Shown: positions 1-64,000 of the stretch, piece by piece | How the letters are laid out: the number at the start of each line of letters is the position of its first letter | Numbering within the stretch: the first letter of the stretch is position 1 | Source of the DNA: an uncultured Desulfospira sp. | Lineage (GTDB): Bacteria; Desulfobacterota; Desulfobacteria; Desulfobacterales; Desulfobacteraceae | Length of the DNA: 64,000 bases | Direction: 5' to 3' | Assembly: GCA_963663165.1 (NCBI GenBank) | Contig: OY760175.1 | Coordinates: 4,416,001 to 4,480,000 of the forward strand | Translations under genes and position numbers: made by a program | Notes under the pieces: generated by a model | Told to the model about the DNA's origin: nothing | Seen by the model: only the letters and a program-made list of their open reading frames with translations | Databases searched by the model: none

Positions 1-1
1 G

Positions 2-805
2 ATAAGCGAAATCCTGAGCTACACCGAAGGAGATACCGCTAATGATAAGCAGGACTGCGAACTCAAGGCGTTTTACCGGTTAGCCTCTTGCCTGAAGGCG
101 GCATTTCCCGCCCTAAAAATTATGGTGCTTTTGGATGGGCTTTATGCCAAGGGCCCCGTGGCAGAAATTTGCCGAACAAACAAATGGCAGTTCATGATTG
201 TACTGAAAGATGACGCTCTACCCAGCGTAATGAATGAATTTGAAACGCTTGCCGCACTCGATACAGAAAACTGCCACCAACACACATGGGGCAATAGGAA
301 ACAGGTTTTTCGGTGGATCAACGCCATTGACTACCGGTTTGGTCCGAACGGCAAGAAAAGTCAAATCCTGCACGTTGTTGAATGCAAAGAGAGCTGGAAA
401 GAGGTTAGCCGGGAAAGCGGTCAACCGGAAAAGAAAAATAGTCGTCATGTGTGGTTGTCCAGCGAACCTTTGGACAGATTTAATCTTCACGAACGATGCA
501 ACATAGCCGCCCGTTCCCGTTGGTGTATTGAAACCGGTATTCTCGTTGAGAAACATCATGGATATGAGTACGAGCACTGTTTTTCGTATGATTGGAACGT
601 CATGAAGGGGTATCATGCCTTGATGCGCCTGGGCCATATGTTTAACGTTTTGGCCAGATACTCGCAGCGGCTTGCCAGGATTATTGAAGATACCGGCGCA
701 CGGGGCCTGATTCGTTTAGTCCGGGATACCATGTCCGGCCCGTGGCTGGATTACATGTGGCTGGAAGATCGTCTGTCCACTCCCTTTCAACTCCGATTAG
801 TATGA
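2..805 (+). CDS. DDE transposase, ISAs1-like/ISNCY-type, 5'-truncated by the window edge
   Basis: Frame is open from base 2 (ISEILSY...KQDCELKAFYRLA...LLDGLYA...RSRWCIET). KQDCE-x-A, D-x-LY and R-x-RW-x-IE motifs are typical of DDE transposases. Confidence 0.8.
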   Translation: MSEILSYTEGDTANDKQDCELKAFYRLASCLKAAFPALKIMVLLDGLYAKGPVAEICRTNKWQFMIVLKDDALPSVMNEFETLAALDTENCHQHTWGNRKQVFRWINAIDYRFGPNGKKSQILHVVECKESWKEVSRESGQPEKKNSRHVWLSSEPLDRFNLHERCNIAARSRWCIETGILVEKHHGYEYEHCFSYDWNVMKGYHALMRLGHMFNVLARYSQRLARIIEDTGARGLIRLVRDTMSGPWLDYMWLEDRLSTPFQLRLV

Positions 806-990
806 CGGCAACGACGGACGGGTAATCGAAAACACTCTCCCAAGCAGAGAGGTGGGAACGCTATGTTCGGACCGAAGGACCGTCTTTCGTTTCGGCCATA
901 GTCAGTGTCTGAAGGACTGCCTTTTTGAATTAAAAAAGGCTGGATCTCCCCCCAAAGGGAGTGGTTAGATCGACTAAAGCCAACCTTTTT

Positions 991-1010
991 TTATTCATGC
1001 GTCAGCACTG
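991..1010. mobile_element. Right terminal inverted repeat of the IS (TTATTCATGCGTCAGCACTG)
   Basis: Rhs homology starts immediately after 1010. The end resembles ISAs1-type termini (...ATGCG-N3-GCCCTG) and the remnant at 4316-4336. Confidence 0.6.
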
Positions 1011-1659
1011 CACACCTGTCAAACAGCTTGACTATGACAGCTTCGGCAATATAATAGGAGATACCCATCCAGCCTTTACTATTCCCTTTGGTTTTGCCGG
1101 CGGCCTGCACGATTCCGATACCGGCCTTGTCCGCTTTGGATACCGGGATTACATGCCGGAAATCGGCAAGTGGACCGCCAAAGACCCGATCCTGTTTGCC
1201 GGCGGGGATACTAATTTGTTTGGGTATGTCCTGAATGATCCGGTTAATTTTGTTGATCCAACTGGTGAATTTCGTTTTGGTACCAGACCCCTTGGGTCTT
1301 TTCCAGGTAAAATAGGATATAATGAGGGGGCGAGTAACCAAAGATTATTGCATGAGCATGGATTCTACGAGAACGGTCATAATGTTGGATATTTCAATCG
1401 AGGAATTGATAAAGATAGCTCGTCAGCTTGTAGCAATTATGAAATGTTTGGCCCATATTATGATGACGCTATTATGGAAATAGCTGAAAACAATTTACGT
1501 AACAGTGGAGAATGGAACAAGCAAGGTACGAGTAATGGGTACGATTTAATAAACCATAACTGCCAAGATTTTGCCGATGCATTAAGAAATGAATATGATA
1601 GATTGCAAGGCCCAATTTATGACAATCATATACCTATCTCCCTTGATCCATTCTTTTGA
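1011..1659 (+). pseudogene. Orphan Rhs core fragment + C-terminal toxin 1 (permuted papain-like/NlpC-P60 fold), interrupted upstream by the IS
   Basis: YDSFGN, FGFAGGL, RFGYRDY, GKWTAKDP and PVNFVDPTG form the Rhs-associated core. The tip has HEH...YDLINHNCQDF. Confidence 0.85.
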
Positions 1660-1666
1660 TAATATC

Positions 1667-2089
1667 ATGATTAAAATTCCTCTAACAGAATTAAAGCATT
1701 CAAAAACTTTTTGTGTTATTTCGATAATCGCAACTGTTATTTCTGTTGGGCTTATCACTAATTGGCTGTTAAAAGCAAGCTGGGATGCGATGGTTTATGA
1801 TGTTGGCAAAGTAGGCACAATAATCGTTTTGGGTATTTATCATCTAATTTATTCAGGTATAATTTTAGTAGGTGTTATGTGTTCACTTATTAGATTCTCA
1901 AATAGTATTCATCAGCTAAACATTTATATCTGCATAACATCATCGGCTTTAGTAACAATTTGTGCTAACATCCTAACCCATTTCTTCCACAATAATATCG
2001 GATGGGTTGAAATTGTCTTTGGATTGTGGATTGGTTCATGGATTGTTTGCCTACTTATTTATTTTTTTAAGGACAAGGGGCATAACTGA
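1667..2089 (+). CDS. Putative immunity protein, about 4 TM helices
   Basis: AT-rich ORF 7 bp after toxin 1 with four hydrophobic segments. Confidence 0.65.
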   Translation: MIKIPLTELKHSKTFCVISIIATVISVGLITNWLLKASWDAMVYDVGKVGTIIVLGIYHLIYSGIILVGVMCSLIRFSNSIHQLNIYICITSSALVTICANILTHFFHNNIGWVEIVFGLWIGSWIVCLLIYFFKDKGHN

Positions 2090-2104
2090 GGGATAATCTC
2101 GGGA

Positions 2105-2155
2105 TCGGGGGACCTTACATAATTCCAAATAATTAAGTAAGGTGTCCCCCGAATT
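2105..2155. repeat. REP/REPIN-like hairpin at a cassette junction
   Basis: TCGGGGGACCTTAC ... GTAAGGTGTCCCCCGAATT is a near-perfect inverted repeat with the same core as the RAYT ends. Confidence 0.75.
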
Positions 2156-2157
2156 AG

Positions 2158-3027
2158 GACCCTCTCGGCAGAAGAGCGGCCAAGAAAGTCAACGGCACCA
2201 TAGTCGAAAAATACCTGTGGTCCGGCCTTACAACCCTGCTTGCCGTGTATGACGGCAATGATGATTTAAAGCAGCGGTTCCTTTACGCAGACGACCGGGT
2301 GCCCTATGCCATGACCCAGGACGGGACCACCTGCTATCTGGCTTACGACCAGGTCGGATCTCTCCGGCTCGTAACCGACAGTTCCGGCACCCCTGTCAAA
2401 CAGCTTGACTATGACAGCTTCGGCAATATAATAGGAGATACCCATCCAGCCTTTACTATTCCCTTTGGTTTTGCCGGCGGCCTGCAGGATTCCGATACCG
2501 GCCTTGTCCGTTTTGGATACCGGGATTACATGCCCGAAATCGGCAAGTGGACCGCCAAAGACCCGATCCTGTTTGCCGGCGGGGATACTAATTTGTTTGG
2601 GTATGTCCTGAATGATCCGGTTAATTTTGTGGATCCTGAAGGGCTTTGGTCGGAAACTCATCCTCATCAAATCCAAAAAGATCCTACCGGTGGTGGTGGA
2701 GCAGGAGCAGCCAGCACTGTAACAGGTATTGGGGCTGGTTTGGCATTAGGGCAGATGCTTTCAGATATGATGTTCGAAGACTATGAAGGTAGTAGTTGCC
2801 CCGGTTACACTTCTGACAAATTTCCTCCTGGCTTCTGGCCTGGTGATAAGGGTGCTGAAGAGTGGGGGCGAAGAAACAATATAGATAAAAATGATGCTCG
2901 GCGAAGATTCCATGATAAAAAAAAGAAGGATTTGGGTAGTGAAGCAACGGATCCATATGGTGTGAATCCAGATACAGGGGATATTGTTGATCCAAATGGA
3001 GAATATGTTGATAACTTAGGCCAATAA
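2158..3027 (+). pseudogene. Orphan Rhs core fragment + C-terminal toxin 2 (probable small nuclease/RNase tip)
   Basis: Frame reads DPLGRRAAKKVNG...YDQVGSLR...PVNFVDPEGL from 2158 with no cognate start (GTG at 2245 is possible). It shares 245 bp (2392-2636) with 1015-1259 at 4 mismatches. The tip is ...FHDKKK...DPYGVNPDTGDIVDPNGEYVDNL. Confidence 0.85.
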
Positions 3028-3033
3028 ATTAAA

Positions 3034-3070
3034 TAAGGTTAACACGGCTTTTTAGTCCGTGTTAACCTTA
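3034..3070. terminator. Bidirectional terminator-like hairpin
   Basis: Perfect 14-bp stem TAAGGTTAACACGG/CCGTGTTAACCTTA between convergent genes. Confidence 0.7.
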
Positions 3071-3075
3071 AAAAA

Positions 3076-3477
3076 TTAGACCTCATTATCAAAATAAATA
3101 TCCCAATGGATTTCTAACCCAAATTTTAAAAAAGATTTCATAGTTTCTAAATCCAAAAATAATCCTTCATTCCCTGTTGAAACCCAGTAACAAAAGACGT
3201 CCATACTACAATCATCTTTACGAAGATCAGACAATAAATTTTCTTTATCTTGTAGTAATTCAATAAGTTTGGATAAATGTTTCAGGTTTTCACATGAATC
3301 AATTTTTCCCTCAGTAGACCAACTCCAAAAATTGTATTTTTGCCTTGATCTATTATGAGATTCTTGGTCTAAAGGAATCATTTCTGTTGCAGTAATATTC
3401 AATCTTCTGCCAATAATTTCAGGTGATATCTTTTTAGAAAAAATTCTTAAAGTAGCAAAAGTTTCTTTACAACTCAT
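3076..3477 (-). CDS. DUF4279-like protein, putative immunity protein
   Basis: Pattern ATLRIF..ISPE.I...L.I....W.WST.....HL..L...L...LDLE....L..FGLEI.WDIY. AT-rich and next to an Rhs tip. Confidence 0.65.
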   Translation of the reverse strand: MSCKETFATLRIFSKKISPEIIGRRLNITATEMIPLDQESHNRSRQKYNFWSWSTEGKIDSCENLKHLSKLIELLQDKENLLSDLRKDDCSMDVFCYWVSTGNEGLFLDLETMKSFLKFGLEIHWDIYFDNEV

Positions 3478-3556
3478 ATTATAACCCCTTCATTGCCAAT
3501 TTTAGTCTAAATGTCCTGTATTCTCTTAATAACTTAGGGCCTCTGACCCCATTTAT

Positions 3557-3877
3557 CCCAGCCATAATATAGGCGGCCTGGGCATTGCCGGGGATCAGGC
3601 CCGAGGCCGTTAAAATTCCCACGGCAACAGGCGGGTCCAGTCCGGTGCCTTCCTTTTTCAAATCTGCCGGTGCCAGGTTGATGGTGACCCGGTCCATGGG
3701 AAAGGTACACCCGGAGTTCTTAACCGCTGACCTGACCCGCTCCCGGCTCTCTCTGACCGCTGCCTCGGCCAGGCCCACAATGGAAAAAACCGGCAGACCA
3801 AATGCAATACCCACCTCCACCTCCACCACAATGGCGTCAATGCCGTTCACGGCGCATGAATTAACTTTTGCGATCAT
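3557..3877 (-). pseudogene. comM: 5' fragment of ComM/YifB Mg-chelatase-like ATPase
   Basis: MIAKVNS..GIDA..VEVEV...GLP.FSIVGL..AVRESRERVRSA.KNSG..FP..RVTINLAPADLKKEG. Homology stops at MAG (GEL.LDG expected next), exactly at ATAAATGGGGTCAGA. Confidence 0.9.
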
Positions 3878-4000
3878 GGGGTTCCTTTTGAAGGTCAATG
3901 GCAGAAGGGGGACAAAATTTAACCGGTTGCGGGGTTCAGGCTGTCTAAATCCCTCTTATCTAACTCCCTGACAATCTACCAAAAAAATATGGACAAACCA

Positions 4001-4022
4001 AAGAAAAAACGCATTTCTTTTG
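4001..4022 (+). repeat. 22-bp direct repeat, left copy (AAGAAAAAACGCATTTCTTTTG)
   Basis: Identical to 10642-10663. Confidence 0.95.
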
Positions 4023-4033
4023 ATATTCCGGGG

Positions 4034-4256
4034 TATGACAGCGACGGCCTGTTGACGGCATCGGGAAGTTTTACCATTTCCAGGAACCAGGAGACCGGCC
4101 TTTCTGAAACGGTTTTTAACAACGCAGTCACCATGAACCGGACCTTTAACAGCTATGGTGAGCTTGAATCCTCTGCTGTCTTGATATCCTCAAGCCCGGT
4201 TCTGGCCATTGACCTTGCCAGGAACGACAATGGCCGGATCACCGAGAAAATCGAAG
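4034..4256 (+). pseudogene. Internal Rhs/YD-repeat fragment
   Basis: YDSDGLLT...TFNSYGEL...RNDNGRITEKIE are YD-repeat-like. Bounded by ATTCCGGGG and CCGACCCC. Confidence 0.7.
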
Positions 4257-4315
4257 CTATACGCCCGACCCCCGGTCCCTGGTTAATTAACGCCATGACC
4301 ATAGGCAACTCAGAA

Positions 4316-4336
4316 TTTTTACATGCGTTAGCCCTG
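4316..4336. mobile_element. Isolated ISAs1-family terminal remnant (TTTTTACATGCGTTAGCCCTG)
   Basis: Reverse complement starts CAGGGCTAACGCATG, which fits ISAs1/H-repeat ends and resembles 991-1010. Confidence 0.5.
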
Positions 4337-4346
4337 GGGAGCATGT

Positions 4347-4393
4347 AATTCGGGGGACAAAAATATTCAATTCCGGGGACATGATACAGAATT
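4347..4393. repeat. RAYT left-end remnant plus inverted RAYT right end
   Basis: 4369-4393 AATTCCGGGGACATGATACAGAATT is the reverse complement of 6262-6286 with 2 mismatches. 4347-4367 resembles a shortened 5533-5560. Confidence 0.8.
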
Positions 4394-4402
4394 CCCATCA
4401 AC

Positions 4403-4672
4403 CTAAGGAAAATACTTATAAATCTCACCCCGATGCAGGAACCTGACAAAGCAGACGGCATCTTCTTCAATAACAAGGCCCAGGCGGTAGTCACCCATTC
4501 TGATGCGGTAGTGACTACCCTGGGCCTTTAACTTTTTAAGGTTCCGGATGCTGTGGATGTCCGGGGCCTCCTCCACTTCCCGGATGATCTGCCGGACCCG
4601 GTCGAGCAAGGGTTGGTCTGTTTTGCGTTTTTTTAAATCTCTGGCAAAGCTCTTTTTAAAATCGAGGATCAC
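4403..4672 (-). CDS. RelE/ParE family type II toxin
   Basis: 89 aa; F.KSF.RDLKK...KKLK....YRIRMGDYRL...RFLHRGEIY. Confidence 0.9.
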   Translation of the reverse strand: MILDFKKSFARDLKKRKTDQPLLDRVRQIIREVEEAPDIHSIRNLKKLKAQGSHYRIRMGDYRLGLVIEEDAVCFVRFLHRGEIYKYFP

Positions 4673-4875
4673 GCCCGGCCTTCCAGTATGTTAAATATCT
4701 CTTTTTTTGTGGCAGTGCCGGTATTCTGTCCTTCCTGGATCGCCCGGCTCAGGGCAATGTCTTCCATGGCATCCACGATCATCTCATGAAAGATGTTCTG
4801 TTTTTCTTCGAGCATCTCGACAAGTGCTTCCTTGAAGACCTGTTTGAGTCTGGCCTCATCCATTACGGTCTGCAT
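4669..4875 (-). CDS. Cognate antitoxin
   Basis: 68-aa acidic ORF overlapping the toxin start by 4 bp; EDIALSRAIQEG. Confidence 0.8.
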   Translation of the reverse strand: MQTVMDEARLKQVFKEALVEMLEEKQNIFHEMIVDAMEDIALSRAIQEGQNTGTATKKEIFNILEGRA

Positions 4876-4894
4876 GGCGTCTCCTTACAAACAA

Positions 4895-5266
4895 TCAGGC
4901 CCGGGCCAGTTGTTCAAATTTATATTTTTTGATGAATGCATCCAGCAGGCTGGTCAGTACCTGCTGGTCTTCTTCGGGAAGTTGCTCTATTTCTTCGATA
5001 TGCTTTAGAAGCTCCCGGCTCCTGATCTTGTTGATTGCCACGTTTGCTTCATCCCGCAGCAGGTAATCCAGGCTGACGTCAAACACAGAAGCAATTTTAA
5101 CGACCATGTTGGTGGGCGGGCAGACCACTCCCCGTTCGTATTTGGATATCAACTGGACATTCACGCCCAGTTTGTTGCCGAGCTGCCCCTGGGACAAGCC
5201 CCGGCCCTGGCGCAGCTTCTTTAACTTATCAGGCAATCCGGATATAATGGCTTTATTGTTATTCAT
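4895..5266 (-). CDS. XRE-family HTH regulator
   Basis: LKKLRQGRGLSQGQLG..LGV....ISKYERG...P....KIA..FDVSLDYLL. Confidence 0.9.
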   Translation of the reverse strand: MNNNKAIISGLPDKLKKLRQGRGLSQGQLGNKLGVNVQLISKYERGVVCPPTNMVVKIASVFDVSLDYLLRDEANVAINKIRSRELLKHIEEIEQLPEEDQQVLTSLLDAFIKKYKFEQLARA

Positions 5267-5531
5267 AAGTTCCTCCTTGCCTGTATATTTCTATAAATAT
5301 GGGCCTGTGTGCAAACATATTTTTCCTTGACTTTAACTTTAAAGGATACCAACTAAGCATATTAAGTTATACTTTTTGTCGTGAAAAGCAAGTTTATTTT
5401 GATATCAGGGATGTTTTTAGGAAAGAAGGCCATCAACCCGCACTCGCCAAAGTCAACCGGTTGATGGCCGAAAAAAACAAATCACAAAGGGCAAGCCCGT
5501 TTGTAACCGTTTTCTTTTTCTATCATATCTC

Positions 5532-6309
5532 GAATTCGGGGGACACGAGATAAAAATATTAATAAATTAAGTTTGATTTGCAATAAGTACCAATATGGCA
5601 AGGATAGCAAGAGCAGTAGCCCCGGGATACCCCCATCACATTACGCAGAGGGGTAACCGGAGGCAGCAGACATTCTTTTTGGATGAAGATTATCAGGCCT
5701 ATATTGATCTGATGGCGCAATGGTGCGGGCATTTTAATGTAGAAATCTGGAGTTACTGCCTGATGCCCAATCATACCCATTTAATTGCGGTTCCCGCAAC
5801 ATCAGACGGGATCGCCTCGGCCATAGGCAAAGCCCATAGAAGATATGCAAGAATGGTGAATTTCCGGGAAGGCTGGCGGGGCTATTTCTGGCAGGGACGT
5901 TTCACCTCTTTCATTTTGGACGAACCACATTTGCTGGCAGCTGCCAGATATATTGAGCAAAATCCCGTCAGGGCCGGGTTGGTTAAAAAGCCGGAAGAAT
6001 ATCGGTGGAGTTCTTGCAGGGCACACTTAAATCTCGCCAAAGATCCTCTTGTGAGGGTGGAACCTTTATCGGCATATGTAGATAAGTGGGATGAATTTAT
6101 AAATCTCCCTGTTGATCATGTCCAAAGGGATGCGATGCAAAAGCATGAGAGGACCGGGCGTCCCTTGGGAGGGGATGAATTCATTATCCAGCTCGAAACC
6201 GAGACCGGTCGGATGCTGAGAAAAAAGAAGACCGGCCCGAAAGGGCCAAGATTAAAACGATAATTTTGTATCGTGTCCCCGGAATTCGGTGTCCCCGGAA
6301 TTCGGAATT
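5532..6309 (+). mobile_element. RAYT element with inverted REP-like ends
   Basis: Left end GAATTCGGGGGACACGA. Right end TCGTGTCCCCGGAATTC, reiterated as GGTGTCCCCGGAATTC-GGAATT. Confidence 0.85.
5595..6263 (+). CDS. REP-associated tyrosine (HUH/Y1) transposase
   Basis: HHITQRGN, YCLMPNHTHL (HUH), FWQGRF, YIEQNPVRAG (catalytic Tyr) and YRWSS. Confidence 0.92.
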   Translation: MARIARAVAPGYPHHITQRGNRRQQTFFLDEDYQAYIDLMAQWCGHFNVEIWSYCLMPNHTHLIAVPATSDGIASAIGKAHRRYARMVNFREGWRGYFWQGRFTSFILDEPHLLAAARYIEQNPVRAGLVKKPEEYRWSSCRAHLNLAKDPLVRVEPLSAYVDKWDEFINLPVDHVQRDAMQKHERTGRPLGGDEFIIQLETETGRMLRKKKTGPKGPRLKR

Positions 6310-6338
6310 GTGCCACCGGTTTTACCGGTGGCTGATTA

Positions 6339-8009
6339 CTATTTACTGGCGTTTTCAACAAAAACTTCGATCAGGTTTGGATGGTTTGAGCCAATATTAT
6401 CCTCCAAAGTGGCCAGTAACTCGTTGGGATCCTCAACCTGGGTTGCTGCTACCCCCATGGACTCAGCCATTTTCTGAAAATTCATGACAGGACTGTCCAG
6501 CTCCATGCCGGGGTGTTTTTCATTCAGAGGATAGTCACCCAGTACAGCCTTGCGCACCAGCTTCACCTGACGATAGGTTGCATTATTGGTGATGATAAAG
6601 GTAACAGGAATATTGTATTTAGCTGCGGTCCAAAAAGATTGCATACTCCAGGCCGCGCTACCGTCACCGGAAACCACCACCACATTCTTATCAGGTGCGC
6701 CAAGCTTGGCCCCTAAAGCCATGGGAAGGCCTGAGCCGATACTCCCGCCGTTCCTGGCCCTGATGAAGGAATCGGGCGTATCAAGATCCAACACCTGCCT
6801 GAGCATCGCTGAAGACGACCAGCAGTCATCCACAATAATCGTGTCGGCAGGCAATGCCTTTTTCAGGTCGGACATGAGTCGGGAGATGGCAATAGGACAC
6901 TGGTCCTTTTCAGCCTGGACCTGCTCTTCAAGCATTGCCAGTTTCATTTTCTTCTCAGCCAGGATTGACAACCTGCGGGAGGCGGCCATTTTCTGGTAGC
7001 CATCATCCAACTGCCCTTCCATTTTCGCGAGAATGTCGGTGAGGCCGGCCTTTATATCGCACTGAATTCCACAATCCACTGGAAAATTCTTGCCTATTTC
7101 CCATGGATTTTCGTCAAACTGCATGATCTTGATGTCATTTGGTAGCGTCGGTTCCGGATTGACAAAGGCCTGGGCAAACATGGGACAACCGATACCGATC
7201 AACAGATCAACCCCTTCCAGTATTTTTCGGGCCGGAGGCGATGTCGGGTCCAGATCACCAAGGTACTGGCCATGGGTCACCGGAAAGTTCACGTCCGACA
7301 TCCAGCTCTGGAACACCTTCGCCCCGATCATTTCAGCAAACCGGACTGTTTCCTCTATGGCGTTGCATCGGCTGACACCACTTTCCACGAATATGACAGG
7401 GTTCTTGGCTTTCTTGAGTAGTTCGATGGCCAGGACAAGGGATTCTGCGTCCGGCCTTACCCCGGGGTATACCCGGGTATTATCCTTATAGGTGTAATCA
7501 AGTTCCCCATCCAATACATCGTAGGGTATGGAGACAAGTACAGGCCCGGCCGGATGCTGAATTGACATTTTAAAGGCCCGCTGCACCGTAACCGGAATGT
7601 CCTGGGCATGTATAATTTCAGTAGCCCATTTGCTAAAAAGCTTACCCATGCCAACAATGTCCCCGGTCAAGTGCGGGTCTCGCTGCAAAAGCCTGCTATG
7701 TTGTTGACCAACGGTAATCACAATGGGTACGTTTCCGGAACAGGCGTTATACAACATGGGAAGGGCCGCTGCCATTCCCGGCCCGGTATGCAGGTTCAAA
7801 AACCCCGGCTTTCCGGATGCTCGGGCATATCCCTCAGCCATACCTGCACAGACAATTTCATTCAAACCAAGTATATATTCAATGTCGTTCGCCCGCTCCA
7901 GGGCGTCCATGAAGACAATCTCCGTAGCGCCCGGAATTCCAAAAACATATTCAACACTCTCCTTGGAAAGGAGATCAATTAAAGCGTCTTTTCCTGTCGT
8001 CTTTGCCAT
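6339..8009 (-). CDS. ThDP-dependent 2-oxoacid decarboxylase, benzoylformate decarboxylase-like
   Basis: FGIPGATE, catalytic E in LNEI, NLH motif, and ThDP motif GDGS...WTAAKY...NN. Confidence 0.85.
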   Translation of the reverse strand: MAKTTGKDALIDLLSKESVEYVFGIPGATEIVFMDALERANDIEYILGLNEIVCAGMAEGYARASGKPGFLNLHTGPGMAAALPMLYNACSGNVPIVITVGQQHSRLLQRDPHLTGDIVGMGKLFSKWATEIIHAQDIPVTVQRAFKMSIQHPAGPVLVSIPYDVLDGELDYTYKDNTRVYPGVRPDAESLVLAIELLKKAKNPVIFVESGVSRCNAIEETVRFAEMIGAKVFQSWMSDVNFPVTHGQYLGDLDPTSPPARKILEGVDLLIGIGCPMFAQAFVNPEPTLPNDIKIMQFDENPWEIGKNFPVDCGIQCDIKAGLTDILAKMEGQLDDGYQKMAASRRLSILAEKKMKLAMLEEQVQAEKDQCPIAISRLMSDLKKALPADTIIVDDCWSSSAMLRQVLDLDTPDSFIRARNGGSIGSGLPMALGAKLGAPDKNVVVVSGDGSAAWSMQSFWTAAKYNIPVTFIITNNATYRQVKLVRKAVLGDYPLNEKHPGMELDSPVMNFQKMAESMGVAATQVEDPNELLATLEDNIGSNHPNLIEVFVENASK

Positions 8010-8246
8010 TTTTGTCCTTTTGGGTGTTGATTATTCGCTCATCTCGAAATGATTTCCGTCACCTCGTGAAACCGTTTTTTGCGTTATTAACCCAGGTTTC
8101 ACGAGGGTCAGACTTTTGAAGATTCTGACAATAACATACAATGTTCGTCGAAAGGTGAAGTGATCATCAAACAGTAAGTTTTCATTGGTTAAAAAATTTC
8201 CCAGCCGCTTCTCCCGGGGGCATAATTTGGAGAAGCGGTTCTATCA

Positions 8247-10109
8247 CTATAAATTCAGTTCCTCTATGACTTTCTGCATACCGCCGAGTTTTTCAAGGGA
8301 CTTCCGACTGGGCTTTCCGGTCGCCTCATCCCAGCCGATTGTTTCGTAAAAATTCTTGATAAACCCTTTATGGTCCACAGTAATACCCGCGATGGGGCCA
8401 TCGGCCAGGGGAGGTTCTCCAACCGATCGTGCAGGCGGCTTGAAATCAGCCGGCAGTAACCCTTCCCGTACGTTAAAGGCCTGGCGCAGATTGAAGATTC
8501 GAAGGCCCGCGGCCTGTTCCTCTTCTTCACCGAATTTCCAGCCGGTAACCGCCTCAAGAAGGGGCCTGGGCATATTGGGGAAGCCGCAGAAGTCGTTGCC
8601 GAAAAGACATAGGCCCGCTGAGTTCATCACTTCCCTGGCGGCGGTGGCCATGACGTCCGGTGGTCCACTGCCCTTTGGGCTGTTTTTATCCTCAAGGGGG
8701 GAAGGTCCCAAGCCGATACCTCCCTTGACATGGCGGCCCGGGGTCGGGTCCACGGCATAGGTCCTGGCAAGCGCCGGTCCAAAGCGGGGATCGTGCATGG
8801 GCAGCTCAATCCCTTTTACGGCAACCAGATATTCATCACCTTTCCCGAGCTTCTTGGCTGCTGCCGCAGACCCAAGTGCCAGCAGCTTGCCGAATTCAGT
8901 ATTTTGATCGGCCATTTCCCGGGTGGCCTGGACAAGTGCTTCCCCGTTTCCCCAGGTCAACTCCAGACCGCCGGTTTCCTCTTTGGACAGGAGCCCGTTT
9001 TCGTAGCATTCGATGGCCCAGGCAAGTGTACCTCCCGCCGAGATGGTGTCCAGACCGTCGAGATTACAGATATGGTTGCATTTGATCAAAGCCTCAACAT
9101 CTTTGTTCATAACCAGCGGACCAAAGCTGATGGATGTTTCGTATTCAGGCCTGCCGGTTTCGCCCACAGGCCATTTGCCCTCTTCAACTTTATAGACGGC
9201 ACCGCATCCCATGGGACAGCTGGCACAGGCAAATTTTTTGGTCCGGTACTTGGCATCCATGGCTTCACCCTCAAAGGGGGAAACATCCTCTTCTTTGAAA
9301 TCAGCGTTCACGGCACCCGCCCAGTTTTTCACCGGAGCATCGCCACACATCATGGACCCGCTGGTCATGAGGGTGGTGCCCAATGCAGAAAAGCCCCCTA
9401 CCATCTGCGCCATGGGGCCTTCTTTCATGGTCTTCATGATATCCTGATTAACCGCCTTAAGACGATCCCTATCGGCCACGGGTATGGAACCCTTTCCTCT
9501 CACAACGACGGCCTTCAGGTTCTTGGACCCCATGACCGCCCCGCATCCCCCCCGTCCGGCTGCACGATGCCCGTCATTCATAACGGCGGAAATGAGCGAT
9601 AATTTTTCACCTGCCTGGCCGATGGTCGCCAGGCGAAGCTTCTTGTCCCCGAGCTCTTCCTTAAGGGTTTTCTCGGTATCTACAACATCCTTGCCCCACA
9701 GATGACCGGCGTCCTTGATTTCCACAGCACCGTCATTAATCCAAAGGTACACAGGCTTTGAGGAACTTCCAGAGACAAAAACCGCATCAAATCCAGCTTT
9801 CTTCAATTCTGCTCCGAAATAGCCTCCGGAATTGGCATCATTCCATCCTCCGGTAACCGGGGACTTGCAGACAATTGTATATCGCCCGCCAAACAAGGCT
9901 CCTGTGGCGGTCAGAGGTCCCGTTGTAAAGCCGATGATATTTTCAGGCCCCAGGGCGTCAACGCCCGGTTTCATCATATCAAACAGCACTTTCGCACCAA
10001 TGCCGTAGCCACCGATAAATTTTTCGGCAGTTTCCTGTGGCAAGTCACGCTCCTGACACTCACCACTGGTCAAATCGACAAAGAGCATTTTCCCACAGTA
10101 CCCGTTCAT
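8247..10109 (-). CDS. aor: Tungsten aldehyde:ferredoxin oxidoreductase
   Basis: KSPVTG, AAGRGG.GAVMGSKNLKA, C-x2-C-x3-C, PEYET, GLDTIS and HDPR. Start at 10109 has an RBS (alternative start 10130). Confidence 0.92.
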   Translation of the reverse strand: MNGYCGKMLFVDLTSGECQERDLPQETAEKFIGGYGIGAKVLFDMMKPGVDALGPENIIGFTTGPLTATGALFGGRYTIVCKSPVTGGWNDANSGGYFGAELKKAGFDAVFVSGSSSKPVYLWINDGAVEIKDAGHLWGKDVVDTEKTLKEELGDKKLRLATIGQAGEKLSLISAVMNDGHRAAGRGGCGAVMGSKNLKAVVVRGKGSIPVADRDRLKAVNQDIMKTMKEGPMAQMVGGFSALGTTLMTSGSMMCGDAPVKNWAGAVNADFKEEDVSPFEGEAMDAKYRTKKFACASCPMGCGAVYKVEEGKWPVGETGRPEYETSISFGPLVMNKDVEALIKCNHICNLDGLDTISAGGTLAWAIECYENGLLSKEETGGLELTWGNGEALVQATREMADQNTEFGKLLALGSAAAAKKLGKGDEYLVAVKGIELPMHDPRFGPALARTYAVDPTPGRHVKGGIGLGPSPLEDKNSPKGSGPPDVMATAAREVMNSAGLCLFGNDFCGFPNMPRPLLEAVTGWKFGEEEEQAAGLRIFNLRQAFNVREGLLPADFKPPARSVGEPPLADGPIAGITVDHKGFIKNFYETIGWDEATGKPSRKSLEKLGGMQKVIEELNL

Positions 10110-10254
10110 GTGTTCTTCCCCCGTATTCATTGAATTACTTAAATGACAAAATCTCGCTTCAATTTTGTCGGTTCCTTCGACTCAATCATATTTTTTTTTT
10201 ACACAAAGATAAAGTCGGTTTTTTACCTGGACTTCAATACAATAGTGTATTTTA

Positions 10255-10641
10255 GAATTCCGAATTCCGAATTCCGGGGACACGAAACAAAAATATTGAT
10301 AAGTTGAGTTTGATTTGCAATAAGTACCAATATGGCAAGGATAGCAAGAGCAGTAGCCCCGGGATACCCCCATCACATTACGCAAAGGGGTAACCGCAGG
10401 CAGCAGACATTCTTTTTGGATGAAGATTATCAGGCCTATATTGATCTGATGGCGCAATGGTGCGGGCATTTTAATGTAGAAATCTGGAGTTACTGCCTGA
10501 TGCCCAATCATACCCATTTAATTGCGGTTCCCGCAACATTATCCAGCTCGAAACCGAGACCGGTCGGATGCTGAGAAAAAAGAAGACCGGCCCGAAAGGG
10601 CCAAGATTAAAACGATAATTTTGTATCGTGTCCCCGGAATT
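10255..10641 (+). mobile_element. Internally deleted non-autonomous copy of the RAYT element
   Basis: Near-identical to 5532-6286 but lacks 382 bp (5803-6184, CAT microhomology). Both ends are kept and the left end has (GAATTCC)x3. Confidence 0.92.
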
Positions 10642-10663
10642 AAGAAAAAACGCATTTCTTTTG
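10642..10663 (+). repeat. 22-bp direct repeat, right copy
   Basis: Identical to 4001-4022 and abuts the RAYT right end. Confidence 0.95.
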
Positions 10664-10810
10664 CCATAAGCCGGGAATTCGGCTATATATAGCTGGATAT
10701 TCAAAATATAAACCGTCACCAAAGGATCCTTGGCAGGATATTGCCATGGCAACGGCTGAAGGCTGCCGCTATCCTCCTTTAGCCATCAACTTTCATATTG
10801 TTACAGACGC

Positions 10811-10861
10811 CTGACCGCTATCAGCAAAAAGCTAACAGCTAACGGCTGATAGCTAACAGCT
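10811..10861. repeat. Heptamer tandem repeat (GCTAACA/GCTGAYR)
   Basis: GCTAACA GCTAACG GCTGATA GCTAACA GC just upstream of lpxC. Confidence 0.8.
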
Positions 10862-10877
10862 TATAAATATAAACAAC

Positions 10878-11759
10878 ATGGACTCATACTTTAAACAAAA
10901 AACCATAGCCCGAAATGTCGGCCTGTCCGGGACCGGCGTTCATTCCGGCAAAAAAAACAACATCACCATAAAGCCGGCGCCGGAAAATCACGGCATTAAA
11001 TTTCAGCGGGTGGACCTGCCCGGCACAGCCCCCATCCAGGCCCTGTTCAAGCGGGTGGTGGATACCAGCTTAGCCACCGTGATCGGCACCAACGGCGCCA
11101 TTGTCTCTACCATTGAACATCTCATGGGCAGCTTTGCCGGCCTTGGCATTGACAATGCCCTGGTGGAAATGGACGAATATGAAATGCCCATCATGGACGG
11201 CAGCGCCCGGGAGTTTACCCAGGTCTTTGAGGCGGCCGGGATTGTGGCCCAGAACCTGCCCAAACATTTCATGATCATGAAGAAAAAAGTGCGGGTAGAA
11301 GAGCAGGATAAATATGTGGAAGTGGTCCCTGCGCCCTGTTTTAAGATTACCTGTTCCATTGATTTTGACCACCCGTTGATCGGAAAACAGAAAATCACCT
11401 TTGACCGGGCTAAAAATAACTTTGAACAGGAAGTCAGCCATGCCCGGACCTTCGGGTTTGTAAAGGATATTGAACTGCTTAAACGGTTCAGCTTGGGAAA
11501 GGGCGGCAGCCTTGACAATGCCATTATCCTGGACAAAGACAAAATTCTCAATGAGGACGGCTTACGGTATCCGGATGAATTTGTCCGGCACAAGCTGCTG
11601 GACAGCCTTGGGGATTTTTCTTTGCTGGGCATGCCCATCCAGGGGCATATTATTTCCCATAAATCCGGCCATACCCTGAACCACAAGTTTATCCGGCAGC
11701 TTCTTGAAAACACCGATGCATGGGAAACCGGGCCGGCCACACCGGTACCGGTAAACTGA
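10878..11759 (+). CDS. lpxC: UDP-3-O-acyl-GlcNAc deacetylase
   Basis: G.GVHSG, STIEHLM, PIMDGSA, ARTFGF, GGSLDNA and HKLLD..GD. Confidence 0.97.
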   Translation: MDSYFKQKTIARNVGLSGTGVHSGKKNNITIKPAPENHGIKFQRVDLPGTAPIQALFKRVVDTSLATVIGTNGAIVSTIEHLMGSFAGLGIDNALVEMDEYEMPIMDGSAREFTQVFEAAGIVAQNLPKHFMIMKKKVRVEEQDKYVEVVPAPCFKITCSIDFDHPLIGKQKITFDRAKNNFEQEVSHARTFGFVKDIELLKRFSLGKGGSLDNAIILDKDKILNEDGLRYPDEFVRHKLLDSLGDFSLLGMPIQGHIISHKSGHTLNHKFIRQLLENTDAWETGPATPVPVN

Positions 11760-11761
11760 CC

Positions 11762-12322
11762 ATGAATAAATTTTTTTTTATCCTCATCCTTGTTGCCGGC
11801 CTGGTTCTGCCCCTGGCCTGTTTTGCGGACAATTCGGCCATGCTGGCCAATATCAAGCTGGCCAACACCAGAGATGACCTTCTGGCCTATTTTCAGGTAG
11901 AAAAAGCCTTTGATGAGAACATCAGCCAGGCCGTCAAAAACGGGGTGCCCACGACCTTTTCATTTCTGGTCGCCTTGTACAAAACCAGTGATTCCTGGCT
12001 GGATAAAAAAATTGCCGATGTTCAGATTAAATCCACCATAAAATTTAATTCCCTGAAAGAAGAGTATACGGTGTCAAGGCCTTGGAAAGACGAAAAACCG
12101 CTTACCACTAAGTCCTTTGACCAGGCAAAGTCCTGGATGACGGAAATTGACAACCTCAAGGTCATTCCGTTAAACAAGCTGGTCAAGGGCGGTAAATACC
12201 AGATCAGAATCAAAGCGGAACTGGATAAAGTGACCCTTCCCCTTTCCCTTCACAATGTGTTTTTCTTTGTCTCTTTCTGGGATGTTAAAACCGACTGGTA
12301 TCTTGTAAATTTTACGTATTGA
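11762..12322 (+). CDS. DUF4390 domain periplasmic protein
   Basis: Signal peptide, position upstream of ntrY-like kinase, C-terminal LP..L...W...TDW. Confidence 0.75.
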   Translation: MNKFFFILILVAGLVLPLACFADNSAMLANIKLANTRDDLLAYFQVEKAFDENISQAVKNGVPTTFSFLVALYKTSDSWLDKKIADVQIKSTIKFNSLKEEYTVSRPWKDEKPLTTKSFDQAKSWMTEIDNLKVIPLNKLVKGGKYQIRIKAELDKVTLPLSLHNVFFFVSFWDVKTDWYLVNFTY

Positions 12323-12325
12323 TCC

Positions 12326-14539
12326 ATGGACAGTGAAAGAGAACATCTGCCTGGAAAAATGTCCAGGAGGAAAAAAGAAGGAATTTTAATCCTTGCTATC
12401 CTTCTGATTGTGGGGGTGCTGACCTTTGTTGAAATAAAGATCACGCCCTTTGGAAGTGACTTTCCCTTTTCCAGTACCGTGTTGATGTTTATCCTCATCA
12501 ACATCAACCTGCTGCTGCTGCTGACCCTTCTTATCCTTGTTTTCAGGAATCTCGCTAAACTTTATACGGAAAAAAAGCAAAATATTTTCGGCTCAAAGCT
12601 GAAAACCCGGCTGGTGATTTCCTTTGTTGTCCTGGCCCTTTTGCCCACCACGGTGTTGTTTTTCTTTGCCATCCAGTTTTTGTCCACGTCCATTGCCTTC
12701 TGGTTTAATGCGCCGGTAGAGCAGACCCTGAACTCTTCGGTGGCGGTAGGGCAGAAACTCTACGATTATATTGAAGAAAAAAATGAGTTTTTTGCCAAAC
12801 GGGCCGCCTATCAGATCGACTCCCGGAAACTGCTGGATAAGAAAAATGAAAAGAGCCTGAACCGGTATACCCAGGTCATTCAACGGGCGTTTAACCGGCA
12901 TGCCGTGGAGGTTTATACGCCGGATGCCAAGCGGATCAGCCTGTCCCTGGACAACGAGGTGGAGGCCCTTCATTTCGGGTTGCTGACCACGGATGAACTG
13001 ACCCGGATTGCCCCGGACAAGGCCAGCGCCACCATCTATCAGCTCATTGACCAGGGAGAATTTTTAAGGACCGTTGCCACCATTCCATTTGGGATTGCTC
13101 CGGATAAAGCCCAGGGGTTTATTGTGATTACCACCATTGTATCCATGGACCTTTCCGAGAATCTTAAGGCCATCCTCAAGGGAATTGAGGAGTACCAGCA
13201 GTTGAAATTAACCAAGAAACCGGCCCAGATTTCATACTATATTGCCCTGTCCATTGTGGCACTGCTGGTGCTTTTCTGCTCCGTCTGGTTCGGGTTTCAG
13301 CTGGCCAAGTCCATTACCGTGCCCATCATGAAGTTTGCCGAAGGCACCAAACGGGTGGCTGAAGGGGACTTAACCTACCAGATTGATTATCAGACCGATG
13401 ATGAAATCGGAACCCTGATTGACTCCTTTAATTCCATGACCAAACAGCTGGCCGCCGGAAGAAAACAGCTGGATATGTCCGGTAAAATGCTGGAACACCA
13501 GTATGTTGAGCTGGAAAAAAGCCGGCAGTACATGGAAATTGTCTTAAGAAACGTGTCCACCGGTGTGGTCTCCATTGACAACAAGGGCATCATCACCACC
13601 ATGAACAAGGCCGCGGAATCCATGCTGGATATCCAGAGCCGGCAGGTCTTAGGCCGGAATTTTAAGCAGGTCCTCAGTGAAAAATACCTGAAAGTGGCGG
13701 ACACCATATTTGAACAGGCCGCCCACAGCCCCCACCATGTTCAGATTCCCATTTCCGCCACCATCTCGGGATCTCCCAAGCATTTTTCCCTGCATTATGC
13801 CATTTTAAAAGATGACACCGATAAGGACGTGGGCGGGGTTCTGGTGTTTGATGATGTCACGGCGCTGGAAAAGGCCCAGCGGGTGGTGGCCTGGCGGGAA
13901 GTGGCCCGGCGCATAGCCCATGAGGTAAAAAATCCGCTCACCCCCATCAAGCTGTCGGCCCAGCGGCTTAAGCGCAAATACGGCAAGCAGATTGATGATG
14001 AGATTTTCAACCGGTGTGCCGACACCATTGTGGAGCATGTGGACCTGATCCGGAACCTGGTAAACCAGTTTTCGGCCTTTGCCAAATTCCCGGACACCAA
14101 TTTTTCAAAGGACCGCATCGAAGATATCATTTTGGAGACCATTGCCCTTTATAGGGAAGGCCTTGAAAATGTGGAAATCAAGGAACACTTCAGCACGGAG
14201 ATCCCCTTGCTCAAACTGGATCGCCAGCACATGAAACAGGCCTTTATCAATTTGTTTGATAATGCGGTTTATGCGGTTAACAAAAACGGGGTGATCACCG
14301 TTGACGTGTTTTATGACCAGATTCTCAAGATTGTGAGAATTGAAATTGCCGATAATGGCAAAGGAATTTCAGACAAAGAAAAAACCCGGCTTTTTGAGCC
14401 GTATTTTTCCACAAAACAGTCCGGCATGGGGTTGGGCCTGGCCATTGTCAGTTCCATTATTTCCGATCACAACGGGGTGATCCGGGTCCAGGACAACCAG
14501 CCCAGGGGGGCCAAATTTATTATTGAACTGCCGGCGTGA
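12326..14539 (+). CDS. ntrY: NtrY-like membrane sensor histidine kinase (HAMP, PAS, HisKA, HATPase)
   Basis: AWREVARRIAHEVKNPLTPI, DNGKG, FEPYFSTK and GMGLGL. Confidence 0.85.
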   Translation: MDSEREHLPGKMSRRKKEGILILAILLIVGVLTFVEIKITPFGSDFPFSSTVLMFILININLLLLLTLLILVFRNLAKLYTEKKQNIFGSKLKTRLVISFVVLALLPTTVLFFFAIQFLSTSIAFWFNAPVEQTLNSSVAVGQKLYDYIEEKNEFFAKRAAYQIDSRKLLDKKNEKSLNRYTQVIQRAFNRHAVEVYTPDAKRISLSLDNEVEALHFGLLTTDELTRIAPDKASATIYQLIDQGEFLRTVATIPFGIAPDKAQGFIVITTIVSMDLSENLKAILKGIEEYQQLKLTKKPAQISYYIALSIVALLVLFCSVWFGFQLAKSITVPIMKFAEGTKRVAEGDLTYQIDYQTDDEIGTLIDSFNSMTKQLAAGRKQLDMSGKMLEHQYVELEKSRQYMEIVLRNVSTGVVSIDNKGIITTMNKAAESMLDIQSRQVLGRNFKQVLSEKYLKVADTIFEQAAHSPHHVQIPISATISGSPKHFSLHYAILKDDTDKDVGGVLVFDDVTALEKAQRVVAWREVARRIAHEVKNPLTPIKLSAQRLKRKYGKQIDDEIFNRCADTIVEHVDLIRNLVNQFSAFAKFPDTNFSKDRIEDIILETIALYREGLENVEIKEHFSTEIPLLKLDRQHMKQAFINLFDNAVYAVNKNGVITVDVFYDQILKIVRIEIADNGKGISDKEKTRLFEPYFSTKQSGMGLGLAIVSSIISDHNGVIRVQDNQPRGAKFIIELPA

Positions 14540-14541
14540 CG

Positions 14542-14617
14542 TTTAGGTGGATAGACTGAAGGCTGAAGGCCCTTGAGAAACAGCCCGGTTCCTTTACCCT
14601 TCAGTCTTCAGCCTAAA
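14542..14617. repeat. Inverted heptamer repeat hairpin (GRCTGAAG)
   Basis: GACTGAAGGCTGAAGG ... CCTTCAGTCTTCAGCC. Same family as 48056-48146. Confidence 0.75.
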
Positions 14618-14637
14618 AACCTTAGAAAGGAAGACCC

Positions 14638-15984
14638 ATGTATCCTGCCATATTAATAGTTGATGACGAAGCCACCATCATTGAATCCCTTGAGGGGATT
14701 TTATCCGATGACGGATTTGAGGTCATTCATGCCTTTAACGGGTACGAGGCCTTAAAAAAAATAGAGTCCGACTCCCCGGATATCGTTTTGCTGGATATCT
14801 GGATGCCGGGAATGGACGGCATTGAAACCCTCAAGGAGATCAAGAAAAAATTCCCGAGCCTGCCCGTTGTCATGATCACGGGACACGGCTCCATTGAATC
14901 CGCCGTGGACGCCACCAAGTCCGGGGCCTATGATTTTTTAGAAAAACCGCTCTCCATTGACAAGGTCATGGTGACCATCAACAATGCCTTAAATTTCAGG
15001 AAACTGGAAGAAGAGAACATCTATCTGCGCAAAAAGAGCATTGAAAAGAACTCCATCACCGGCACCAGCCCGGCGGTTCAAAAGCTTTATGCCGAGGTCA
15101 TGGCCGCCTCCCCTTCCGATGCGTCCATCCTGATCACCGGGGAGAACGGGACCGGTAAGGAAATGGTGGCCCGGACCATTCACCAGTTCAGTTTACGGCC
15201 TGAAGGCCCGTTTATTGCCATCAACTGCGCCGCGATCCCTGCGGAAAATATTGATTCTGAACTGTTCGGCCATGAAAAAGGGGCCTTTGACAAGGCCACC
15301 TCCAAAAATAAGGGCAAATTTGAGCTGGCCTCGGGCGGGACCCTTTTTCTGGATGAAATCGGGGACATGAACATTGATACCCAGGCCAAAATATTAAGGG
15401 CCCTGGAGTCCAAGACTTTTCAGCGAATCGGCGGGGGACGGACCCTTCATATGGATGTCCGGCTCATCACCTCCACCAACAAAAACCTTGAACTAGAAAT
15501 CCAGGAAGGCCGGTTCAGAGAGGACCTGTTTTACCGGCTCAACGTTATTCCCATCCGGGTTCCGGCCCTAAGAGAACGAAAAGAAGACATTCCGCTGCTG
15601 GTGGATACTTTTTTGGGAAAACTGTCCGGCAAGGGGCATTCCCGGAAAACCATCTGCCCTGAAGCCATGGACCTGCTCAGCCAGTACCCCTGGCAGGGGA
15701 ATGTCCGGGAGTTGAAAAATCTTCTGGAGCGGCTGTCCATCATGGTTGAAACAGATGTCATAGCGCTTTCCGACATCCCGTTTCCCTACAATCCCAAGTC
15801 CAGCGAGCCGGTTCATCCTGAGCGAAGATGGTTGTTTAACATTGACGGCCTTGAGCAGGCCAGGGTTTATTTTGAAAAGGAATTTATCAAAAATAAGCTG
15901 GATCAGCTGGATGGCGATGTTTCAGCCGCGGCCAAACAAATCGGGACCAGTGTCCGGTTTATCAAAAAAAGACTGGGCAAATGA
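14638..15984 (+). CDS. ntrX: NtrX/NtrC-like response regulator (REC-AAA+-HTH)
   Basis: IVDDE, LLDIWMP, GENGTGKE, FLDEIGD, FREDLFYRLNV and GNVRELKN. Confidence 0.85.
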   Translation: MYPAILIVDDEATIIESLEGILSDDGFEVIHAFNGYEALKKIESDSPDIVLLDIWMPGMDGIETLKEIKKKFPSLPVVMITGHGSIESAVDATKSGAYDFLEKPLSIDKVMVTINNALNFRKLEEENIYLRKKSIEKNSITGTSPAVQKLYAEVMAASPSDASILITGENGTGKEMVARTIHQFSLRPEGPFIAINCAAIPAENIDSELFGHEKGAFDKATSKNKGKFELASGGTLFLDEIGDMNIDTQAKILRALESKTFQRIGGGRTLHMDVRLITSTNKNLELEIQEGRFREDLFYRLNVIPIRVPALRERKEDIPLLVDTFLGKLSGKGHSRKTICPEAMDLLSQYPWQGNVRELKNLLERLSIMVETDVIALSDIPFPYNPKSSEPVHPERRWLFNIDGLEQARVYFEKEFIKNKLDQLDGDVSAAAKQIGTSVRFIKKRLGK

Positions 15985-16538
15985 GAATTGTGGCCGGCTC
16001 ATGCCGGGGCCGGAAACTGACCCCGATCCAGGGGTGGGATATCCGGCCCACCTCAGACCGGGTCAGGGAGGCCCTGTTTAATATCCTGGGGCCCAAGGTG
16101 CGCCACGCAAAGGTCCTGGATCTGTTTGCCGGCACCGGGGCCCTTGGCCTTGAGGCCTTGAGCCGGGGTGCCGATCATGTTGTTTTTGTGGATAACGCCA
16201 AAACATCGTGTCAAATTATCCAGGCAAACATTGACCTGTGCCGCATGGGCCCCCGGGCCAACCTTGTCCAGGCCGACCTCATTTCAGGCCCCCTGCCGGA
16301 GACACTGGTATCCGGGCGCTTTGATCTTATTTTTATGGACCCGCCCTATAAAAAAGGAATGATTGGCCACATCATGGAAAGACTGTTGTTTACGGATCTT
16401 CTGGTTCCCGGCGGCCTCATGATTATTGAACACGCAGCTGCCGAAAATTTGCCCCAAATTCCGAACGTCCTTGACATTTACCGGCAAAAAAAATACTCAA
16501 AGACCGTTATTTCTATTTTGACCCGAGCGCCGGACTGA
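15981..16538 (+). CDS. rsmD: 16S rRNA m2G966 methyltransferase
   Basis: MRIVAG, RPTSDRVREALFN, LDLFAGTGALGLEALSRG and DPPY. Confidence 0.95.
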   Translation: MRIVAGSCRGRKLTPIQGWDIRPTSDRVREALFNILGPKVRHAKVLDLFAGTGALGLEALSRGADHVVFVDNAKTSCQIIQANIDLCRMGPRANLVQADLISGPLPETLVSGRFDLIFMDPPYKKGMIGHIMERLLFTDLLVPGGLMIIEHAAAENLPQIPNVLDIYRQKKYSKTVISILTRAPD

Positions 16539-16550
16539 AGGAAACCGTAT

Positions 16551-17069
16551 ATGGAAGATAAAAAAAAGATTGCCATTTATCCGGGGTCGTTTGACCCGTT
16601 GACCAACGGCCACGTGGATGTGATTCAAAGGGCCCTTGAAATTTTTGACCAGGTTATTGTGACCATCCTGATCAATCCCAATAAAAAAAGCCTTTTTACC
16701 ATCCCGGAACGGCTGGATATTATTAAAAACAGTTTTAACGGCAACCCGAATCTGATGGTGGATTCCTTTGACGGACTGCTGGTGGATTATGCCAAGATGA
16801 AAAATGCGGTTGCCATTATCCGCGGGATGAGGGCCATATCCGACTTTGAAAGTGAGTTCCAGATGGCCCTGATGAACCGGAAACTGTATAAAGATGTCCA
16901 GTCGGTTTTTCTCATGACCGGCCTTCGGTGGATTTTTACCAGCTCTTCCATCATCAAGGAAGCCGCCCAGTTCGGCGGAGATGTGTCCGACATGGTTCCG
17001 GAACCGGCACTTATTAAGCTTAAGGAAAAATTCCCCAAATCCAGCAAGACAACAGGGAAAAAGGAGTGA
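16551..17069 (+). CDS. coaD: Phosphopantetheine adenylyltransferase
   Basis: YPGSFDPLTNGH, IRGMR..SDFE.E and SSS.IKE. Confidence 0.97.
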   Translation: MEDKKKIAIYPGSFDPLTNGHVDVIQRALEIFDQVIVTILINPNKKSLFTIPERLDIIKNSFNGNPNLMVDSFDGLLVDYAKMKNAVAIIRGMRAISDFESEFQMALMNRKLYKDVQSVFLMTGLRWIFTSSSIIKEAAQFGGDVSDMVPEPALIKLKEKFPKSSKTTGKKE

Positions 17070-17070
17070 T

Positions 17071-17964
17071 ATGGATTTATGGCAGCTGAAAATTTTTACT
17101 TCCGTGGTGGACAATAAGAGTTTTTCAAAGGCGTCTGAAGCCGTTAACCTTTCCCAGCCCACGGTTTCCACCCACATTAAAGAGCTTGAAGACCATTTCC
17201 AGTGCCGGCTTCTGGACCGGTTAGGCAAAAAAACCGAACCCACACGGGCCGGCCAGATTCTTTACGAATACGCCACTGAGCTTCTGCACATTAAAAATCA
17301 GACCGAGTCGGCCATGTTTGATTTTCTGGGAAGGACCCGGGGGGAACTGAGCCTCGGGGGAAGCACCATCCCGGCCGGTTATATCCTGCCAAAGGTGATG
17401 GAGCCGTTTATGAAGGCCTATCCCAATGTATTGGTTTCCCTGAATACCGGGGATACCCGCCAGGTGGTTGAGGATGTTAAAAAAGGGCGGATTGAGATCG
17501 GTATTGTTGGGGCCGGCACCGAAGATCCGGCCATTGTCCAGGAAAAGTTTGCATCGGATCAGATGAAGCTGATCGTTCCGGTGGACCATGAATGGGCCGG
17601 CCGCCAGTCCGTTCAATGTTCAGAGCTGTTCTCCCAGAATTTTATCGCCAGAGAAAAGGGCTCCGGGACCTGGCAGTCCATTCTTCACAGCATGGATGCG
17701 GCCGGGTTCAACTCAAAAAATTTAAACATCCGCATCACCATGGGCAGCACCATCGCTGTGATTCAGGGCATCTTAAGCCACCTGGGGATTTCCATTCTGT
17801 CAACCATTGCGGTTGAAGATTATATCCGGCAAAAGCGCCTGGCCGCCATCAGCGTTGAGGGCCTTGACCTGAACCGGTTTTTTTATCTGACCCTGCATGC
17901 CAGAAGGGAGCGCTCCCCCATCTGTAAAAAATTTATTGAATTTGCCAGAAGCCGGTATAGTTAG
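17071..17964 (+). CDS. LysR-family regulator (CysL/selenium-metabolism-associated type)
   Basis: MDLWQLKIF...SFSKA...LSQPTVSTHIKELE and REKGSGT. Confidence 0.88.
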   Translation: MDLWQLKIFTSVVDNKSFSKASEAVNLSQPTVSTHIKELEDHFQCRLLDRLGKKTEPTRAGQILYEYATELLHIKNQTESAMFDFLGRTRGELSLGGSTIPAGYILPKVMEPFMKAYPNVLVSLNTGDTRQVVEDVKKGRIEIGIVGAGTEDPAIVQEKFASDQMKLIVPVDHEWAGRQSVQCSELFSQNFIAREKGSGTWQSILHSMDAAGFNSKNLNIRITMGSTIAVIQGILSHLGISILSTIAVEDYIRQKRLAAISVEGLDLNRFFYLTLHARRERSPICKKFIEFARSRYS

Positions 17965-18680
17965 CTAACCATCAGGTTGAGCGGTTCGATAAATTCAGGG
18001 TCCTGCTCGTCAATCACGCGGATGGTTTCCTTGTGAAGCCGCTTTTTCAGTTCCCCGAAGATGTTCCTGTTTTTGGTGAAGGTGCCGGCATAGGCCATGG
18101 CTTCGGCCATCAAAGATTCCCGGCTGTCACAGGCCTTGACAATGACCTGTCCTTTTTCTAGTTCCAAGGCGGTCATCCGTTTTCCGGACAACAGCAGTTC
18201 ATTGAACAAGGGTTCGGGAACAGCCTTGCGGACAAACGCGATCATCCCGGGAAGAAAGGGGATCATCACATCCACCTCGGGAAAACAAAAATACCCCTTA
18301 TCGTTTCTCATGAACCTGAAATCACAGGCACAGGTAAGGATGGCGCCATTGCCGAAGGCATGGCCGTTGATGGCCGCAATCACAGGGACCGGAAAGAGAA
18401 GCAGCCGTTTGAACAGGGTGTTCATGTTATACATAAACGCTTTTATGGATTGAAAGTCCTTTTGAGCAAATTGCTGGCCCAACCAGTCCACATCAACCCC
18501 TTGAGAAAAGTTTTTTTCATCCGAAGATGTAAGAACGACGCTGAAAATTTCCTTATCCTCAAGCACCTGATCCAGGCACTGGTTGATCTGCTTCGAGAAT
18601 TCAAGGTTCTGCCGGTTGGCCTCATTGCACATGTCAACCACCGCCACCGTGTTTTCCCTGTGCCATTTAACAACTTCCAT
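17961..18680 (-). CDS. Enoyl-CoA hydratase/isomerase family protein
   Basis: FSQGVD, PVIAAINGHAFGNG, CDFR and FPEV. Confidence 0.9.
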   Translation of the reverse strand: MEVVKWHRENTVAVVDMCNEANRQNLEFSKQINQCLDQVLEDKEIFSVVLTSSDEKNFSQGVDVDWLGQQFAQKDFQSIKAFMYNMNTLFKRLLLFPVPVIAAINGHAFGNGAILTCACDFRFMRNDKGYFCFPEVDVMIPFLPGMIAFVRKAVPEPLFNELLLSGKRMTALELEKGQVIVKACDSRESLMAEAMAYAGTFTKNRNIFGELKKRLHKETIRVIDEQDPEFIEPLNLMVS

Positions 18681-19098
18681 CACATCTCCTTTCTTTGTCG
18701 GCGTTTAGCTTTGGCCCTAAGCCGTCTTTCCTGCTTTTTTCCAAAGGGCGTCCCCCTGCAAATGAATGAATGCCGGACAGCCCGCGGCCATTGTCAGGAT
18801 GGAACTTATACCACCAAACTTGGGTTTTTAAAAGCCGGGGGTGGGAAATCATTTGGCTTTAATAACCAAAACTACTTGAAATTTAAACGCATTATCGCTA
18901 AAGAGATGCCGTCAGTTGTGGGCGGTAAACGCGCAATGAAAAGCAAAGAACCGTTAAAGTAAATCGGCATCTGTTTTTTCGGACGTCCTTGCTTTTCCCT
19001 GTGGACGAACTTCATTGAAAACTTCATTGACAACCCCTGATTTTTTTGACAAGCTTCGCCATGGTACTATATCAAGAGTGGGCTGGTACAATTTTAAA

Positions 19099-19210
19099 AT
19101 GAAACCCCAGCCGAAGCTGGGACAACAGTTTCAATTTTTGTTGTGAACGAAGCGGGTTCTAAACCCCCGGCCGTCCCGGGTTCTGCCCCTTGGGCATGAC
19201 GGTTATAAAA
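19099..19210 (-). repeat. Diverged inverted copy of the ~91-bp repeat
   Basis: 19195-19210 CATGACGGTTATAAAA is the exact reverse complement of 20908-20923. TTTCAATTTTTGTTGTGAACG matches the reversed core. Confidence 0.65.
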
Positions 19211-19227
19211 AAAATTAGGAAGGCGCC

Positions 19228-20907
19228 ATGATAATAGGACTTGATGTTGGCGGCACGCATACCGATGCAGTTCTTATCAGCAGGAACGGAGGGGTTGAAA
19301 AAAAGGTCAAAGTTCCCACAGATCCTGACGATCTATTTAAAAGTGTTCTTTCAGGGTTTAACCTGCTCATGGGCGACACCGACCCTGGGCGCGTCAAGCG
19401 GGTCGTTATTTCCACCACCCTGACAACCAATGCCCTTGTCCAGCAGACCATGGAGCCTGTAGGGATGATTGTGTCCGCCGGTCCCGGCATTGATCCTGAA
19501 TTTTTTCGCACTGGAGACCATTACTACCCCGTGGCCGGCTCCATCAACCACCGGGGCAGGGAAAAGGCCCCGGTAAATGAAATGCAGATTGAGGATATTG
19601 TCAAGAAATTAAAAAAAGACAAAATCGAATACGTGGGCGTGGTCAGCAAGTTCTGCGTTCGAAACCCGTCCCATGAAATCCTGATTAAACGGATACTGAA
19701 CAAACATTTTAAAAAGGTATTTCTAGGTCATCATGTTTCAGGAAATTTGAACTTTCCCCGGCGAATCGCCACCACCCACCTGAATGCCGCTGTTTTCGCA
19801 CTGCATAAAAATTTCTTTGAAGCCGTCAAGCATTCTCTGGAAGAAAAAGGGCTGCGGGTTCCCATTCATATCCTCAAGGCGGACGGGGGAACCATGACAC
19901 TGGAATCTTCCATGGCCTTTCCGGGGCAGACCGTTCTTTCCGGCCCTGCGGCAAGTATCATGGGGGCTATTCCCCATGCGCCTGAAAAACAGGACGCCAT
20001 TGTGCTGGATATCGGGGGGACCACCACGGATATTGCCTTTTTAGTGGACAAAGCCCCTCTTTTGGAGCCCGTGGGCATCCAGAGAGGCCGGTACAAGAGC
20101 CTGATCCGGTCGCTGAGAACCGACTCCAAAGGCATTGGCGGTGATTCCGCCCTCAGGGTGGACGAATCAGGCCAGCTGACTGTTGGGCCGGACCGGAAAG
20201 GACCTGCCATGGCATTTGGGGGCCCTATGCCCACGCCGACGGATGCGTTAGTGGTTCTTGGCCTAATGGATGAGGGGAACCGGGAAAAGGCCACTGAAGG
20301 GATCCATGGCATTGCCCTGCAGCTCGGATTAGAAGACACGGACGCTGCTGAAGCCATATTTAAAAAATGCTGTTCCATTATTTTGAAAAAAACCTTTGAA
20401 ATGATTGACCAGATCAACTCAATGCCCGTGTATACGGTCCATGAGTTTTTAGAGGGGTATAAGCTCAGCCCGAGCAAGATCCTGATTCTTGGCGGGCCGT
20501 CCAAATATTTTGCAGAAAAAATCGAAGATATGTACCAGATTGAAACCGTTGCCGTTCCGGAATCTGCCGTGGCCAACGCCATTGGCGCGGCCTGTGCCCG
20601 GACCACCTGCGAGGTTTCCTTGAACGCCGATACGGAACAAGGTGTTGTCACCGCCCATGAGGAAGACTTTGCCGAGCCTATCTCCAAGACCTTTTCCGAG
20701 GATGACCTGATCGAAACCGCCTATGGGTTGTTAAAGGAAAAGGCCATCAACTCCGGTGCGGATTCAGAAAATCTGGATGAGGTGGAAGTGGTTGAATTTC
20801 AGAAGTTCAACATTGTCAGGAATTTTTCTCCAAAAGGGAAAATCTACCGGACAAAGATCCAGATCAAACCGGGCCTGATTAAAGGGTATGAAACCGTTCT
20901 CCAGTAA
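19228..20907 (+). CDS. Hydantoinase/oxoprolinase (HyuA-like) ATP-dependent protein
   Basis: GLDVGGTHTDAV, STTL.TN, SGPAAS, DIGGTTTDI, GIGGDS and PTPTDA. Confidence 0.9.
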   Translation: MIIGLDVGGTHTDAVLISRNGGVEKKVKVPTDPDDLFKSVLSGFNLLMGDTDPGRVKRVVISTTLTTNALVQQTMEPVGMIVSAGPGIDPEFFRTGDHYYPVAGSINHRGREKAPVNEMQIEDIVKKLKKDKIEYVGVVSKFCVRNPSHEILIKRILNKHFKKVFLGHHVSGNLNFPRRIATTHLNAAVFALHKNFFEAVKHSLEEKGLRVPIHILKADGGTMTLESSMAFPGQTVLSGPAASIMGAIPHAPEKQDAIVLDIGGTTTDIAFLVDKAPLLEPVGIQRGRYKSLIRSLRTDSKGIGGDSALRVDESGQLTVGPDRKGPAMAFGGPMPTPTDALVVLGLMDEGNREKATEGIHGIALQLGLEDTDAAEAIFKKCCSIILKKTFEMIDQINSMPVYTVHEFLEGYKLSPSKILILGGPSKYFAEKIEDMYQIETVAVPESAVANAIGAACARTTCEVSLNADTEQGVVTAHEEDFAEPISKTFSEDDLIETAYGLLKEKAINSGADSENLDEVEVVEFQKFNIVRNFSPKGKIYRTKIQIKPGLIKGYETVLQ

Positions 20908-20910
20908 TTT

Positions 20911-21187
20911 TATAACCGTCATGGACGGCTTGGATTATCCAGCCAGGAAGCGTCCACAACAAATAATGAAAGTCATCTCAGGATGTTGGTGAGACTTTCA
21001 TATAAACGGCCACGGGCCGTCTTGGTTATCTAACCAGGAACCGCCCACAACAGATAATGAAAGTCATCTCAGGATGTTGGTGAGACTTTCATATAAACCG
21101 TCACGGACGGCTTGGATTATCCAACCAAGCACCGTCCACAACGAAAAATGAAAGTCTTTTCGGCTTGTTAATGAGACTTTCATATAA
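20911..21187 (+). repeat. Three tandem 90-91-bp structured repeats
   Basis: Units 20911-21000, 21001-21091 and 21092-21182. Each reads TATAA-hairpin-CGYCCACAAC-N-ATGAAAGTC...GACTTTCA, with TATAA after the last. Confidence 0.93.
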
Positions 21188-21201
21188 AATTTGAGGGAAT
21201 C

Positions 21202-22518
21202 ATGTTAAAAGCGTTGAACAAAACAGGCCTTGTGTTTTTCCCCGCATTTGACTGGGCGATTGACCCCACCCATCCGGAACGGGAAGAGCGCCTTTTATAC
21301 ACCCAGGATCAGGTCATGGAAGAAGGGATATTTGACATCCCCGGGATTATTGAATACAAGCCTGACCTGGTGACTCCCGAAGACATTCAAAGAGCCCATT
21401 TCTGCGTTCCTGATGAAAGAAGCATTACCACAGAATCTCACTTGATCAGCTCCGGCGGCGCCAAGATCATTGCCGATGCGGTCCTCAAAAAAGAAGTTAA
21501 AAATGGTTTTGCCCTTGTCCGTCCCCCGGGACACCACTCCATGAGGGTTTCCCATGGCGGCAGGGGGTTCTGTCATATCAATATTGAAGCGGTCATGGTG
21601 GAGTATATCCGGTCCCATTACGGGGTGAAAAAGATTGCCATTGTTGACACGGATTGCCACCATGGGGACGGGACAAACGATATCTACTGGCATGACCCGG
21701 ATGTCCTGTTTATCTCCCTTCACCAGGACGGCCGGACCATGTATCCGGGCACCGGGTTTCCCGGCGAACTCGGCGGCCCCAATGCCAAGGGAACCAACCT
21801 GAATATTCCCCTGCCTCCGGGCACCTCCACCGAAGGATATCTTTATGTGATCCGCAACTGTGTCCTGCCCGTTTTAGAAGAGTTCAAGCCGGACATTGTG
21901 GTCAATTCCGCAGGCCAGGACAACCATTATACCGACCCGTTGACCAATATGAACTTTTCCGCCCAGGGGTATGCCAAGCTGACCAGCATGTTAAAACCCG
22001 ACATTGCGGTTCTCGAAGGCGGGTATGCCATTGAAGGGGCACTGCCTTATGTCAATTTAGGGATTATTCTGGCCATGGCCGGCATTGATTATTCGGGGGT
22101 GGTGGAGCCTGATTACAACCCGGAAAGGCTCAAGCAGTCCGTGAGCGTGACCGACAAGATCAAGAAGACCACAGACCAGATCAACGGCTATTGGGCAAAA
22201 CGGGATATCTTAAGGGAACAGGCCGGTCCGCCCGGCGAGTTGCTGGTCCGCCACCGGGAAATTTTTTATGATACGGACAATATTTTCGAGCGTCAAAAGG
22301 AAAAAATCTGGACCTGCAGGGATTGCGGCGGCAGCTTTGAAATTGACTCCAAAGGTGCCCCGGGCCTTCACATTCTCGGGGTTCACATTCCCATCAACGC
22401 CTGCCAGGCCTGCATTGAAAGGGGATATGAATTTTATGACAAGGCCGATCCGAAAAAATTTGACCGGGTCTTTCTCCAGGACCGGCCAAAAGACGAGTAT
22501 CTGGTAAAAAAAAAATAA
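21202..22518 (+). CDS. Histone deacetylase-family amidohydrolase with C-terminal CxxC/CxxC extension
   Basis: HPE, RPPGHH, GFC, DTDCHHGDGT, SLHQ, AGQD and LEGGY. Confidence 0.92.
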   Translation: MLKALNKTGLVFFPAFDWAIDPTHPEREERLLYTQDQVMEEGIFDIPGIIEYKPDLVTPEDIQRAHFCVPDERSITTESHLISSGGAKIIADAVLKKEVKNGFALVRPPGHHSMRVSHGGRGFCHINIEAVMVEYIRSHYGVKKIAIVDTDCHHGDGTNDIYWHDPDVLFISLHQDGRTMYPGTGFPGELGGPNAKGTNLNIPLPPGTSTEGYLYVIRNCVLPVLEEFKPDIVVNSAGQDNHYTDPLTNMNFSAQGYAKLTSMLKPDIAVLEGGYAIEGALPYVNLGIILAMAGIDYSGVVEPDYNPERLKQSVSVTDKIKKTTDQINGYWAKRDILREQAGPPGELLVRHREIFYDTDNIFERQKEKIWTCRDCGGSFEIDSKGAPGLHILGVHIPINACQACIERGYEFYDKADPKKFDRVFLQDRPKDEYLVKKK

Positions 22519-22534
22519 AAGGGTCTTTCCGGCG

Positions 22535-23455
22535 TTGGGCGGGCGGTTTGAAAATTTGAAAATTCGTTCCCTTGTGATTGGGTTCACAAGGGAATTTTTT
22601 ATTCAGGAGGGATACCTTGAGGTAGAGACCCCTGTCATGGGGCCGGCCGTTATCCCCGAGGCCCATATTGACCCGGTCACGGCCGGCGGTTCAGGGGGGG
22701 GGCTTGGGTATCTTCAGGCCTCCCCGGAGCTTTGTATGAAACGGCTTTTATCCCGGGGCCTTCCCAAGATTTTCCAGATCTGCAAATGCTTCCGGAAAAA
22801 TGAACGCGGGGAACGGCACCTGCCGGAACTGACCATGCTTGAATGGTATGCGGCCCATGAAACCTATCATGATCTGATGACCCAGTGTGAAAATCTTTTC
22901 CGGTTTATTGCCAAAAGACTTGGCAGGGGAACCACCCTTGAGTACCAGGGAAAATCCATTGACCTTTCCCCTGAGTTTAAGCGGATTTCCGTGTCCCGGG
23001 CCTTTGAAGATTATACGGATGTCACCATGGCCCGGGCCATTGAAACGGACCGGTTTGATGAACTTATGGGCTTTAACATCGAACCTGGCTTAGGCCTTGA
23101 CCGGCCCTGTATCCTTTACGATTACCCGGCCTGTTTTGCCAGTCTTGCCATGCTCAGACAAGACTGTCCGGATCTTGCCCAGCGGTTTGAACTCTACGTT
23201 GCCGGCATTGAGCTGGCCAACGGGTTTACCGAGCTTACGGATTCGAAAACCTTACGGCAGCGGTTTATCAAAGAAAACCAGATCCGGCAGGACCGGGGCA
23301 TGGAAAGCCTTCCCATCCCCGAAAAATTCTTACAGGACCTTAGCGCCATGCCGCCGGCCGCCGGAATCGCTTTGGGGCTGGACCGTCTGGCCATGCTGTT
23401 CTGTAATGCCGGTGCCATTGACGATGTGGTGGCCTTTACCCCGGAACAGCTGTGA
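22535..23455 (+). CDS. epmA: EF-P lysine aminoacylase (GenX/PoxA)
   Basis: LEVETP, YLQASPELCMKRLL, FR.NE.G..HLPE.TMLEWY, ELANGF.EL and GIALGLDRL. Start codon uncertain. Confidence 0.92.
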   Translation: MGGRFENLKIRSLVIGFTREFFIQEGYLEVETPVMGPAVIPEAHIDPVTAGGSGGGLGYLQASPELCMKRLLSRGLPKIFQICKCFRKNERGERHLPELTMLEWYAAHETYHDLMTQCENLFRFIAKRLGRGTTLEYQGKSIDLSPEFKRISVSRAFEDYTDVTMARAIETDRFDELMGFNIEPGLGLDRPCILYDYPACFASLAMLRQDCPDLAQRFELYVAGIELANGFTELTDSKTLRQRFIKENQIRQDRGMESLPIPEKFLQDLSAMPPAAGIALGLDRLAMLFCNAGAIDDVVAFTPEQL

Positions 23456-23695
23456 TGGCCGGCGCTTTTTACTTTTTTCGCTTCTTTGACATTCCAAATA
23501 TGAAGCACTTATGATACGATTGGTCTATCCAAGGAAAACTAACACGTTGAAAATTCAAGACATGTGAGGCTGTCTATCTCTTCAGATAAAAAAATAATGC
23601 CGGGTTTGTCGCGTATTATGCGTACTCTGGGATGAAAGGGGCTAACGCTGTTTTTGGACCGTTACCCGGTATTTACCCAAAGAAATAGAGGTGAC

Positions 23696-24175
23696 ATGGA
23701 ACATATTGTCGGTATAGCAGACATGAAAGTCAGCAATCATTCGGGAGACACCATTGTGGCCCCCGCACTGGGTTCAGGTATCGGGCTTGGGGTATATGAC
23801 CTGAGCGCCCGGGTGGGGGGGATACTTCATTACATTCTGACGGATTCTTCCATTGATGAAACCAAGGCACAAACCCAGCCGCTCATGTTTGCGGACACCG
23901 GTATTCCCACATTGTTTGAACAGGTTTATCGGCTGGGTGCTGAAAAAGACAGGCTCAGGGTCTTTGTTGCCGGCGGTGCCCAGTTTATGGACCAGGAGGG
24001 GGGTTTTAATATCGGGCAGCGAAATTACACGGCCTTAACCCGGATACTGGCCCGTGAGAATATTCCCATCTGGAAACAGGCCGTGGGCGGCAATTTTAAC
24101 CGGACAGCCAGAATGGACATCACCACCGGCCGGATCTCTTTGGAAACGTCAGGGCAAGGCGAGGTGCAGTTATGA
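23696..24175 (+). CDS. cheD: CheD-family protein (catalytic Cys replaced by Gly)
   Basis: VGIADMKV, LGS(G), GGILH, FADTGI, AGGA and IGQRN. Confidence 0.88.
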   Translation: MEHIVGIADMKVSNHSGDTIVAPALGSGIGLGVYDLSARVGGILHYILTDSSIDETKAQTQPLMFADTGIPTLFEQVYRLGAEKDRLRVFVAGGAQFMDQEGGFNIGQRNYTALTRILARENIPIWKQAVGGNFNRTARMDITTGRISLETSGQGEVQL

Positions 24176-25020
24176 CAAACTTTCAGGAAATGGCCCGGGA
24201 AATCAAAAGTTTGACGCCCATCCCCGCCGTGGCCATGACGCTTTTAGAGATGGTGGAAGACCCCAACAAGACCATGAACGATGTCACCAATGTAATCCAG
24301 TATGACCCGGCCATCACCGCCGATGTCCTTCGAAGCGCCAACTCAGCATACTTTGGATTGAAATACCCGGCTGAAACCATCTCGGATGCGGCCAAAATGT
24401 TGGGTATGGACCGTCTTGTGGAGATTGTCCTGCTGAAAGTGGCGGCCAAGATAACCCAGGGGCCTTTGGGCGGATACGGCCTGCATGAAGGGGCCCTGTG
24501 GCAGTATTCGGTATCATCGGCCCTTATAGCAAAACAGGTGGCGGTCCAGCTCGGCCTGCCCCATACGTGCAGCATATTTACCGCAGCCCTTCTCAAGGAT
24601 ATTGGTAAAACCGTGATGGATAAATATATCCGGAACGCCCATGAAAAAATTTCCGACCTGGTGATCAATGAGCATTTCAGCTTCATGGAGGCGGAGAAAG
24701 AGGTCATCGGCGTGGACCATGCCGAACTTGGCGGGATGATGGCCCGGATATGGAAATTCTCCCCCAAAATGGTAATGATCATCAGCAATCATCATCTTTC
24801 CCGGGAAGACATGGTAAAGGACAAAGACATGACCGTGGTCTATCTGGCCGATTGTATCTGCATGATGATGGGCATGGGGGTTGGCGCGGACGGCCTGGCC
24901 TACCGGTTCCATCGCAAGGCCATGGAAAGTATCGGCATTTCAGCCGATGATATCGCCGGCATCATGGCCGACTTCACCTTCCGGATGAAGGAAGTGGAAA
25001 CGCTGTTGCAAATGACCTGA
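24172..25020 (+). CDS. HDOD domain protein
   Basis: DPAITA.VLR.ANSAYFG, LW.YS, LLKDIGK and E....GVDHAELG....W.F. Confidence 0.9.
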   Translation: MTNFQEMAREIKSLTPIPAVAMTLLEMVEDPNKTMNDVTNVIQYDPAITADVLRSANSAYFGLKYPAETISDAAKMLGMDRLVEIVLLKVAAKITQGPLGGYGLHEGALWQYSVSSALIAKQVAVQLGLPHTCSIFTAALLKDIGKTVMDKYIRNAHEKISDLVINEHFSFMEAEKEVIGVDHAELGGMMARIWKFSPKMVMIISNHHLSREDMVKDKDMTVVYLADCICMMMGMGVGADGLAYRFHRKAMESIGISADDIAGIMADFTFRMKEVETLLQMT

Positions 25021-25041
25021 CCACCCGCCATTTAAAACGGT

Positions 25042-25683
25042 TCACATCATTCCTGCCGGTTTAACATGTTTGTTGATCAGCCTTACGGCAATCAAGCTCC
25101 CGGCGACAGCCGCCAGAAAGGAGACCGCCACCTGGGCGAAAAACAGGGGAACTGTGACCTTGTCCATGAGCCCTGCAAAAAAGGGGTCTACCTGGGCGGT
25201 CCGGGCGATGGTATGGCTGTCCTTCATCAACAGCAACGGACAGCCGTTGGCCACGGCAAGGATGGTGGCATAAAAGCTGTACCCTGCCGATATTACGCCT
25301 AAATTTTCAGATCCCCTGGTCCGGATAAACCAGTCTGCCGCAAGGCCTGCCGGCAAAGCCATCGCCAGAATCTGCCAGAATCCCATGGCAAGCCCCATAA
25401 ATCCCCACACCCCGGCGTTAACGGCAAGGGCCCGGCCCGGCACCTTGATCACCATGAAAATATACACCGTGGCCAATAACAGGTTTTCAAATGCCTGGTG
25501 AAAATAGGAAAGGATAAAGAGCCCGGCCAGGGAATGAACGGCATACAGGATGTGGCTGAGCATCAGTATCAGGCTGTTGAAAATGCCGGCCATTATCAGG
25601 TGGGACATGGCCCTGCCCGTGCCCGAAAGAATGATATCACAGCTTTTGGGGCTAAAGGCCTTTTCTTCTGGTTGCGGTCGCAT
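25042..25683 (-). CDS. MptD-like ECF transporter S component
   Basis: About 6 TM segments, KVP motif, C-terminal L..KH.K.AG, and linkage to EcfT/ATPase. Confidence 0.7.
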   Translation of the reverse strand: MRPQPEEKAFSPKSCDIILSGTGRAMSHLIMAGIFNSLILMLSHILYAVHSLAGLFILSYFHQAFENLLLATVYIFMVIKVPGRALAVNAGVWGFMGLAMGFWQILAMALPAGLAADWFIRTRGSENLGVISAGYSFYATILAVANGCPLLLMKDSHTIARTAQVDPFFAGLMDKVTVPLFFAQVAVSFLAAVAGSLIAVRLINKHVKPAGMM

Positions 25684-25691
25684 ATGTTTGC

Positions 25692-27806
25692 TTAAAACCG
25701 CCAGACAACCGACAGGCCCGCACAGAACGGCTCCCCGTCCTGGACCAGTTCCATGCCGTCCCAGTCGTATTTGATGGTATGGTATTTCTTGTCAAACACG
25801 TTTTTTCCCCAGACATAGATATCAAACGTTTCTGTTTCATATCCCAGTTTAAGATTGACCAGGGCATAGGCATCTTCCTTGACCGTATTGGCGTGATCCC
25901 CGTAAAAAGACCCCACCCCGTTGACATCAGCCCGCATGAAAAACCCGTTCAAAAAACGGTATTGGGCGCCCAGGCTGAAGGTGTACTCCGGCACATTGGG
26001 AAGATCTTTTCCGGAATAGTCGTTTTTTTCGTAACCGGTATAAGTATCGTTCCACTCTGTGGCGATCCAGTCGTCGTATTCACCCCGGATCAGCCCTAAG
26101 CCTGCCGAAAGATCAAGCCCCCGGCACGGCCTGGCCGAAATCTCCAATTCAATCCCCTGGGTATGGGCCTTGGCGGCGTTGTCCACTTTTGTCCCGGGAT
26201 TGGCTCCGGAAATCTGTTCATACACCTGCTTGTCCGAAATTTTCAAATAAAATGCAGACAGGCTTGCTGCCAGACGGCCATCCAGAAAAGAGGCCTTGAT
26301 GCCGGCCTCATAATTCCAGACATACTCGGGGTCATAGGTAAGGGTTTGGGTGTCCACGGCCAGGGAATAATTGTATCCGCCGGCCAGGAAACCTTTTGAC
26401 ACAACTGCGTAAGTATAGATATCGTCCGTTAAATCAACCCCTATAGAAAACCGGGGAAGGAGTTCCCTGAAATTCTGATCTTCAGACAGGTTCCTGGCAC
26501 CCATGCCCCCTGTATTATAGTCGTAGTAGCTTTGATGGTTTTCCCCTTCCTGGAACTGGGCGTCATATCTTAAGCCGGCACTGATGTGAAGCCGGTTAAA
26601 AAAAGTATAAGTTGCGTTGCCGAAAAAGGCATATCCGTTGTTGTCAATATCGGTTAAGCTGTCTTCCATGGAAACGGCATTGGTCTGTGTGATCCGGGTA
26701 TCTTCCTTGAATGCGTAAAGCCCGGCAAGCCAGGTAAACGGCGTGTCTTTGGCCGAGGAAACCCTGAATTCCTGGGTCAGGATCGTGTCGTCATAGTCGG
26801 ACACCACCTCTCCCCAGTTGTTCATGGGATCACTGGTACAGTCATAATCCTGCTGGTTGTTGTTCTCATAATCCCTGCGGCCGGTTACGGAAAGAAATTC
26901 AAGGGCCTTAGTTCTATACTTGATTTTAAGGACCTGGCCGTTTCCGTCTTCATCTGACCAGTCCGTTTCCTCATGGCTGACGGTATACGGGTCGGTGACA
27001 TAGCCACCGGTTTCAAACCGGTACACCCCGATATGGTCCTTGTTTTTCATGGCATCGGCAATAAAAGAAACCTCCAGAGCTTCAGAGGGCGTGTACCGCA
27101 GTGACACCCGGCCATTGTAACGGTCCATCTTTGAGGCATCATCTTCATTGGTTGCCAGGTTGGTTGTAACGCCCTGGCTGTTTTCCCACATACCGGCCAC
27201 CCCGAAATACAGCCGGTCTTTTTGCACGGGTCCAGACAGGCTCAGTCTGGCCCTGGCTGTCATGGGATCGCCGTCAATGGACGGATAGGCCCCGGCATCC
27301 AGGGCCACCCGCCCGGAAAATGTATTGCCCGGCTGCCGGGTGATCACATTGATGACCCCGGACTCGGAATTGCCGCCGTACAAAGTGCCTTGAGGCCCTT
27401 TAAGCACTTCCAGACGTTCCAGGTCAAAAAAATCAATGTTGTGCATATAGTGCAGCGGCAGCAGCACATCATCCACATAAAAGGCCGCAGGAGAATAGAC
27501 CGATGAATCAAAAGGCGTAATTCCCCGGATGGTGATCATGTTCTCGGAGGTGGACTTTTTCATATAAACGTTGGGCGCAAACCGGGTCATTTCAAGGCAA
27601 TTGCCGATACCGGCATTTTCCAGCCGCTGACTGGAAAAGACAGATACGGACACCGGGATCTTCAAGGCGTCCTCTTCGATCTTTTGTGCGGTAACAATCA
27701 GGGTTTCGAGTTGTTCCCGGTCAGACAACTCCGATCCGAATACCGGGGCTGTGATCATCAGCAGACCGGCCAGGATTCCGGCCGGATATTTTATAGAGCG
27801 TAACAT
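25692..27806 (-). CDS. TonB-dependent outer-membrane receptor
   Basis: Signal peptide, TonB box LETLIVTAQK, LEVLKGPQGTLYG, N.FDKKY and C-terminal Phe. Confidence 0.95.
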   Translation of the reverse strand: MLRSIKYPAGILAGLLMITAPVFGSELSDREQLETLIVTAQKIEEDALKIPVSVSVFSSQRLENAGIGNCLEMTRFAPNVYMKKSTSENMITIRGITPFDSSVYSPAAFYVDDVLLPLHYMHNIDFFDLERLEVLKGPQGTLYGGNSESGVINVITRQPGNTFSGRVALDAGAYPSIDGDPMTARARLSLSGPVQKDRLYFGVAGMWENSQGVTTNLATNEDDASKMDRYNGRVSLRYTPSEALEVSFIADAMKNKDHIGVYRFETGGYVTDPYTVSHEETDWSDEDGNGQVLKIKYRTKALEFLSVTGRRDYENNNQQDYDCTSDPMNNWGEVVSDYDDTILTQEFRVSSAKDTPFTWLAGLYAFKEDTRITQTNAVSMEDSLTDIDNNGYAFFGNATYTFFNRLHISAGLRYDAQFQEGENHQSYYDYNTGGMGARNLSEDQNFRELLPRFSIGVDLTDDIYTYAVVSKGFLAGGYNYSLAVDTQTLTYDPEYVWNYEAGIKASFLDGRLAASLSAFYLKISDKQVYEQISGANPGTKVDNAAKAHTQGIELEISARPCRGLDLSAGLGLIRGEYDDWIATEWNDTYTGYEKNDYSGKDLPNVPEYTFSLGAQYRFLNGFFMRADVNGVGSFYGDHANTVKEDAYALVNLKLGYETETFDIYVWGKNVFDKKYHTIKYDWDGMELVQDGEPFCAGLSVVWRF

Positions 27807-27895
27807 GTCACCCCTTTTTTGTTGAATATTTAGAATTAACTTATAAAATCCTTATACAACAACAAAATAAAGAACGACGAACCATATGGGGTTTA

Positions 27896-28231
27896 TTGCG
27901 TGCCTTTAAAGGTTTTTTGCAGGAGATCTTCTGTTTCCGGCAAGCGGTGGGAACTTATTCAGAACATGACCGGGGCCTTCGGAATATTTATTCCAGACTT
28001 GATGAATACGGTCAGGACTATATTGAAGAACTCATACCCCATGAATATGTTCAGGGGAAAAACCACGGAGTTCCCGACAAAGAAGGCTTTGTGTGGGGTT
28101 ATAAACCGGATGCCGGAGGGTTTGAACCCCAGCTTAAGGAACTCGAATATCGGTTTTGGGATTATCTTAAAAATGCCTGGGAACGCCTGGAAAAAGATTT
28201 CTGGATGCTCAATATCTTGATATTATGGTAA
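27896..28231 (+). other. Hypothetical ORF, probably a gene fragment
   Basis: 111-aa protein-like ORF with a TTG start and no clear RBS; family not recognised. Confidence 0.35.
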
Positions 28232-28423
28232 ATTTTGACCCCAATGTGTTAAAGTTCAGAAAAAAATATAAAATCATATGCCATAAAGATTCCGGGCTTG
28301 TCTGATCGATTCCTTGTTGCCCCATGTCCATTTCAAAGAAGGGTTCGATGACAGGGATAGTCTTTGGTTGCATCCATCGAAAATTTGTAATGCGAGTAGT
28401 CCTCTCCTTCAATACTTTAAAAC

Positions 28424-28831
28424 CTATTTCGTTTCGATCCAATTTTCCAACCTTAAACCATCAACTCTAATAAACTCACGCATATTGTTTGAAACCAAGA
28501 TCAATGATTCACTTCGGGCATGCCCGGCAATATGCAAATCATTGACCCCGATAGGGGTGCCTTTCTTTTCTAAGTCAGCTCTTATATTTCCATAGTGGGC
28601 TGCAGCATTATCGTCATAGGCAAGGACTTCCAGGCGGGATACAAAATCTTCTACTTTTCTTAAATTATGAGACACCATAGCGCTTTTTTCGGCACCATGT
28701 AAAATTTCGGCCAACGTAATTGAACTAATACACATCTGCCCTGCATGGGCGTTGAAAACGTCTAAAATTTCAATTGGCCGACGCTTAATCACATAGATAA
28801 CAATATTGGTGTCCAACATATATTTCAACAT
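28424..28831 (-). CDS. vapC: VapC PIN-domain toxin
   Basis: YMLDTNI, ISSIT.AE, GTPIG.NDL.IAGHA and LVSNN.REF.RV.GL.LENW. Confidence 0.95.
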   Translation of the reverse strand: MLKYMLDTNIVIYVIKRRPIEILDVFNAHAGQMCISSITLAEILHGAEKSAMVSHNLRKVEDFVSRLEVLAYDDNAAAHYGNIRADLEKKGTPIGVNDLHIAGHARSESLILVSNNMREFIRVDGLRLENWIETK

Positions 28832-29064
28832 CAAAAAGATTCCCTTTCTGATTGTTCCTGTGACGCACGCTCCGTCATAAAATCATCGGACACCCCATCG
28901 TCAGAAAGAAAAAAACTGTCCCATGTATTTTCTACGGGCGAAAGTACGCGGTCTTTGCCGACAATACGGACAACAACTTTTTTCACGTTTTCAGGGAACC
29001 TGCTGTCAACCGGCAATCTTACCGCTTGGGTTCTATTATTTACAAAAACGGTTCCTACAGCCAT
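28831..29064 (-). CDS. vapB: VapB (AbrB/VagC-type) antitoxin
   Basis: TVF.NNRTQAVRLP....FP..VK.V...WDSFF....VSDDFM.ER. Confidence 0.92.
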   Translation of the reverse strand: MAVGTVFVNNRTQAVRLPVDSRFPENVKKVVVRIVGKDRVLSPVENTWDSFFLSDDGVSDDFMTERASQEQSERESF

Positions 29065-29609
29065 AACCCAATCTCCTTTAATAAATTCGCTATATATCTG
29101 AAGTATAAAACAGAAAGGTGTATTTAGCAATGGTATATAGCATCAATCTTTATCTCCAAGCCTTTAAAATAGTCGTCTCCATTACGGCATCTACGGGAGC
29201 ATTACAGGGAAAGTCTATGGCAATTGTCTATTGAAAAACAAAACCGATCGAATAAGTAGTCCTCGCTTCAAAAGTCTCTATCATGGCTGCCGAATTTTTC
29301 ATATCAACTCACCTAACAGTGCAAATAATTTAAAACGTATGCTGTTCTGATGTCGGCTTAGCGTGTACAATAAAATTAGAATAACACTTTTAATAATAGG
29401 TGCAATTCGGGGGTGCCATATATAAATGCAGGCGGGTCAGTAGGATGGCCCGGAGTTTTATAAGAAACTGGAGACAAGAAACAAGAGACAAGAGGGCGAA
29501 GCACCTGCGGTGCCCAATTTATAGTCTACCGTTGTTGGTATCTTCAGTTTCATTATTCGTTGTGGGCTTGTGGCCCATGGCAGTTATAAGAAATATGGGA
29601 GACTGATTA

Positions 29610-30653
29610 ATGGCCGGGGACACACCGCAAGAAAACACACCATCCAAAGGACAGTTTTTGGTCTATCAGGACGAAGATGGCCGGCTTAAGTTAGATGTCC
29701 GGATTGAGGATGAATCTGTATGGTTAACCCAGCAGTTGATGGCAGATCTGTTTCAAAGTTCAAAGCAGAATATAAGCCATCATATTAATTCAATTTATGA
29801 AGAAAGTGAGTTGGCGCCGGAGGCAACTGTCAAAAAATATTTGACAGTTCGCAGGGAAGGGAACCGAGACGTAAAACGCCTGCTGGATTACTATAATCTG
29901 GATATGATCATATCCGTTGGTTACCGGGTAAAAAGCCGTGTGGCCACCCGTTTTCGTATCTGGGCAACGGAACGGCTCAAGGAATATATTATCAAAGGGT
30001 TTACTCTGGACGATGACCGTTTGAAAAATCCAGACCTTCCCTTTGATTACTTTGAGGAACTGGAACGGCGGATTCAGGATATACGGACGTCCGAGCGTCG
30101 GTTCTATCAGAAAATTACCGATATTTATGCCACAAGCATAGATTATGATCCCACCATGGATATCAGTATTTCATTTTTTAAGACAGTCCAAAACAAGATG
30201 CACTGGGCCATAACCGGCCAAACAGCCGCTGAGATTATTCATTCCCGGGTTGATGCTGATAAACCCAATATGGGGCTGACCAATTACCGGGGGACAAAGG
30301 TCCGCAAGCAGGACGTTGTCATTGCAAAAAATTACCTCAATGAAGACGAATTAGCGGCCTTAAATAATTTGGTTGAACAATACCTTATTTTTGCACAAGG
30401 CCAGGCCATGCGCCGTATTCCCATGTATATGGAAGACTGGATTAAAAAGCTGGATGGTTTTCTTTCGATCAATGATCGGGACATTTTGAACCATGCGGGA
30501 AAAATTTCCCATGAATCGGCAAAGCAGACGGCTGAAAATGAGTATGAAAAATTTCATACCCGGCGTTTGATCTCTTCAAAAAATGAACTGAGCGACTTCG
30601 ATAAGGCGGTAAAACAAATAGAAACCTCAAAGAAAATAAAAGGCAAAAAATAA
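29610..30653 (+). CDS. RhuM-family virulence/DNA-binding protein
   Basis: VWLTQ..MA.LF, YNLDMIISVGYRV.S..AT.FR.WAT..LKEY..KGF and IR.SERRFYQKI.DIYA. Confidence 0.92.
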   Translation: MAGDTPQENTPSKGQFLVYQDEDGRLKLDVRIEDESVWLTQQLMADLFQSSKQNISHHINSIYEESELAPEATVKKYLTVRREGNRDVKRLLDYYNLDMIISVGYRVKSRVATRFRIWATERLKEYIIKGFTLDDDRLKNPDLPFDYFEELERRIQDIRTSERRFYQKITDIYATSIDYDPTMDISISFFKTVQNKMHWAITGQTAAEIIHSRVDADKPNMGLTNYRGTKVRKQDVVIAKNYLNEDELAALNNLVEQYLIFAQGQAMRRIPMYMEDWIKKLDGFLSINDRDILNHAGKISHESAKQTAENEYEKFHTRRLISSKNELSDFDKAVKQIETSKKIKGKK

Positions 30654-30894
30654 TATCGGCGACATCATTTTTGATATTGGAACGAGCCTGAATTACAGGA
30701 TAGTCTGGTGGGTTCGTTCACCTGAAAAGCGGACAATGTTACGTAGGTAGTCTTCACCTCAAAAGCTTAATTTGATCTTCCGAATTTCCGATCCGAGCAC
30801 CCAATGACATAAGAAGTCAACGCCTTTACTGGCAAAGGTTGCACACAACATAAATACCATAAGTAATCGCTTGAAATTTTTTCACAACTTTTTT

Positions 30895-30912
30895 ATTGAA
30901 TAAATATTCAAT
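30895..30912. promoter_or_regulatory. Candidate TetR operator ATTGAATA-aa-TATTCAAT
   Basis: Perfect 8-2-8 palindrome about 46 bp upstream of tetR. Confidence 0.55.
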
Positions 30913-30958
30913 CAATGGTAATTCACTTACTCCATTAAGATGAAGCAGGAGAAATAAT

Positions 30959-31591
30959 ATGCCAAGAAATGCTGAAACAAACCAAAAAATTAAACAAGAA
31001 CGCAGGGAACGTATATTAAACGGCGCTTTAGAGCTTTTTGTACGAAACGGACTATCTGGAACAAAAATCAGCGATGTGGCTCGGAAAACAAAGATGTCTA
31101 ATGGTTTGGTCTATCATTATTTCTCATCAAAGGAAGAAATATTCATAGCCTTGGTTGAGACTGCTTTCAATCGAATGATTCAAGCCTGTGAATTCCTTGA
31201 ATCTATGGATCTTGAGGCTCACGAAAAGATTAAATATGCGATAGATGAACTGGTTAAGGGTATCCGATCAAATCCAAGTGCATGTCTTTATCATATTTTA
31301 GTTTTTCAGGCGGCATCTTGCGATAATATTCCAGACCAGGCCAAAAAAATCATTCAAAAAAATCATGACAAACCCTATGAAGTTATCTCCAGAATCATTT
31401 CCAATGGTCAGAAACTTGGGACGATAAAGAAAGGATCTGCAGAAGATCTATCTTTCTTTTTCTGGAATACTGTCAATGGACTGGCTATTCATCAAGCCAT
31501 GCATGGCAAGTCTGCAAAAAGTCCACAACTTGAACCAATATACCATATTTTTTTCGATATAAAAGGAGAGCAAATCAAATGTCAGGCATGA
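30959..31591 (+). CDS. TetR/AcrR regulator
   Basis: RERIL..ALELF...G...TKI.DVA......GLVYHYFSSKEE. Confidence 0.93.
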   Translation: MPRNAETNQKIKQERRERILNGALELFVRNGLSGTKISDVARKTKMSNGLVYHYFSSKEEIFIALVETAFNRMIQACEFLESMDLEAHEKIKYAIDELVKGIRSNPSACLYHILVFQAASCDNIPDQAKKIIQKNHDKPYEVISRIISNGQKLGTIKKGSAEDLSFFFWNTVNGLAIHQAMHGKSAKSPQLEPIYHIFFDIKGEQIKCQA

Positions 31592-32457
31592 GTGGCGTAA
31601 AAGTGGCTGAGACTGTATTAGGGCCAATTGAATATTTTCAAAGGGATACGGGGATTGACTCAAATAAAGTCATATTAACAATTCATGGAGCTATGGGTGG
31701 ATATGACCAATCCGATATTTTGGGAAGGACAATAGGACCCGAAGGTTATAGGTATTTATCAATATCCAGACCAGGATATCTAAGAACCCCATTAAAGGGA
31801 AGAGAGGCTCCTGAGAAACAGGCCGACTTGATAGCTGCTTTTCTTGATTCTTTACATATCAGCAAAGTAATTGTGTTTGCTATTTCCGGAGGCGGGTATT
31901 CTGCATTACATTTTGCTTTAAGGCATTGTGGCCGCTGCAAAGCTCTTGTTTTGTGTTCAACAACAGGTGGAAAAAATAACACACCAATACCGTTTGGTTT
32001 CAATGTTATTAAAATTTTGGCACGTATTCCATTTATTGCACATATGATGCGTAAAAGAGTGGAGAATAATATTGAAGAATCTTTAAAGAAATCGGTCTCC
32101 TTTCCTGATGTTCTATCCAAAACTACCAGAGATTGCGAAACTATGAAGCTATTCAAAGAGCTTTCAACAGGAATGATGGACAATATGGCCAAACGCCTTC
32201 CAGGTACAATCAATGATATCAGAATCACCCAAAGCCATGATTATGCCTTAAATGAGATCACGGTTCCATCTCTCATTGTTCACGGTACTGACGACCCACA
32301 CGTCCCTTTCAATGCGCATGGCAGAAGATTAGCTGAAGAGATAGCAGATGCCCAATTATATTTAGCCGAAAAAGGAGAGCATGTTGCTATTTTTACACAT
32401 CGTACCGAAGTGAAGATGGCAGTTACTGAATTTTTGAAAAATTTACCTAATAGTTAG
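31579..32457 (+). CDS. Alpha/beta hydrolase
   Basis: HG..GG, SRPGY, nucleophile elbow AISGGG, HGTDD and catalytic His near the C-terminus. Confidence 0.88.
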   Translation: MSGMSGVKVAETVLGPIEYFQRDTGIDSNKVILTIHGAMGGYDQSDILGRTIGPEGYRYLSISRPGYLRTPLKGREAPEKQADLIAAFLDSLHISKVIVFAISGGGYSALHFALRHCGRCKALVLCSTTGGKNNTPIPFGFNVIKILARIPFIAHMMRKRVENNIEESLKKSVSFPDVLSKTTRDCETMKLFKELSTGMMDNMAKRLPGTINDIRITQSHDYALNEITVPSLIVHGTDDPHVPFNAHGRRLAEEIADAQLYLAEKGEHVAIFTHRTEVKMAVTEFLKNLPNS

Positions 32458-32648
32458 AGTTTAATAAGTGTTCAATTTGTTTATCTAAGCTCGCCCTATC
32501 CTATTTCAAAAAAGCATCCGATATCAGAAGTATTGTGGAGGAGGGATCATTTTAAATTTTTACTGAGGACTACACCATTATCGAAGTGACCCCAGTGTGG
32601 AATTTCAAACCCCGGACTATTATTAAAAGCCATGACCATCCAATCCCC

Positions 32649-32744
32649 TATAAACGGCCACAGGCCGACTTGGTTATCCAGCCAGGCACCGCCCACAACG
32701 AAAAATAATAGTCTTTTCAGTTTGTTAGTGAGACTTTCATATAA
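32649..32744 (+). repeat. Solo copy of the ~91-bp repeat
   Basis: TATAAACGGCCACAGGCCG...ACCGCCCACAACGAAAAAT...GAGACTTTCATATAA. Confidence 0.9.
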
Positions 32745-33011
32745 TAAAGACGGATGCCCGAGGTTATTTGAAATCCTGGTGGCGTTGTATTCATAAAGGA
32801 TTTTCATGGGGCATAATCCGCCAAAAACCTTCAGGGGTACGCAATAAACCTTTAATGGTTCGCCTGCCTTTATTTGCCTATTGTATAACAGCCGCAGACT
32901 GATTGGGTTAGTCCGAAATATCCGGGTTGGGCGGCGAAAAATTGTCCACAACGAATATTGAAAGAATCATTTTTCAGGAGGCTTTCCGGCATCGTGAGAG
33001 ACGGGCTTTTA

Positions 33012-33764
33012 ATGAAAAGCGGTAAGCCGCTGACAGACAGGTGTGCGGTGTTATGTTCCATGATTTATTCCCTGGATGAACGGGCCAAGCTGGCCGGTGC
33101 GGTTTTAACTGTTTTTGCGTCACTGGCCTGTATTCAATGGGAATGCCAGCTTGTTCTTCTGGCGGCATCGCTGCTGCTCTGCCTTGCCTGCCGGGCCGTG
33201 GCAGGGGTTCTGGTTTTTACAGGCGTTGCTGTCCTGCTGGCCGCCGGTATCTTTTTATACCACGGGATAACCGGGTCCCAGACCCTTACCGGTATGGGGC
33301 TCCTGTTTCTGGCTCTCAAGTTCGGCCCCATGTGCGCCATGATTGTCTTTTTGTACAAAGCTGTGGATACCACCCTTTTTTTAAGGGCCATGGCCAAAAT
33401 GAAGGTCCCGGCCATGATCCTTTTGCCCCTTGGGGTCACCTTGCGGTTCATGCCGTCGTTTGTCCGGGAATTTTCCCATGTCCGGGATGCGTTGGCCTTC
33501 AGGGGGCTTGTCCTGTCGCCCGCAACGGTTTTAGCCCATCCTTTCCGGGTGATGGAATCGGTTTTAATCCCGCTGCTGATGCGGTCTGTTTTTATCGGGG
33601 AAGAGTTGTCTCGGGCGGCCCTGGCCAGGGGAATTGATGCCCCGGGCGAACCGGTCAGTATTTACGAGATCCGCTTTTCATTAAAGGATCTGGCATGGAC
33701 GGGCAGCTGGGCTGCCGGTGCTTTTGCGATCCTTTTCTGGGATTGGCGGATGGGGGGAATGTGA
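33012..33764 (+). CDS. ECF transporter T component
   Basis: LD.RAKL, LRF.P, A..RG, PLL.RS and ALARG. Start at 33012 or 33060. Confidence 0.88.
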   Translation: MKSGKPLTDRCAVLCSMIYSLDERAKLAGAVLTVFASLACIQWECQLVLLAASLLLCLACRAVAGVLVFTGVAVLLAAGIFLYHGITGSQTLTGMGLLFLALKFGPMCAMIVFLYKAVDTTLFLRAMAKMKVPAMILLPLGVTLRFMPSFVREFSHVRDALAFRGLVLSPATVLAHPFRVMESVLIPLLMRSVFIGEELSRAALARGIDAPGEPVSIYEIRFSLKDLAWTGSWAAGAFAILFWDWRMGGM

Positions 33765-35275
33765 TCCGGATTAAAAATTTAAGCTTTACCTACAAACCGG
33801 ACAAAACCGGCTGGATACTTAAGGATGCCTGCCTGGATGCCGCACCCGGGGAATGCATCCTGGTCTGCGGGGCCAGCGGGTGCGGGAAAACCACCCTGAC
33901 CCGGGCCGTTAACGGATTGATTCCCCATTTTGAAAAAGGGTGGCGGGCCGGCCGGGTCCTGGTGAACCGGGCCGGGGCTTACCGGGATGTTAAGCATTTC
34001 AGACCCCATGAATTGGCCCGGATCATGGGATCTGTATTCCAGGACCCAAGATCCCAGTTTTTTACCACCCGGGTAGAAGATGAGGTTGTCTGGGGATGTG
34101 AGAACTTAAAATTTGAAAAGAAAAAGATGACGGATCGCCTGGCGCAGGCCCTTTCCCTGTTCAACCTGGAACATCTGCGGGACAGGAACGTGTTTGAACT
34201 GTCCAACGGGGAAAAGCAGCGGGCCGTGTTTGCCTCGGTTTGGGCCATGGAACCCGGCATCTATGTTTTGGATGAGCCCTCATCCAACCTGGACCCGGGG
34301 TCGGTTCAAAATTTACGCTGGATTATCCGCCGGCTCAAAGGAAAAGGCCACACCGTTGTGATTGCCGAGCACCGCTTATATTACCTGGCCGGCCTGATTG
34401 ACCGCATGGTGGTCATGGACCGGGGAAAAATTAAAGCCTGTTACCAGGGCGGGGAAATTCAAGCGCTTTCATCTTCAGCCCTTGAAACCCGGGGGCTTCG
34501 CAGAATGGATCCGGCACACCTTGAGTTTAACGGAGGATCGGGGAGTGCCGGTGCCGGCGGTTCCGGGAAGGTCGGCCGCCAGGACCTGGTGCTTAATAAC
34601 CTGGGATTCCGGCACAAAGGAGACGCCAACCCGGTGATTAGAGATGTCAGCTTTACCATTTCAAGGGGAGAAATTTTAGGGATTTGCGGTCCCAACGGGT
34701 CAGGGAAAACCACCCTGTGCCGGCTGGTCTCAGGCTTGATCCGGAAGACAACAGGTGAGGTCTGCCTTGGCAGCACCCCGTTGCCGGCCAAAGAGCGGCT
34801 TAAGATCTGCCATCTGGTGCTCCAGCAGGCAGACCATCAATTGTTCAGGGCCAGTGTCCGGCAGGAAGTTTTGTCCATGCCCCGGTGCGCAGGAAAAGAC
34901 CGTTTTGCCATAGAGGAGATCCTTCAGTGCCTGGGCCTGCTGGACCTGGCCGATTGTCATCCCCAGGCCTTGTCCGGGGGGCAGAAGCAGCGCCTGTCCA
35001 TTGCCTGCGCCCTGGCCAGGGCCCCGGATTTTTTGATCCTTGATGAGCCCACATCCGGCATGGATGCCGGGCATATGAACCGCCTTGCCGGCCTGCTCAA
35101 GGCGTTTGCCGAAAGGGGCCGCGCTGTGGTGGTGGTCACCCATGATGCGCAGTTTATGGCAAAGACCTGTGCCCGGGCTGTGCTTCTGGATCAGGGCCGG
35201 GTAAGGATGAACCTGGATCTTTCAGAACCCCATAAGGAATTTAACGATTATCTAACCCAGGGAATTTTACCCTGA
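33761..35275 (+). CDS. ECF-type ABC ATPase with two NBDs
   Basis: GASGCGKT/LSNGEKQR/LDEP and GPNGSGKT/LSGGQKQR/LDEP. Confidence 0.93.
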   Translation: MIRIKNLSFTYKPDKTGWILKDACLDAAPGECILVCGASGCGKTTLTRAVNGLIPHFEKGWRAGRVLVNRAGAYRDVKHFRPHELARIMGSVFQDPRSQFFTTRVEDEVVWGCENLKFEKKKMTDRLAQALSLFNLEHLRDRNVFELSNGEKQRAVFASVWAMEPGIYVLDEPSSNLDPGSVQNLRWIIRRLKGKGHTVVIAEHRLYYLAGLIDRMVVMDRGKIKACYQGGEIQALSSSALETRGLRRMDPAHLEFNGGSGSAGAGGSGKVGRQDLVLNNLGFRHKGDANPVIRDVSFTISRGEILGICGPNGSGKTTLCRLVSGLIRKTTGEVCLGSTPLPAKERLKICHLVLQQADHQLFRASVRQEVLSMPRCAGKDRFAIEEILQCLGLLDLADCHPQALSGGQKQRLSIACALARAPDFLILDEPTSGMDAGHMNRLAGLLKAFAERGRAVVVVTHDAQFMAKTCARAVLLDQGRVRMNLDLSEPHKEFNDYLTQGILP

Positions 35276-35366
35276 AAGACCGTGGCGGCCTAAATTTTCG
35301 TTTAAGGTCCGCCCGCAGCAAGAGTGAAAAAAAGAACCGTTTTAAGCTGTACCAACCCGCGGACAA

Positions 35367-35399
35367 CTAACAGCTAATGGCTAACAGCTAACAGCTAAT
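35367..35399. repeat. Heptamer tandem repeat (GCTAAYR)
   Basis: CTAACA GCTAATG GCTAACA GCTAACA GCTAAT directly before an RBS. Confidence 0.8.
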
Positions 35400-35411
35400 C
35401 AAAGGAGGACC

Positions 35412-36431
35412 ATGGAAACCATAACCGACACCGGCATTAACTACCGAAGCATTGAACAGATGCTTTTCAGCAGTATTAAATCAAGGCTGTTGCTTTGTGC
35501 CATCAAGCTTAAAGTGTTTGACCTGCTCGATACCCCGGCCGAGAGTGAAACCGTGGCGGCAGCGCTGAACACCCACCCGGACAATACACGGCTGATGCTC
35601 AAGGGGCTTACGGCCTGCGGCCTTGTCCGGTATAAAGAGGGGAAATATGAAAATACAGGAGAATCAAACGCCTTTCTTAGGTCAAAAAGCGCGGCCTGCA
35701 TCACCGGATGGCTGGACCAGGCCGCCGGGATGTTCGGCCCGATCCTGGATAATTTTGAAACCCTGGTTAAGAAAGGTCCCACGCCTCCCGGGCCGGACAC
35801 CCATATGAACTCTGAGGCCATGTGCGAATTTTATACCCATGCCCATGCCCAGACCGAACTTGCCGGGGTGGCCGCCAAAACCGCCGGGATTGTCCGGGAC
35901 CTGTCTGAATTTTCAAGCATGAAGAAAATGCTGGATCTCGGGGGCGGGCCGGGGTTGAATTCAGTTGCCATTGTCCAGGCCCATGACACCCTTGAAAGCG
36001 TGGTGTTTGACAGGGCATCCGTGGCGGCCATTGCCCGGGCGTATATTGAACGGTTCGGCTGTGTCGGCCGGATCACCACGCTTTCAGGCGATTACACCAA
36101 AGATGACCCGGGAAACGGGTATGATCTGGTGCTGGCTTCAGATACCCTGTATTATGAGGGAAGCGAACTGGAACGGATTGCTGCCCGGGTTTATGATGCC
36201 TTAAATCCCGGCGGGGTACTGGTAGGGATTCACGGGGTGGTGACCAAGGACCGGACCGGCCCCGGGCCCATGGTCCTGGGCATGCTGCCCGATGCCCTTA
36301 TGGGCCAGGGGGAACTGCCCTGCGAAGGGTTTCTGGCACCGGCCCTGCTCCGGGCCGGGTTCAAACAGGTGCAGACCAGAAAAATGTTCATGGTATCTAA
36401 TGAAATGGAGGTAGACATCGCAAGAAAATGA
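35412..36431 (+). CDS. O-methyltransferase family (dimerisation domain + SAM domain)
   Basis: N-terminal wHTH-like region, LDLGGGPG, GDY and LNPGG. Confidence 0.88.
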   Translation: METITDTGINYRSIEQMLFSSIKSRLLLCAIKLKVFDLLDTPAESETVAAALNTHPDNTRLMLKGLTACGLVRYKEGKYENTGESNAFLRSKSAACITGWLDQAAGMFGPILDNFETLVKKGPTPPGPDTHMNSEAMCEFYTHAHAQTELAGVAAKTAGIVRDLSEFSSMKKMLDLGGGPGLNSVAIVQAHDTLESVVFDRASVAAIARAYIERFGCVGRITTLSGDYTKDDPGNGYDLVLASDTLYYEGSELERIAARVYDALNPGGVLVGIHGVVTKDRTGPGPMVLGMLPDALMGQGELPCEGFLAPALLRAGFKQVQTRKMFMVSNEMEVDIARK

Positions 36432-37246
36432 AACGTATCGTTGAATCTTTATCCAATCATGCCAATGAATATATCCGCTGCCTGGCCGGTTCCCATCCGT
36501 TACGAAAGCCGGTTCTCAGTGCCATGCTGGACTTTCTTTCCCTTGAGGGCAAAGGGCTTGATGTCGGCTGCGGCATCGGGCTTCCCGCTGTGGAGATGGC
36601 CCTGAAAGGCCTTGATGTGACCGGCCTTGACCGGGAAGGGGAGTTTATCGAAATTGCCCGGGGGACTGCCGAAACACTCGGGCTTAAAGACTCCCCGGTT
36701 TTTGTCCGGGGGGATGCCGGCCGCCTTGAATTTGAAGCCGATTGTTTTGACTGGGCCTGGAGCATGGATTGTGTCAATTACGCCAAAGGCCTGAATACCA
36801 CCCCTTTATCGGAAATGAAACGGGTGACAAAACCCGGGGGACGGCTGATCCTTTCCGCCTGGTCTTCCCAGATGCTGCTGCCGGGATATCCAATGCTGGA
36901 GGCCCGGTTGAACACAACCCCTGAGGGGTTGGCCCCCTTTGAGGCCGGCATGGCCCCGCTGCACCACTTCATGGCCACGGCAGGGGTATTCAAACAGATG
37001 GGCCTGAAAGCCGTTCGGTGCCAAACTTTTTTACGGGACATTTCCCTGCCTTTGTCCAGCGGGGAAACACAGGCCATGAAAGATATATTTTACATGCGCT
37101 GGTCAGGTTCTCCGTCCGGGCTGGCGCCTGGGGAAAAATCCCTGTACACGGCCCTGACCGATCCTGAGTCTGACCGGTTTGTCCTTTTAGAGCCCGGGTT
37201 TTACGGATTTTTTACCTATACGATGTTCACCGGTGTGGTGCCGTAA
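36428..37246 (+). CDS. Class I SAM-dependent methyltransferase
   Basis: LDVGCGIG, VTGLD, GDA..L.F....FD and RVTKPGG. Confidence 0.88.
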   Translation: MKRIVESLSNHANEYIRCLAGSHPLRKPVLSAMLDFLSLEGKGLDVGCGIGLPAVEMALKGLDVTGLDREGEFIEIARGTAETLGLKDSPVFVRGDAGRLEFEADCFDWAWSMDCVNYAKGLNTTPLSEMKRVTKPGGRLILSAWSSQMLLPGYPMLEARLNTTPEGLAPFEAGMAPLHHFMATAGVFKQMGLKAVRCQTFLRDISLPLSSGETQAMKDIFYMRWSGSPSGLAPGEKSLYTALTDPESDRFVLLEPGFYGFFTYTMFTGVVP

Positions 37247-37320
37247 ACAGCAACCGGGGCTTTGGGCCATCATTGCCCCTGTAAATATGTATATTAAAAC
37301 CGCCATGGGGCTTTGGGCTG
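37245..37320 (+). pseudogene. Possible N-terminal remnant of a YbtP/IrtA-like ABC transporter
   Basis: KQQPGLWAIIAPVNMYIKTAMGL resembles the N-termini of such transporters, and the operon position fits. No full ORF. Confidence 0.3.
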
Positions 37321-37432
37321 TCCTTTACTTTTTCTGCCGCCTTGTAACTGCCTGTGGCAAGGGGACAGCTTTGAATGGCGCCTTGATTTTATTCGGACAT
37401 TCATGGGGGGGGTGGCATCCTAAACCTGGGCT

Positions 37433-38443
37433 TCACCATGTGGCCGGCTGGCTCTTCCGGGCTGTCGCCTCTTTAAGGAGGGTGACCGGCGGATAGTTGA
37501 ACTGCCGGGTAAAGGCTCGGGTAAAATGGGCCCGGTTGGCATACCCGACCTGATAGGCCACCTCTGATACGGTGGTGTCCCCTTTTTCCAGCAGTTCATG
37601 TCCCTTTTCCATTCTCCTGGAAAGGACATAGGCCGAAATTGTGGTGTGGAACAGGTGCTTAAATCCTTTTTTCAATTTGGTCTGGTTCAGCCCGGTTTGC
37701 CGGGCAAGTGCCGCCAAGGTCGGCGGGTCGTGATACTGCCGGTCCAGGATTTGGCGGACCTGGTACAGCTGTTCTTTTTCACGGCTGGAGGGAAGGCGGC
37801 CATGGGCCTCAGGGAGAGAAGGAGATTTGAAGCGGCCCATGGCCAGCGCAATGATTTCCAAAGATTTGGCGGTCAGATAAATGGTTTTTGCGGTTCCCGT
37901 GAACCGGCAATCCATTAACTGCCGGGCCGCCATCCCCATGGAAGGACTTAAACTGTTTTTGACATACGGCAGCGGTTCAGATGCTTGGGCCTTTGCAAAA
38001 GGCAGGCCGCCCATGATGCGTTTGCTCATCTCCCGGTAAGGCAGCCTGTCCGGTTCAATCAGCAGACTGATCAGCAGGATGGGGTCATGGGGCATGCCCT
38101 CAATGATGCCATTATCCAGGTCAGATCCGGACAAGCACATCTCGAACTGCCCCGGCAGGGTCTGGTATGTGGGAACCGGCCCGGGCCGGTCCTGGGTCCA
38201 GTTGAGCCGGCCGGACATGCAAAGGGTGATTCCCAAAAAATAATGTTCAGGAATTACCCGGGCACACAGTTGTTCTTTTAAGGTATAATGTTCCAGGTAA
38301 AGCTTTAATCCTGGCTCCAGGGATATTTCCCTGCGGTACCCTTTGCCGATGGCATGGGGCAGGGTTCGCACAGTTTCAGCCCCATCCCGGGCAGGATGTC
38401 CTCCATAGCACTGAAACTGTTCAAATAATCTGGATGTATTCAT
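37433..38443 (-). CDS. AraC-family regulator, PchR/YbtA-like
   Basis: YL.AK.LE, PPTL..LARQ.GLN..KLKKGFK..F and VSEVAY.VGY.N..HF.RAF. Confidence 0.92.
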   Translation of the reverse strand: MNTSRLFEQFQCYGGHPARDGAETVRTLPHAIGKGYRREISLEPGLKLYLEHYTLKEQLCARVIPEHYFLGITLCMSGRLNWTQDRPGPVPTYQTLPGQFEMCLSGSDLDNGIIEGMPHDPILLISLLIEPDRLPYREMSKRIMGGLPFAKAQASEPLPYVKNSLSPSMGMAARQLMDCRFTGTAKTIYLTAKSLEIIALAMGRFKSPSLPEAHGRLPSSREKEQLYQVRQILDRQYHDPPTLAALARQTGLNQTKLKKGFKHLFHTTISAYVLSRRMEKGHELLEKGDTTVSEVAYQVGYANRAHFTRAFTRQFNYPPVTLLKEATARKSQPATW

Positions 38444-38602
38444 TAATCAAATAAAATTTTGTTCAACATTGACAACTCAATTATATGAGTAAATTTTATT
38501 TGTCAACCAATTAATTTATTCATAATATGAATAATGTTCGTTTAATCAAATATTACAATTTACGAAAGCTTTCGGCCTTTTTATACCGTCACGTCAGGGG
38601 GG

Positions 38603-40711
38603 CTATCTGGCCGGGGATCGTGATATTTTGGCCTCGTCAAAGGATGCCATTTCGCTCATGATCCGGCATGCGGTCTGGGCAAGCTCAATGGCCAGGGCCG
38701 CGCCCGTGGCTTCTCCCAACCGCATGTCCAGATCCATTACGGGTTCAAGTCCCATGTATTCCAGGGCGGCGGCCTGGGCCGGTTCCACGGATTTATGGCC
38801 GCAGATAAGATACCCCCGGATTTGGGGGCAGAGCATATAGGCCAGAAGGCCTGCTGCCGTGGAGATAACCCCGTCCAGAACCACGGCGCACCCCTTTGAT
38901 GCGGCGGCCAGGGCCGCACCGGCAATGCCGGCCAGTTCAAATCCCCCAAGCTTCATGAGAACATCAAGCCCCTCTTCCGGGTCAATGGCGTGGAAATGAA
39001 GTATTTTTTCAACTACCTCTGCCTTATGGGACAGCCCTTTGTTGTCCAGGCCGATTCCCCTGCCCGTGGCCTGTGCCGGTGAAAGGCCTGTGACAGCACA
39101 GATTATGGCCGTGGCGCTGGTGGTATTGCCGATGCCCATTTCTCCCAACCCCAGGATCTGGGGGGGCTCCGGGTCGCTGACGGCGGCAAACGCCCGGATC
39201 CCGTTTTCAAGGGCCTGTACCGCCTCATCCCGGGTCATGGCAGGTTCTAAGGCCATGTTCCTGGTTCCTGACGCCACCTTGGCCCGGATCAGGTCCGGGT
39301 GGGGGGAAAAGTCTTTGTCCACCCCCATGTCCACCACCTTCATGTCAATGCCGTGACAGCGGCAGATCACGTTGATGGCGGCCCCGCCGTTAAGGAAATT
39401 ATCCACCATCTGCCCGGTAACCTCCCGGGGAAATGCCGACACTCCTTCTTCGGTAACCCCATGGTCTGCGGCAAACACCAGGACCGCTTTTTTCCGGATA
39501 GCCGGTTTCAGGCTGTTCTGGATAACGGCCATCTGCACCCCTAAGCCTTCTAATTTTCCAAGGGAGCCCAGGGGCTTGCTTTTATCGTCCATTTTGGCAC
39601 GGGCTTCAGGGCCGAGGGTGCCTGCCGGGTCAATTCCCTTGATGGTGTCCATGATTAACCGGCTTTGAGAAATTGTGGTGAAGGAAGAGAGGGCCTCCTG
39701 TTTTTTCGGCAGGGCCTGATCCCGGGCCGATGTCTTAGTGGTTTTTCCGGTAAAATCCAGGATATATTTAAAGGCCTTGCCTTTTAATACTTTTGGAAGC
39801 ACTTGCGGTGCCTGTTCCGGCTGAACCACCCCTTCAATTAGCCGGGCCAGGGATTTTTCATGGGAAATCAAAAAGGGGACACCCCGTTCCATATCTGATT
39901 TTTTCATGCCATAGGCCCCTGAAATGGCAATTTCCTTGTAGTGGATCAGGTTCAGCAGGTTGGTTTCAATGGATTCATTTTTGGTGATGCCGGAAAAAAA
40001 GGAGAAATGGCCGCCCTTGTCCACCTTGGTAAGGGCCTGGCTAAAGGCAATATAATCGGGACAGGCATTAATCACGATATCAAACCGACTGTCATGGGTT
40101 TCCTTGGCACAGGCCAGGTCTTCCGCCGCCAAAACAGGGGCGATTTTCTGGATTTTTACCTCATCCTTTTCCAGGATAAAGGGCTCAAGGCCCCGGTGCC
40201 GGGCATAAATGGCCGTGATCAGCCCCATGGTGCCCCCGCCGTAAACAAGGATCCGTTTGCCCGGGGTAACGGGAAATTGATCAAAGGCGTTGACCACGCA
40301 TCCCACAGGTTCGGCGAAACAGGCCACATGGGTATCCAGTTCGTCTGGTGCGGGAATAAGGCTTGCCAGGGGCACCACGGCTTTGTGGGCAAATCCGCCG
40401 TCCCGGTGAAACCCGATAATTTTCATTTCATCACAAAGGTTTTCCCTGCCGGATCTGCAATAAGAACAGGTCCCGCAGCTGGTTCCCGGCCAGACCAAAA
40501 ACCTTTGGCCGTCCCGGGCAAGGACCACCATCTCATGGCCTAACACCCGGGGAAACACCAAATCCCGCTGTCCCTGCACCCACATCTTGGCATCGGTCCG
40601 GCAGACAGCACAGGCCAGCACATCCACCAGGACTTCATCAGGTCCGGGTTCCCGGACAGGCAGCGGCTGGATTTCAAGTTTTCCCAACCCTGTCAGCACC
40701 ATTTGGATCAT
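38603..40711 (-). CDS. cobT: Fusion: Zn-dependent MDR dehydrogenase + nicotinate-nucleotide:DMB phosphoribosyltransferase
   Basis: N-terminal half: CRTD, GHE, C-x2-C-x2-C-x7-C and GGGTMG. C-terminal half: KPLGSLGKLE, FAADHGV, GEMGIGNTT, GGFE and RLGEATGA. Confidence 0.92.
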   Translation of the reverse strand: MIQMVLTGLGKLEIQPLPVREPGPDEVLVDVLACAVCRTDAKMWVQGQRDLVFPRVLGHEMVVLARDGQRFLVWPGTSCGTCSYCRSGRENLCDEMKIIGFHRDGGFAHKAVVPLASLIPAPDELDTHVACFAEPVGCVVNAFDQFPVTPGKRILVYGGGTMGLITAIYARHRGLEPFILEKDEVKIQKIAPVLAAEDLACAKETHDSRFDIVINACPDYIAFSQALTKVDKGGHFSFFSGITKNESIETNLLNLIHYKEIAISGAYGMKKSDMERGVPFLISHEKSLARLIEGVVQPEQAPQVLPKVLKGKAFKYILDFTGKTTKTSARDQALPKKQEALSSFTTISQSRLIMDTIKGIDPAGTLGPEARAKMDDKSKPLGSLGKLEGLGVQMAVIQNSLKPAIRKKAVLVFAADHGVTEEGVSAFPREVTGQMVDNFLNGGAAINVICRCHGIDMKVVDMGVDKDFSPHPDLIRAKVASGTRNMALEPAMTRDEAVQALENGIRAFAAVSDPEPPQILGLGEMGIGNTTSATAIICAVTGLSPAQATGRGIGLDNKGLSHKAEVVEKILHFHAIDPEEGLDVLMKLGGFELAGIAGAALAAASKGCAVVLDGVISTAAGLLAYMLCPQIRGYLICGHKSVEPAQAAALEYMGLEPVMDLDMRLGEATGAALAIELAQTACRIMSEMASFDEAKISRSPAR

Positions 40712-40911
40712 GACAAATCCTCTTCTGTTAACACCAGTTTTTTAATCGTGACCTTCGGATATCCTTTTTCTGAGGCCTGCCGCATAAGCTTTCTGACCTC
40801 TTCCAGCCGGTCCATGGGAAAGACCGACGCCTTGTCCAGGCCGACCTCAAGAATGCCGCTGTCCTTAAATCTTAAATATGTATGGTGGGATTTTATAATC
40901 AACAGTTCCAT
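40708..40911 (-). CDS. Small hypothetical protein (67 aa)
   Basis: RBS AAGGA, ATGA overlap with the downstream fusion gene, and 10-bp gap to the upstream gene. Confidence 0.75.
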   Translation of the reverse strand: MELLIIKSHHTYLRFKDSGILEVGLDKASVFPMDRLEEVRKLMRQASEKGYPKVTIKKLVLTEEDLS

Positions 40912-40921
40912 GATGGTGTCC

Positions 40922-42031
40922 TTAAACCAGTGAATGAAGGGTGTTTAATCCTTTCTCAGGATGACTGTTCTGGGCCGATACCCAGTTTTCCAGGGTTTCA
41001 AAGGCCCTGCCGTTTTCCAGGAGGCAGGCGGCCTGTTCAATGCCCTGGTCCAGGTCGTTGGCCTTGCCGGCGCAAAGCAAGATCAGGCCGGCATTGAGAA
41101 TGGCCGCATCTTTTCGGGCGCTGCTTTCCCTTCCGGCCATGAGCCTTGCAAATCGTTTCACCTCCCGGTCCATTTCAGGTTCCGGCCTTAAATCTTCACA
41201 GGATGAGGCGGCCAGTCCCAGGGGCCTGGGGTCAATGGTGAAACGCTTGATCTGTGCCTGGCCGGTTGTTTTATCGGTTGAGATTTCAGCGCAACGGGTC
41301 TGGCCGCAGACCGAAGCCTCATCCATGCCCTGTCCTGAACCGTCTACCCGTCCGTGAAGCACAATAGCCCGGGTATAGCCGATTTCTTTCATGACCTTGG
41401 CCACCGGCATGATCATTTCCTCAGCGTATACCCCCCGGACGCCAATGGACGGCAGGGCCGGGTTGGCCAGGGAGGCGGCAATGTTCAGGGTGGACCCGAA
41501 ATAAAGCTGGGAGAGAATCCGGCCCAGGGCATTGGGGTGAATCTTAGGGCTCATCCCGTTGAACAGCCCCAATCCGGCAGACTGGATGCTTTTGGCCACA
41601 GTCTGGGCGGAACACTCCACATCCACCCCTAAAGATTCGGCCATATCCACCGTGCCGCAGGTCGAGGTAATGGCCCGGGCCCCGTGCCGGGCCATGGGAA
41701 CGCCTCCTGCGGCGGCTATAATGGATGAGGCAGTGGAAATATTAAAGGTTTTAAAAGAGTCCATGCCGGTTCCGGAATTTTCCGCGACCGCCAGGTCCAG
41801 GGCTACTTTGGTGGTGTCCAACTCGTAAATGGCTTCCCAGGCCCCGGCCACTTCTTCAGCACTTTCGCCTTTGGCGGTAAGGGCGGCCAGAAAGGCCCCC
41901 TGCTGGATCTGGGTGGTGGCATTGCTGAGAATGGTGGAGAACGCCTCAAAGGCGGCTTCCCGGCTTAGATTTTCCTTGTTGATGAGGCGGGTGATGACAG
42001 CCCCAAAGGCCCTATCGGTTTTTATGGTCAT
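40922..42031 (-). CDS. Divergent anthranilate phosphoribosyltransferase-like protein
   Basis: Q.GAFL.AL..KGE...E, SGTGMD...TFNIST, RHGAR, LGV, GMDE and LNAG. Confidence 0.85.
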   Translation of the reverse strand: MTIKTDRAFGAVITRLINKENLSREAAFEAFSTILSNATTQIQQGAFLAALTAKGESAEEVAGAWEAIYELDTTKVALDLAVAENSGTGMDSFKTFNISTASSIIAAAGGVPMARHGARAITSTCGTVDMAESLGVDVECSAQTVAKSIQSAGLGLFNGMSPKIHPNALGRILSQLYFGSTLNIAASLANPALPSIGVRGVYAEEMIMPVAKVMKEIGYTRAIVLHGRVDGSGQGMDEASVCGQTRCAEISTDKTTGQAQIKRFTIDPRPLGLAASSCEDLRPEPEMDREVKRFARLMAGRESSARKDAAILNAGLILLCAGKANDLDQGIEQAACLLENGRAFETLENWVSAQNSHPEKGLNTLHSLV

Positions 42032-42117
42032 AAGAATCCTCCAAATACTTCCCTGGTGTCGGGAAAATTATTCAACAGGACCTTATTCCAGCGGCAATCC
42101 TTTGGCGCTTTTTTGTC

Positions 42118-42380
42118 CGGGCAGGCTTTCCGGCTTGCGGATCACTCTAATTGCTGCACCTTCCCCTGAATTGAGCTATTAGCTTTTAGCCGTTAGCCAT
42201 TAGCTTTCGGCTAACGGCTAATGGTTTATAGCTAACAGCTTTTTCACAGAGTGGCATATTGCAGGTTTCGTCCCCGCTTACGGCAACGGCTGGTATGCAA
42301 CGGATTTTCACCGTTTTTCCTTTTACCCCGGATCCCGCTTTCAGTTAAAAAGCCGGGAAACCCAGGCACCCTGACAGTGA
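42118..42380 (-). ncRNA. Cobalamin riboswitch
   Basis: Minus strand reads GGTGC...AAAAGGAAAAACGGTGAAAATCCGTTGC...CCGTAAGCGGGG...GCCACT...GGGAAGG...GATCCGCAAGCCGGAAAGCCTGCC (B12 box). It lies upstream of a cobT operon. Confidence 0.9.
42174..42240. repeat. Inverted heptamer repeat inserted inside the riboswitch
   Basis: (TTAGCYR)n - TTTCG - (GCTAAYR)n. Confidence 0.85.
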
Positions 42381-42445
42381 CGTAAATTATAAGGATTACA
42401 AGGGGGTTTTGTCAATCCCCTGACCGGATAATCGCAGATAATTTG

Positions 42446-42991
42446 TTACCGCCGCCCACCCCGTAAAAAACCGAAGACGGCACCGATACATCCGCCGGCC
42501 AGGTGGCCGAACTGGGAGATATTGTCGGTTTTAAAGATGTCGGTCAGCTCAGAGCCAATGTAAATGGCGGCAATAAGGATAAAGGTTAACGGGATCTCCC
42601 GGCTCCTGAAATTGGAAAAAGAACCCAGCAGGATCATCATAAACACCAGGCCGCTGCCGCCGATCAGGCTGGTGTGAAACAGGGCGGCATTGAATAACGC
42701 CGTTGCGGCCGCCGTGATGACAAACATTTCAAAGAGCCGCCAGGACCCGTATTTTTCCTCTAAAAGCGGGCCTAAAAGCAGGATGAAAATGATATTTCCT
42801 TTAAAATGAGTCCATCCGGCGTGGGCCAGGACATGGGTAAACAGCCTGATGTAAAACTTCGGGTCTGAAAAGGCCATGTGGGAAGGGGAGGAAAGGCTCA
42901 GTCCCGTAAAATTTGAAACCGGCAGCAGCAGGCAGATCAGGGCCAGAATGCCGTAGGTAAGAATAACAGGGGAGTTGTATCTGATTTTCAT
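42446..42991 (-). CDS. Rhomboid-family intramembrane serine protease
   Basis: H....H..GN, LE..YG, GGSG and catalytic H in GHLAG. Confidence 0.88.
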   Translation of the reverse strand: MKIRYNSPVILTYGILALICLLLPVSNFTGLSLSSPSHMAFSDPKFYIRLFTHVLAHAGWTHFKGNIIFILLLGPLLEEKYGSWRLFEMFVITAAATALFNAALFHTSLIGGSGLVFMMILLGSFSNFRSREIPLTFILIAAIYIGSELTDIFKTDNISQFGHLAGGCIGAVFGFLRGGRR

Positions 42992-43225
42992 ATCCGCCTC
43001 CTTAAATCAGGTTTTACAAGGGGATCTTGAGCAAACATGGTTTTGTTTTTCGTATTTTGGGCTTTAAATAAAAGCCAAAACGCCTCTGACAGTCCGTCCT
43101 GAGGGTTATACCCGGGCAAACCGGCCCGGTCAACCCTGATTCGCCATGTTTCCAGGACAGGGCCATCACATGTAAAAAAACAATCCATCCTGGAATGGGG
43201 GAATAAGGATACCGCCAATAAAACG

Positions 43226-43319
43226 TAAGGAGACCGGAGGAAAGGAGACCGCAGACCGGAATGCGAAACCCCTAAGGATGCGCGATCCGGTCTCCCGTCT
43301 CCTTTCCTCCGGTTTCCTT
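43226..43319. repeat. Long intergenic inverted repeat with heptamer-like arms
   Basis: AAGGAGACCGGAGGAAAGGAGAC ... GTCTCCTTTCCTCCGGTTTCCTT followed by a T run. Confidence 0.7.
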
Positions 43320-43488
43320 TTTTTATTTATTATCCTTATCATCGAAATCGACATCACCAGCAGGCAAGTTACATGCGATCACCCTTTTTCCGGGACAGAC
43401 AGCCTTGAAACTTAACGGATTTTGATTTAGTGTAGTCACGCATCAATGTCCGCTTGTTTATAAATTTTTAGTCAAAGGAGAGTGCCCC

Positions 43489-44280
43489 ATGCCGGCCCGC
43501 GTCACCACGTCAAGTTTGATGAAAATGAAACAGGAAGGGAAAAAAATTACCGCCCTGACCGCATATGACTATCCTTTTGCCTCTTTGCTGGACCAGGCCG
43601 GGATCGACATGATCCTGGTGGGGGATTCTTTGGGGATGGTGGTTCAGGGAAAAGAGACCACCCTGCCCGTTACCATGGATGAGATGATCTACCATACGGC
43701 CATGGTGTCACGGGCCTGCCAATACTCAATGGTGGTGGGGGATATGCCGTTTATGTCCTATCAGGTCTCGTTGGACAAAGCTGTTGAAAATGCAGGACGG
43801 ATCATCAAGGAAGGTCTCGCCCAGGCCGTAAAGCTTGAAGGCGGGGCCGATGTCTGCCCGGCCATTAATGCCATGGCAAAGGCCGGGATTCCGGTTCAGG
43901 CCCATATCGGCCTGACCCCCCAGTCGGTCCACCAGATGGGCGGGTTCAAGGTCCAGAGGGATGAAGAGCGCCTGTTAAAGGATGCTAAGGATGTGGAAAA
44001 TGCCGGGGCTTTTTCCGTTGTTTTGGAAGGGATTCCATCCCCCATCGCCGCAAAGATCACCCAGGCCCTGGCCATCCCCACTATTGGTATCGGGGCAGGG
44101 GCCGGATGTGACGGGCAGATCCTGGTTCTTCACGACATGCTGGGCATCAATGACCGGTTTTTGCCCAAGTTTGTCAAAAAGTATGCGGACCTGGCCATTG
44201 AGGCCAAAAAAGGTGTGGCCGCCTACATTGAAGAGGTCAGGCAGGGAACCTTTCCCTCTGAAGATTATGAATACAAATAA
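43489..44280 (+). CDS. panB: 3-methyl-2-oxobutanoate hydroxymethyltransferase
   Basis: [34 protein letters not shown] and [12 protein letters not shown]. Confidence 0.97.
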
Positions 44281-45163
44281 CCTTTCCTTTACCATTATCG
44301 GATGCGGCCGCCTGGGAACCAACCTGGCGGCTTTTCTGGCCCAGAATGGATTTGTGCCGGCGGCCCTGTGCAGCAAAACCGAACAGTCTGCCCGCCGGGC
44401 TGTCCAGGCGGCGGGCGCAGGCAAGGTGGTGGATGACCCCATTGAAGCGGCCCGGACCTCTAACCTTATTTTTATCACCACCCCGGATACGGTCATTGAG
44501 TCTTTGTGTGGCCATATGGCTTCAAAGGGCGGATTTGGACCGGACTCTATTGTCTTTCACCTTTCAGGGGCCCTGCCGTCCAGTATTCTGGATTCAGCCG
44601 GAAAGGTCGGGGCCGGTATCGGGTCCATCCATCCCCTCCAGGCCTTTGCCCCTTACAAACCGGGGCAGGCATCCCCGTTTAAAGGAATTAACATCTCACT
44701 GGAAGGCAGTGAGAGAGCGGTCAGCCTGGGCAAAGAGATTGTCAACAGCCTTGGGGCCAATTACTTCACTATTCCCACCCGGGCCAAGGTCCTTTACCAT
44801 GCATCGGCTGTGGCTGCTTCCAATTATCTGGTAACCCTGGAGCATTTTGCCCTTTGCCTTTTGATGGAAACCGGGCTTCCCGAAAGCCGGGCCTATGAAA
44901 TTCTGGAACCGTTGATTCAGGGAACCTTGAAAAACATTAAAGCCCGGGGCAGCGTGAATGCGCTGACCGGCCCCGTGGCCAGGGGGGATGATGATATCAT
45001 TGCCCGGCACCTGGCCGATATCGACGAAAAAATGCCACGATTTTCAGATCTGTACAGACTCTTGGGACGACATACCCTGGATATCGCCGGCCAGAGAGGA
45101 GAGATTTCTCAACAGGCTATGGACAGGCTTTCCCGCTTGTTTAGTTCTGAAAAAGCGCATTGA
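44267..45163 (+). CDS. Rossmann-like + DUF2520 protein (PanG-type ketopantoate reductase candidate)
   Basis: [25 protein letters not shown] and LTGPVARGD. Overlaps the end of panB. Confidence 0.85.
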
Positions 45164-45390
45164 TCTGCGTTTTTGCTACTTCAGGAGCCGTAAAAACGCT
45201 GCGGTTTTTGAAATGAGATGGGACACGGACCGAATATTCAGCAGGCGCTGGATTTCGTCGCATAGGGATTATCAATTCTTTTTTACGTCGCGTATGCAAA
45301 TAATCAATTTGATTAGTTGGCCGGTCTTCATCTATGAGTGGTAAAGGGAGAATTATGATATGAAATCATAAGTATACCAATGGAGGTGCT

Positions 45391-46332
45391 ATGCAAAAAG
45401 AGTCTAAAAAAACGTTTTACGAAAAGTTGGAAGCAAAAGGGGTCTCAAGAAGGGATTTCCTCAAGTACTGTACTGCCCTTACCGCTACCATGGGATTGTC
45501 CTACTCCTGTGTGGGCAAGGTCGCCGAGCAGATTGAACAGGCCGCAGCAACCCGGCCGCCTGTGGTCTGGCTGCATTTCAGTGAATGCACCGGCTGTTCG
45601 GAAGCCTTCCTGAGGACACCGGATGTGGGGGGCATTATCCTTGAAACCATTTCAGTTGAGTACCATGAAACCATCATGGCCGCAGCCGGCCATCAGGCCG
45701 AAAAGAACCTGCATGACGCCGTTGAAAAGTACACCGGTAAATTCGTATGTGTCGTGGAAGGCGCTATTGCCACCAATTACAACGGGGCCTACGGCAAAGT
45801 TGCCGGCAGAACTTTCCTGGAAATCGCCAAGGATGTCGTGCCCAAGGCCGCGGCAACCATCTGTCTGGGAACCTGTGCCTGTTACGGCGGCGTAGCGGCA
45901 GCCGCTCCCAACCCGGGTGGATACAAGGGCGTGGGTGATGCGCTGGGCATCTCCCCCATCAACCTCCCCGGTTGTCCCACCAATCCCCTTAACCTGCTGG
46001 GGACCATTCTCAAATACCTGAACAATGAAGCCATGGAGCTGGACGATTACGGCAGGCCCATGTTCGCCTATGGCGAGACGGTTCACGACAACTGCCCCCG
46101 GCTTAAGCATTACGAAGAAGGCAATTTTGTTGAAGAATTCGGGTCCAAGGAAGCTGAAATGGGCTACTGTCTTTACCAGATGGGCTGTAAAGGGCCTGAA
46201 ACCTATAATAACTGTCCTACTGCAAAATTTAATGATGCCACCAGCTTTCCCATCCAGGCCGGCCATCCCTGCATCGGATGCAGCGAGCCTGACTTCTGGG
46301 ACAGCATGACACCGTTTTACGAAGAATCTTAA
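45391..46332 (+). CDS. Periplasmic group 1 [NiFe] hydrogenase small subunit
   Basis: Tat signal SRRDFLK, ECTGCSE, GTCACYGG, PGCP, HDNCPR, GCKGP and CIGCSEP. Confidence 0.96.
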   Translation: MQKESKKTFYEKLEAKGVSRRDFLKYCTALTATMGLSYSCVGKVAEQIEQAAATRPPVVWLHFSECTGCSEAFLRTPDVGGIILETISVEYHETIMAAAGHQAEKNLHDAVEKYTGKFVCVVEGAIATNYNGAYGKVAGRTFLEIAKDVVPKAAATICLGTCACYGGVAAAAPNPGGYKGVGDALGISPINLPGCPTNPLNLLGTILKYLNNEAMELDDYGRPMFAYGETVHDNCPRLKHYEEGNFVEEFGSKEAEMGYCLYQMGCKGPETYNNCPTAKFNDATSFPIQAGHPCIGCSEPDFWDSMTPFYEES

Positions 46333-46338
46333 CCGCCA

Positions 46339-46402
46339 CTGACGGCTAACGATTAACAGTTAAAAGCTAATGGCTGACGGCTAACCGTTAAAAGCCAACA
46401 GC
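46339..46402. repeat. Degenerate heptamer tandem repeat
   Basis: About nine GCTAACR-like units between the hydrogenase genes. Confidence 0.75.
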
Positions 46403-46420
46403 TTACGAAAGGATATTATT

Positions 46421-48058
46421 ATGGGTAAAAGAATTATTGTTGACCCGATTACCAGAATCGAGGGTCATTTGAGAATCGAAGTTGAAGTTGAAAACGGCAA
46501 AGTCAAGGATGCCTGGAGTTCAGGGCAGATGTTCCGGGGTATTGAGATGATGCTCCAGGGCCGGGATCCTCAGGATGCCCACCATTTTGTACAAAGGTCC
46601 TGCGGGGTCTGTACCTATATTCATGCCCTTTCTTCTGTCAGGGCTGTGGAAGATGCCTGTAACATTGAAATCCCTGAGAATGCCCGAATTATCCGGAACC
46701 TGCTTCACGGGGCCCAGTACCAGCATGACCATATTGTTCATTTTTATCACCTCCACGCCCTGGACTGGGTGGATATTGTCAGCGCCCTGTCAGCAGATCC
46801 GGTTAAAACCGCTAAACTTTCGGAAAATGTGTCCGGACGTCCCCAGAGTTCAGAATATTTCAAAACGGTTCAGACCAAGCTGACAACCTTTGTCAACAGC
46901 GGTCAGCTCGGCCCGTTTAACAACGCTTACTGGGGCCACTCCGCCTATCAGCTGCCGGCAGAAGCCAATCTCATGGCGGCTTCCCATTACCTGGAAGGCA
47001 TCAAACTCCAGGCCAAAGCCGCCCGGATGCATGCCATTTTCGGCGGCAAAAACCCCCATCCCCAGTCCCTGGTGGTGGGCGGTGTCACCTGTGTGGGCGA
47101 CCTGACCCCGGAAAGAATTGATGAGTTCGTGGATATCTGGAAAGAAACCAAAGCCTTTGTGGACGAAGTGTATCTGCCGGATCTCCTGGCCGTGGCCTCT
47201 TTTTATAAAAATTGGGGCGCCATTGGCGGAAACAACGACACCTTCCTGGCTTATGGCGACTTCCCCCAGAAAAATATCAATGACGACCTGCTGCTTCCCA
47301 GCGGGGTTCTTTTAGGAGACCTTAGCCCCAAAGCCGTGGATACTCAAAAAATCACTGAGGACGTTACCCGGTCCTGGTATGAAGACGGCAGCGCCAAACA
47401 TCCCTATGAGGGGGAAACCAAGCCCATCAAGGGTGAAGTGACCTACAACACGGAGGATAAGTACTCCTGGATAAAAGCCCCCCGGTATGCGGGCAAATCT
47501 GCTGAAGTCGGCCCCCTTTCAAGGGTTCTCGTGGCCTATACCAGCGGCCAGGAACACGTAAAGAAACTGGTGGACCATACCCTTAAAACCCTGGACGTGA
47601 AAACCGATGCCCTGTTCTCCACCCTGGGCAGAACCGCTGCCCGGGCCATTGAAACCGTGGTGGTCGGTGATGCCATGGAAGGATGGATTGATACCCTTAA
47701 ATCCAACATTTCTGCGGGCAACAAAAAGACCTACCAGTCCTGGACCATGCCGGACAAGGGCAGGGGATACGGCCTCAATGATGTTCCCCGGGGCGCTCTG
47801 GGCCACTGGATCGATATTGAGGGCGGCAAGATCAAAAATTACCAGTACGTGGTTCCCTCCACCTGGAACCTTGGTCCCAGCGACGCCTCAAATCAGAAAG
47901 GGCCTGTGGAAAGCTCTTTGATCGGCACCCCCATTGCCGATCCCCAAAAGCCCCTGGAAGTGTTGAGAACCGTCCATTCCTACGATCCGTGCATTGCCTG
48001 TGCCATACACGTGATTGATCCGCATACTAACGAAACCTATAAGGTAAGAGTGATATAG
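46421..48058 (+). CDS. [NiFe] hydrogenase large subunit
   Basis: DPITRIEGH, L1 RSCGVC, L2 DPCIACAIH and a cleavable C-terminal tail. Confidence 0.97.
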   Translation: MGKRIIVDPITRIEGHLRIEVEVENGKVKDAWSSGQMFRGIEMMLQGRDPQDAHHFVQRSCGVCTYIHALSSVRAVEDACNIEIPENARIIRNLLHGAQYQHDHIVHFYHLHALDWVDIVSALSADPVKTAKLSENVSGRPQSSEYFKTVQTKLTTFVNSGQLGPFNNAYWGHSAYQLPAEANLMAASHYLEGIKLQAKAARMHAIFGGKNPHPQSLVVGGVTCVGDLTPERIDEFVDIWKETKAFVDEVYLPDLLAVASFYKNWGAIGGNNDTFLAYGDFPQKNINDDLLLPSGVLLGDLSPKAVDTQKITEDVTRSWYEDGSAKHPYEGETKPIKGEVTYNTEDKYSWIKAPRYAGKSAEVGPLSRVLVAYTSGQEHVKKLVDHTLKTLDVKTDALFSTLGRTAARAIETVVVGDAMEGWIDTLKSNISAGNKKTYQSWTMPDKGRGYGLNDVPRGALGHWIDIEGGKIKNYQYVVPSTWNLGPSDASNQKGPVESSLIGTPIADPQKPLEVLRTVHSYDPCIACAIHVIDPHTNETYKVRVI

Positions 48059-48146
48059 GTTGATAGACTGAAGGCTGAAGGTGGATAGACTTAAAGGATG
48101 ATCAGAGCACTGACTTCCTTCAGCCTAAACACCTTCAGTCTAAACC
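48056..48146. repeat. Inverted GRCTGAAG repeat hairpin
   Basis: GATAGACTGAAGGCTGAAGG ... CCTTCAGCCTAAACACCTTCAGTCTAAAC. Same family as 14542-14617. Confidence 0.75.
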
Positions 48147-48159
48147 CCTAAAGAAGATT

Positions 48160-48663
48160 ATGAATGACAATATTACCGTTCTTGGCGTGGGCAACATCCT
48201 TTACAGTGATGACGGCGTGGGCGTGCGCGTGGTTGAAGCGCTCATGGCGGCATACGAATTTTCAGACAACGTTTCCGTGGTGGACGGCGGGGTTTTGGGA
48301 ATCAACCTGCTGGGGGTGATTTCCAGTGCCGGCCGGCTCATTGTGGTGGATACGGTGTTAAATCATGGAAAGCCCGGTGATTTTCACCGTCTGGAACATG
48401 ACCAGATCCCGGACCGGATTCTGGCCAAGAACTCCCTTCACCAGGTGGACCTGATTGAGGCCCTGACCCTGTGCAAAGCCCTGGACCATGTGCCCCGGAC
48501 CACCATCATCGGCATTGAGCCTGAAGACTTAAATACCCTAAGCGACAAGCTGACCCCAACCATCCAGAACAAACTGGAAGAACTGACCCAAAAAGTCCTG
48601 GAGGAAGTCGGTAAACTCGGGGGCTCCTACACGCCTAAAAACGGGCAGCCTAAATCTTGTTGA
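48160..48663 (+). CDS. Hydrogenase maturation protease (HyaD/HybD family)
   Basis: VLGVGNIL..DDGVG, VDGG, IVVD and SLHQ. Confidence 0.93.
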   Translation: MNDNITVLGVGNILYSDDGVGVRVVEALMAAYEFSDNVSVVDGGVLGINLLGVISSAGRLIVVDTVLNHGKPGDFHRLEHDQIPDRILAKNSLHQVDLIEALTLCKALDHVPRTTIIGIEPEDLNTLSDKLTPTIQNKLEELTQKVLEEVGKLGGSYTPKNGQPKSC

Positions 48664-51658
48664 GCGTTAACGGCGGCCGGTTTTCCTTTTCAAGGGCCTG
48701 ATTGGCGTCTTCAAGGCGTTCCTTGCTGGAAATCACACAAACGCCTTTTTCTTTGTCATCAATATTAAAATAATTTTGGGCAATCTGCTGGATTTTCTGT
48801 TTGTCCAGCCTGAGCAGCTCATCCTTGAAATGTTTACGGATCTCGTCGGACAATTGGGTGATATCCCGGTAAAATGCCTTCATGGCGGCAGGCCCCGGGG
48901 TTTCAGGTTTGTCAATGTCCGAACAGACCTGGAGAATGGCCTCTTTAACATCGGTGGGGGTATATTCCCCCTTCATGATAAAGTCACAGGCGCTTTTATA
49001 AACATCCAGGGTCTGCTTGATATGGGGGTCCCGGTAGGACCCAAAGGAAAAAACTCCCTCTTCGGTGTTGTACATGGCAAACCCGCCGTAAGCCCCGCCT
49101 TTTTCCCTGATTTCCCGGTGAAGGTATAAGGAACGCAGCAGCTTGCTGATTACCGAAAGGCCGGGAGAATCGTCATGGGTGATCTTCACGGCCTTAAATG
49201 ACTGGCCTACGAAGGAGACGGCGGTATTGGTATACCACCCCTCATTGGGCAGGCGGGTGTCGTTGGAGATATCCGGGGTATGAAACGCCGGCTTGGTGGT
49301 ATTGGGAAGCCCTTGGTAAATCCGGTCTATATTCTTTTCTGAGGCCAGAATGGATTGGCCCGAGCCCACCAGGGCCGGTTTAAAATTGCCTTTCCGGAAC
49401 AGGGCCTGGGCAATCCGGGTAAAATCGGATTCAAGGGAATCCAGGGTTTTGGGCTTTTCAATTTTTGCAATGATATCCTGGATGGCCTTGTACTGGGCAA
49501 TGCCATGCCAGAGTTCATTAATGTAGGCCGCTTTGGACAGATGGCGGGCCGAAAGGGACACGGCATACCGGTGGCCGGTGGACACAATAGACGCCTGAAT
49601 GCCGGCCTGATATTGGAGAAGCAGGCTTTTAATCCGATCATGGTCCTTGAACCCATACCCGTGGACAAACTCCCGAATCAGTTCAAACAGTTTATCCACA
49701 TTCCGGTCCAGGGCCTTCCCCTGAAGGGCCAGAAAAGAATGAAATCCGCCCTGCTCACTGAAATAGGTGCCGGAAAACGGGGACATGGTAATGCCGCCGG
49801 TATAAAGGTCCATGTCTTCGGCCATTTTTTCATAGCCATATTGCTGGGTGCCGCAGTTGGTAAACACCCGGCTGAAAAAAGGCACCAGGGGGAACAGGGA
49901 AGGCTCAATCAGCCCTGCCCCCACAGGACAGGTAAAATAAAGAATCCCCGACGTCGGCTTATTGTACGCCGCTGACAGGCAAACGCCATCCATGCGGTCC
50001 GGCCGGATCATTTCAATTTCCGGCGGCACATCGGACAGTTCCAGGGTGGGCAGGACCGTGACATCCTCTTCCTGTTCCTGGAGAGCTTCCAACGCCTTGC
50101 TCTGGGCTTTGATCTGCTCAATGTCCTCAGGGGTCAGTTCCTTGAGTTTGGCCGCCAATTCGGCTTTTATCCGGTTAAGTTCCCTGTTTTCAAGATCAGG
50201 GTCGGGTTCCAGGGTGAACAGCAGCCGGTGGGGGTTGTCAATAAAATAGGCTTTGATCTTGTTTTCAAGGAACGGGCCCTGGTCTGTCAGGGTTTTGAGC
50301 CGCTTTATATCATCGTCAATGTTAATGCAGGCCACCGGGTCGCCGCCGTGGATCATGGTTCCGGCAAAGGTCAGCAGCAGCTTGATGCCGAAAGGATAGG
50401 GCGTATTGGTGATTTCCTTTCTGTGGAATTCAATCTGATGGATGGCCGATTCGATAAGCCGCTTATCAATCCCGTTGTCAACAAGGTCATTTAAGGTTGA
50501 AAAGATGATGTCTTCCACTTTTTTGACCGAGTCTTTGGTGATGTCCTTGAGGCCGCATGAAAACATGGTGTCCCGGTTATCCGAATCAAACCCGGAAGAG
50601 TCTGACAGGGCAGACCCCAGTTTTGAATCAATCAGGGCTTTTCGCAATGGGGAGGCCGAGTTGCCCAGAAGAATCTGCTCTAAGACGGCCAGGACCAGAA
50701 TTTCAAATGAATCGCGTATGTCGCAGGTCAGCCAGGCCACACAGCCTTGATATTTTTTGTCGATTTCCTCCAGGTCTGAAAAGGGATAGGCCTGGGTTCT
50801 GGTCCTGGGGGCATCCCAGCGGGGCTGGGGGGCCACCGCTGAATCCACCTCAAGAAAATCAAACCGGTCCAGTGCCTTTTGGGAAATAAATTCAAGGGTG
50901 TCTTGAAGGGGCAGGTTGCCGTAAGTATAAAAAAAAGAATTTGAGGGATGATAGTATTCGGCGTGGAAATCTTTCAACCCCTGCCAGGTCAGGTTTGGGA
51001 TGTCCGAAGGCTCGCCGCCGGAGTTGTTGCTGTAGGTGGTGTCCGGGTATAGCCCGGCCATAAGGGACCGGCCCAGGACCTGGCCCGGAGATGACATGGC
51101 CCCTTTCATCTCGTTATAAACCACCCCTTTGTACTCAAGCTCAGCAGAATCGTCTTCACCGGGGACAATGTCCAGCCGGTGGCCTTCCTGCCTGAAACTG
51201 AGTTCATCAATATTGGGAAAAAACGCGGCGTCCAGATAGACCTCCATGAGGTTGTAGTAATCCTTGCGGTTCTGGGAGGAAAACGGATACATGGTCCAGT
51301 CTGACGCGGTAAATGCATTCATGAACGTGGACAGGCTGCGCTTGATCATGGAAAAGAACGGATCCCTGACCTTGAATTTCTCAGACCCGCACAGGACCGT
51401 ATGCTCAAGAATGTGGGCCACGCCCGTGGAATCTTTGGGCACGGTTCTGAAAAATACGCCAAAGGTGTTTTCTTTGTCCTTGTTGGCAATATGAATATGA
51501 GTGGCTTTGGTTTGTTCATGAACCAGAAGAATCAGTTCCGAGCCGATGGCCGGCAGGGATTCGGTTTTAATGACCTGGTACCCTTTGATTTTCTGGCCTG
51601 TTGTTAACGACTGGATGCCGGTGGTATGGTTTTCCATTGATTTTGTTTTGTACCTCAT
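48650..51658 (-). CDS. M16C (presequence protease-like) metallopeptidase
   Basis: GVAHILEH.VLCGS, MNAFT..D.T.YP, GVVYNEMKG and IREKGGAYGG. Confidence 0.93.
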   Translation of the reverse strand: MRYKTKSMENHTTGIQSLTTGQKIKGYQVIKTESLPAIGSELILLVHEQTKATHIHIANKDKENTFGVFFRTVPKDSTGVAHILEHTVLCGSEKFKVRDPFFSMIKRSLSTFMNAFTASDWTMYPFSSQNRKDYYNLMEVYLDAAFFPNIDELSFRQEGHRLDIVPGEDDSAELEYKGVVYNEMKGAMSSPGQVLGRSLMAGLYPDTTYSNNSGGEPSDIPNLTWQGLKDFHAEYYHPSNSFFYTYGNLPLQDTLEFISQKALDRFDFLEVDSAVAPQPRWDAPRTRTQAYPFSDLEEIDKKYQGCVAWLTCDIRDSFEILVLAVLEQILLGNSASPLRKALIDSKLGSALSDSSGFDSDNRDTMFSCGLKDITKDSVKKVEDIIFSTLNDLVDNGIDKRLIESAIHQIEFHRKEITNTPYPFGIKLLLTFAGTMIHGGDPVACINIDDDIKRLKTLTDQGPFLENKIKAYFIDNPHRLLFTLEPDPDLENRELNRIKAELAAKLKELTPEDIEQIKAQSKALEALQEQEEDVTVLPTLELSDVPPEIEMIRPDRMDGVCLSAAYNKPTSGILYFTCPVGAGLIEPSLFPLVPFFSRVFTNCGTQQYGYEKMAEDMDLYTGGITMSPFSGTYFSEQGGFHSFLALQGKALDRNVDKLFELIREFVHGYGFKDHDRIKSLLLQYQAGIQASIVSTGHRYAVSLSARHLSKAAYINELWHGIAQYKAIQDIIAKIEKPKTLDSLESDFTRIAQALFRKGNFKPALVGSGQSILASEKNIDRIYQGLPNTTKPAFHTPDISNDTRLPNEGWYTNTAVSFVGQSFKAVKITHDDSPGLSVISKLLRSLYLHREIREKGGAYGGFAMYNTEEGVFSFGSYRDPHIKQTLDVYKSACDFIMKGEYTPTDVKEAILQVCSDIDKPETPGPAAMKAFYRDITQLSDEIRKHFKDELLRLDKQKIQQIAQNYFNIDDKEKGVCVISSKERLEDANQALEKENRPPLTLNKI

Positions 51659-51750
51659 GGGCAGTCCTCAGGTTCAATCAGGGGACCTGCCGGAACCATA
51701 AATAAAACATAATCCCGGGGTGTAAGCCGGGAACTTTTAAAAATCAGGCC

Positions 51751-52113
51751 TTAGATTTTTTTATAAATGCCCCGCCTGACTTTTTCGATTTTTCCTATTT
51801 TATCGAGCCTGAAAATAATATTCCTTAATTTTTTGTCATCATACCCTGTGGCGGCTTTGATGGTCTTAAAATTGGTGCCGTCAGTGTAATTTGAAATGAC
51901 TTCCAGCACGATGGCAGAAGCACTTTTCTTTTTGGCCGTTTTCTGCATGGGCTCTTTTTTCGTTCCGAGCGGCTTTTGGTATATCAGTTGTTCTAACCGG
52001 TCAAGCCTGTGGTGCAGATCCTGGATGTCGCCTTTGGTGGGGATGTCCAGACGATGAAAAAGTACTTTTACAAATCCTTCCCAGCTGGTTCCGATTTCTT
52101 CATTTGTTTCCAT
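51751..52113 (-). CDS. Hypothetical protein: phasin-like coiled segment + probable winged HTH
   Basis: LDIPTK.DIQDL..RLDRLE followed by I...TG....KLRNIIFRL.K.GKI.KVRRGIY. Confidence 0.6.
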   Translation of the reverse strand: METNEEIGTSWEGFVKVLFHRLDIPTKGDIQDLHHRLDRLEQLIYQKPLGTKKEPMQKTAKKKSASAIVLEVISNYTDGTNFKTIKAATGYDDKKLRNIIFRLDKIGKIEKVRRGIYKKI

Positions 52114-52362
52114 ATCAATCTCCTTTCCCGGGTTGCCTTTGGCCCGAAAGATGTTGCCCTATTCCGCTATTTATGTTGAATACTTCGGTTTATTGAAGTA
52201 TAGAATAGGGTCTGTAAGAATTAATTGTCTACGGCAATAATATAAAATTACTTTGTTAACTAGGAAAAGTCAAATATTATATTTCAAGGAAAGAAAGTAA
52301 TCCCTTTGCGGGGAGTTTGAGGGGAATGCACCCTTAACTCTCTGGTAAATCAGGTGGATAGA

Positions 52363-53241
52363 ATGACCCATCCAGGACAGATACTCAAACGTGAAAAACT
52401 CTATGCCGGAAAGGAAATGGGGCAGAATTTCCTTTCAGACCCGGCCACGGCTCAAATGATAGTAGACCGGACAGGGATCACAAAAGATACAAGAGTCTTG
52501 GAGATCGGCCCGGGATTGGGGGCTTTGACCGTGCATATCGCAGCTGTATCCGATTGGGTGACCGTGGTTGAAAAAGACCGGCGCCTGGTCCCATTGCTTG
52601 CCCGGGAACTTGAAGACAGGCAGATTTCTCATGTCCATATTTTAAATCAGGACATTCTTAAGACAGATATACCGGGGTTGGCCAAAGGCGGCCATTTGAC
52701 CGTTATTGGGAACCTGCCCTATAATATTTCTTCCCAGATTCTGTTCGGGCTTGTGAAAAACAGGCAGGTTGTGGACAAGGCCTTTTTAATGTTTCAAAAG
52801 GAGCTGGCCCTTAGGATTGTGGCTGATCCCGGCAGTAAAGATTTTTCCAGGCTTTCTGCCGTGGCCGGGTATGCGGCCAGAATCCGTTTTCTAGCCCATG
52901 TGGGCCCGGCGTCATTTTTCCCTAGACCGGATGTGGATTCAACGGTTTTGGAGTTTGATTTCATAAAAGACACAGGGCTCGAAGGGGGTAAGGAAGATCT
53001 GCTATTTTCAGTGATCAAGGCCGCGTTTTCACAGCGCAGAAAGTCGTTGAAGAATTCCCTGGCCGGAAAAGAGATCGGGCTGGATAAGGCCCAATCTATC
53101 CAGGCCCTGGAACTGGCCGGCATTGACCCCCAAAGACGGGCAGAAACCCTGTGCGTGGCAGAATTTATCAGCCTGACCCGGGCCGTCTGGGATGTGTGTA
53201 AAAAAATGGATTATAATAAAAATCAACTTAATATAATGTGA
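52363..53241 (+). CDS. rsmA: 16S rRNA dimethyladenosine transferase
   Basis: GQNFL, LEIGPGLGALT, GNLPYNIS, MFQKE, F.P.PDVDS and AFSQRRK.L.N. Confidence 0.96.
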   Translation: MTHPGQILKREKLYAGKEMGQNFLSDPATAQMIVDRTGITKDTRVLEIGPGLGALTVHIAAVSDWVTVVEKDRRLVPLLARELEDRQISHVHILNQDILKTDIPGLAKGGHLTVIGNLPYNISSQILFGLVKNRQVVDKAFLMFQKELALRIVADPGSKDFSRLSAVAGYAARIRFLAHVGPASFFPRPDVDSTVLEFDFIKDTGLEGGKEDLLFSVIKAAFSQRRKSLKNSLAGKEIGLDKAQSIQALELAGIDPQRRAETLCVAEFISLTRAVWDVCKKMDYNKNQLNIM

Positions 53242-53252
53242 AAGGATAAACC

Positions 53253-54482
53253 ATGATCCGAGCCAACGAAAATTATCAAAAATTAAAAGCGTCCTATCTC
53301 TTTTCCGATATTGCCAAAAGAGTAGAGGAATTTCAGAACAGCCATCCGGATACCCGGATTATCCGGTTGGGTATCGGTGATGTGACCCGGGCCCTTCCCG
53401 ATGCGGTGATCAAAGGCTTTCATGAGGGCGTGGATGAAATGGCCCATGACGCCACCTTCAAGGGGTACGGCCCGGAACAGGGATATGCATTTTTAAGGGA
53501 AAAAATTGCGGCCCATGATTTTCAGGCCAAGGGCGCGGATGTTCATCCGGAGGAAATTTTTGTCAGCGATGGGGCCAAATGCGATACCGGCAATTTCCAG
53601 GAGCTGTTTGCCACGGATATTACCATTGCCATCCCGGACCCGGTTTATCCGGTATACCTGGACACCAATGTCATGGCCGGACGGACCGGCGGATTTGAAA
53701 ACGGCCGGTACGGGTCTGTGGTGTATATGGATTGCCTTAAAGAAAATAAGTTTCTTCCCCTCCTGCCCGACCAGAACGTGGACCTGATCTATCTTTGTTT
53801 TCCCAACAATCCCACGGGTGCGACCGCCACAACATCGGACTTAAAGGAATGGGTGGATTATGCCATAAAAAATAAGGCCCTGATTCTGTTTGACGCGGCC
53901 TATGAGTCCTTTATCCGGGACGATTCCCTGCCAAAGTCTATTTATGAAATTGAGGGCGCAAGGCAGGTGGCCGTCGAATTCCGCAGTTTTTCCAAAACCG
54001 CCGGGTTTACCGGGACAAGGTGCGGTTTCACCGTGGTCCCCAAAGAGTGCATGGTATACACCAGCCAGGGGGAAAGCGTTTCATTGCATGGGCTGTGGAA
54101 CCGGCGTCAGAGCACCAAATTCAACGGGGTCTCCTATCCGGTTCAAAAAGCGGCTGAAGCCGCCTATTCTCCAGAGGGTCAGGCCCAGATCAAGGAGTTT
54201 GTAGATTCTTATATGGCCAATGCCGATGTCATCAGAAAAACCATGGGGGCTCTGGGATTTGAATGCTATGGCGGCGACAATTCGCCTTATATCTGGATTG
54301 ACGGCCAGGGACGGGATTCCTGGGACTTCTTTGACCTGCTGCTCAACAAGGCCGGTGTGGTCTGTACGCCAGGCGGCGGATTTGGAAAATGCGGGGAACA
54401 GTACATCCGGATTTCTGCGTTTAACAGCCACGCGAATGTTGCTGAGGCTATGGAAAGGGTCAAAGCTGCTTTGAAGCCCTAA
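53253..54482 (+). CDS. dapL: LL-diaminopimelate aminotransferase
   Basis: [30 protein letters not shown] and [13 protein letters not shown]. Confidence 0.96.
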
Positions 54483-54587
54483 CATTATTTTAACTTTGGT
54501 TTAATCCTTAGGTAACCAAGTTTCTTTACCATGGTCTTCGTCAAAACCGAATGTCGATTCCAATGAACAATTAAAGTTGGAGGCCGT

Positions 54588-55001
54588 ATGACCATGGAGA
54601 CCATGTATATCCCGTCCCCGGAAGAACCGTATATGAATGCAAGGCAGATCGCCTATTTCAGGGACAAGCTGGCAGCTCATAAAATTGCGCTGACCGGGAA
54701 AATCGAAACCACATTGAACAAGATTAAAACCCTGAAGACGGTCCAGGCCGATATCCTGGACAGAAGTAATTCCATGATCAGCCTTGAGGCTGAAGTCTGT
54801 GCTTTTGAACGGTATATCGGGCAGGTTAAACAAATTGAAAAAGCGCTTGAGCGGATAGAAAGCGGTGATTTTGGATACTGTGAGCTGACCGGTGAGGAAA
54901 TTGGCTTAAAGCGTCTGGAAGTCATGCCCTTTGCAACCATGTCCATCAAAGCCCTGGAAAATCTGGAAGCCGAATCCCGGCAGAGAGCTTACCTGGCATA
55001 A
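54588..55001 (+). CDS. dksA: DksA/TraR family protein lacking three of four Zn cysteines
   Basis: YMN..Q..YF, D..D tip, AL.RI..G.FGYCE.TGEEIG.KRL...P.AT.SI.A. Confidence 0.85.
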   Translation: MTMETMYIPSPEEPYMNARQIAYFRDKLAAHKIALTGKIETTLNKIKTLKTVQADILDRSNSMISLEAEVCAFERYIGQVKQIEKALERIESGDFGYCELTGEEIGLKRLEVMPFATMSIKALENLEAESRQRAYLA

Positions 55002-55050
55002 AAACAGCGGGCCGCCAAGCCATATACCAAGTTTATTTATCAACCAGTTT

Positions 55051-55092
55051 AAATTAAAAAAGGACAGCAAAAATGCTGTCCTTTTTTAATTT
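55051..55092. terminator. Bidirectional intrinsic terminator
   Basis: AAATTAAAAAAGGACAGCA-aaaa-TGCTGTCCTTTTTTAATTT between convergent genes. Confidence 0.9.
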
Positions 55093-55129
55093 ATTTCTGC
55101 GGTTTAAAACCGCTGTGCTCTATATTCTG

Positions 55130-56299
55130 TTAGTAAGGATGAATCTCAACCCTTCTGTTCAGGGAGCGTCCAAACTTGGTTTCATTGAGGGCAACGGGTT
55201 TTGAGAAACCAAAGCCTGTGGTGGCCAGCCGGTTTCTGGCAACGCCTTTGTCAACCATATAAGCGGCTACAGCGTTTGCCCGTCTCAGCGAAAGGCCCTG
55301 GTTGTATTTTTCAGGGCCGATATTATCGGTGTGACCCTGGAGTTCCACGCTCATGGCAGGATTCTCTTTCAGGATTTTAACCACCGCATCCAGCTGGGGT
55401 AATGCTTCGGCTTTAATTACGGCCTTGTCAAAGTCAAACAGGACGTTGTCAAGGAACCAGCAGCCAACAGCGTTAACTTTTGCACCTCTGGGAGTTCCGG
55501 GGCATTTGTCTTCATCATCATAGACGCCGTCACCGTCAGAATCTTTTCTGCCCTCGGTGGTCACAACGGGTTTGGGTGCTGGCGGCGCAGGGGCATCTTT
55601 TTCTTCAAGGAAAACGTCTGTTACAAATGCTGTCATCCCGGCAGCTGTCAGGACTTCATCTGCAGTCAGGGATTTGCCGCAGCCGCCGATTTTGGCAACT
55701 TCTTCAAGCAGGGCCTGACCTTCAGCGCTCTCACCAACCTGGATTGTATAGATGCACAGGGTGTCGCCATATTTGTCTTTAAGGGCCTGGGCTTTGGAGG
55801 CAGACGCTTTCATCTGAAGGCCATCTGAAATAATGATGACAACATTTCTGCTTCCGCTTAATCCTTCAAAATCAGCTATGGTGGCTTTTAAGGCACCGCT
55901 GAGAGGGCTGTTCCCGCCAGGTTTGGAAATAGGGCCAAGTTTGGCACCCAGGTCTGCGGTGGCATATGGCGCCATGCCGTAGAAAAGGTTGGTGTCTTTC
56001 TTGCAGACAGCCGGATGGTGACCGAAAGATCTTAAACCGGCGGTTTGTCCCATCTCAGGAATGGTCAGGTTCATCCGGTTGGCCACGGCTTTGGCAACGT
56101 CGAACTTGGCATTGGTTTCCATGGAGCTGGAAGCATCAAGGATAATCAGGAAATTATCCACCTTTGAAACGTAATTGTCCGTATCAATGGTCTGGGCTGA
56201 AAAGGACGGCAGATTGGCCGGCTGCTGGGCCGCGCATCCAAAGAAAAACAGCAGTGCAAATAGGGACAAAAGGGTCTGAACTACAAACTTCTTTTTCAT
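55130..56299 (-). CDS. Lipoprotein with vWA domain, Asp-rich Ca-binding repeat and OmpA C-terminal domain
   Basis: Lipobox FFGC, MIDAS DASSS...SDG, DSDGDGV.D..DKCP, GHTD..G....N..LS.RRA and NRRVE. Confidence 0.92.
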   Translation of the reverse strand: MKKKFVVQTLLSLFALLFFFGCAAQQPANLPSFSAQTIDTDNYVSKVDNFLIILDASSSMETNAKFDVAKAVANRMNLTIPEMGQTAGLRSFGHHPAVCKKDTNLFYGMAPYATADLGAKLGPISKPGGNSPLSGALKATIADFEGLSGSRNVVIIISDGLQMKASASKAQALKDKYGDTLCIYTIQVGESAEGQALLEEVAKIGGCGKSLTADEVLTAAGMTAFVTDVFLEEKDAPAPPAPKPVVTTEGRKDSDGDGVYDDEDKCPGTPRGAKVNAVGCWFLDNVLFDFDKAVIKAEALPQLDAVVKILKENPAMSVELQGHTDNIGPEKYNQGLSLRRANAVAAYMVDKGVARNRLATTGFGFSKPVALNETKFGRSLNRRVEIHPY

Positions 56300-56443
56300 G
56301 TTTCACCTCATTAAAAATTTAGCATTTTCGGTCTAAAAAACCGTATATACTGTGCATTTGAATTGCAAAATACCTTAATTTTTATACAGGAATAAATGGT
56401 AGAAATCAACTCTCTTTTGATAAGTGTCTTTTTTTTCATTGTT

Positions 56444-57718
56444 TTATTTAGCTAATTCCTGCTTTATGGCCACGGCCAGTTTGCGAATGGTAAACGGTTT
56501 CTTAATATACTGCCCGGCCCCGAGTTCCAGGGCTTTTCTAACCCTTTCATTTTCCGCATATCCGCTGGCAATGATCGCTTTCTGTCCGGGGTTGATTTCA
56601 AGGGCCCCTTCAAAGGTTTCCAATCCGTCGATTCCCCGGTCCATTTTCATGTCCAGGAGTAAAAGGTCCATGGGATTCTTTTCTAGGAAAGCCAGGGCAT
56701 TTTTTCCTCCATTGGCAGAAAAAGGGGAATACCCCAGCATCTCAAGGACTCCCTTGGCAATTTTTCTTTGCTCTTTGATGTCATCAATGACCAGTATTTT
56801 TTCCTGGTTTCCCCTGAAATCCTCAATCCGGATATCCTCGGGCACGTATCCGGATTTGTTCCGGGTGGCCGGGAAATAGAGGTCGAAAACCGTTCCCTGA
56901 TCTTTCTGGCTGGTTACGTCGATATAGCCGTTATGGTCCTTTACCGTATTCCAGACCACGGACAGCCCAAGTCCGGACCCGCTTCTTCCCATCTTCTTTT
57001 TGGTATAAAAGGGTTCAAATATCCGTTCAAGATCCGGTTTGGATATGCCCTGCCCGTCATCACTGACCCGGAGGATGACATATTCCCCCTCGCTAATCTG
57101 ATCACACCCGCAAACGGGCCGTTCAACATACCGGTTAAAGGTTTCTATGGTTACACACCCTGCAATGGCCACGGCCTCTGCCGCATTCATGACCAGATTC
57201 ATGACTATTTTGGAAATGTGGGCCCCGGAACCGTTGATGTCCATGAGGTCCGGTTCTGAGTCCGTCTTAAACAGCACATGGGGGTAATTTAGTTCCAGCT
57301 GCTGATGGGTCGGACTGTTTAAGTATTCATGGACCACATTATTCAAATTGATCACATCCCCTTTTTTGACCTTGCTCCGGGTCAGGGTCAACAGATCCTG
57401 TACAATGGCCGCAGCCTTTGTCCCTGAATCGTGGATGAATTTGATGGGGTCGACAAGGGGACTGTCTTTTTCTAATTGATGAAGCAGAACTTCAGGGTAG
57501 GAAACCAGGCCTGAAAGAATATTATTCAAGTCATGGGCCACCTCACCGGCCATGATGCCGATCAGTTCCATTCTCTCAGACCGCTTGAGCTTCGTTTCCA
57601 GATTTTCTATTTTTTCAGTTAAAATCCGGATTTGTTCCGCCATGTCCGAAGGCCGGTCAACAGCGTTGTCAACTGCCTGGTCTTCGGCGATCTGTTTTTC
57701 GGAATAATTTTCCATCAT
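56444..57718 (-). CDS. Cytoplasmic hybrid histidine kinase (HisKA-HATPase-REC)
   Basis: VAHDLNNIL, NLV.NA.EA, FEPFYT.K, GSGLGL and receiver LVIDD...LLLD...KP. Start uncertain. Confidence 0.9.
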   Translation of the reverse strand: MMENYSEKQIAEDQAVDNAVDRPSDMAEQIRILTEKIENLETKLKRSERMELIGIMAGEVAHDLNNILSGLVSYPEVLLHQLEKDSPLVDPIKFIHDSGTKAAAIVQDLLTLTRSKVKKGDVINLNNVVHEYLNSPTHQQLELNYPHVLFKTDSEPDLMDINGSGAHISKIVMNLVMNAAEAVAIAGCVTIETFNRYVERPVCGCDQISEGEYVILRVSDDGQGISKPDLERIFEPFYTKKKMGRSGSGLGLSVVWNTVKDHNGYIDVTSQKDQGTVFDLYFPATRNKSGYVPEDIRIEDFRGNQEKILVIDDIKEQRKIAKGVLEMLGYSPFSANGGKNALAFLEKNPMDLLLLDMKMDRGIDGLETFEGALEINPGQKAIIASGYAENERVRKALELGAGQYIKKPFTIRKLAVAIKQELAK

Positions 57719-57899
57719 TTGGTTTCTTTTGGGGCTTGTAAATTCAGAATTCACTTTTTTAATAGCGTTTCATCGCCATCTGTTCAAGGTTTATTTTAAA
57801 ATGGTGCATAAAACTAAACAGATTCAAACTTGCAAATCACAGGTACACATTATATACGAAAGGCTGGCCCCGGCTCGTAATGGCAATTAACAAAGGAAA

Positions 57900-58736
57900 A
57901 TGTTTGAGATGGAAATATACCAGGGAATCATATTGGGAATTTTACAGGGACTCACCGAATTTCTGCCCGTGAGCAGTTCAGGGCATCTGGTCCTTGGCCA
58001 GCTTTATTTTGGAATCAAAGAATCGGTCCTGTCCTTTGACATCAGCGTTCATATGGGGACCCTGGCCGCGGTGCTGGTGGTTTATTTTTCAGATATCAAG
58101 GCCATATTGGCCTCAATGGCTTCCTGCCTTTCCCGGCGGATGCAGGGCCGGGCGGTCCGTCATTTGTTCAACGAGGACCCGAACCTGAAATTTGCCCTGA
58201 TGATCATTATCGGGTCCGTGCCCACGGCTTTGATCGGTCTTGTGATCAAAAAATTTGAACATCTGCTCTTTACTTCTTCTCTGGTGGTCGGGTTGATGCT
58301 GATCCTGACCGGATCTGTTTTATGGGCGTCCAGAAAATTTTACCAGCCCCGTGAATCCGGAGCCGGGCTTAACGTGAAACGGGCGGTATTGATCGGGATT
58401 ACTCAAGGCCTTGCCGTGATTCCGGGGATCTCCCGGTCGGGCAGCACCATCGCCGCAGGCATGTTTGCCGGGCTTGACCGGTCCCAGGCTGCCCGGTTTT
58501 CTTTTCTACTGTCCGTTCCGGCCATATTCGGGGCAGAACTCTTAAGTGTGAAAGAATCCTTAAAAAATGGCCTGGCTATTGATCCTGCAACGGTTTGTGG
58601 TACAATTGTATCGTTTTTGACCGGCCTTGCGGCTTTAAAATTACTATTAAAACTGGTTCATACAGGAAAGTTTCACCTGTTTGCCCCTTACTGTTGGCTG
58701 GCCGGGGCCCTTGCCCTGCTGTCCAACCTGATTTAA
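57900..58736 (+). CDS. uppP: Undecaprenyl-diphosphate phosphatase
   Basis: QGLTEFLPVSSSGH, PGISRSGST and ARFSFLL. Confidence 0.96.
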   Translation: MFEMEIYQGIILGILQGLTEFLPVSSSGHLVLGQLYFGIKESVLSFDISVHMGTLAAVLVVYFSDIKAILASMASCLSRRMQGRAVRHLFNEDPNLKFALMIIIGSVPTALIGLVIKKFEHLLFTSSLVVGLMLILTGSVLWASRKFYQPRESGAGLNVKRAVLIGITQGLAVIPGISRSGSTIAAGMFAGLDRSQAARFSFLLSVPAIFGAELLSVKESLKNGLAIDPATVCGTIVSFLTGLAALKLLLKLVHTGKFHLFAPYCWLAGALALLSNLI

Positions 58737-58746
58737 AGGAGGGATC

Positions 58747-60102
58747 ATGAATCCTGGAATTTTTAGGGAATACGATATTCGTGGCGTGGCTGGCACAGAC
58801 ATCCTGGACGAGGATGTGACCAACATCGGTAAAGCCTATGGAACCCTTCTGCTCCGGAAGGGAAACAAGAAAATATCCGTGGGCAGGGATTGCCGGCAGA
58901 CGTCAGACCGGTATGCTGACCTGTTTATCCAGGGCATTACGTCAACGGGATGCGATGTGGTGGATATCGGGATCTGCCCCACACCGGTGCTTTATTTTTC
59001 CATTCACCACCTTGACCTTCAAGGCGGTGCCATGGTGACGGCAAGCCACAATCCCCCGGAGTATAACGGGTTCAAGATGATGAGCGGCCATGACTCCATC
59101 CATGGTGAAGGGCTTCAGGAGGTCCGGAAGGTCATTGAGGCAAATGACTTCACCCAGGGGCAGGGAACAAGGACACAGGCCGATGTGATCACCCCTTATA
59201 AGGCCAACATCCTTGACACCATTGCCATCAGCAAACAGATCCGCATCGGCATTGATGCCGGCAACGGCACCGGCGGACTCACCGCCTTGTCTGTTTTAAA
59301 GGATCTGGGCTGCGAGGTCCATGACCTTTACTGCGATTTAGACGGCACCTTTCCCAACCATGAAGCCGATCCCACCCAGAAGAAGAACCTTACCGACCTC
59401 ATTGCCCTGGTCAAGGAAAAAAAATTGGACTTAGGCGTCGGCTACGACGGGGATGCAGACCGTATCGGCGTGGTGGATAAAAACGGCAACGTGATTTACG
59501 GGGACCAGCTCATGGTGATTTACGCCCGGGAAATCCTGGAAAGAAGCCCCGGGGCCACCTTTATCTCCGAAGTCAAATGCTCCATGGTCATGTACGAAGA
59601 TATCCGGAAGCACGGCGGAAATGCCATCATGTGGCGGACCGGCCACTCGTTGATCAAGAAAAAGATGAAAGAGGAAAATGCAGCCTTGGCCGGAGAGATG
59701 AGCGGCCATATGTTTTTCAAGGACCGGTACCTGGGCTTTGATGATGCCCTTTATGCCACCTGCCGCCTTTTAGAAATCATGGCCGATACCGGCAAGGGCG
59801 TGGACGAACTCATTGCCGATCTTCCCAAAACCTTTACCACCCCGGAACTCCGGGTGGACTGCCCCGATGATATCAAGTTCGACGTGGTGGCCAAAATGGT
59901 GGCCCACTTCAGGGAAAAACAGGAGATCATTGACATTGACGGCCTGCGGGCCCTTTACGATGACGGCTGGGGCCTTGTCCGGGCATCCAATACCCAGCCG
60001 GCCCTGGTCCTGAGGTTTGAGGCCCTGACCGAGGCCCGGTTGGAAGAAATCAGAACTGAAATTGAAACCACTTTAAAGCAGATTATAGATAAGACCGCTT
60101 AA
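58747..60102 (+). CDS. Phosphomannomutase/phosphoglucomutase
   Basis: FREYDIRG, TASHNP, DGDADR, GEMSGH and VRASNT.P. Confidence 0.95.
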   Translation: MNPGIFREYDIRGVAGTDILDEDVTNIGKAYGTLLLRKGNKKISVGRDCRQTSDRYADLFIQGITSTGCDVVDIGICPTPVLYFSIHHLDLQGGAMVTASHNPPEYNGFKMMSGHDSIHGEGLQEVRKVIEANDFTQGQGTRTQADVITPYKANILDTIAISKQIRIGIDAGNGTGGLTALSVLKDLGCEVHDLYCDLDGTFPNHEADPTQKKNLTDLIALVKEKKLDLGVGYDGDADRIGVVDKNGNVIYGDQLMVIYAREILERSPGATFISEVKCSMVMYEDIRKHGGNAIMWRTGHSLIKKKMKEENAALAGEMSGHMFFKDRYLGFDDALYATCRLLEIMADTGKGVDELIADLPKTFTTPELRVDCPDDIKFDVVAKMVAHFREKQEIIDIDGLRALYDDGWGLVRASNTQPALVLRFEALTEARLEEIRTEIETTLKQIIDKTA

Positions 60103-60116
60103 CCACATCATACCTT

Positions 60117-61979
60117 ATGCAATTATCCGAGCCCCAGCAGAAAGCTGTTGATCACACCGGCTCCCCGGCACTGGTTGTCGCGGGAGCCGGTTCCGGCAAG
60201 ACCCGGACCCTGACAGCCAAATTCTCACACCTGATTAACATGGGCCATGATCCCAAACGGATCCTGGCCATTACGTTTACCAACAAAGCCGCCGACGAGA
60301 TGAAGGCAAGGCTCATGGACATGACCGGTCTTTCCCGCCAGGAGTTCTTATGGGTGCGCACCTACCATTCCGCCTGCCTGATGATCTTAAAACGGCATTG
60401 CACGGTCATGGGATATGCCCCCCCTGTCCAGGTGTTTACCGTGTACCAGCAGGAAAAGCTTATTAAAGAGCTGTGCGTTACCAACAATGTGGACAAAAAA
60501 CAGGCCCGGAAAATCCTGAGTGCCATATCCCGGGCCAAAAATTCAGGCAATCCCGAAAAATACCTTGACCATGGTCCCCGGATAATCGGGGTGAGAATTG
60601 ATGATTTTTTTGTCCAGTACGAGGACCGGCTCAAAGGAATGAACTGCGTGGATTTTGACAATATCCTTTTAAAAACACGGGATCTTCTGCGGGACCATCC
60701 GGATATCAGAGAGCAGTACCAGCGGCTTTTTTCCTATATTCTGGTGGATGAGTACCAGGACACCAACAACCTTCAGGAGGATCTGACCGGGCTCCTGTTA
60801 GGGCCCCACCGGAACCTTTTTTGCGTAGGCGATGACTGGCAGGCCGTGTATGGCTTCAGGGGGAGCAATGTCCGGCATTTTTTAAGCTTTCCCAAAAAAT
60901 ACAAAGATTCAAAAATTTTCCGGCTCGAAGAAAATTACCGGTCAGCCGATGAGATTGTCCAGGCGGCCAATGACATGATTGACTATAATCCTGACAAAAT
61001 GGATAAAAAGTGTTTTTCCCGGAAAAAGGGAGGCGTGGTTGAAATTTATGATTTTTTGAGTGATGCCCATGAAGCCGAATGGGCCGCCAAACGGATTTTG
61101 GCCTTAAACCGGAACGGACAGGGAATCCCCTTTGACCGGATGGCCGTGGTTTACCGGACCAAATTCTGCTCCCTGCCCTTTGAAAAAACCTTCCGGCAGT
61201 TCCGGATCCCTTACCAGCTCATGGGGGCGCAAGGGTTTTTTGAGCGCATGGAAATTCTGGACATCAACTCCTATTTAAGCGCCACCTGTTTTCCCAATGA
61301 TGACCTTTCTTTTGAGCGGATCGTGAATACCCCTAAACGGGGCATCGGCCCTGCCATGGTCAAAAAAATGGCCGCGGCCCGGCAGCCCGGCATGAGCCTG
61401 CAGGAATCGGCAAGGGCCATGGTCAAAGAAAAAATTTTAACCAAAAAGGTTCATGACAACCTGTCCGATCTGTTCGAACTTATTGACACCATCCATGACA
61501 TGGCCCCGGCCATGGCCATTCAAACCGTTATCGACCGGACCGGGTATGATGAATACCTGGAAAGCAAGACCAAAACCCGGGAGGAATATATTTCAAAAAA
61601 AGAAAATATCGAGCAGCTCATCCATACGGCAAGGCCCAAGGACAGCCTTCTGGATTATCTGGAAGAGGCGGCCCTGATCCGGGAAGATAAGGAGGACCAG
61701 GATGAGGCTGACACCAATGGCGTGGGGCTTTTGACCATCCATTCCGCCAAGGGGCTGGAGTTTGACACAGTGTTTATCGCCGGCTGTGAGGAGCGGCTGT
61801 TTCCCCACTGGCGGTCCATTGACGACGGGGACCAGGCCCTGTCCGAGGAGCGCCGCCTCATGTATGTGGCCATGACCCGGGCAGAGCGCTTTTTATACCT
61901 GACCCACGCCAACTACCGGAAAGGAGATTTCTCCACCCGGAGCCGATTTCTGGATCAGGTTGAGGAGTATCTGCGGTAA
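60117..61979 (+). CDS. UvrD/PcrA-family SF1 helicase
   Basis: AGAGSGKT, TFTNKAA, VDEYQD, VGDDWQ..Y.FRG, LEENYRS, TIHSAKGLEF and EERRL.YVA.TRA. Confidence 0.95.
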   Translation: MQLSEPQQKAVDHTGSPALVVAGAGSGKTRTLTAKFSHLINMGHDPKRILAITFTNKAADEMKARLMDMTGLSRQEFLWVRTYHSACLMILKRHCTVMGYAPPVQVFTVYQQEKLIKELCVTNNVDKKQARKILSAISRAKNSGNPEKYLDHGPRIIGVRIDDFFVQYEDRLKGMNCVDFDNILLKTRDLLRDHPDIREQYQRLFSYILVDEYQDTNNLQEDLTGLLLGPHRNLFCVGDDWQAVYGFRGSNVRHFLSFPKKYKDSKIFRLEENYRSADEIVQAANDMIDYNPDKMDKKCFSRKKGGVVEIYDFLSDAHEAEWAAKRILALNRNGQGIPFDRMAVVYRTKFCSLPFEKTFRQFRIPYQLMGAQGFFERMEILDINSYLSATCFPNDDLSFERIVNTPKRGIGPAMVKKMAAARQPGMSLQESARAMVKEKILTKKVHDNLSDLFELIDTIHDMAPAMAIQTVIDRTGYDEYLESKTKTREEYISKKENIEQLIHTARPKDSLLDYLEEAALIREDKEDQDEADTNGVGLLTIHSAKGLEFDTVFIAGCEERLFPHWRSIDDGDQALSEERRLMYVAMTRAERFLYLTHANYRKGDFSTRSRFLDQVEEYLR

Positions 61980-62173
61980 GCCCCTGACGCAAAAAAAACT
62001 TGACTTGGCCATGGGAATTGATAATATCCAAAATGCCGTTTTTCTTAATAACAACGGCTATGGTTTTCAAATGATTGATTTTATTGATGGTTTTGCTTGT
62101 TTCGGCGACACAAAGGGTTGTGCTGACGGACATCGGTAATCGACAATCAAAATTTTTAAATTTGGAGCAAAAA

Positions 62174-62722
62174 ATGAAATTAATGAAGAAATTGGGATTG
62201 ATGCTGGTCATATTGTTATTGGCCGGCACTGTGGGGACTGCTGGCGCCGCGACGTATGATCTTATAGATGATAGGGATATCGCTCTTTTATCGAACGGTA
62301 ATCGTGACTCTTGGGAGTTTAATTTATCAGATTATACAAATATTGAATCAGTATCTTTGATAATCTGGGCGAGTGACATTGATGATGATTCTAATTGGTC
62401 AACTTTTGAGGTGGCTTTTGAAAGACTTATAGTGTCGGTAAATGGTTCTTTTCTCGATTACATGAGGGATGGCGATGGTGCCATTTGGAATGATATTTCT
62501 TCATATTTGAATGAAGGTCCTCTTACAATAACCGTCGAACTGGAAACGATTACGAATATCACGGGCTATTCTTTCGATGGTGTAACCGCCACTAAAGCAA
62601 AACTCACAATCGAAGGGGAGAAGACATCCGACCCGCAGGATCCGGTTCCCGTACCCGGCTCCATTCTTCTGCTGGCCAGCGGCCTTACAGCTCTGTTGGG
62701 ATTCCGGAGACGCCTGTCTTAA
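62174..62722 (+). CDS. Secreted PEP-CTERM/VPLPA-CTERM sorting-domain protein
   Basis: Signal peptide and C-terminal PVPVPGSILLLASGLTALLGFRRR. Confidence 0.88.
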   Translation: MKLMKKLGLMLVILLLAGTVGTAGAATYDLIDDRDIALLSNGNRDSWEFNLSDYTNIESVSLIIWASDIDDDSNWSTFEVAFERLIVSVNGSFLDYMRDGDGAIWNDISSYLNEGPLTITVELETITNITGYSFDGVTATKAKLTIEGEKTSDPQDPVPVPGSILLLASGLTALLGFRRRLS

Positions 62723-62750
62723 AAACTAAACTGTTTCAAGCACATAAAGA

Positions 62751-62787
62751 TAAAAAAGCCGGCGGAGAATTCCGCCGGCTTTTTTTG
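62751..62787 (+). terminator. Intrinsic terminator
   Basis: AAAAAAGCCGGCGGA-gaat-TCCGCCGGCTTTTTTT. Confidence 0.9.
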
Positions 62788-62832
62788 TCGGCTATTTTCT
62801 GCATAAAATATGGTATAAGGGCGTACCCTAAA

Positions 62833-62914
62833 TTAGCTATTAGCCATTAGCCGTTAGCTTTTGGGCGGCATCGGCTTGCTAATGGCTAACAGCTAACCGC
62901 TAACCGCTAACCGC
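62833..62914. repeat. Inverted heptamer repeat (TTAGCYR / GCTAACC)
   Basis: TTAGCTATTAGCCATTAGCCGTTAGC ... GCTAATGGCTAACAGCTAACCGCTAACCGCTAACCGC. Confidence 0.85.
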
Positions 62915-62946
62915 TTTCACAAGAAGGAACCCGAAACAGGTTGTTT

Positions 62947-64000
62947 ATGGATTTTTTTTATACCTTGAAAGAGCCGGTTTCCAAGCTTTCTTCCATGATT
63001 TTCAAGCAGGGCGTCAGGATCATTCCCTCGGATCACAAGCAGGTTTTTTTAACCCTTTTTTTTGCCATTTTTGCCACCATTACCGGGGTAGGGGTGGTGG
63101 TTCCCCTGCTGCCGGTATATGCCCATGGGTTAGGGGCTACCGGTGTCTATGTGGCCATGATCTTTGCCTCCCTTTCCCTTTCCCGGACATTTTTTCTGCC
63201 CGTATTCGGCCGGATGTCCGACAAAAGAGGCCGCAAACCCTTTATCGTGTGCGGCCTGTTTTCTTATGTGCTGATATCCATCGCCTTTTTGTTTTCCAAA
63301 AGTGTTGAGCAGCTGATCATTATCCGGTTTTTTCAGGGGATGGGGTCTGCCATGGTCATGCCCGTTGTCCAGGCCTATGTGGGGGAGATCACCCCCGAGG
63401 GGTCTGAAGGATATTCCATGGGGTTGTTTAACCTGTCCATGTTTTTGAGCTTAAGCTTAGGGCCGCTCATGGGCGGATTGATCAACGATGTCTGGTCCTT
63501 GAACGGTGCCTTTATCTGCATGGGGGTGTTGTCCGTGGCCGGGCTTTGTTTATCTGTCTTGTATCTTCCGCCGTTGTCCGAGGAAAAACTGAACACCAGA
63601 TCCAAATCCCCGGTCCCGTGGTCGGTCCTGCTCAAGGATTGGGAGCTTTCAGGTCTGTTTCTTTTCCGGTTCGCCTATACCGGGTGCATCGGGATTATCT
63701 GGTGTTTTCTGCCCCTTTTTGCTGACACGGCCTTTCACCTTTCCGGATCACAGATCGGCCTGCTGGTCATGATGGGGGTGTTTGTATCCGGGGTGTTGCA
63801 GCTGCCCATGGGATATGCGGCAGACCGGTTCAATAAAAGCGCCATGATCATTATTGGCGGATTGATCGCAGGCCTTGGCATGTTCATGGTTTATGTCTCC
63901 GGCTCTTTTGTCCATCTTCTGTTAGCGGTTTCCCTGTTCGGGGTCGGGGGCGGCATCTCCATGCCGGCGGTGACGGCATTGGCCGTCATCAAAGGGGATT
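62947..64000 (+). CDS. MFS transporter, 3'-truncated by the window edge
   Basis: Open frame with G.G.VVPLLPVYA..LG, motif A FGRMSDKRGRK, RFFQG.G and GPLMGG. Start at 62947 or 62995. Confidence 0.88.
   Translation, partial: MDFFYTLKEPVSKLSSMIFKQGVRIIPSDHKQVFLTLFFAIFATITGVGVVVPLLPVYAHGLGATGVYVAMIFASLSLSRTFFLPVFGRMSDKRGRKPFIVCGLFSYVLISIAFLFSKSVEQLIIIRFFQGMGSAMVMPVVQAYVGEITPEGSEGYSMGLFNLSMFLSLSLGPLMGGLINDVWSLNGAFICMGVLSVAGLCLSVLYLPPLSEEKLNTRSKSPVPWSVLLKDWELSGLFLFRFAYTGCIGIIWCFLPLFADTAFHLSGSQIGLLVMMGVFVSGVLQLPMGYAADRFNKSAMIIIGGLIAGLGMFMVYVSGSFVHLLLAVSLFGVGGGISMPAVTALAVIKGD

Follow-up and report, generated by a model that had tools for sequence, protein, structure and literature searches.

The motif that recurs in this part of the 64-kb window (the whole stretch of DNA that was analysed) is the terminal inverted repeat of a RAYT-type element, of its deleted second copy and of miniature hairpin derivatives. 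Judged from sequence and distribution, this RAYT relative appears to behave like an insertion sequence, being patchy, duplicated, often broken and located in strain-variable DNA. We consider it probable, with some reserve, that it represents a RAYT family of IS-like character, with ends at which accessory DNA is rearranged and with present neighbours that arrived independently. Positions below are those of the window, with negative numbers to the left of its first letter.

Searching with GAATTCSGGGGACAC and allowing at most 2 mismatches gave 9 matches in the 64-kb window, where 0.65 were expected and none of 100 shuffles reached 9. Eight of the nine are within 2105-10663, and the remaining 53 kb holds a single 2-mismatch match, at 17442, which bears out the statement of the sequence-only reading that housekeeping regions have no comparable cluster. 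A weight matrix for the element ends, trained on 24 exact copies all lying outside the island described below, reaches at least 17 bits at nine positions of window -13000..11000 (-3587, 2136, 4344, 4366, 5530, 6267, 6283, 10267 and 10622). The same reading had named nine places for the motif, and six of them (2105-2155, 4347-4393, 5532, 6271-6309, 10255-10287 and 10626-10641) are genuine because both the pattern scan and this matrix, with its training set from outside the island, score them. There is no motif copy at 3542-3556 (best matrix score -9.7, local p=0.40) or at 4263-4272 (best score over 4263-4290 of -14.4, p=0.89), and 4025-4033 is borderline (-2.5, local p=0.055), with just some 5-7 nt (ATATTCC) outside the Rhs coding sequence. 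Genome-wide, the exact 13-mer core occurs 33 times in 6.74 Mb, for a chance expectation of 0.4 by our own estimate; two sister genomes, G001 and G002, have 41 and 9 exact cores, compared with 1 and 2 for the reversed control pattern. The repeats are dispersed in extragenic DNA of this genome (G000) at low copy number, with 36 loci that include full doublets of type A and type B. Hairpin doublets fold with z from -4.7 to -14.3, and single ends fold no better than shuffles (z -1.2 to +1.0). A search of window 1-12000 against Rfam matched no family.

Copy 1 of the element (Table 1) is the sole intact copy in this genome. In its predicted protein, the HUH motif (HTH, within PNHTHLI) and the catalytic Tyr (RYIEQNP) align to those of E. 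coli TnpAREP, PDB 4ER8, a very distant match (E=0.004, 20 bits), and NCBIfam REP_Tyr_transpos gives 70.7 bits, under its equivalog cut-off of 80. Of the family's 151 genomes, 39 have homologues at E<=1e-40, with 1-4 matches apiece, and at least 14 of the matches listed have in-frame stops. Among 30 homologous loci of related genomes, GGGGACA stands 52-57 nt ahead of the start codon in 18 and TGTCCCC at -6 to +47 nt of the stop in 17; one or the other is found on at least one side of the gene in 25, often in tandem, which upholds the earlier assignment of the motif to the RAYT-type gene. This GGGGACA spacing holds across homologues of 57-91% identity, the core being kept and the outer bases varying. 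By these relations the repeats appear cognate to the Y1/HUH gene, which they flank in inverted orientation. The single-copy, vertical inheritance of the domesticated Groups 2 and 3 does not apply here, with two copies in this genome, a patchy distribution and many broken homologues.

Copy 2 corresponds to copy 1 over 272 nt at 97% and over 105 nt at 100% identity, and it is orthologous to a full G001 copy at the equal position beside lpxC (G001:C1:1254593-1255346), with which it has left-end variants in common. Within the coding parts, 2 positions distinguish copy 1 from copy 2, and about 20 distinguish either of them from the G001 copy. Comparison of these copies shows that an element already stood beside lpxC in the ancestor common with the sister species, and likewise that it was duplicated 4.7 kb upstream in this lineage before the older copy lost about 380 nt. 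The gene-less derivatives are full hairpin doublets, solo ends and ends reiterated in tandem. The doublet at 2105-2156 (DNA fold -15.4 kcal/mol, z=-4.7) shares 85-96% identity with copies at 2028789, 6006140 and 1951747, and within the tandem solo ends 4369-4393 shows 92% complementarity to the right end at 6262-6286. No target-site duplication was seen at the element copies inspected, nor, by eye, any common flank or fixed target tetranucleotide beside about 14 ends.

Table 1. Features of the right part of the comM-lpxC island and its left neighbourhood (window positions)
Feature	Position	Strand	Remarks
DDE insertion sequence, right 1010 nt of 2777 nt (window -1766..1010)	1-1010	+	interrupts Rhs fragment
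Resumed Rhs core end (1010-1259), then variable C-terminal tip 1	1010-1659	+	Rhs_assc_core TIGR03696, 73.6 bits
Small membrane-like ORF, putative immunity gene for tip 1	1667-2089	+	role suggested solely by position
Miniature hairpin element of type B: a pair of inverted ends, no gene between	2105-2156	.	right arm 28.9 by weight matrix
Rhs core fragment, 5'-truncated (2156-2647), then tip 2	2156-3027	+	truncation flush with hairpin element
DUF4279 protein, possible immunity gene	3076-3477	-	PF14106, 51 bits
comM duplicate: first 342 nt and upstream region	3557-4022	-	94% identical to -12982..-12517; ChlI domain
Rhs fragment duplicated along with comM piece	4023-4262	+	4022|4023 corresponds to left edge of whole island
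Two tandem solo ends, interior side rightward	4346-4393	+	weight matrix 21.8 and 27.0
Primase-encoding mobile element, left-end remnant	4396-5530	-	Pfam: ParE 4403-4672, RelB-like 4669-4875, XRE HTH 4895-5266
RAYT-type element copy 1, complete, 758 bp	5531-6288	+	29-nt inverted ends
Y1/HUH gene of copy 1, 222 aa	5595-6263	+	Y1_Tnp (PF01797) 47.3 bits, cut-off 23
Extra right end, in tandem with copy 1 end	6289-6309	-	weight matrix 25.3; 100% complementary to 10263-10283
TPP-dependent enzyme (6339-8009) and aldehyde:ferredoxin oxidoreductase, AOR (8247-10130)	6339-10130	-	Pfam, NCBIfam
RAYT-type element copy 2	10255-10641	+	terminal units reiterated at left end; internal deletion of about 380 nt
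22-nt direct repeat of comM-upstream sequence (= 4001-4022)	10642-10663	+	right island edge

An inserted island of 23 kb separates comM from lpxC, and 2105-10663 forms its right part. In 11 of the 13 relatives having a comM match, the comM and lpxC matches lie within 1 kb (exceptions G005 and G025); the intact comM, encoding a 517-aa ComM, is at -14194..-12641. The DDE insertion sequence, whose ORFs have DruA-like and DDE_Tnp_1_assoc Pfam domains and whose transposase C-terminal part is ORF 2-805, has nine more copies in the genome at 99.7-100% identity, eight of full length and one of 2363 nt. The Rhs part has the features of an orphan array, in that core fragments recur, end in the conserved core motif and are followed by divergent tips, with small genes downstream. 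The core piece at 1010-1259 is 98-99% identical to 2387-2636 and -11568..-11319, and that at 2156-2647 is 97% identical to -11799..-11308. The ORF at 1667-2089 has no Pfam or NCBIfam match. The two metabolic genes (TPP-AOR block) stand between the two direct copies of the RAYT-type element, in a stretch that an independent contig of run X1 spans from 6257 to 10336 with 0 differences, and are without a counterpart at this locus in G001 and G002. At the right edge, G001 keeps 85 nt of the comM-upstream repeat.

Several island junctions lie exactly at element ends, on their outer side. Eight independent ends of non-element homology blocks were recognised in 1010-10700 (1259, 2156, 2647, 3557, 4262, 4396, 5530 and 10642), and four of them (2156, 4396, 5530 and 10642) are at most 5 nt from an element end. 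A binomial gives this a p of about 5e-7 when every base counts as eligible and about 1e-4 when only one base in four does. The proposal that module junctions fall on the motif holds for these four and not for the other four, which have no motif; 3557, 4022|4023 and 4262|4263 are true homology breaks, though at places without a firm motif. Among the flush cases, the truncation of the Rhs core falls exactly at 2156, where its longer paralogues extend further upstream, and together with -3568 this makes two orphan Rhs fragments whose 5' ends abut an element end. The break in the primase element coincides exactly with the left end of copy 1. Immediately beyond the right end of copy 2, a stretch of 141 nt is absent in G000 and kept in G001, 63 nt of it being ancestral comM-upstream sequence.

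Loci elsewhere were compared with the two sister genomes, and most events are without polarity because the comparisons rest on just these two. Six of seven tested G000 loci are in segments differing from the sister genome, against about 10% of variable DNA in three random 20-kb regions (60 kb, 90% collinear), which refutes an even spread of the motif. Breakpoint enrichment was found as well: in G001, a synteny break is flush with the element at 4 of 13 loci vs 1.09 expected (p=0.012), and in the flush cases listed the outer side of the end is always towards the conserved flank. At L047/L200, beyond one and the same flank nucleotide, G001 goes on into a miniature element and G000 into 2.47 kb of genes. 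L039 has a solo right end some 20 nt from the island edge and a full hairpin between two modules located elsewhere in G001. A G000-only gene block of 2.55 kb lies between two direct miniature copies (2537259-2539945), and G001 has copies there without this cargo. Simple insertion, with both flanks contiguous in the other genome, was seen at none of 20 loci (7 in G000, 13 in G001), so extra events have to be assumed at nearly every copy.

The further idea of the sequence-only reading, that the element captures and moves cargo, is not supported by the histories of the modules, which have origins of their own and several of which occur elsewhere free of the motif. Rhs tips are joined through Rhs-core homology, with core pieces 94-99% identical, and one Rhs fragment is cut by the 2.8-kb DDE insertion sequence. 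What had been taken for captured toxin-antitoxin cargo belongs to a primase-bearing mobile element, of which it is the truncated left end: the 4396-5530 block recurs with the same ends at 1802657-1803789 (94%) and four times in G001 (97%), where the copies run on into a DnaG-like primase, and neither at 1.80 Mb nor in the four identical G001 copies is there any motif. At their G001 locations the MazEF, SEC-C and Phd-ParE modules lack the motif, and the ParD module has it about 87 nt to its left. Toxin-antitoxin neighbours were counted in 7/30 vs 4/40 cases, which is not significant (p=0.12). No relative of TPP-AOR is flanked by a RAYT-type element; among the loci of the closest AOR relatives (80 loci, <=70% identity) a RAYT homologue was found in 1, 6.4 kb off, and element ends in none except for one 1-mismatch core match in 1 locus. 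A stretch of identical AOR sequence in run X6 departs from the window sequence at 10141, 114 nt from the nearest element end, a weak indication from a single contig. As regards a composite transposon, direct copies bracket TPP-AOR, and neither a duplication at 5530/10642 nor a second place for the unit of TPP-AOR and its bracketing copies was found.

On the reading preferred here, an island would first have been inserted into the comM-lpxC intergenic region and then filled with Rhs orphan tips, DDE insertion sequences, the primase-element remnant, the two metabolic genes and the element copies. The flush junctions would result from element insertion followed by end-flush deletion, local re-insertion or duplication, perhaps at the very place where the Y1 enzyme cuts. 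The neighbouring modules would not have been moved by the element and may have come by their own routes, such as Rhs-core recombination, IS transposition and the integration of other mobile elements. Points against this reading are the extra events needed at nearly every copy, the excess of flush junctions, the two G000-only blocks between direct copies and the REP_Tyr_transpos score under the cut-off.

The flush excess, at the 13 G001 loci as well as among the eight block ends of the window, hints at an active role of the ends. One could go further and suppose that the Y1 enzyme cuts a true end together with a distant or solo end, moving the end-cargo-end unit or making a flush deletion or joining, so that the island would be partly element-built. 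The flush outer-end junctions in the window and at L047/L200 and L039, and their constant orientation in the G001 cases listed, speak for this, as do the solo and tandem ends common near RAYT genes of many genomes; the TPP-AOR and 2.55-kb blocks, being between direct copies, have the layout expected for element-mediated gain. However, no cargo block has been found twice with its ends, and the motif-free occurrence of the same modules elsewhere, the AOR relatives nearly devoid of RAYT homologues or element ends, the break at 10141 and the non-significant toxin-antitoxin association all count against it, as does the fact that we know of no one-ended events for Y1 peel-and-paste enzymes. We therefore think such element-driven capture unlikely, and find it equally doubtful that the enzyme, from one end or from solo ends, deletes, joins or carries gene-sized DNA and makes RAYT-type ends active recombination points. 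Portable homology, in which RecA recombination between dispersed element copies (56-758 bp) swaps flanks exactly at a copy, and DNA lying between direct copies is lost or integrated, would account for the direct copies around both G000-only blocks, for the cargo-free G001 copies at the second locus, and for the mosaic of 100% identity over the last 105 nt and 97% over the first 272 nt of the RAYT copies, as from conversion or crossing-over. It is yet more improbable, since L047/L200 and 10641|10642 involve one copy with the junction at its outer edge rather than inside, the miniature copies, of just 56-80 nt, have diverged, and the left flank of RAYT in G001 is unlike that of copy 1 in G000.

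Two other explanations carry very little weight. The motif might be unrelated to the Y1 gene, as a DDE-moved miniature inverted repeat, a protein-binding sequence or a terminator; the ends do resemble classical terminal inverted repeats and the genome is rich in DDE insertion sequences, but the fixed distance of GGGGACA from the gene across divergent homologues and the lack of target-site duplication at the copies inspected make this very improbable. Slightly less credible still is a strict integron-like array, with one folded recombination site per cassette and ordered insertion at one attachment point, for which only the general picture speaks, of many small accessory modules separated by a hairpin-capable repeat. 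None of the scanned ORFs in window -18000..11759, island included, has an integrase domain; single ends are unfolded, motif orientations are mixed and spacing irregular, half of the eight block ends have no motif, and Rhs tips are explained by core homology. The term "integron-like array", used in the sequence-only reading, misdescribes the anatomy, because there is neither a repeated one-orientation cassette unit nor a recombination-site hairpin per cassette.

Discussion of RAYTs mostly treats them as genes of single copy and vertical inheritance which spread short REP doublets through stable genome parts. If the ends of the present family promote flush deletions or joins, it offers a tractable case for the effects of RAYT-type enzymes on surrounding DNA; a family usually seen as domesticated or inert would then take part in building and remodelling accessory islands, Rhs and toxin-antitoxin neighbourhoods among them, by a HUH-driven, end-anchored gene shuffling distinct from integrons and ISCR elements. 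If the ends have no such role, the island would hold ordinary mobile-element debris at an integration hot spot (comM-lpxC), and would caution against reading capture into every repeated end at a module border.

Among known systems, integrons are alike in outward look alone, with many small accessory modules, and differ in that no IntI, attI, attC-like site per cassette or common orientation is present here. IS91/ISCR elements work by HUH rolling-circle with read-through capture of adjacent DNA, and have Y2 enzymes and distinct ori and ter ends; the likeness lies in the HUH enzyme and in variable DNA adjoining one fixed end, whereas no sign of one-ended replication is seen here. Rhs orphan tip/immunity arrays also have core fragments that end at the PxxxxDPxGL region and are followed by unrelated tips and small genes, but here the 5' ends of two fragments abut an element end. 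Classical IS200/IS605 elements have subterminal hairpins, not long terminal inverted repeats. The present element is like them in its Y1 domain (PF01797), its size of about 0.75 kb, no visible target duplication, multiple copies and patchy occurrence, and unlike them in its inverted-repeat ends, beside which no fixed target tetranucleotide was seen by eye. E. coli REP has a GTAG tetranucleotide and its own hairpin, neither of which is seen here. By sequence, E. coli TnpAREP (PDB 4ER8) is the best and only solved relative of the protein, the HUH and Tyr regions being alignable, and the protein here has in addition a C-terminal tail of about 80 aa. The likeness to REPIN-RAYT systems (Bertels and Rainey 2011, PMC3116915; Bertels et al. 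2017, PMC5581495) consists in a Y1/HUH gene between inverted cognate repeats, in gene-less doublets that form hairpins and in extragenic copies. The single units here are, however, non-palindromic, doublets alone fold, exact cores number about 33, and the gene is patchy (39/151 genomes), multi-copy and often broken, hence IS-like rather than single-copy and vertical. The low repeat number fits RAYT Groups 1 and 4, for which PMC5581495 gives 12-14 flanking 16-mers per replicon. Finally, PMC3390384 describes the mobile elements and strain-specific regions of the Pseudomonas fluorescens group as 'REP deserts', whereas the RAYT-type copies described here sit in variable DNA.

The ends of the RAYT-type (Y1/HUH) element are preferred places where neighbouring DNA changes, beyond chance. 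Searching its terminal inverted repeat as GAATTCSGGGGACAC with at most two mismatches gave nine matches in the 64-kb window against 0.65 expected, eight of them in 2105-10663; the window is C1:4416001-4480000 of the 6.74-Mb single-contig source genome (G000). A weight matrix trained on 24 exact motif copies, all outside the comM-lpxC island, found nine sites at 17-33 bits, regaining the known sites of the window and adding one at -3587 (negative positions lie upstream of the window start). At the nine places which the sequence-only reading had named as junctions carrying the motif, it is present at six and missing at 3542-3556 (local p = 0.40) and 4263-4272 (p = 0.89), and 4025-4033 is borderline (p = 0.055), the only sequence there that does not code for Rhs being ATATTCC.

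Element copies in the window, classes of motif copies, and G000 motif loci compared with the sister genomes
Feature	Position	Description	Basis
Complete element, copy 1	5531-6288	29-nt inverted ends around the 222-aa ORF 5595-6263	repeat search
Element, copy 2	10268-10641	direct copy; about 380 nt of the gene missing	repeat search
Additional right end	6289-6309		repeat search
Two solo ends in tandem	4346-4393		repeat search
Hairpin without gene, two inverted ends	2105-2156		repeat search
Copy class, type A		doublets of about 80 nt, both element ends joined	
Copy class, type B		near-perfect palindromes of about 56 nt, different inner sequence	
Copy classes, remaining		hybrids; solo ends; arrays of reiterated terminal units	
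L034		inside 3.66-kb G000-only segment; nearest block edge 458 nt off	
L035		within 1.9-kb variable segment	
L036		two doublets around 2.55 kb of G000-only genes; blocks adjoin doublets at 4-5 nt	
L038		copy 287 nt from synteny edge	
L039		2.9-kb G000-only island; solo right end about 20 nt from island edge	
L039 doublet		62 and 23 nt from two modules located elsewhere in G001	
L042		kept at same site in G001, within collinear block	
L047		one shared flank nucleotide, then doublet (G001) vs 2.47 kb of genes, then doublet (G000)	

Copy 2 matches copy 1 at 97% identity along 272 nt and at 100% along 105 nt. As single-stranded DNA the full doublets fold strongly (z = -4.7, -7.3 and -14.3), and single ends show no folding beyond that of shuffles (z from -1.2 to +1.0). 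About 14 ends inspected by eye, without a statistic, shared no conserved target sequence alongside them, and an Rfam search of window 1-12000 returned no family match. At 5526-5552, six left-end bases of copy 1 read GAGATA, where copy 2 and the sister genome G001 have GAAACA, and pair with TATCTC in the flank to form a 7-bp stem around the motif; this stem was discarded, since shuffles fold as well (z = -0.86).

The 222-aa ORF matches Y1_Tnp at 47 bits and NCBIfam REP_Tyr_transpos at 70.7 bits, under the cut-off of 80, and its sole solved relative by sequence is TnpAREP of E. coli (PDB 4ER8, E = 0.004), with which the HUH motif and the Tyr region align. It is the only intact gene copy in G000, which besides holds a deleted copy, seven loci with distant Y1 paralogues and, at 2.96 Mb, a fragment about 80% identical. 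A 324-aa Y1_Tnp paralogue with 30% identity to the RAYT is encoded at G000:4888279-4889253; 0.8 kb away, at 4890062, an exact 13-mer core stands within an AMMECR1/Memo ORF. Homologues at E ≤ 1e-40 occur in 39 of 151 genomes of the taxonomic family, with one to four matches per genome, and at least 14 of the homologue matches listed carry in-frame stops. Among the 30 homologue loci fetched, GGGGACA stands 52-57 nt 5' of the start codon in 18 and TGTCCCC at -6 to +47 relative to the stop in 17; one or the other is present on at least one side in 25, commonly two to four in tandem, from which we infer that gene and ends travel together, and the bases beyond the repeat core vary between lineages. 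The family resembles an insertion sequence more than it does a domesticated RAYT present in single copy.

For the 13-mer core AATTCSGGGGACA, G000 has 33 exact matches and 57 with one mismatch, against 0.4 exact matches by chance in our own estimate; exact cores number 41 in G001 against one for the reversed control, and nine against two in the second sister genome, G002. Type B palindromes resemble the ends of a RAYT clade of 60% identity. Other repeat families of about 100-190 nt, some of them tandem, are far commoner than the RAYT-type motif; G001 has dozens of copies of these and G000 has several (window 10811-10877; L034:531-655 and 824-931; L042:276-428; L047:504-706).

Rather than being evenly spread, the motif favours strain-variable DNA at the loci compared: six of the seven G000 loci lie in variable DNA, against 90% collinearity with G001 in three 20-kb regions taken at random (binomial p = 6e-6 for a background of 10% and 4e-4 for one of 20%), the synteny comparisons resting on the two sister genomes. 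With G001 as reference, BLAST of 13 further loci against G000 gave four flush cases against 1.09 expected (p = 0.012), flush meaning that a block ends no more than 15 nt from the exact core, measured at its outer edge; a fifth is flush once degenerate terminal units count, and in the flush cases listed the conserved flank faces the outer side of the end. At these loci the flush cases are in line with the enrichment at synteny breakpoints for which the sequence-only reading had proposed a test. Its claim that module junctions fall on RAYT ends stands as a preference above chance. Of the eight non-element homology-block ends in the window, four have an element end no more than 5 nt away (2156, 4396, 5530 and 10642) and four have none that close (1259, 2647, 3557 and 4262). 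At none of 20 loci does the other genome show the two flanks joined, as a clean insertion would require.

In the housekeeping part of the window, synteny with G001 breaks between 42421 and 42422 (G000:4458421). Here G001 has a tandem pair of element ends abutting the break, followed by DNA lying 40 kb further on in G000, and G000 has no motif; the next 18.6 kb of window searched after 42422 lies about 93 kb away in G001. Conserved flanks with differing content were also observed at G000:6001058-6014100 and G001:C1:2650000-2655200, one locus which in G000 holds 10 kb with a type B element, Phd-ParE and a CvfB-like gene, and in G001 holds 2.15 kb with a motif copy and a ParD module 96% identical to a module at 2.03 Mb in G000.

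Both window copies lie in an island of 23.2 kb (-12516 to 10641) between comM and lpxC. In 11 of the 13 relatives with a comM match (G000 and G001 not counted) the comM fragment and lpxC matches are at most 1 kb apart, the exceptions being the relatives G005 and G025; in G000, intact comM is at -14194 to -12641, with a HipA-family kinase gene on its far side (-15546 to -14287; L026:2454-3713), and lpxC is at 10878. The left edge of the island falls between CTTTTG and ATATTCC, followed by an Rhs fragment, and at the right edge the right end of copy 2 is followed by a 22-nt repeat of comM-upstream sequence, of which G001 retains 85 nt. Direct repeats of comM-upstream sequence were located at window 4001-4022, 10642-10663 and -12538 to -12517, and at G001:C1:1255425-1255509. 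Bracketing of the island by direct repeats suggests that it arose by site-specific integration; the ORFs scanned in the G000 island included no integrase. The content of the island comprises Rhs core fragments with differing tips and small downstream genes, a nest of DDE insertion sequences, and a 2777-nt IS that has nine more copies in the genome. The stretch 3557-4262 duplicates, at 94% identity, the 5' end of comM and the first Rhs fragment. Within that fragment, beside comM, a tandem duplication of 144-nt period (-12509 to -12237; 129 nt at 97%) is missing from the duplicate at 4030-4262.

G001 carries a full element at the same site beside lpxC. The three-way alignment gives left-end variants common to copy 2 and G001, and in the coding parts copy 1 and copy 2 differ at two positions and each differs from G001 at about 20. 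On this alignment copy 2 is evidently the old resident and copy 1 a duplicate arisen in this lineage, and copy 2 lost its missing part later, between short repeats. Just outside the right end of copy 2, 141 nt present in G001 are missing in G000, 63 of them being ancestral comM-upstream sequence; this difference, the one loss for which polarity is settled, is most probably an end-flush deletion or a local re-insertion. The layout of copy, cargo and copy is not a misassembly, since an independent contig of the public run X1, a run which may be source data of the assembly itself, spans 6257-10336 without a difference from the window. The public runs are contigs, in which rare circles or empty sites are not visible. 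A joint 4000 to 10642 in runs X3 and X5, considered as an empty site of the strain, comes from a G001-like organism with 79 differences in 1.4 kb, and the joints 4336 to 10822, 3451 to 9181 and 1112 to 2611, with sides of only 21-31 nt, were set aside as repeats.

That the element captured the cargo, as had been proposed, finds no backing in the modules, which have histories of their own, none being found twice with ends. Rhs 1010-1259 is 98-99% identical to 2387-2636 and -11568 to -11319, and Rhs 2156-2647 is 97% identical to -11799 to -11308; each tip starts where its core stops (1259 and 2647), and these two joints carry no motif. The toxin-antitoxin block 4396-5530 (ParE, RelB-like, XRE HTH) recurs with identical two end nucleotides in three settings, namely G000:1802657-1803789 (94% identity, no motif alongside), four G001 copies at 100% mutual identity, and one in the relative G012. 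A DnaG-like primase gene follows on from the block both in G001 and at 1.80 Mb, which makes the window block the left end of another, primase-encoding mobile element, severed precisely where copy 1 begins with its left end. The primase element (G001 L209, L213, L215 and L217; G000:1802657-1805289) has at its left end ParE-RelB-XRE, divergent from a 103-aa ORF and the primase, and its four G001 copies show 100% identity across at least 3.9 kb.

For the genes 6339-10130, which encode a TPP-dependent enzyme and an aldehyde:ferredoxin oxidoreductase (AOR), neither G001 nor G002 has a counterpart at this locus. Among the 80 loci kept for AOR relatives, identity does not exceed 70% even for the best; a TPP homologue (27%) is present at one, a RAYT homologue at one, at a distance of 6.4 kb, and the motif is absent bar one 1-mismatch core match. 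The relatives' loci gave no lead to a source of these genes, the closest relatives having neither the TPP gene nor the element. A single contig of run X6 agrees with the 5' part of AOR without a difference for 632 nt and departs from the window at 10141, 11 nt upstream of the AOR start codon, which hints that the genes occur in another context in a related population.

By our crude ORF calls for neighbour genes and genes outside the window, a TA-family gene is the immediate neighbour at 7 of 30 motif loci against 4 of 40 random intergenic gaps (Fisher p = 0.12), and the proposed toxin-antitoxin link was dropped. For Rhs the counts are 5 of 30 against 0 of 40 (p = 0.012), becoming 3 of 26 by independent regions (p = 0.057), which makes the association suggestive only.

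With moderate confidence, we read the region as a hot-spot island occupied by an IS-like element of RAYT type together with its miniature derivatives, where end-flush deletions, duplication and re-insertion would shape the surroundings of the element. A live rival, though an unlikely one, is that the enzyme drives capture or joining from single ends; that the outer side of the end faces the conserved flank in the flush cases listed may be set on its side, and the independent histories of the cargo on the other. Recombination between element copies, for which copy 1 and the direct copy 2 would be candidate partners, we hold to be more doubtful still. Searches of the literature on RAYT/REPIN with toxin-antitoxin and on REP with genomic islands, breakpoints and RAYT gave no paper connecting RAYT ends with cassette capture, and a search on IS200/IS605 passenger genes gave one unrelated review. 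The integron-like array once envisaged differs from the anatomy of 2105-10663 in every defining part of an integron, none being present. Among RAYTs, according to Bertels et al. (2017, PMC5581495), the flanking 16-mers of Groups 1 and 4 number only 12-14, members of Group 1 are found on plasmids too, and it is this Group 1 or Group 4 part of the known RAYT range that the window element fits.

Follow-up and report, generated by a model that had tools for sequence, protein, structure and literature searches.

Background

The lower base of a cobamide is activated by CobT as an alpha-ribotide. In the chemistry of BluB, which is O2-dependent, C2 of the base derives from a sugar C1' bound to an aryl nitrogen, and purine-type cobamides do not require any dedicated base synthesis. 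In the bza operons the base-related genes are immediate neighbours of cobT, and in some loci of cobS, under the control of a B12 riboswitch. Here we describe a cassette which has these features in common with the bza operons but lacks a radical-SAM/ThiC-like enzyme and carries a PRPP transferase and an NAD dehydrogenase instead, with a fold unrelated to that of BluB. The three genes of the cassette are found together repeatedly in anaerobic bacteria and archaea, where they are probably responsible for a step, not described so far, in the assembly of the lower part of B12-type cofactors. No description of the function of the cassette was found in a literature search.

Operon layout and regulation

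The window, i.e. the whole stretch of 64 kb which was analyzed from contig OY760175.1 of an uncultured Desulfospira sp., carries the cassette on its minus strand. The first gene encodes a TrpD-like PRPP-dependent phosphoribosyltransferase (40922..42031, an ORF of 369 aa recognized by Pfam and NCBIfam profiles), and its stop is separated by a gap of 10 bp from the start of a small ORF of 67 aa (40708..40911). The stop of the small ORF overlaps in ATGA with the start of the third gene, a fusion of 702 aa (38603..40711, ORF and profile matches). The N-terminus of the fusion is a Zn-dependent MDR dehydrogenase domain (residues 1 to ~344, 39680..40711; PF08240 and PF00107), and its C-terminus is a CobT domain, a NaMN:base phosphoribosyltransferase (38603..39676; PF02277 and TIGR03160).

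Upstream of these genes and on the same strand, a cobalamin riboswitch aptamer, one peripheral stem of which carries a long insertion, was found at 42103..42388. It matches the full model (1-189) of RF00174; the score of 71.2 bits (E 1.4e-15) exceeds the gathering score of 31.5, and this is the sole Rfam family above threshold across the window. A sigma-70-type promoter, TTGACA-18 nt-TATAAT (42386..42415, minus strand), agrees with the consensus at 12 of 12 positions, abuts the riboswitch and runs up to the first base of the RF00174 match. Three promoter-like sites were found in the region against 2.7 expected, so it is the position and the perfect consensus of this site that carry weight and not the number of sites. 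The leader between aptamer and gene (42032..42102, minus strand) is the probable expression platform and has a GGAGGA ribosome-binding site at 42045-42040, ahead of the TrpD-like ATG. No intrinsic-terminator-like site was found by sequence scan between the aptamer and this start codon, and hence the riboswitch would act by translational control.

The arrangement is best explained as a single B12-repressed transcription unit of promoter, cobalamin riboswitch and three translationally coupled genes. The first-pass annotation had described a cobalamin riboswitch heading three tightly coupled genes, and all of these elements were recovered in place. The absence of trp genes nearby, which it also reported, holds for ~10-19 kb on either side within the annotated part of the window (~21-48 kb).

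Properties of the encoded proteins

The TrpD-like protein scores 237.3 bits with TIGR01245 against a cut-off of 199.05 and has the PF02885 plus PF00591 two-domain architecture. It shares the fold family and the PPi, 5'-phosphate and Mg ligands with canonical TrpD, is ~32-37% identical to canonical TrpDs including that of its own genome, and its closest solved relatives are all AnPRTs (9ucw, 154 bits; 1vqu, 132 bits). The quoted motifs GTGMD, TFNIST, RHGA, GMDE and IHPNALGRILSQLYFGSTLNIAAS are each present in the translation. GTGMD stands in place of GTGGD and RHGA in place of KHGN, so that the protein does not carry the TrpD signature, and both changed motifs are invariant in 11 clade members. 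The roles of AnPRT residues, including the anthranilate-binding Asn of KHGN, are given in parts of PMC9835598 and PMC5537072, and the residues of the TrpD-like protein were mapped by alignment onto the assignments in the former. By this mapping the PRPP/PPi/Mg ligands N97, S99, T100, R115, T122/S123, D237 and E238 are kept in the clade, Arg115 replacing the Lys of KHGN, while the anthranilate-binding Asn is changed to Ala and one anthranilate ligand is thus gone. The segment of helix alpha-8 is also remodelled with respect to canonical TrpD and has two extra residues. R171 is nearly invariant in the clade and is a possible counterpart of the carboxylate-binding Arg of TrpD, with uncertain register. 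The two clades are separated by a gap in score, the TrpD-like clade having at least 265 bits and canonical TrpD at most 189 bits. The protein is best explained as an N-phosphoribosyltransferase that uses PRPP and whose acceptor pocket has been remodelled.

The first-pass annotation placed CobT behind an intact MDR dehydrogenase, and the catalytic Zn ligands, the structural Cys4, the GxGxxG motif and the acidic NAD residue are all there. Among 82 dehydrogenase sequences the catalytic Zn ligands are found as C37 in 80, H59 in 71 (Glu in 10), E60 in 81 and E134 in 82, and the structural Cys C79/82/85/93, GxGxxG (G158/160/163) and Glu/Asp181 are found in 82/82. With these ligand and motif residues conserved, both the transferase and the dehydrogenase look active. 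The catalytic and structural zinc sites and the NAD-type Rossmann motif are common to this domain and the Zn-dependent MDR polyol dehydrogenases and threonine dehydrogenase. The nearest named family is L-threonine 3-dehydrogenase (PDB 3gfb, 2dfv), but the domain is far under the equivalog cut-offs of this and every other named MDR family (TIGR00692, 103.5 against 458.35 bits; NF003808, 104.4 against 380), and PF00107 is matched with 30.9 bits, slightly below its cut-off of 31.8. The cassette dehydrogenase forms a distinct orthologous group which, in the loci examined, occurs exclusively next to the TrpD-like gene, and the dehydrogenases of archaea, Firmicutes and others had the fused domain as their top match in this genome in 7/7 cases tested.

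The CobT domain is orthodox and differs from described CobT/ArsAB proteins by its fusion behind a dehydrogenase. It scores 419.5 bits with TIGR03160 (cut-off 319.3), its closest solved relatives are Thermus CobT (251 bits) and ArsA (242 bits), and it has GEMGIGNT and LGEATGA, where we take the GEMGIGNT loop and LGE-x-TGA with the catalytic Glu to be the CobT motifs. The protein of 67 aa has no Pfam or NCBIfam match and is probably an accessory subunit. It directly follows the TrpD-like gene in 43/92 loci and has relatives in 263 representative clusters among 1.84 billion proteins, with lengths of 40-135 aa among the 150 matches listed. Its AlphaFold2 model has a pLDDT of 96.9, and comparison of the model with known folds gave no convincing match.

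Distribution of the cassette

Gene linkage was counted over 92 distinct loci (73 bacterial and 19 archaeal). The dehydrogenase adjoins the TrpD-like gene in 84 of the 92 and is fused to CobT in 31, and CobT is unfused but adjacent in 15 (8 bacterial-type and 7 archaeal-type). In the 7 Methanothrix-type loci the gene of the archaeal-type CobT (TIGR00303, 318 bits at a cut-off of 240, with no Pfam match) immediately precedes that of the dehydrogenase, and we consider the linkage to this separate archaeal family the most informative result. One protein (P0121) is a fusion of the TrpD-like enzyme and the dehydrogenase. CobS is found downstream of the cassette at 4 loci, and CbiZ together with a TonB receptor at one. 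Two genomes have the operon order riboswitch-ADH-TrpD-like-CobT-CobS, in which the cassette occupies the place of bzaF/bzaAB in bza operons; in each of these genomes there is one ThiC-family gene, and BluB was not found above its cut-off. The genes of the cassette are thus conserved together across phyla and domains. In the phylum sample CobT is present in all 13 cassette genomes, and the fusion is the only CobT in two of them.

An nhmmer profile placed the riboswitch immediately ahead of the first cassette gene at 59 of the 73 bacterial loci and at none of the 19 archaeal ones. Rfam confirms RF00174 at 9 of 13 cassette loci checked, and the profile was in agreement with Rfam on all 13.

The expectation that bza and bluB would be absent where the cassette is present stands only in part. 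BluB was not over cut-off in any of five cassette genomes tested, and several are without a second ThiC paralogue, but a ThiC-like/CobT pair under riboswitch control is present in the Desulfospira genome itself. Its ThiC-like member is the only ThiC-family gene of the genome and lies 635 kb off beside the other cobT, so that two riboswitch-controlled CobT modules occur together. A second ThiC copy is found in 4/13 cassette genomes and in ~84/401 of the phylum sample (the latter counted by eye); it is thus no rarer with the cassette, which argues against a simple replacement of BzaF. Since purine-type cobamides do without dedicated base synthesis, a missing BluB or BzaF lends weak support to base supply by the cassette.

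Proposed function

Comparative genomics strongly supports the view, already taken in the first-pass annotation, that this is a cobamide operon and that its TrpD-like enzyme, which acts with CobT, is distinct from the tryptophan enzyme. The cassette very probably serves CobT-dependent nucleotide-loop assembly, and as the CobT domain is orthodox, the novelty more likely lies in the substrate fed to CobT. Our leading, though tentative, reading is that the TrpD-like/dehydrogenase pair supplies a base for activation by CobT. The TrpD-like enzyme would couple PRPP with a nitrogen nucleophile other than anthranilate (an amine in the first-pass annotation), the dehydrogenase would oxidize the N-ribosyl intermediate or a ring-opened or cyclized form of it, and a new heteroaromatic base would be set free, which the fused or neighbouring CobT would turn with NaMN into the alpha-ribotide for CobS. 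If this mechanism is right, the end-game would be similar to that of BluB. The presence of CobT in all 13 cassette genomes of the phylum sample, the two operons with the cassette in the place of bzaF/bzaAB and the two CobT modules kept in the Desulfospira genome point towards base supply. Some observations speak against base supply. The Methanomassiliicoccus-type loci have no CobT or other cob gene within 6 kb, genome G606 has the TrpD-like and small proteins with no dehydrogenase orthologue at E 1e-20, the outlier G028 (42% identical) is also without the dehydrogenase, and a MAG titled Eubacterium limosum has the cassette together with an adjacent ThiC-like pair, probably bzaAB. In many cases the cassette stands by itself as a two-gene operon, which requires that its substrates be common metabolites, and we can name no common nitrogen nucleophile that would yield a benzimidazole.

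A role in the supply of the CobT donor is unlikely but deserves some weight. TrpD-fold enzymes invert alpha-PRPP to beta-ribotides and CobT inverts a beta-donor to an alpha-product, so a TrpD-like enzyme that remakes beta-NaMN from PRPP and the nicotinate released by CobT would let PRPP drive alpha-ribotide formation through two inversions. Apart from this stereochemical fit, R171 as a possible carboxylate-binding Arg (its register being uncertain), the linkage to both CobT families, for which the NaMN donor is common, the independence of the cassette from ThiC copy number (a proxy for BzaF/BzaAB) and the failure to find NAPRTase in 3 of 5 cassette genomes all agree with it. However, the always-present dehydrogenase would be left without a role, the Desulfospira genome has a NAPRTase-family gene (202 bits), and NaMN is an ordinary NAD intermediate while the flux required for cobamides is tiny. 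The dehydrogenase would have work to do if the TrpD-like enzyme made the beta-ribotide of a base from PRPP and the dehydrogenase flipped it to alpha by transient oxidation of a ribose hydroxyl, so that alpha-ribazole-phosphate-type nucleotides would be reached without NaMN. The two enzymes would then act in succession on the same molecule, which fits the 84/92 adjacency and the single TrpD-like::ADH fusion, and Mattes and Escalante-Semerena reportedly postulated in 2017 that the alpha-riboside can be formed from the base by a route not involving CobT. We nevertheless hold this to be improbable, because a substitute for CobT would not be expected in fusion with it (31 loci) or next to it (15 more), CobT is kept in 13/13 cassette genomes of the phylum sample, and we know of no MDR enzyme that performs such an anomer conversion.

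There is a slim chance that the product of the pair is phosphoribosylamine or AIR, formed beyond the reach of purine feedback control, for a ThiC-like 5-hydroxybenzimidazole synthase under B12 scarcity. Lambrecht and Downs are said to have found in 2013 that TrpD is able to convert PRPP and enamines to phosphoribosylamine, the threonine dehydrogenase to which the cassette enzyme is nearest has an enolizable product, and the riboswitch-ThiC-like-CobT pair of the same genome is in line with this; but the cassette occurs in G145 (99% complete) and G404, both without a ThiC-family gene, and the fusion to CobT would be unexplained. The same similarity to L-threonine 3-dehydrogenases (the top named matches, 104 bits; PDB 3gfb, 2dfv) would suit an enzyme that provides the nucleotide-loop linker with aminoacetone or aminopropanol where a known L-threonine kinase is lacking, as would the one locus in which CbiZ and a TonB receptor accompany the cassette, and the legend of a gene-map figure in PMC8620254 names trpD, a dehydrogenase ('DH') and cbiZ. 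Against this very doubtful proposal, the scores are far under the Tdh cut-offs (380 and 458 bits), the PRPP transferase is left without a role, and the cassette is linked to CobT and CobS and not to CobD or CbiB. It is hardly credible that the gene is an ordinary second TrpD for tryptophan synthesis which lies near B12 genes by chance, even though TIGR01245 is passed (237 against 199 bits) and the sources that name the protein all call it anthranilate phosphoribosyltransferase. A canonical TrpD (405 bits) is already present in a separate trpEGDCF operon (C1:2250145-2254891), 2.2 Mb from the cassette, and a separate match at the level of TrpD was found in 12 of the 13 cassette-bearing genomes in the phylum sample. 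The signature motifs are altered, the clades are set apart in score, no trp gene adjoins a member of the TrpD-like clade among annotated loci, and B12-riboswitch control with MDR-dehydrogenase and CobT partners, which sets the gene apart from canonical TrpD, extends across two domains of life. The separate trpEGDCF operon together with the second riboswitch-controlled ThiC-like/CobT pair indicates that the cassette is not for tryptophan synthesis.

Neither benzimidazole nor 5-methylbenzimidazole is among the four benzimidazoles that PMC6461909 assigns to bza gene sets. A link of the cassette to 5-methylbenzimidazole cobamides is only a lead. The core of the system would be an ancient pair of enzymes, a TrpD-fold transferase and a NAD-dependent zinc MDR dehydrogenase, which work alongside the CobT reaction, and in the Desulfospira lineage the dehydrogenase would have been fused to CobT and the 67-aa accessory protein added. 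If base supply by this pair is true, it would represent a lower-ligand route independent of O2 and of radical-SAM chemistry, parallel to the ThiC-like/CobT module of the same genome.

Operon organization in the source genome

The operon is a predicted compact transcription unit, with all of its elements on the minus strand. A promoter with a perfect consensus match (TTGACA-18-TATAAT, 42415-42386) abuts a cobalamin riboswitch aptamer (42103-42388; Rfam, 71.2 bits, gathering score 31.5), and no other Rfam family was found above threshold in the 64-kb window. The aptamer and the TrpD-like gene (40922-42031, 369 aa) are separated by a 70-nt leader that includes a GGAGGA ribosome-binding site; the gene was identified via PF02885, PF00591 and TIGR01245 (237 bits, cut-off 199). 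After a 10-bp gap follows a small ORF of 67 aa (40708-40911) with zero Pfam or NCBIfam matches, and this overlaps by ATGA the fusion gene (38603-40711, 702 aa), in which the PF08240 and PF00107 domains of a dehydrogenase (ADH) precede CobT (TIGR03160). The CobT part of the fusion is orthodox, scoring 419.5 bits against the NCBIfam cut-off of 319. The sequence details quoted in the first-pass annotation were all recovered by ORF calling, Pfam, NCBIfam and Rfam.

The riboswitch contains an unusually long insertion (42170-42250, minus strand), which Rfam aligns as 75 nt and where repeated GCTAA/TAGC words abound; it can form a long extra hairpin. The flanks (33695-37246 and 45391-48058) hold on one side a double-ATPase ECF-type transporter component, two SAM methyltransferases and an AraC-type regulator, and on the other side ORFs resembling the small and large subunits of [NiFe]-hydrogenase. 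None of the window neighbours (ECF ATPase, two methyltransferases, AraC regulator, rhomboid, panB, hydrogenase-like ORFs) was conserved with the cassette, i.e. the TrpD-like gene and the Zn-dependent MDR dehydrogenase gene.

The source genome is a single contig of 6.74 Mb and has a canonical TrpD (405 bits) within trpE-G-D-C-F, 2.2 Mb from the window operon. The PRPP transferase of the window is thus not the only TrpD of the genome, which the first-pass annotation had named as a finding that would count against its reading, and it is not the tryptophan enzyme. A stand-alone second CobT (433 bits) is encoded elsewhere on the contig behind a ThiC-like gene, and a separate cobalamin riboswitch of 84.7 bits heads this pair (G000:C1:5091978-5094621, minus strand; locus L006, 9978-12621). 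This ThiC-like gene is the sole ThiC-family match of the source genome, so it is either BzaF in an organism without ThiC or one enzyme for both thiamine and 5-hydroxybenzimidazole.

The TrpD-like clade and its acceptor site

Relatives of the TrpD-like protein were found in 13 of the 401 phylum-sample genomes, source genome included, with identities of 42-100% and scores of 265 bits or more. The next-best matches in this sample are canonical TrpDs with at most 189 bits and 37% identity, and these scores define the TrpD-like protein as a sequence clade of its own, apart from canonical TrpD. Twelve of the 13 genomes have a TrpD-level match elsewhere too. The best 120 relatives in a large protein collection share 67-93% identity, and the named ones among them are all called 'anthranilate phosphoribosyltransferase'.

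Twelve clade members were aligned with the real TrpD of the source genome, and residue roles were mapped as given in passages of a 2023 review (PMC9835598) and of PMC5537072. The ligands of pyrophosphate, 5'-phosphate and Mg that PMC9835598 assigns in these passages are retained (N97, S99, T100, T122/S123, D237, E238), with the Lys among them replaced by Arg115. GTGGD of TrpD reads GTGMD in the clade, the Asn of KHGN, given there as anthranilate-binding, is an invariant Ala, and the helix carrying the Arg described as carboxylate-binding is remodelled; Arg171, which hardly varies, is a possible but not a certain counterpart of that Arg. Since the PRPP and Mg ligands are kept and the acceptor residues are changed, the natural reading is a PRPP-dependent transferase with an acceptor different from anthranilate.

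Two irregular clade members were also noted. One is encoded at L048 (genome G089; 8322-9436, minus strand), where a single in-frame TAG interrupts the TrpD-like gene of a riboswitch-TrpD-like-small-ADH::CobT operon that is complete in all other parts; gene decay, an error in sequencing or read-through could explain it. The other, protein P0122 (787 aa, 53% identity), is fused to a PF03415 domain, which may reflect faulty gene calling or add another fusion partner.

Distribution and conservation of the gene set

For the 12 other cassette-bearing members of the phylum sample, flanks of about 8 kb were taken in both directions, or shorter ones where a contig ended. A scan of about 185,000 species genomes (one per species) with the clade alignment gave at least 601 pattern matches and at least 590 confirmed loci, of which 80 were added; one locus common to both sets was counted once, so that, with the window, 92 distinct loci were compared. 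Custom HMMs, along with Pfam spot checks, served to detect the dehydrogenase, CobT and the small protein in them.

The grouping of the genes proposed in the first-pass annotation is borne out, as the dehydrogenase adjoins the TrpD-like gene in 84 of the 92 loci and the three genes occur in the order TrpD-like, small protein, ADH::CobT in 31 loci, from Desulfobacterales, Desulfobulbales and two Bacteroidota. Among the eight exceptions, four (L047, L056, L061, L094) have a contig end within less than 700 bases on the expected dehydrogenase side, in one (L059) the contig stops some 2 kb downstream, for two an ADH::CobT fusion is encoded at another place in the genome, and one has no dehydrogenase in its genome at E 1e-20. 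A second layout, ADH followed by TrpD-like, is present in 45 loci of archaea, Firmicutes, Syntrophia, Dehalococcoidia and others, and sometimes continues with the small protein or with CobT-CobS. One protein of the large collection, P0121, is a direct TrpD-like::ADH fusion. Second-layout dehydrogenases representing seven distant lineages were compared with the source genome, and every one had the fused domain as its best match (122-183 bits; next MDR 53-105 bits), hence the dehydrogenases form one orthologous family.

In genome G206, from the family of the closest sampled relative, the cassette is split over two loci: at L037 the TrpD-like gene and the small protein share the operon strand with a shikimate-kinase-family gene and have no riboswitch, and an ADH::CobT fusion of 737 aa (L129) lies 3.3 Mb away.

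The cassette enzymes look active from their conserved residues. In 82 dehydrogenases the catalytic Zn ligands are C37 (80/82), H59 (71/82, with Glu in 10), E60 (81/82) and E134 (82/82), and the four structural Cys, GxGxxG and the NAD-indicating acidic residue are present in all. The nearest named family is L-threonine 3-dehydrogenase, with a score far below its cut-off.

The small protein is predicted to have a beta-beta-beta-beta-alpha-beta fold (pLDDT 96.9), for which no convincing structural relative was obtained (best Foldseek E-value 0.56, best VIA-align Z 4.5); a likeness to the RuBisCO small subunit appeared in weak rows not above noise and was rejected. Its ESM Atlas matches are 'hypothetical protein' clusters only. 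It has 263 representative clusters among 1.84 billion proteins, and the 150 of these that were listed measure 40-135 aa, so that there is no full-enzyme fusion among the matches listed. In Methanomassiliicoccus-type loci (L102, L103, L107, L112, L113, L116, L117, L125) ORFs of 121-189 aa recur directly downstream of the TrpD-like gene; these have no family match and are unrelated to the bacterial small protein (hmmsearch E > 0.7).

Link to CobT and to B12 regulation

Bacterial-type CobT is fused in 31 of the 92 loci and adjacent but unfused in 8. In seven Methanothrix-type loci the dehydrogenase is preceded by an ORF of about 350 aa without Pfam match, which belongs to the archaeal CobT family (TIGR00303, 318 bits, cut-off 240); this neighbourhood is a new observation here. 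The two CobT types are not homologous according to the relevant passage of PMC7617358, and are at best very distant relatives. The cassette is therefore tied to two different enzymes of the same reaction, which argues for coupling to the CobT reaction rather than for inherited gene order. CobT is found in all 13 cassette genomes of the phylum sample, compared with 285 of 401 overall, and two of the 13 have no CobT besides the ADH::CobT fusion. Most archaeal CobTs escape PF02277, so 'no CobT' by this model in archaeal genomes carries no meaning. At L097 (5858-6899), a locus of a Methanotrichaceae MAG, the archaeal-type CobT that precedes the cassette is broken into two ORFs of 214 + 137 aa, probably by a frameshift.

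Rfam gave a cobalamin riboswitch at 9 of 13 loci checked. A MAFFT alignment of nine aptamers was too ragged for a covariance model, so the survey was done with an iterated nhmmer profile, which agrees with Rfam at 13/13 loci. This profile puts a riboswitch immediately ahead of the first cassette gene, in matching orientation, at 59 of 73 bacterial loci and at 0 of 19 archaeal loci; five of the 14 bacterial loci without it have less than 850 bases of upstream sequence. Taken with the CobT association, these data show what would be a module serving the CobT step and, by its predicted riboswitch, repressed by B12. At L108 and L123 the riboswitch-like element in front of the cassette is joined, further downstream on that strand, by two more that precede other genes, all three lying inside about 6.5 kb, which suggests a larger B12 regulon cluster.

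Possible role of the cassette

The reading preferred here, although tentatively, is that the cassette supplies a base to CobT and that its dehydrogenase would oxidise or aromatise an N-ribosyl intermediate. It is preferred because it gives the dehydrogenase a natural role, the CobT domain is orthodox, and the source genome has two parallel riboswitch-controlled CobT modules. Two further genomes with the order riboswitch-ADH-TrpD-like-CobT-CobS also favour it, since the cassette stands there in the place that bzaF/bzaAB have in the bza operons, with one ThiC-family gene per genome and BluB over cut-off found in neither. The first-pass annotation had expected bza and bluB to be absent; this is seen only in part, for BluB at its cut-off, and a second ThiC paralogue (as BzaF proxy) is no rarer with the cassette (4/13 against about 84/401 counted by eye, no association), which speaks against base supply. 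A MAG titled Eubacterium limosum, with the cassette and an adjacent ThiC-like pair (probably bzaAB), likewise counts against it, and so does the fact that we can name no common nucleophile yielding benzimidazole.

Regeneration of NaMN by the TrpD-like enzyme would fit stereochemically, but it is unlikely as it leaves the dehydrogenase idle and the source genome already has an NAPRTase-family gene. Both enzymes would be employed in an anomer conversion, an improbable account that leaves the fusion to CobT unexplained. Still less probable is a supply of AIR, which fails in cassette genomes without any ThiC-family gene, and we would hardly expect linker synthesis by the dehydrogenase, where the PRPP transferase has no use.

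Base supply can be narrowed to a specific proposal, itself unlikely, in which the cassette is the missing O2-independent and radical-SAM-independent route to 5-methylbenzimidazole and/or benzimidazole, and C1' of PRPP would become C2 of the base. The lead to 5-methylbenzimidazole arises since the taxa of the cassette coincide with those of the reported ligand. Among the matches listed, the cassette is frequent above all in Desulfobacterales and Desulfobulbales, and also in the class to which a Methanothrix-type genome belongs, where 75 of 201 genomes have a clade member with at least 59% identity. Kohler is said to have described 5-methylbenzimidazole in 1988 as the main lower ligand in Methanothrix soehngenii. 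The title of a 1988 paper, as cited in PMC7617358, names 5'-methylbenzimidazolyl-cobamides as corrinoids of some sulfate reducers, and the bza scheme in the part of PMC6461909 consulted gives four benzimidazoles, 5-methylbenzimidazole not among them. The link is a correlation of taxa and is offered as a lead.

Value of the findings

Cobamide lower ligands determine which microbes share or use one another's B12. To our knowledge there are two routes to benzimidazole bases, BluB and Bza, and in anaerobes and archaea we know of no assigned gene for several steps of nucleotide-loop assembly. The literature searched yielded no paper that gives this TrpD paralogue or the ADH::CobT fusion a function. 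A gene-map figure legend in an Antarctic Chlorobium paper (PMC8620254) names trpD, a dehydrogenase ('DH') and cbiZ, and the passages returned from it do not discuss the first two; a term search of the main text of a Dehalobacter corrinoid-starvation paper (PMC4285132) gave neither an anthranilate nor a dehydrogenase gene.

The cassette, with at least 590 confirmed loci in bacteria and archaea, is B12-controlled by prediction, tied to two CobT families, and annotated everywhere as an ordinary tryptophan gene along with a generic dehydrogenase. Knowing its reaction would extend B12 biochemistry by a step or a pathway, put right a systematic mis-annotation and sharpen genome-based prediction of which organisms make which cobamide, in settings such as methanogenic digesters, sediments and dehalogenating consortia.
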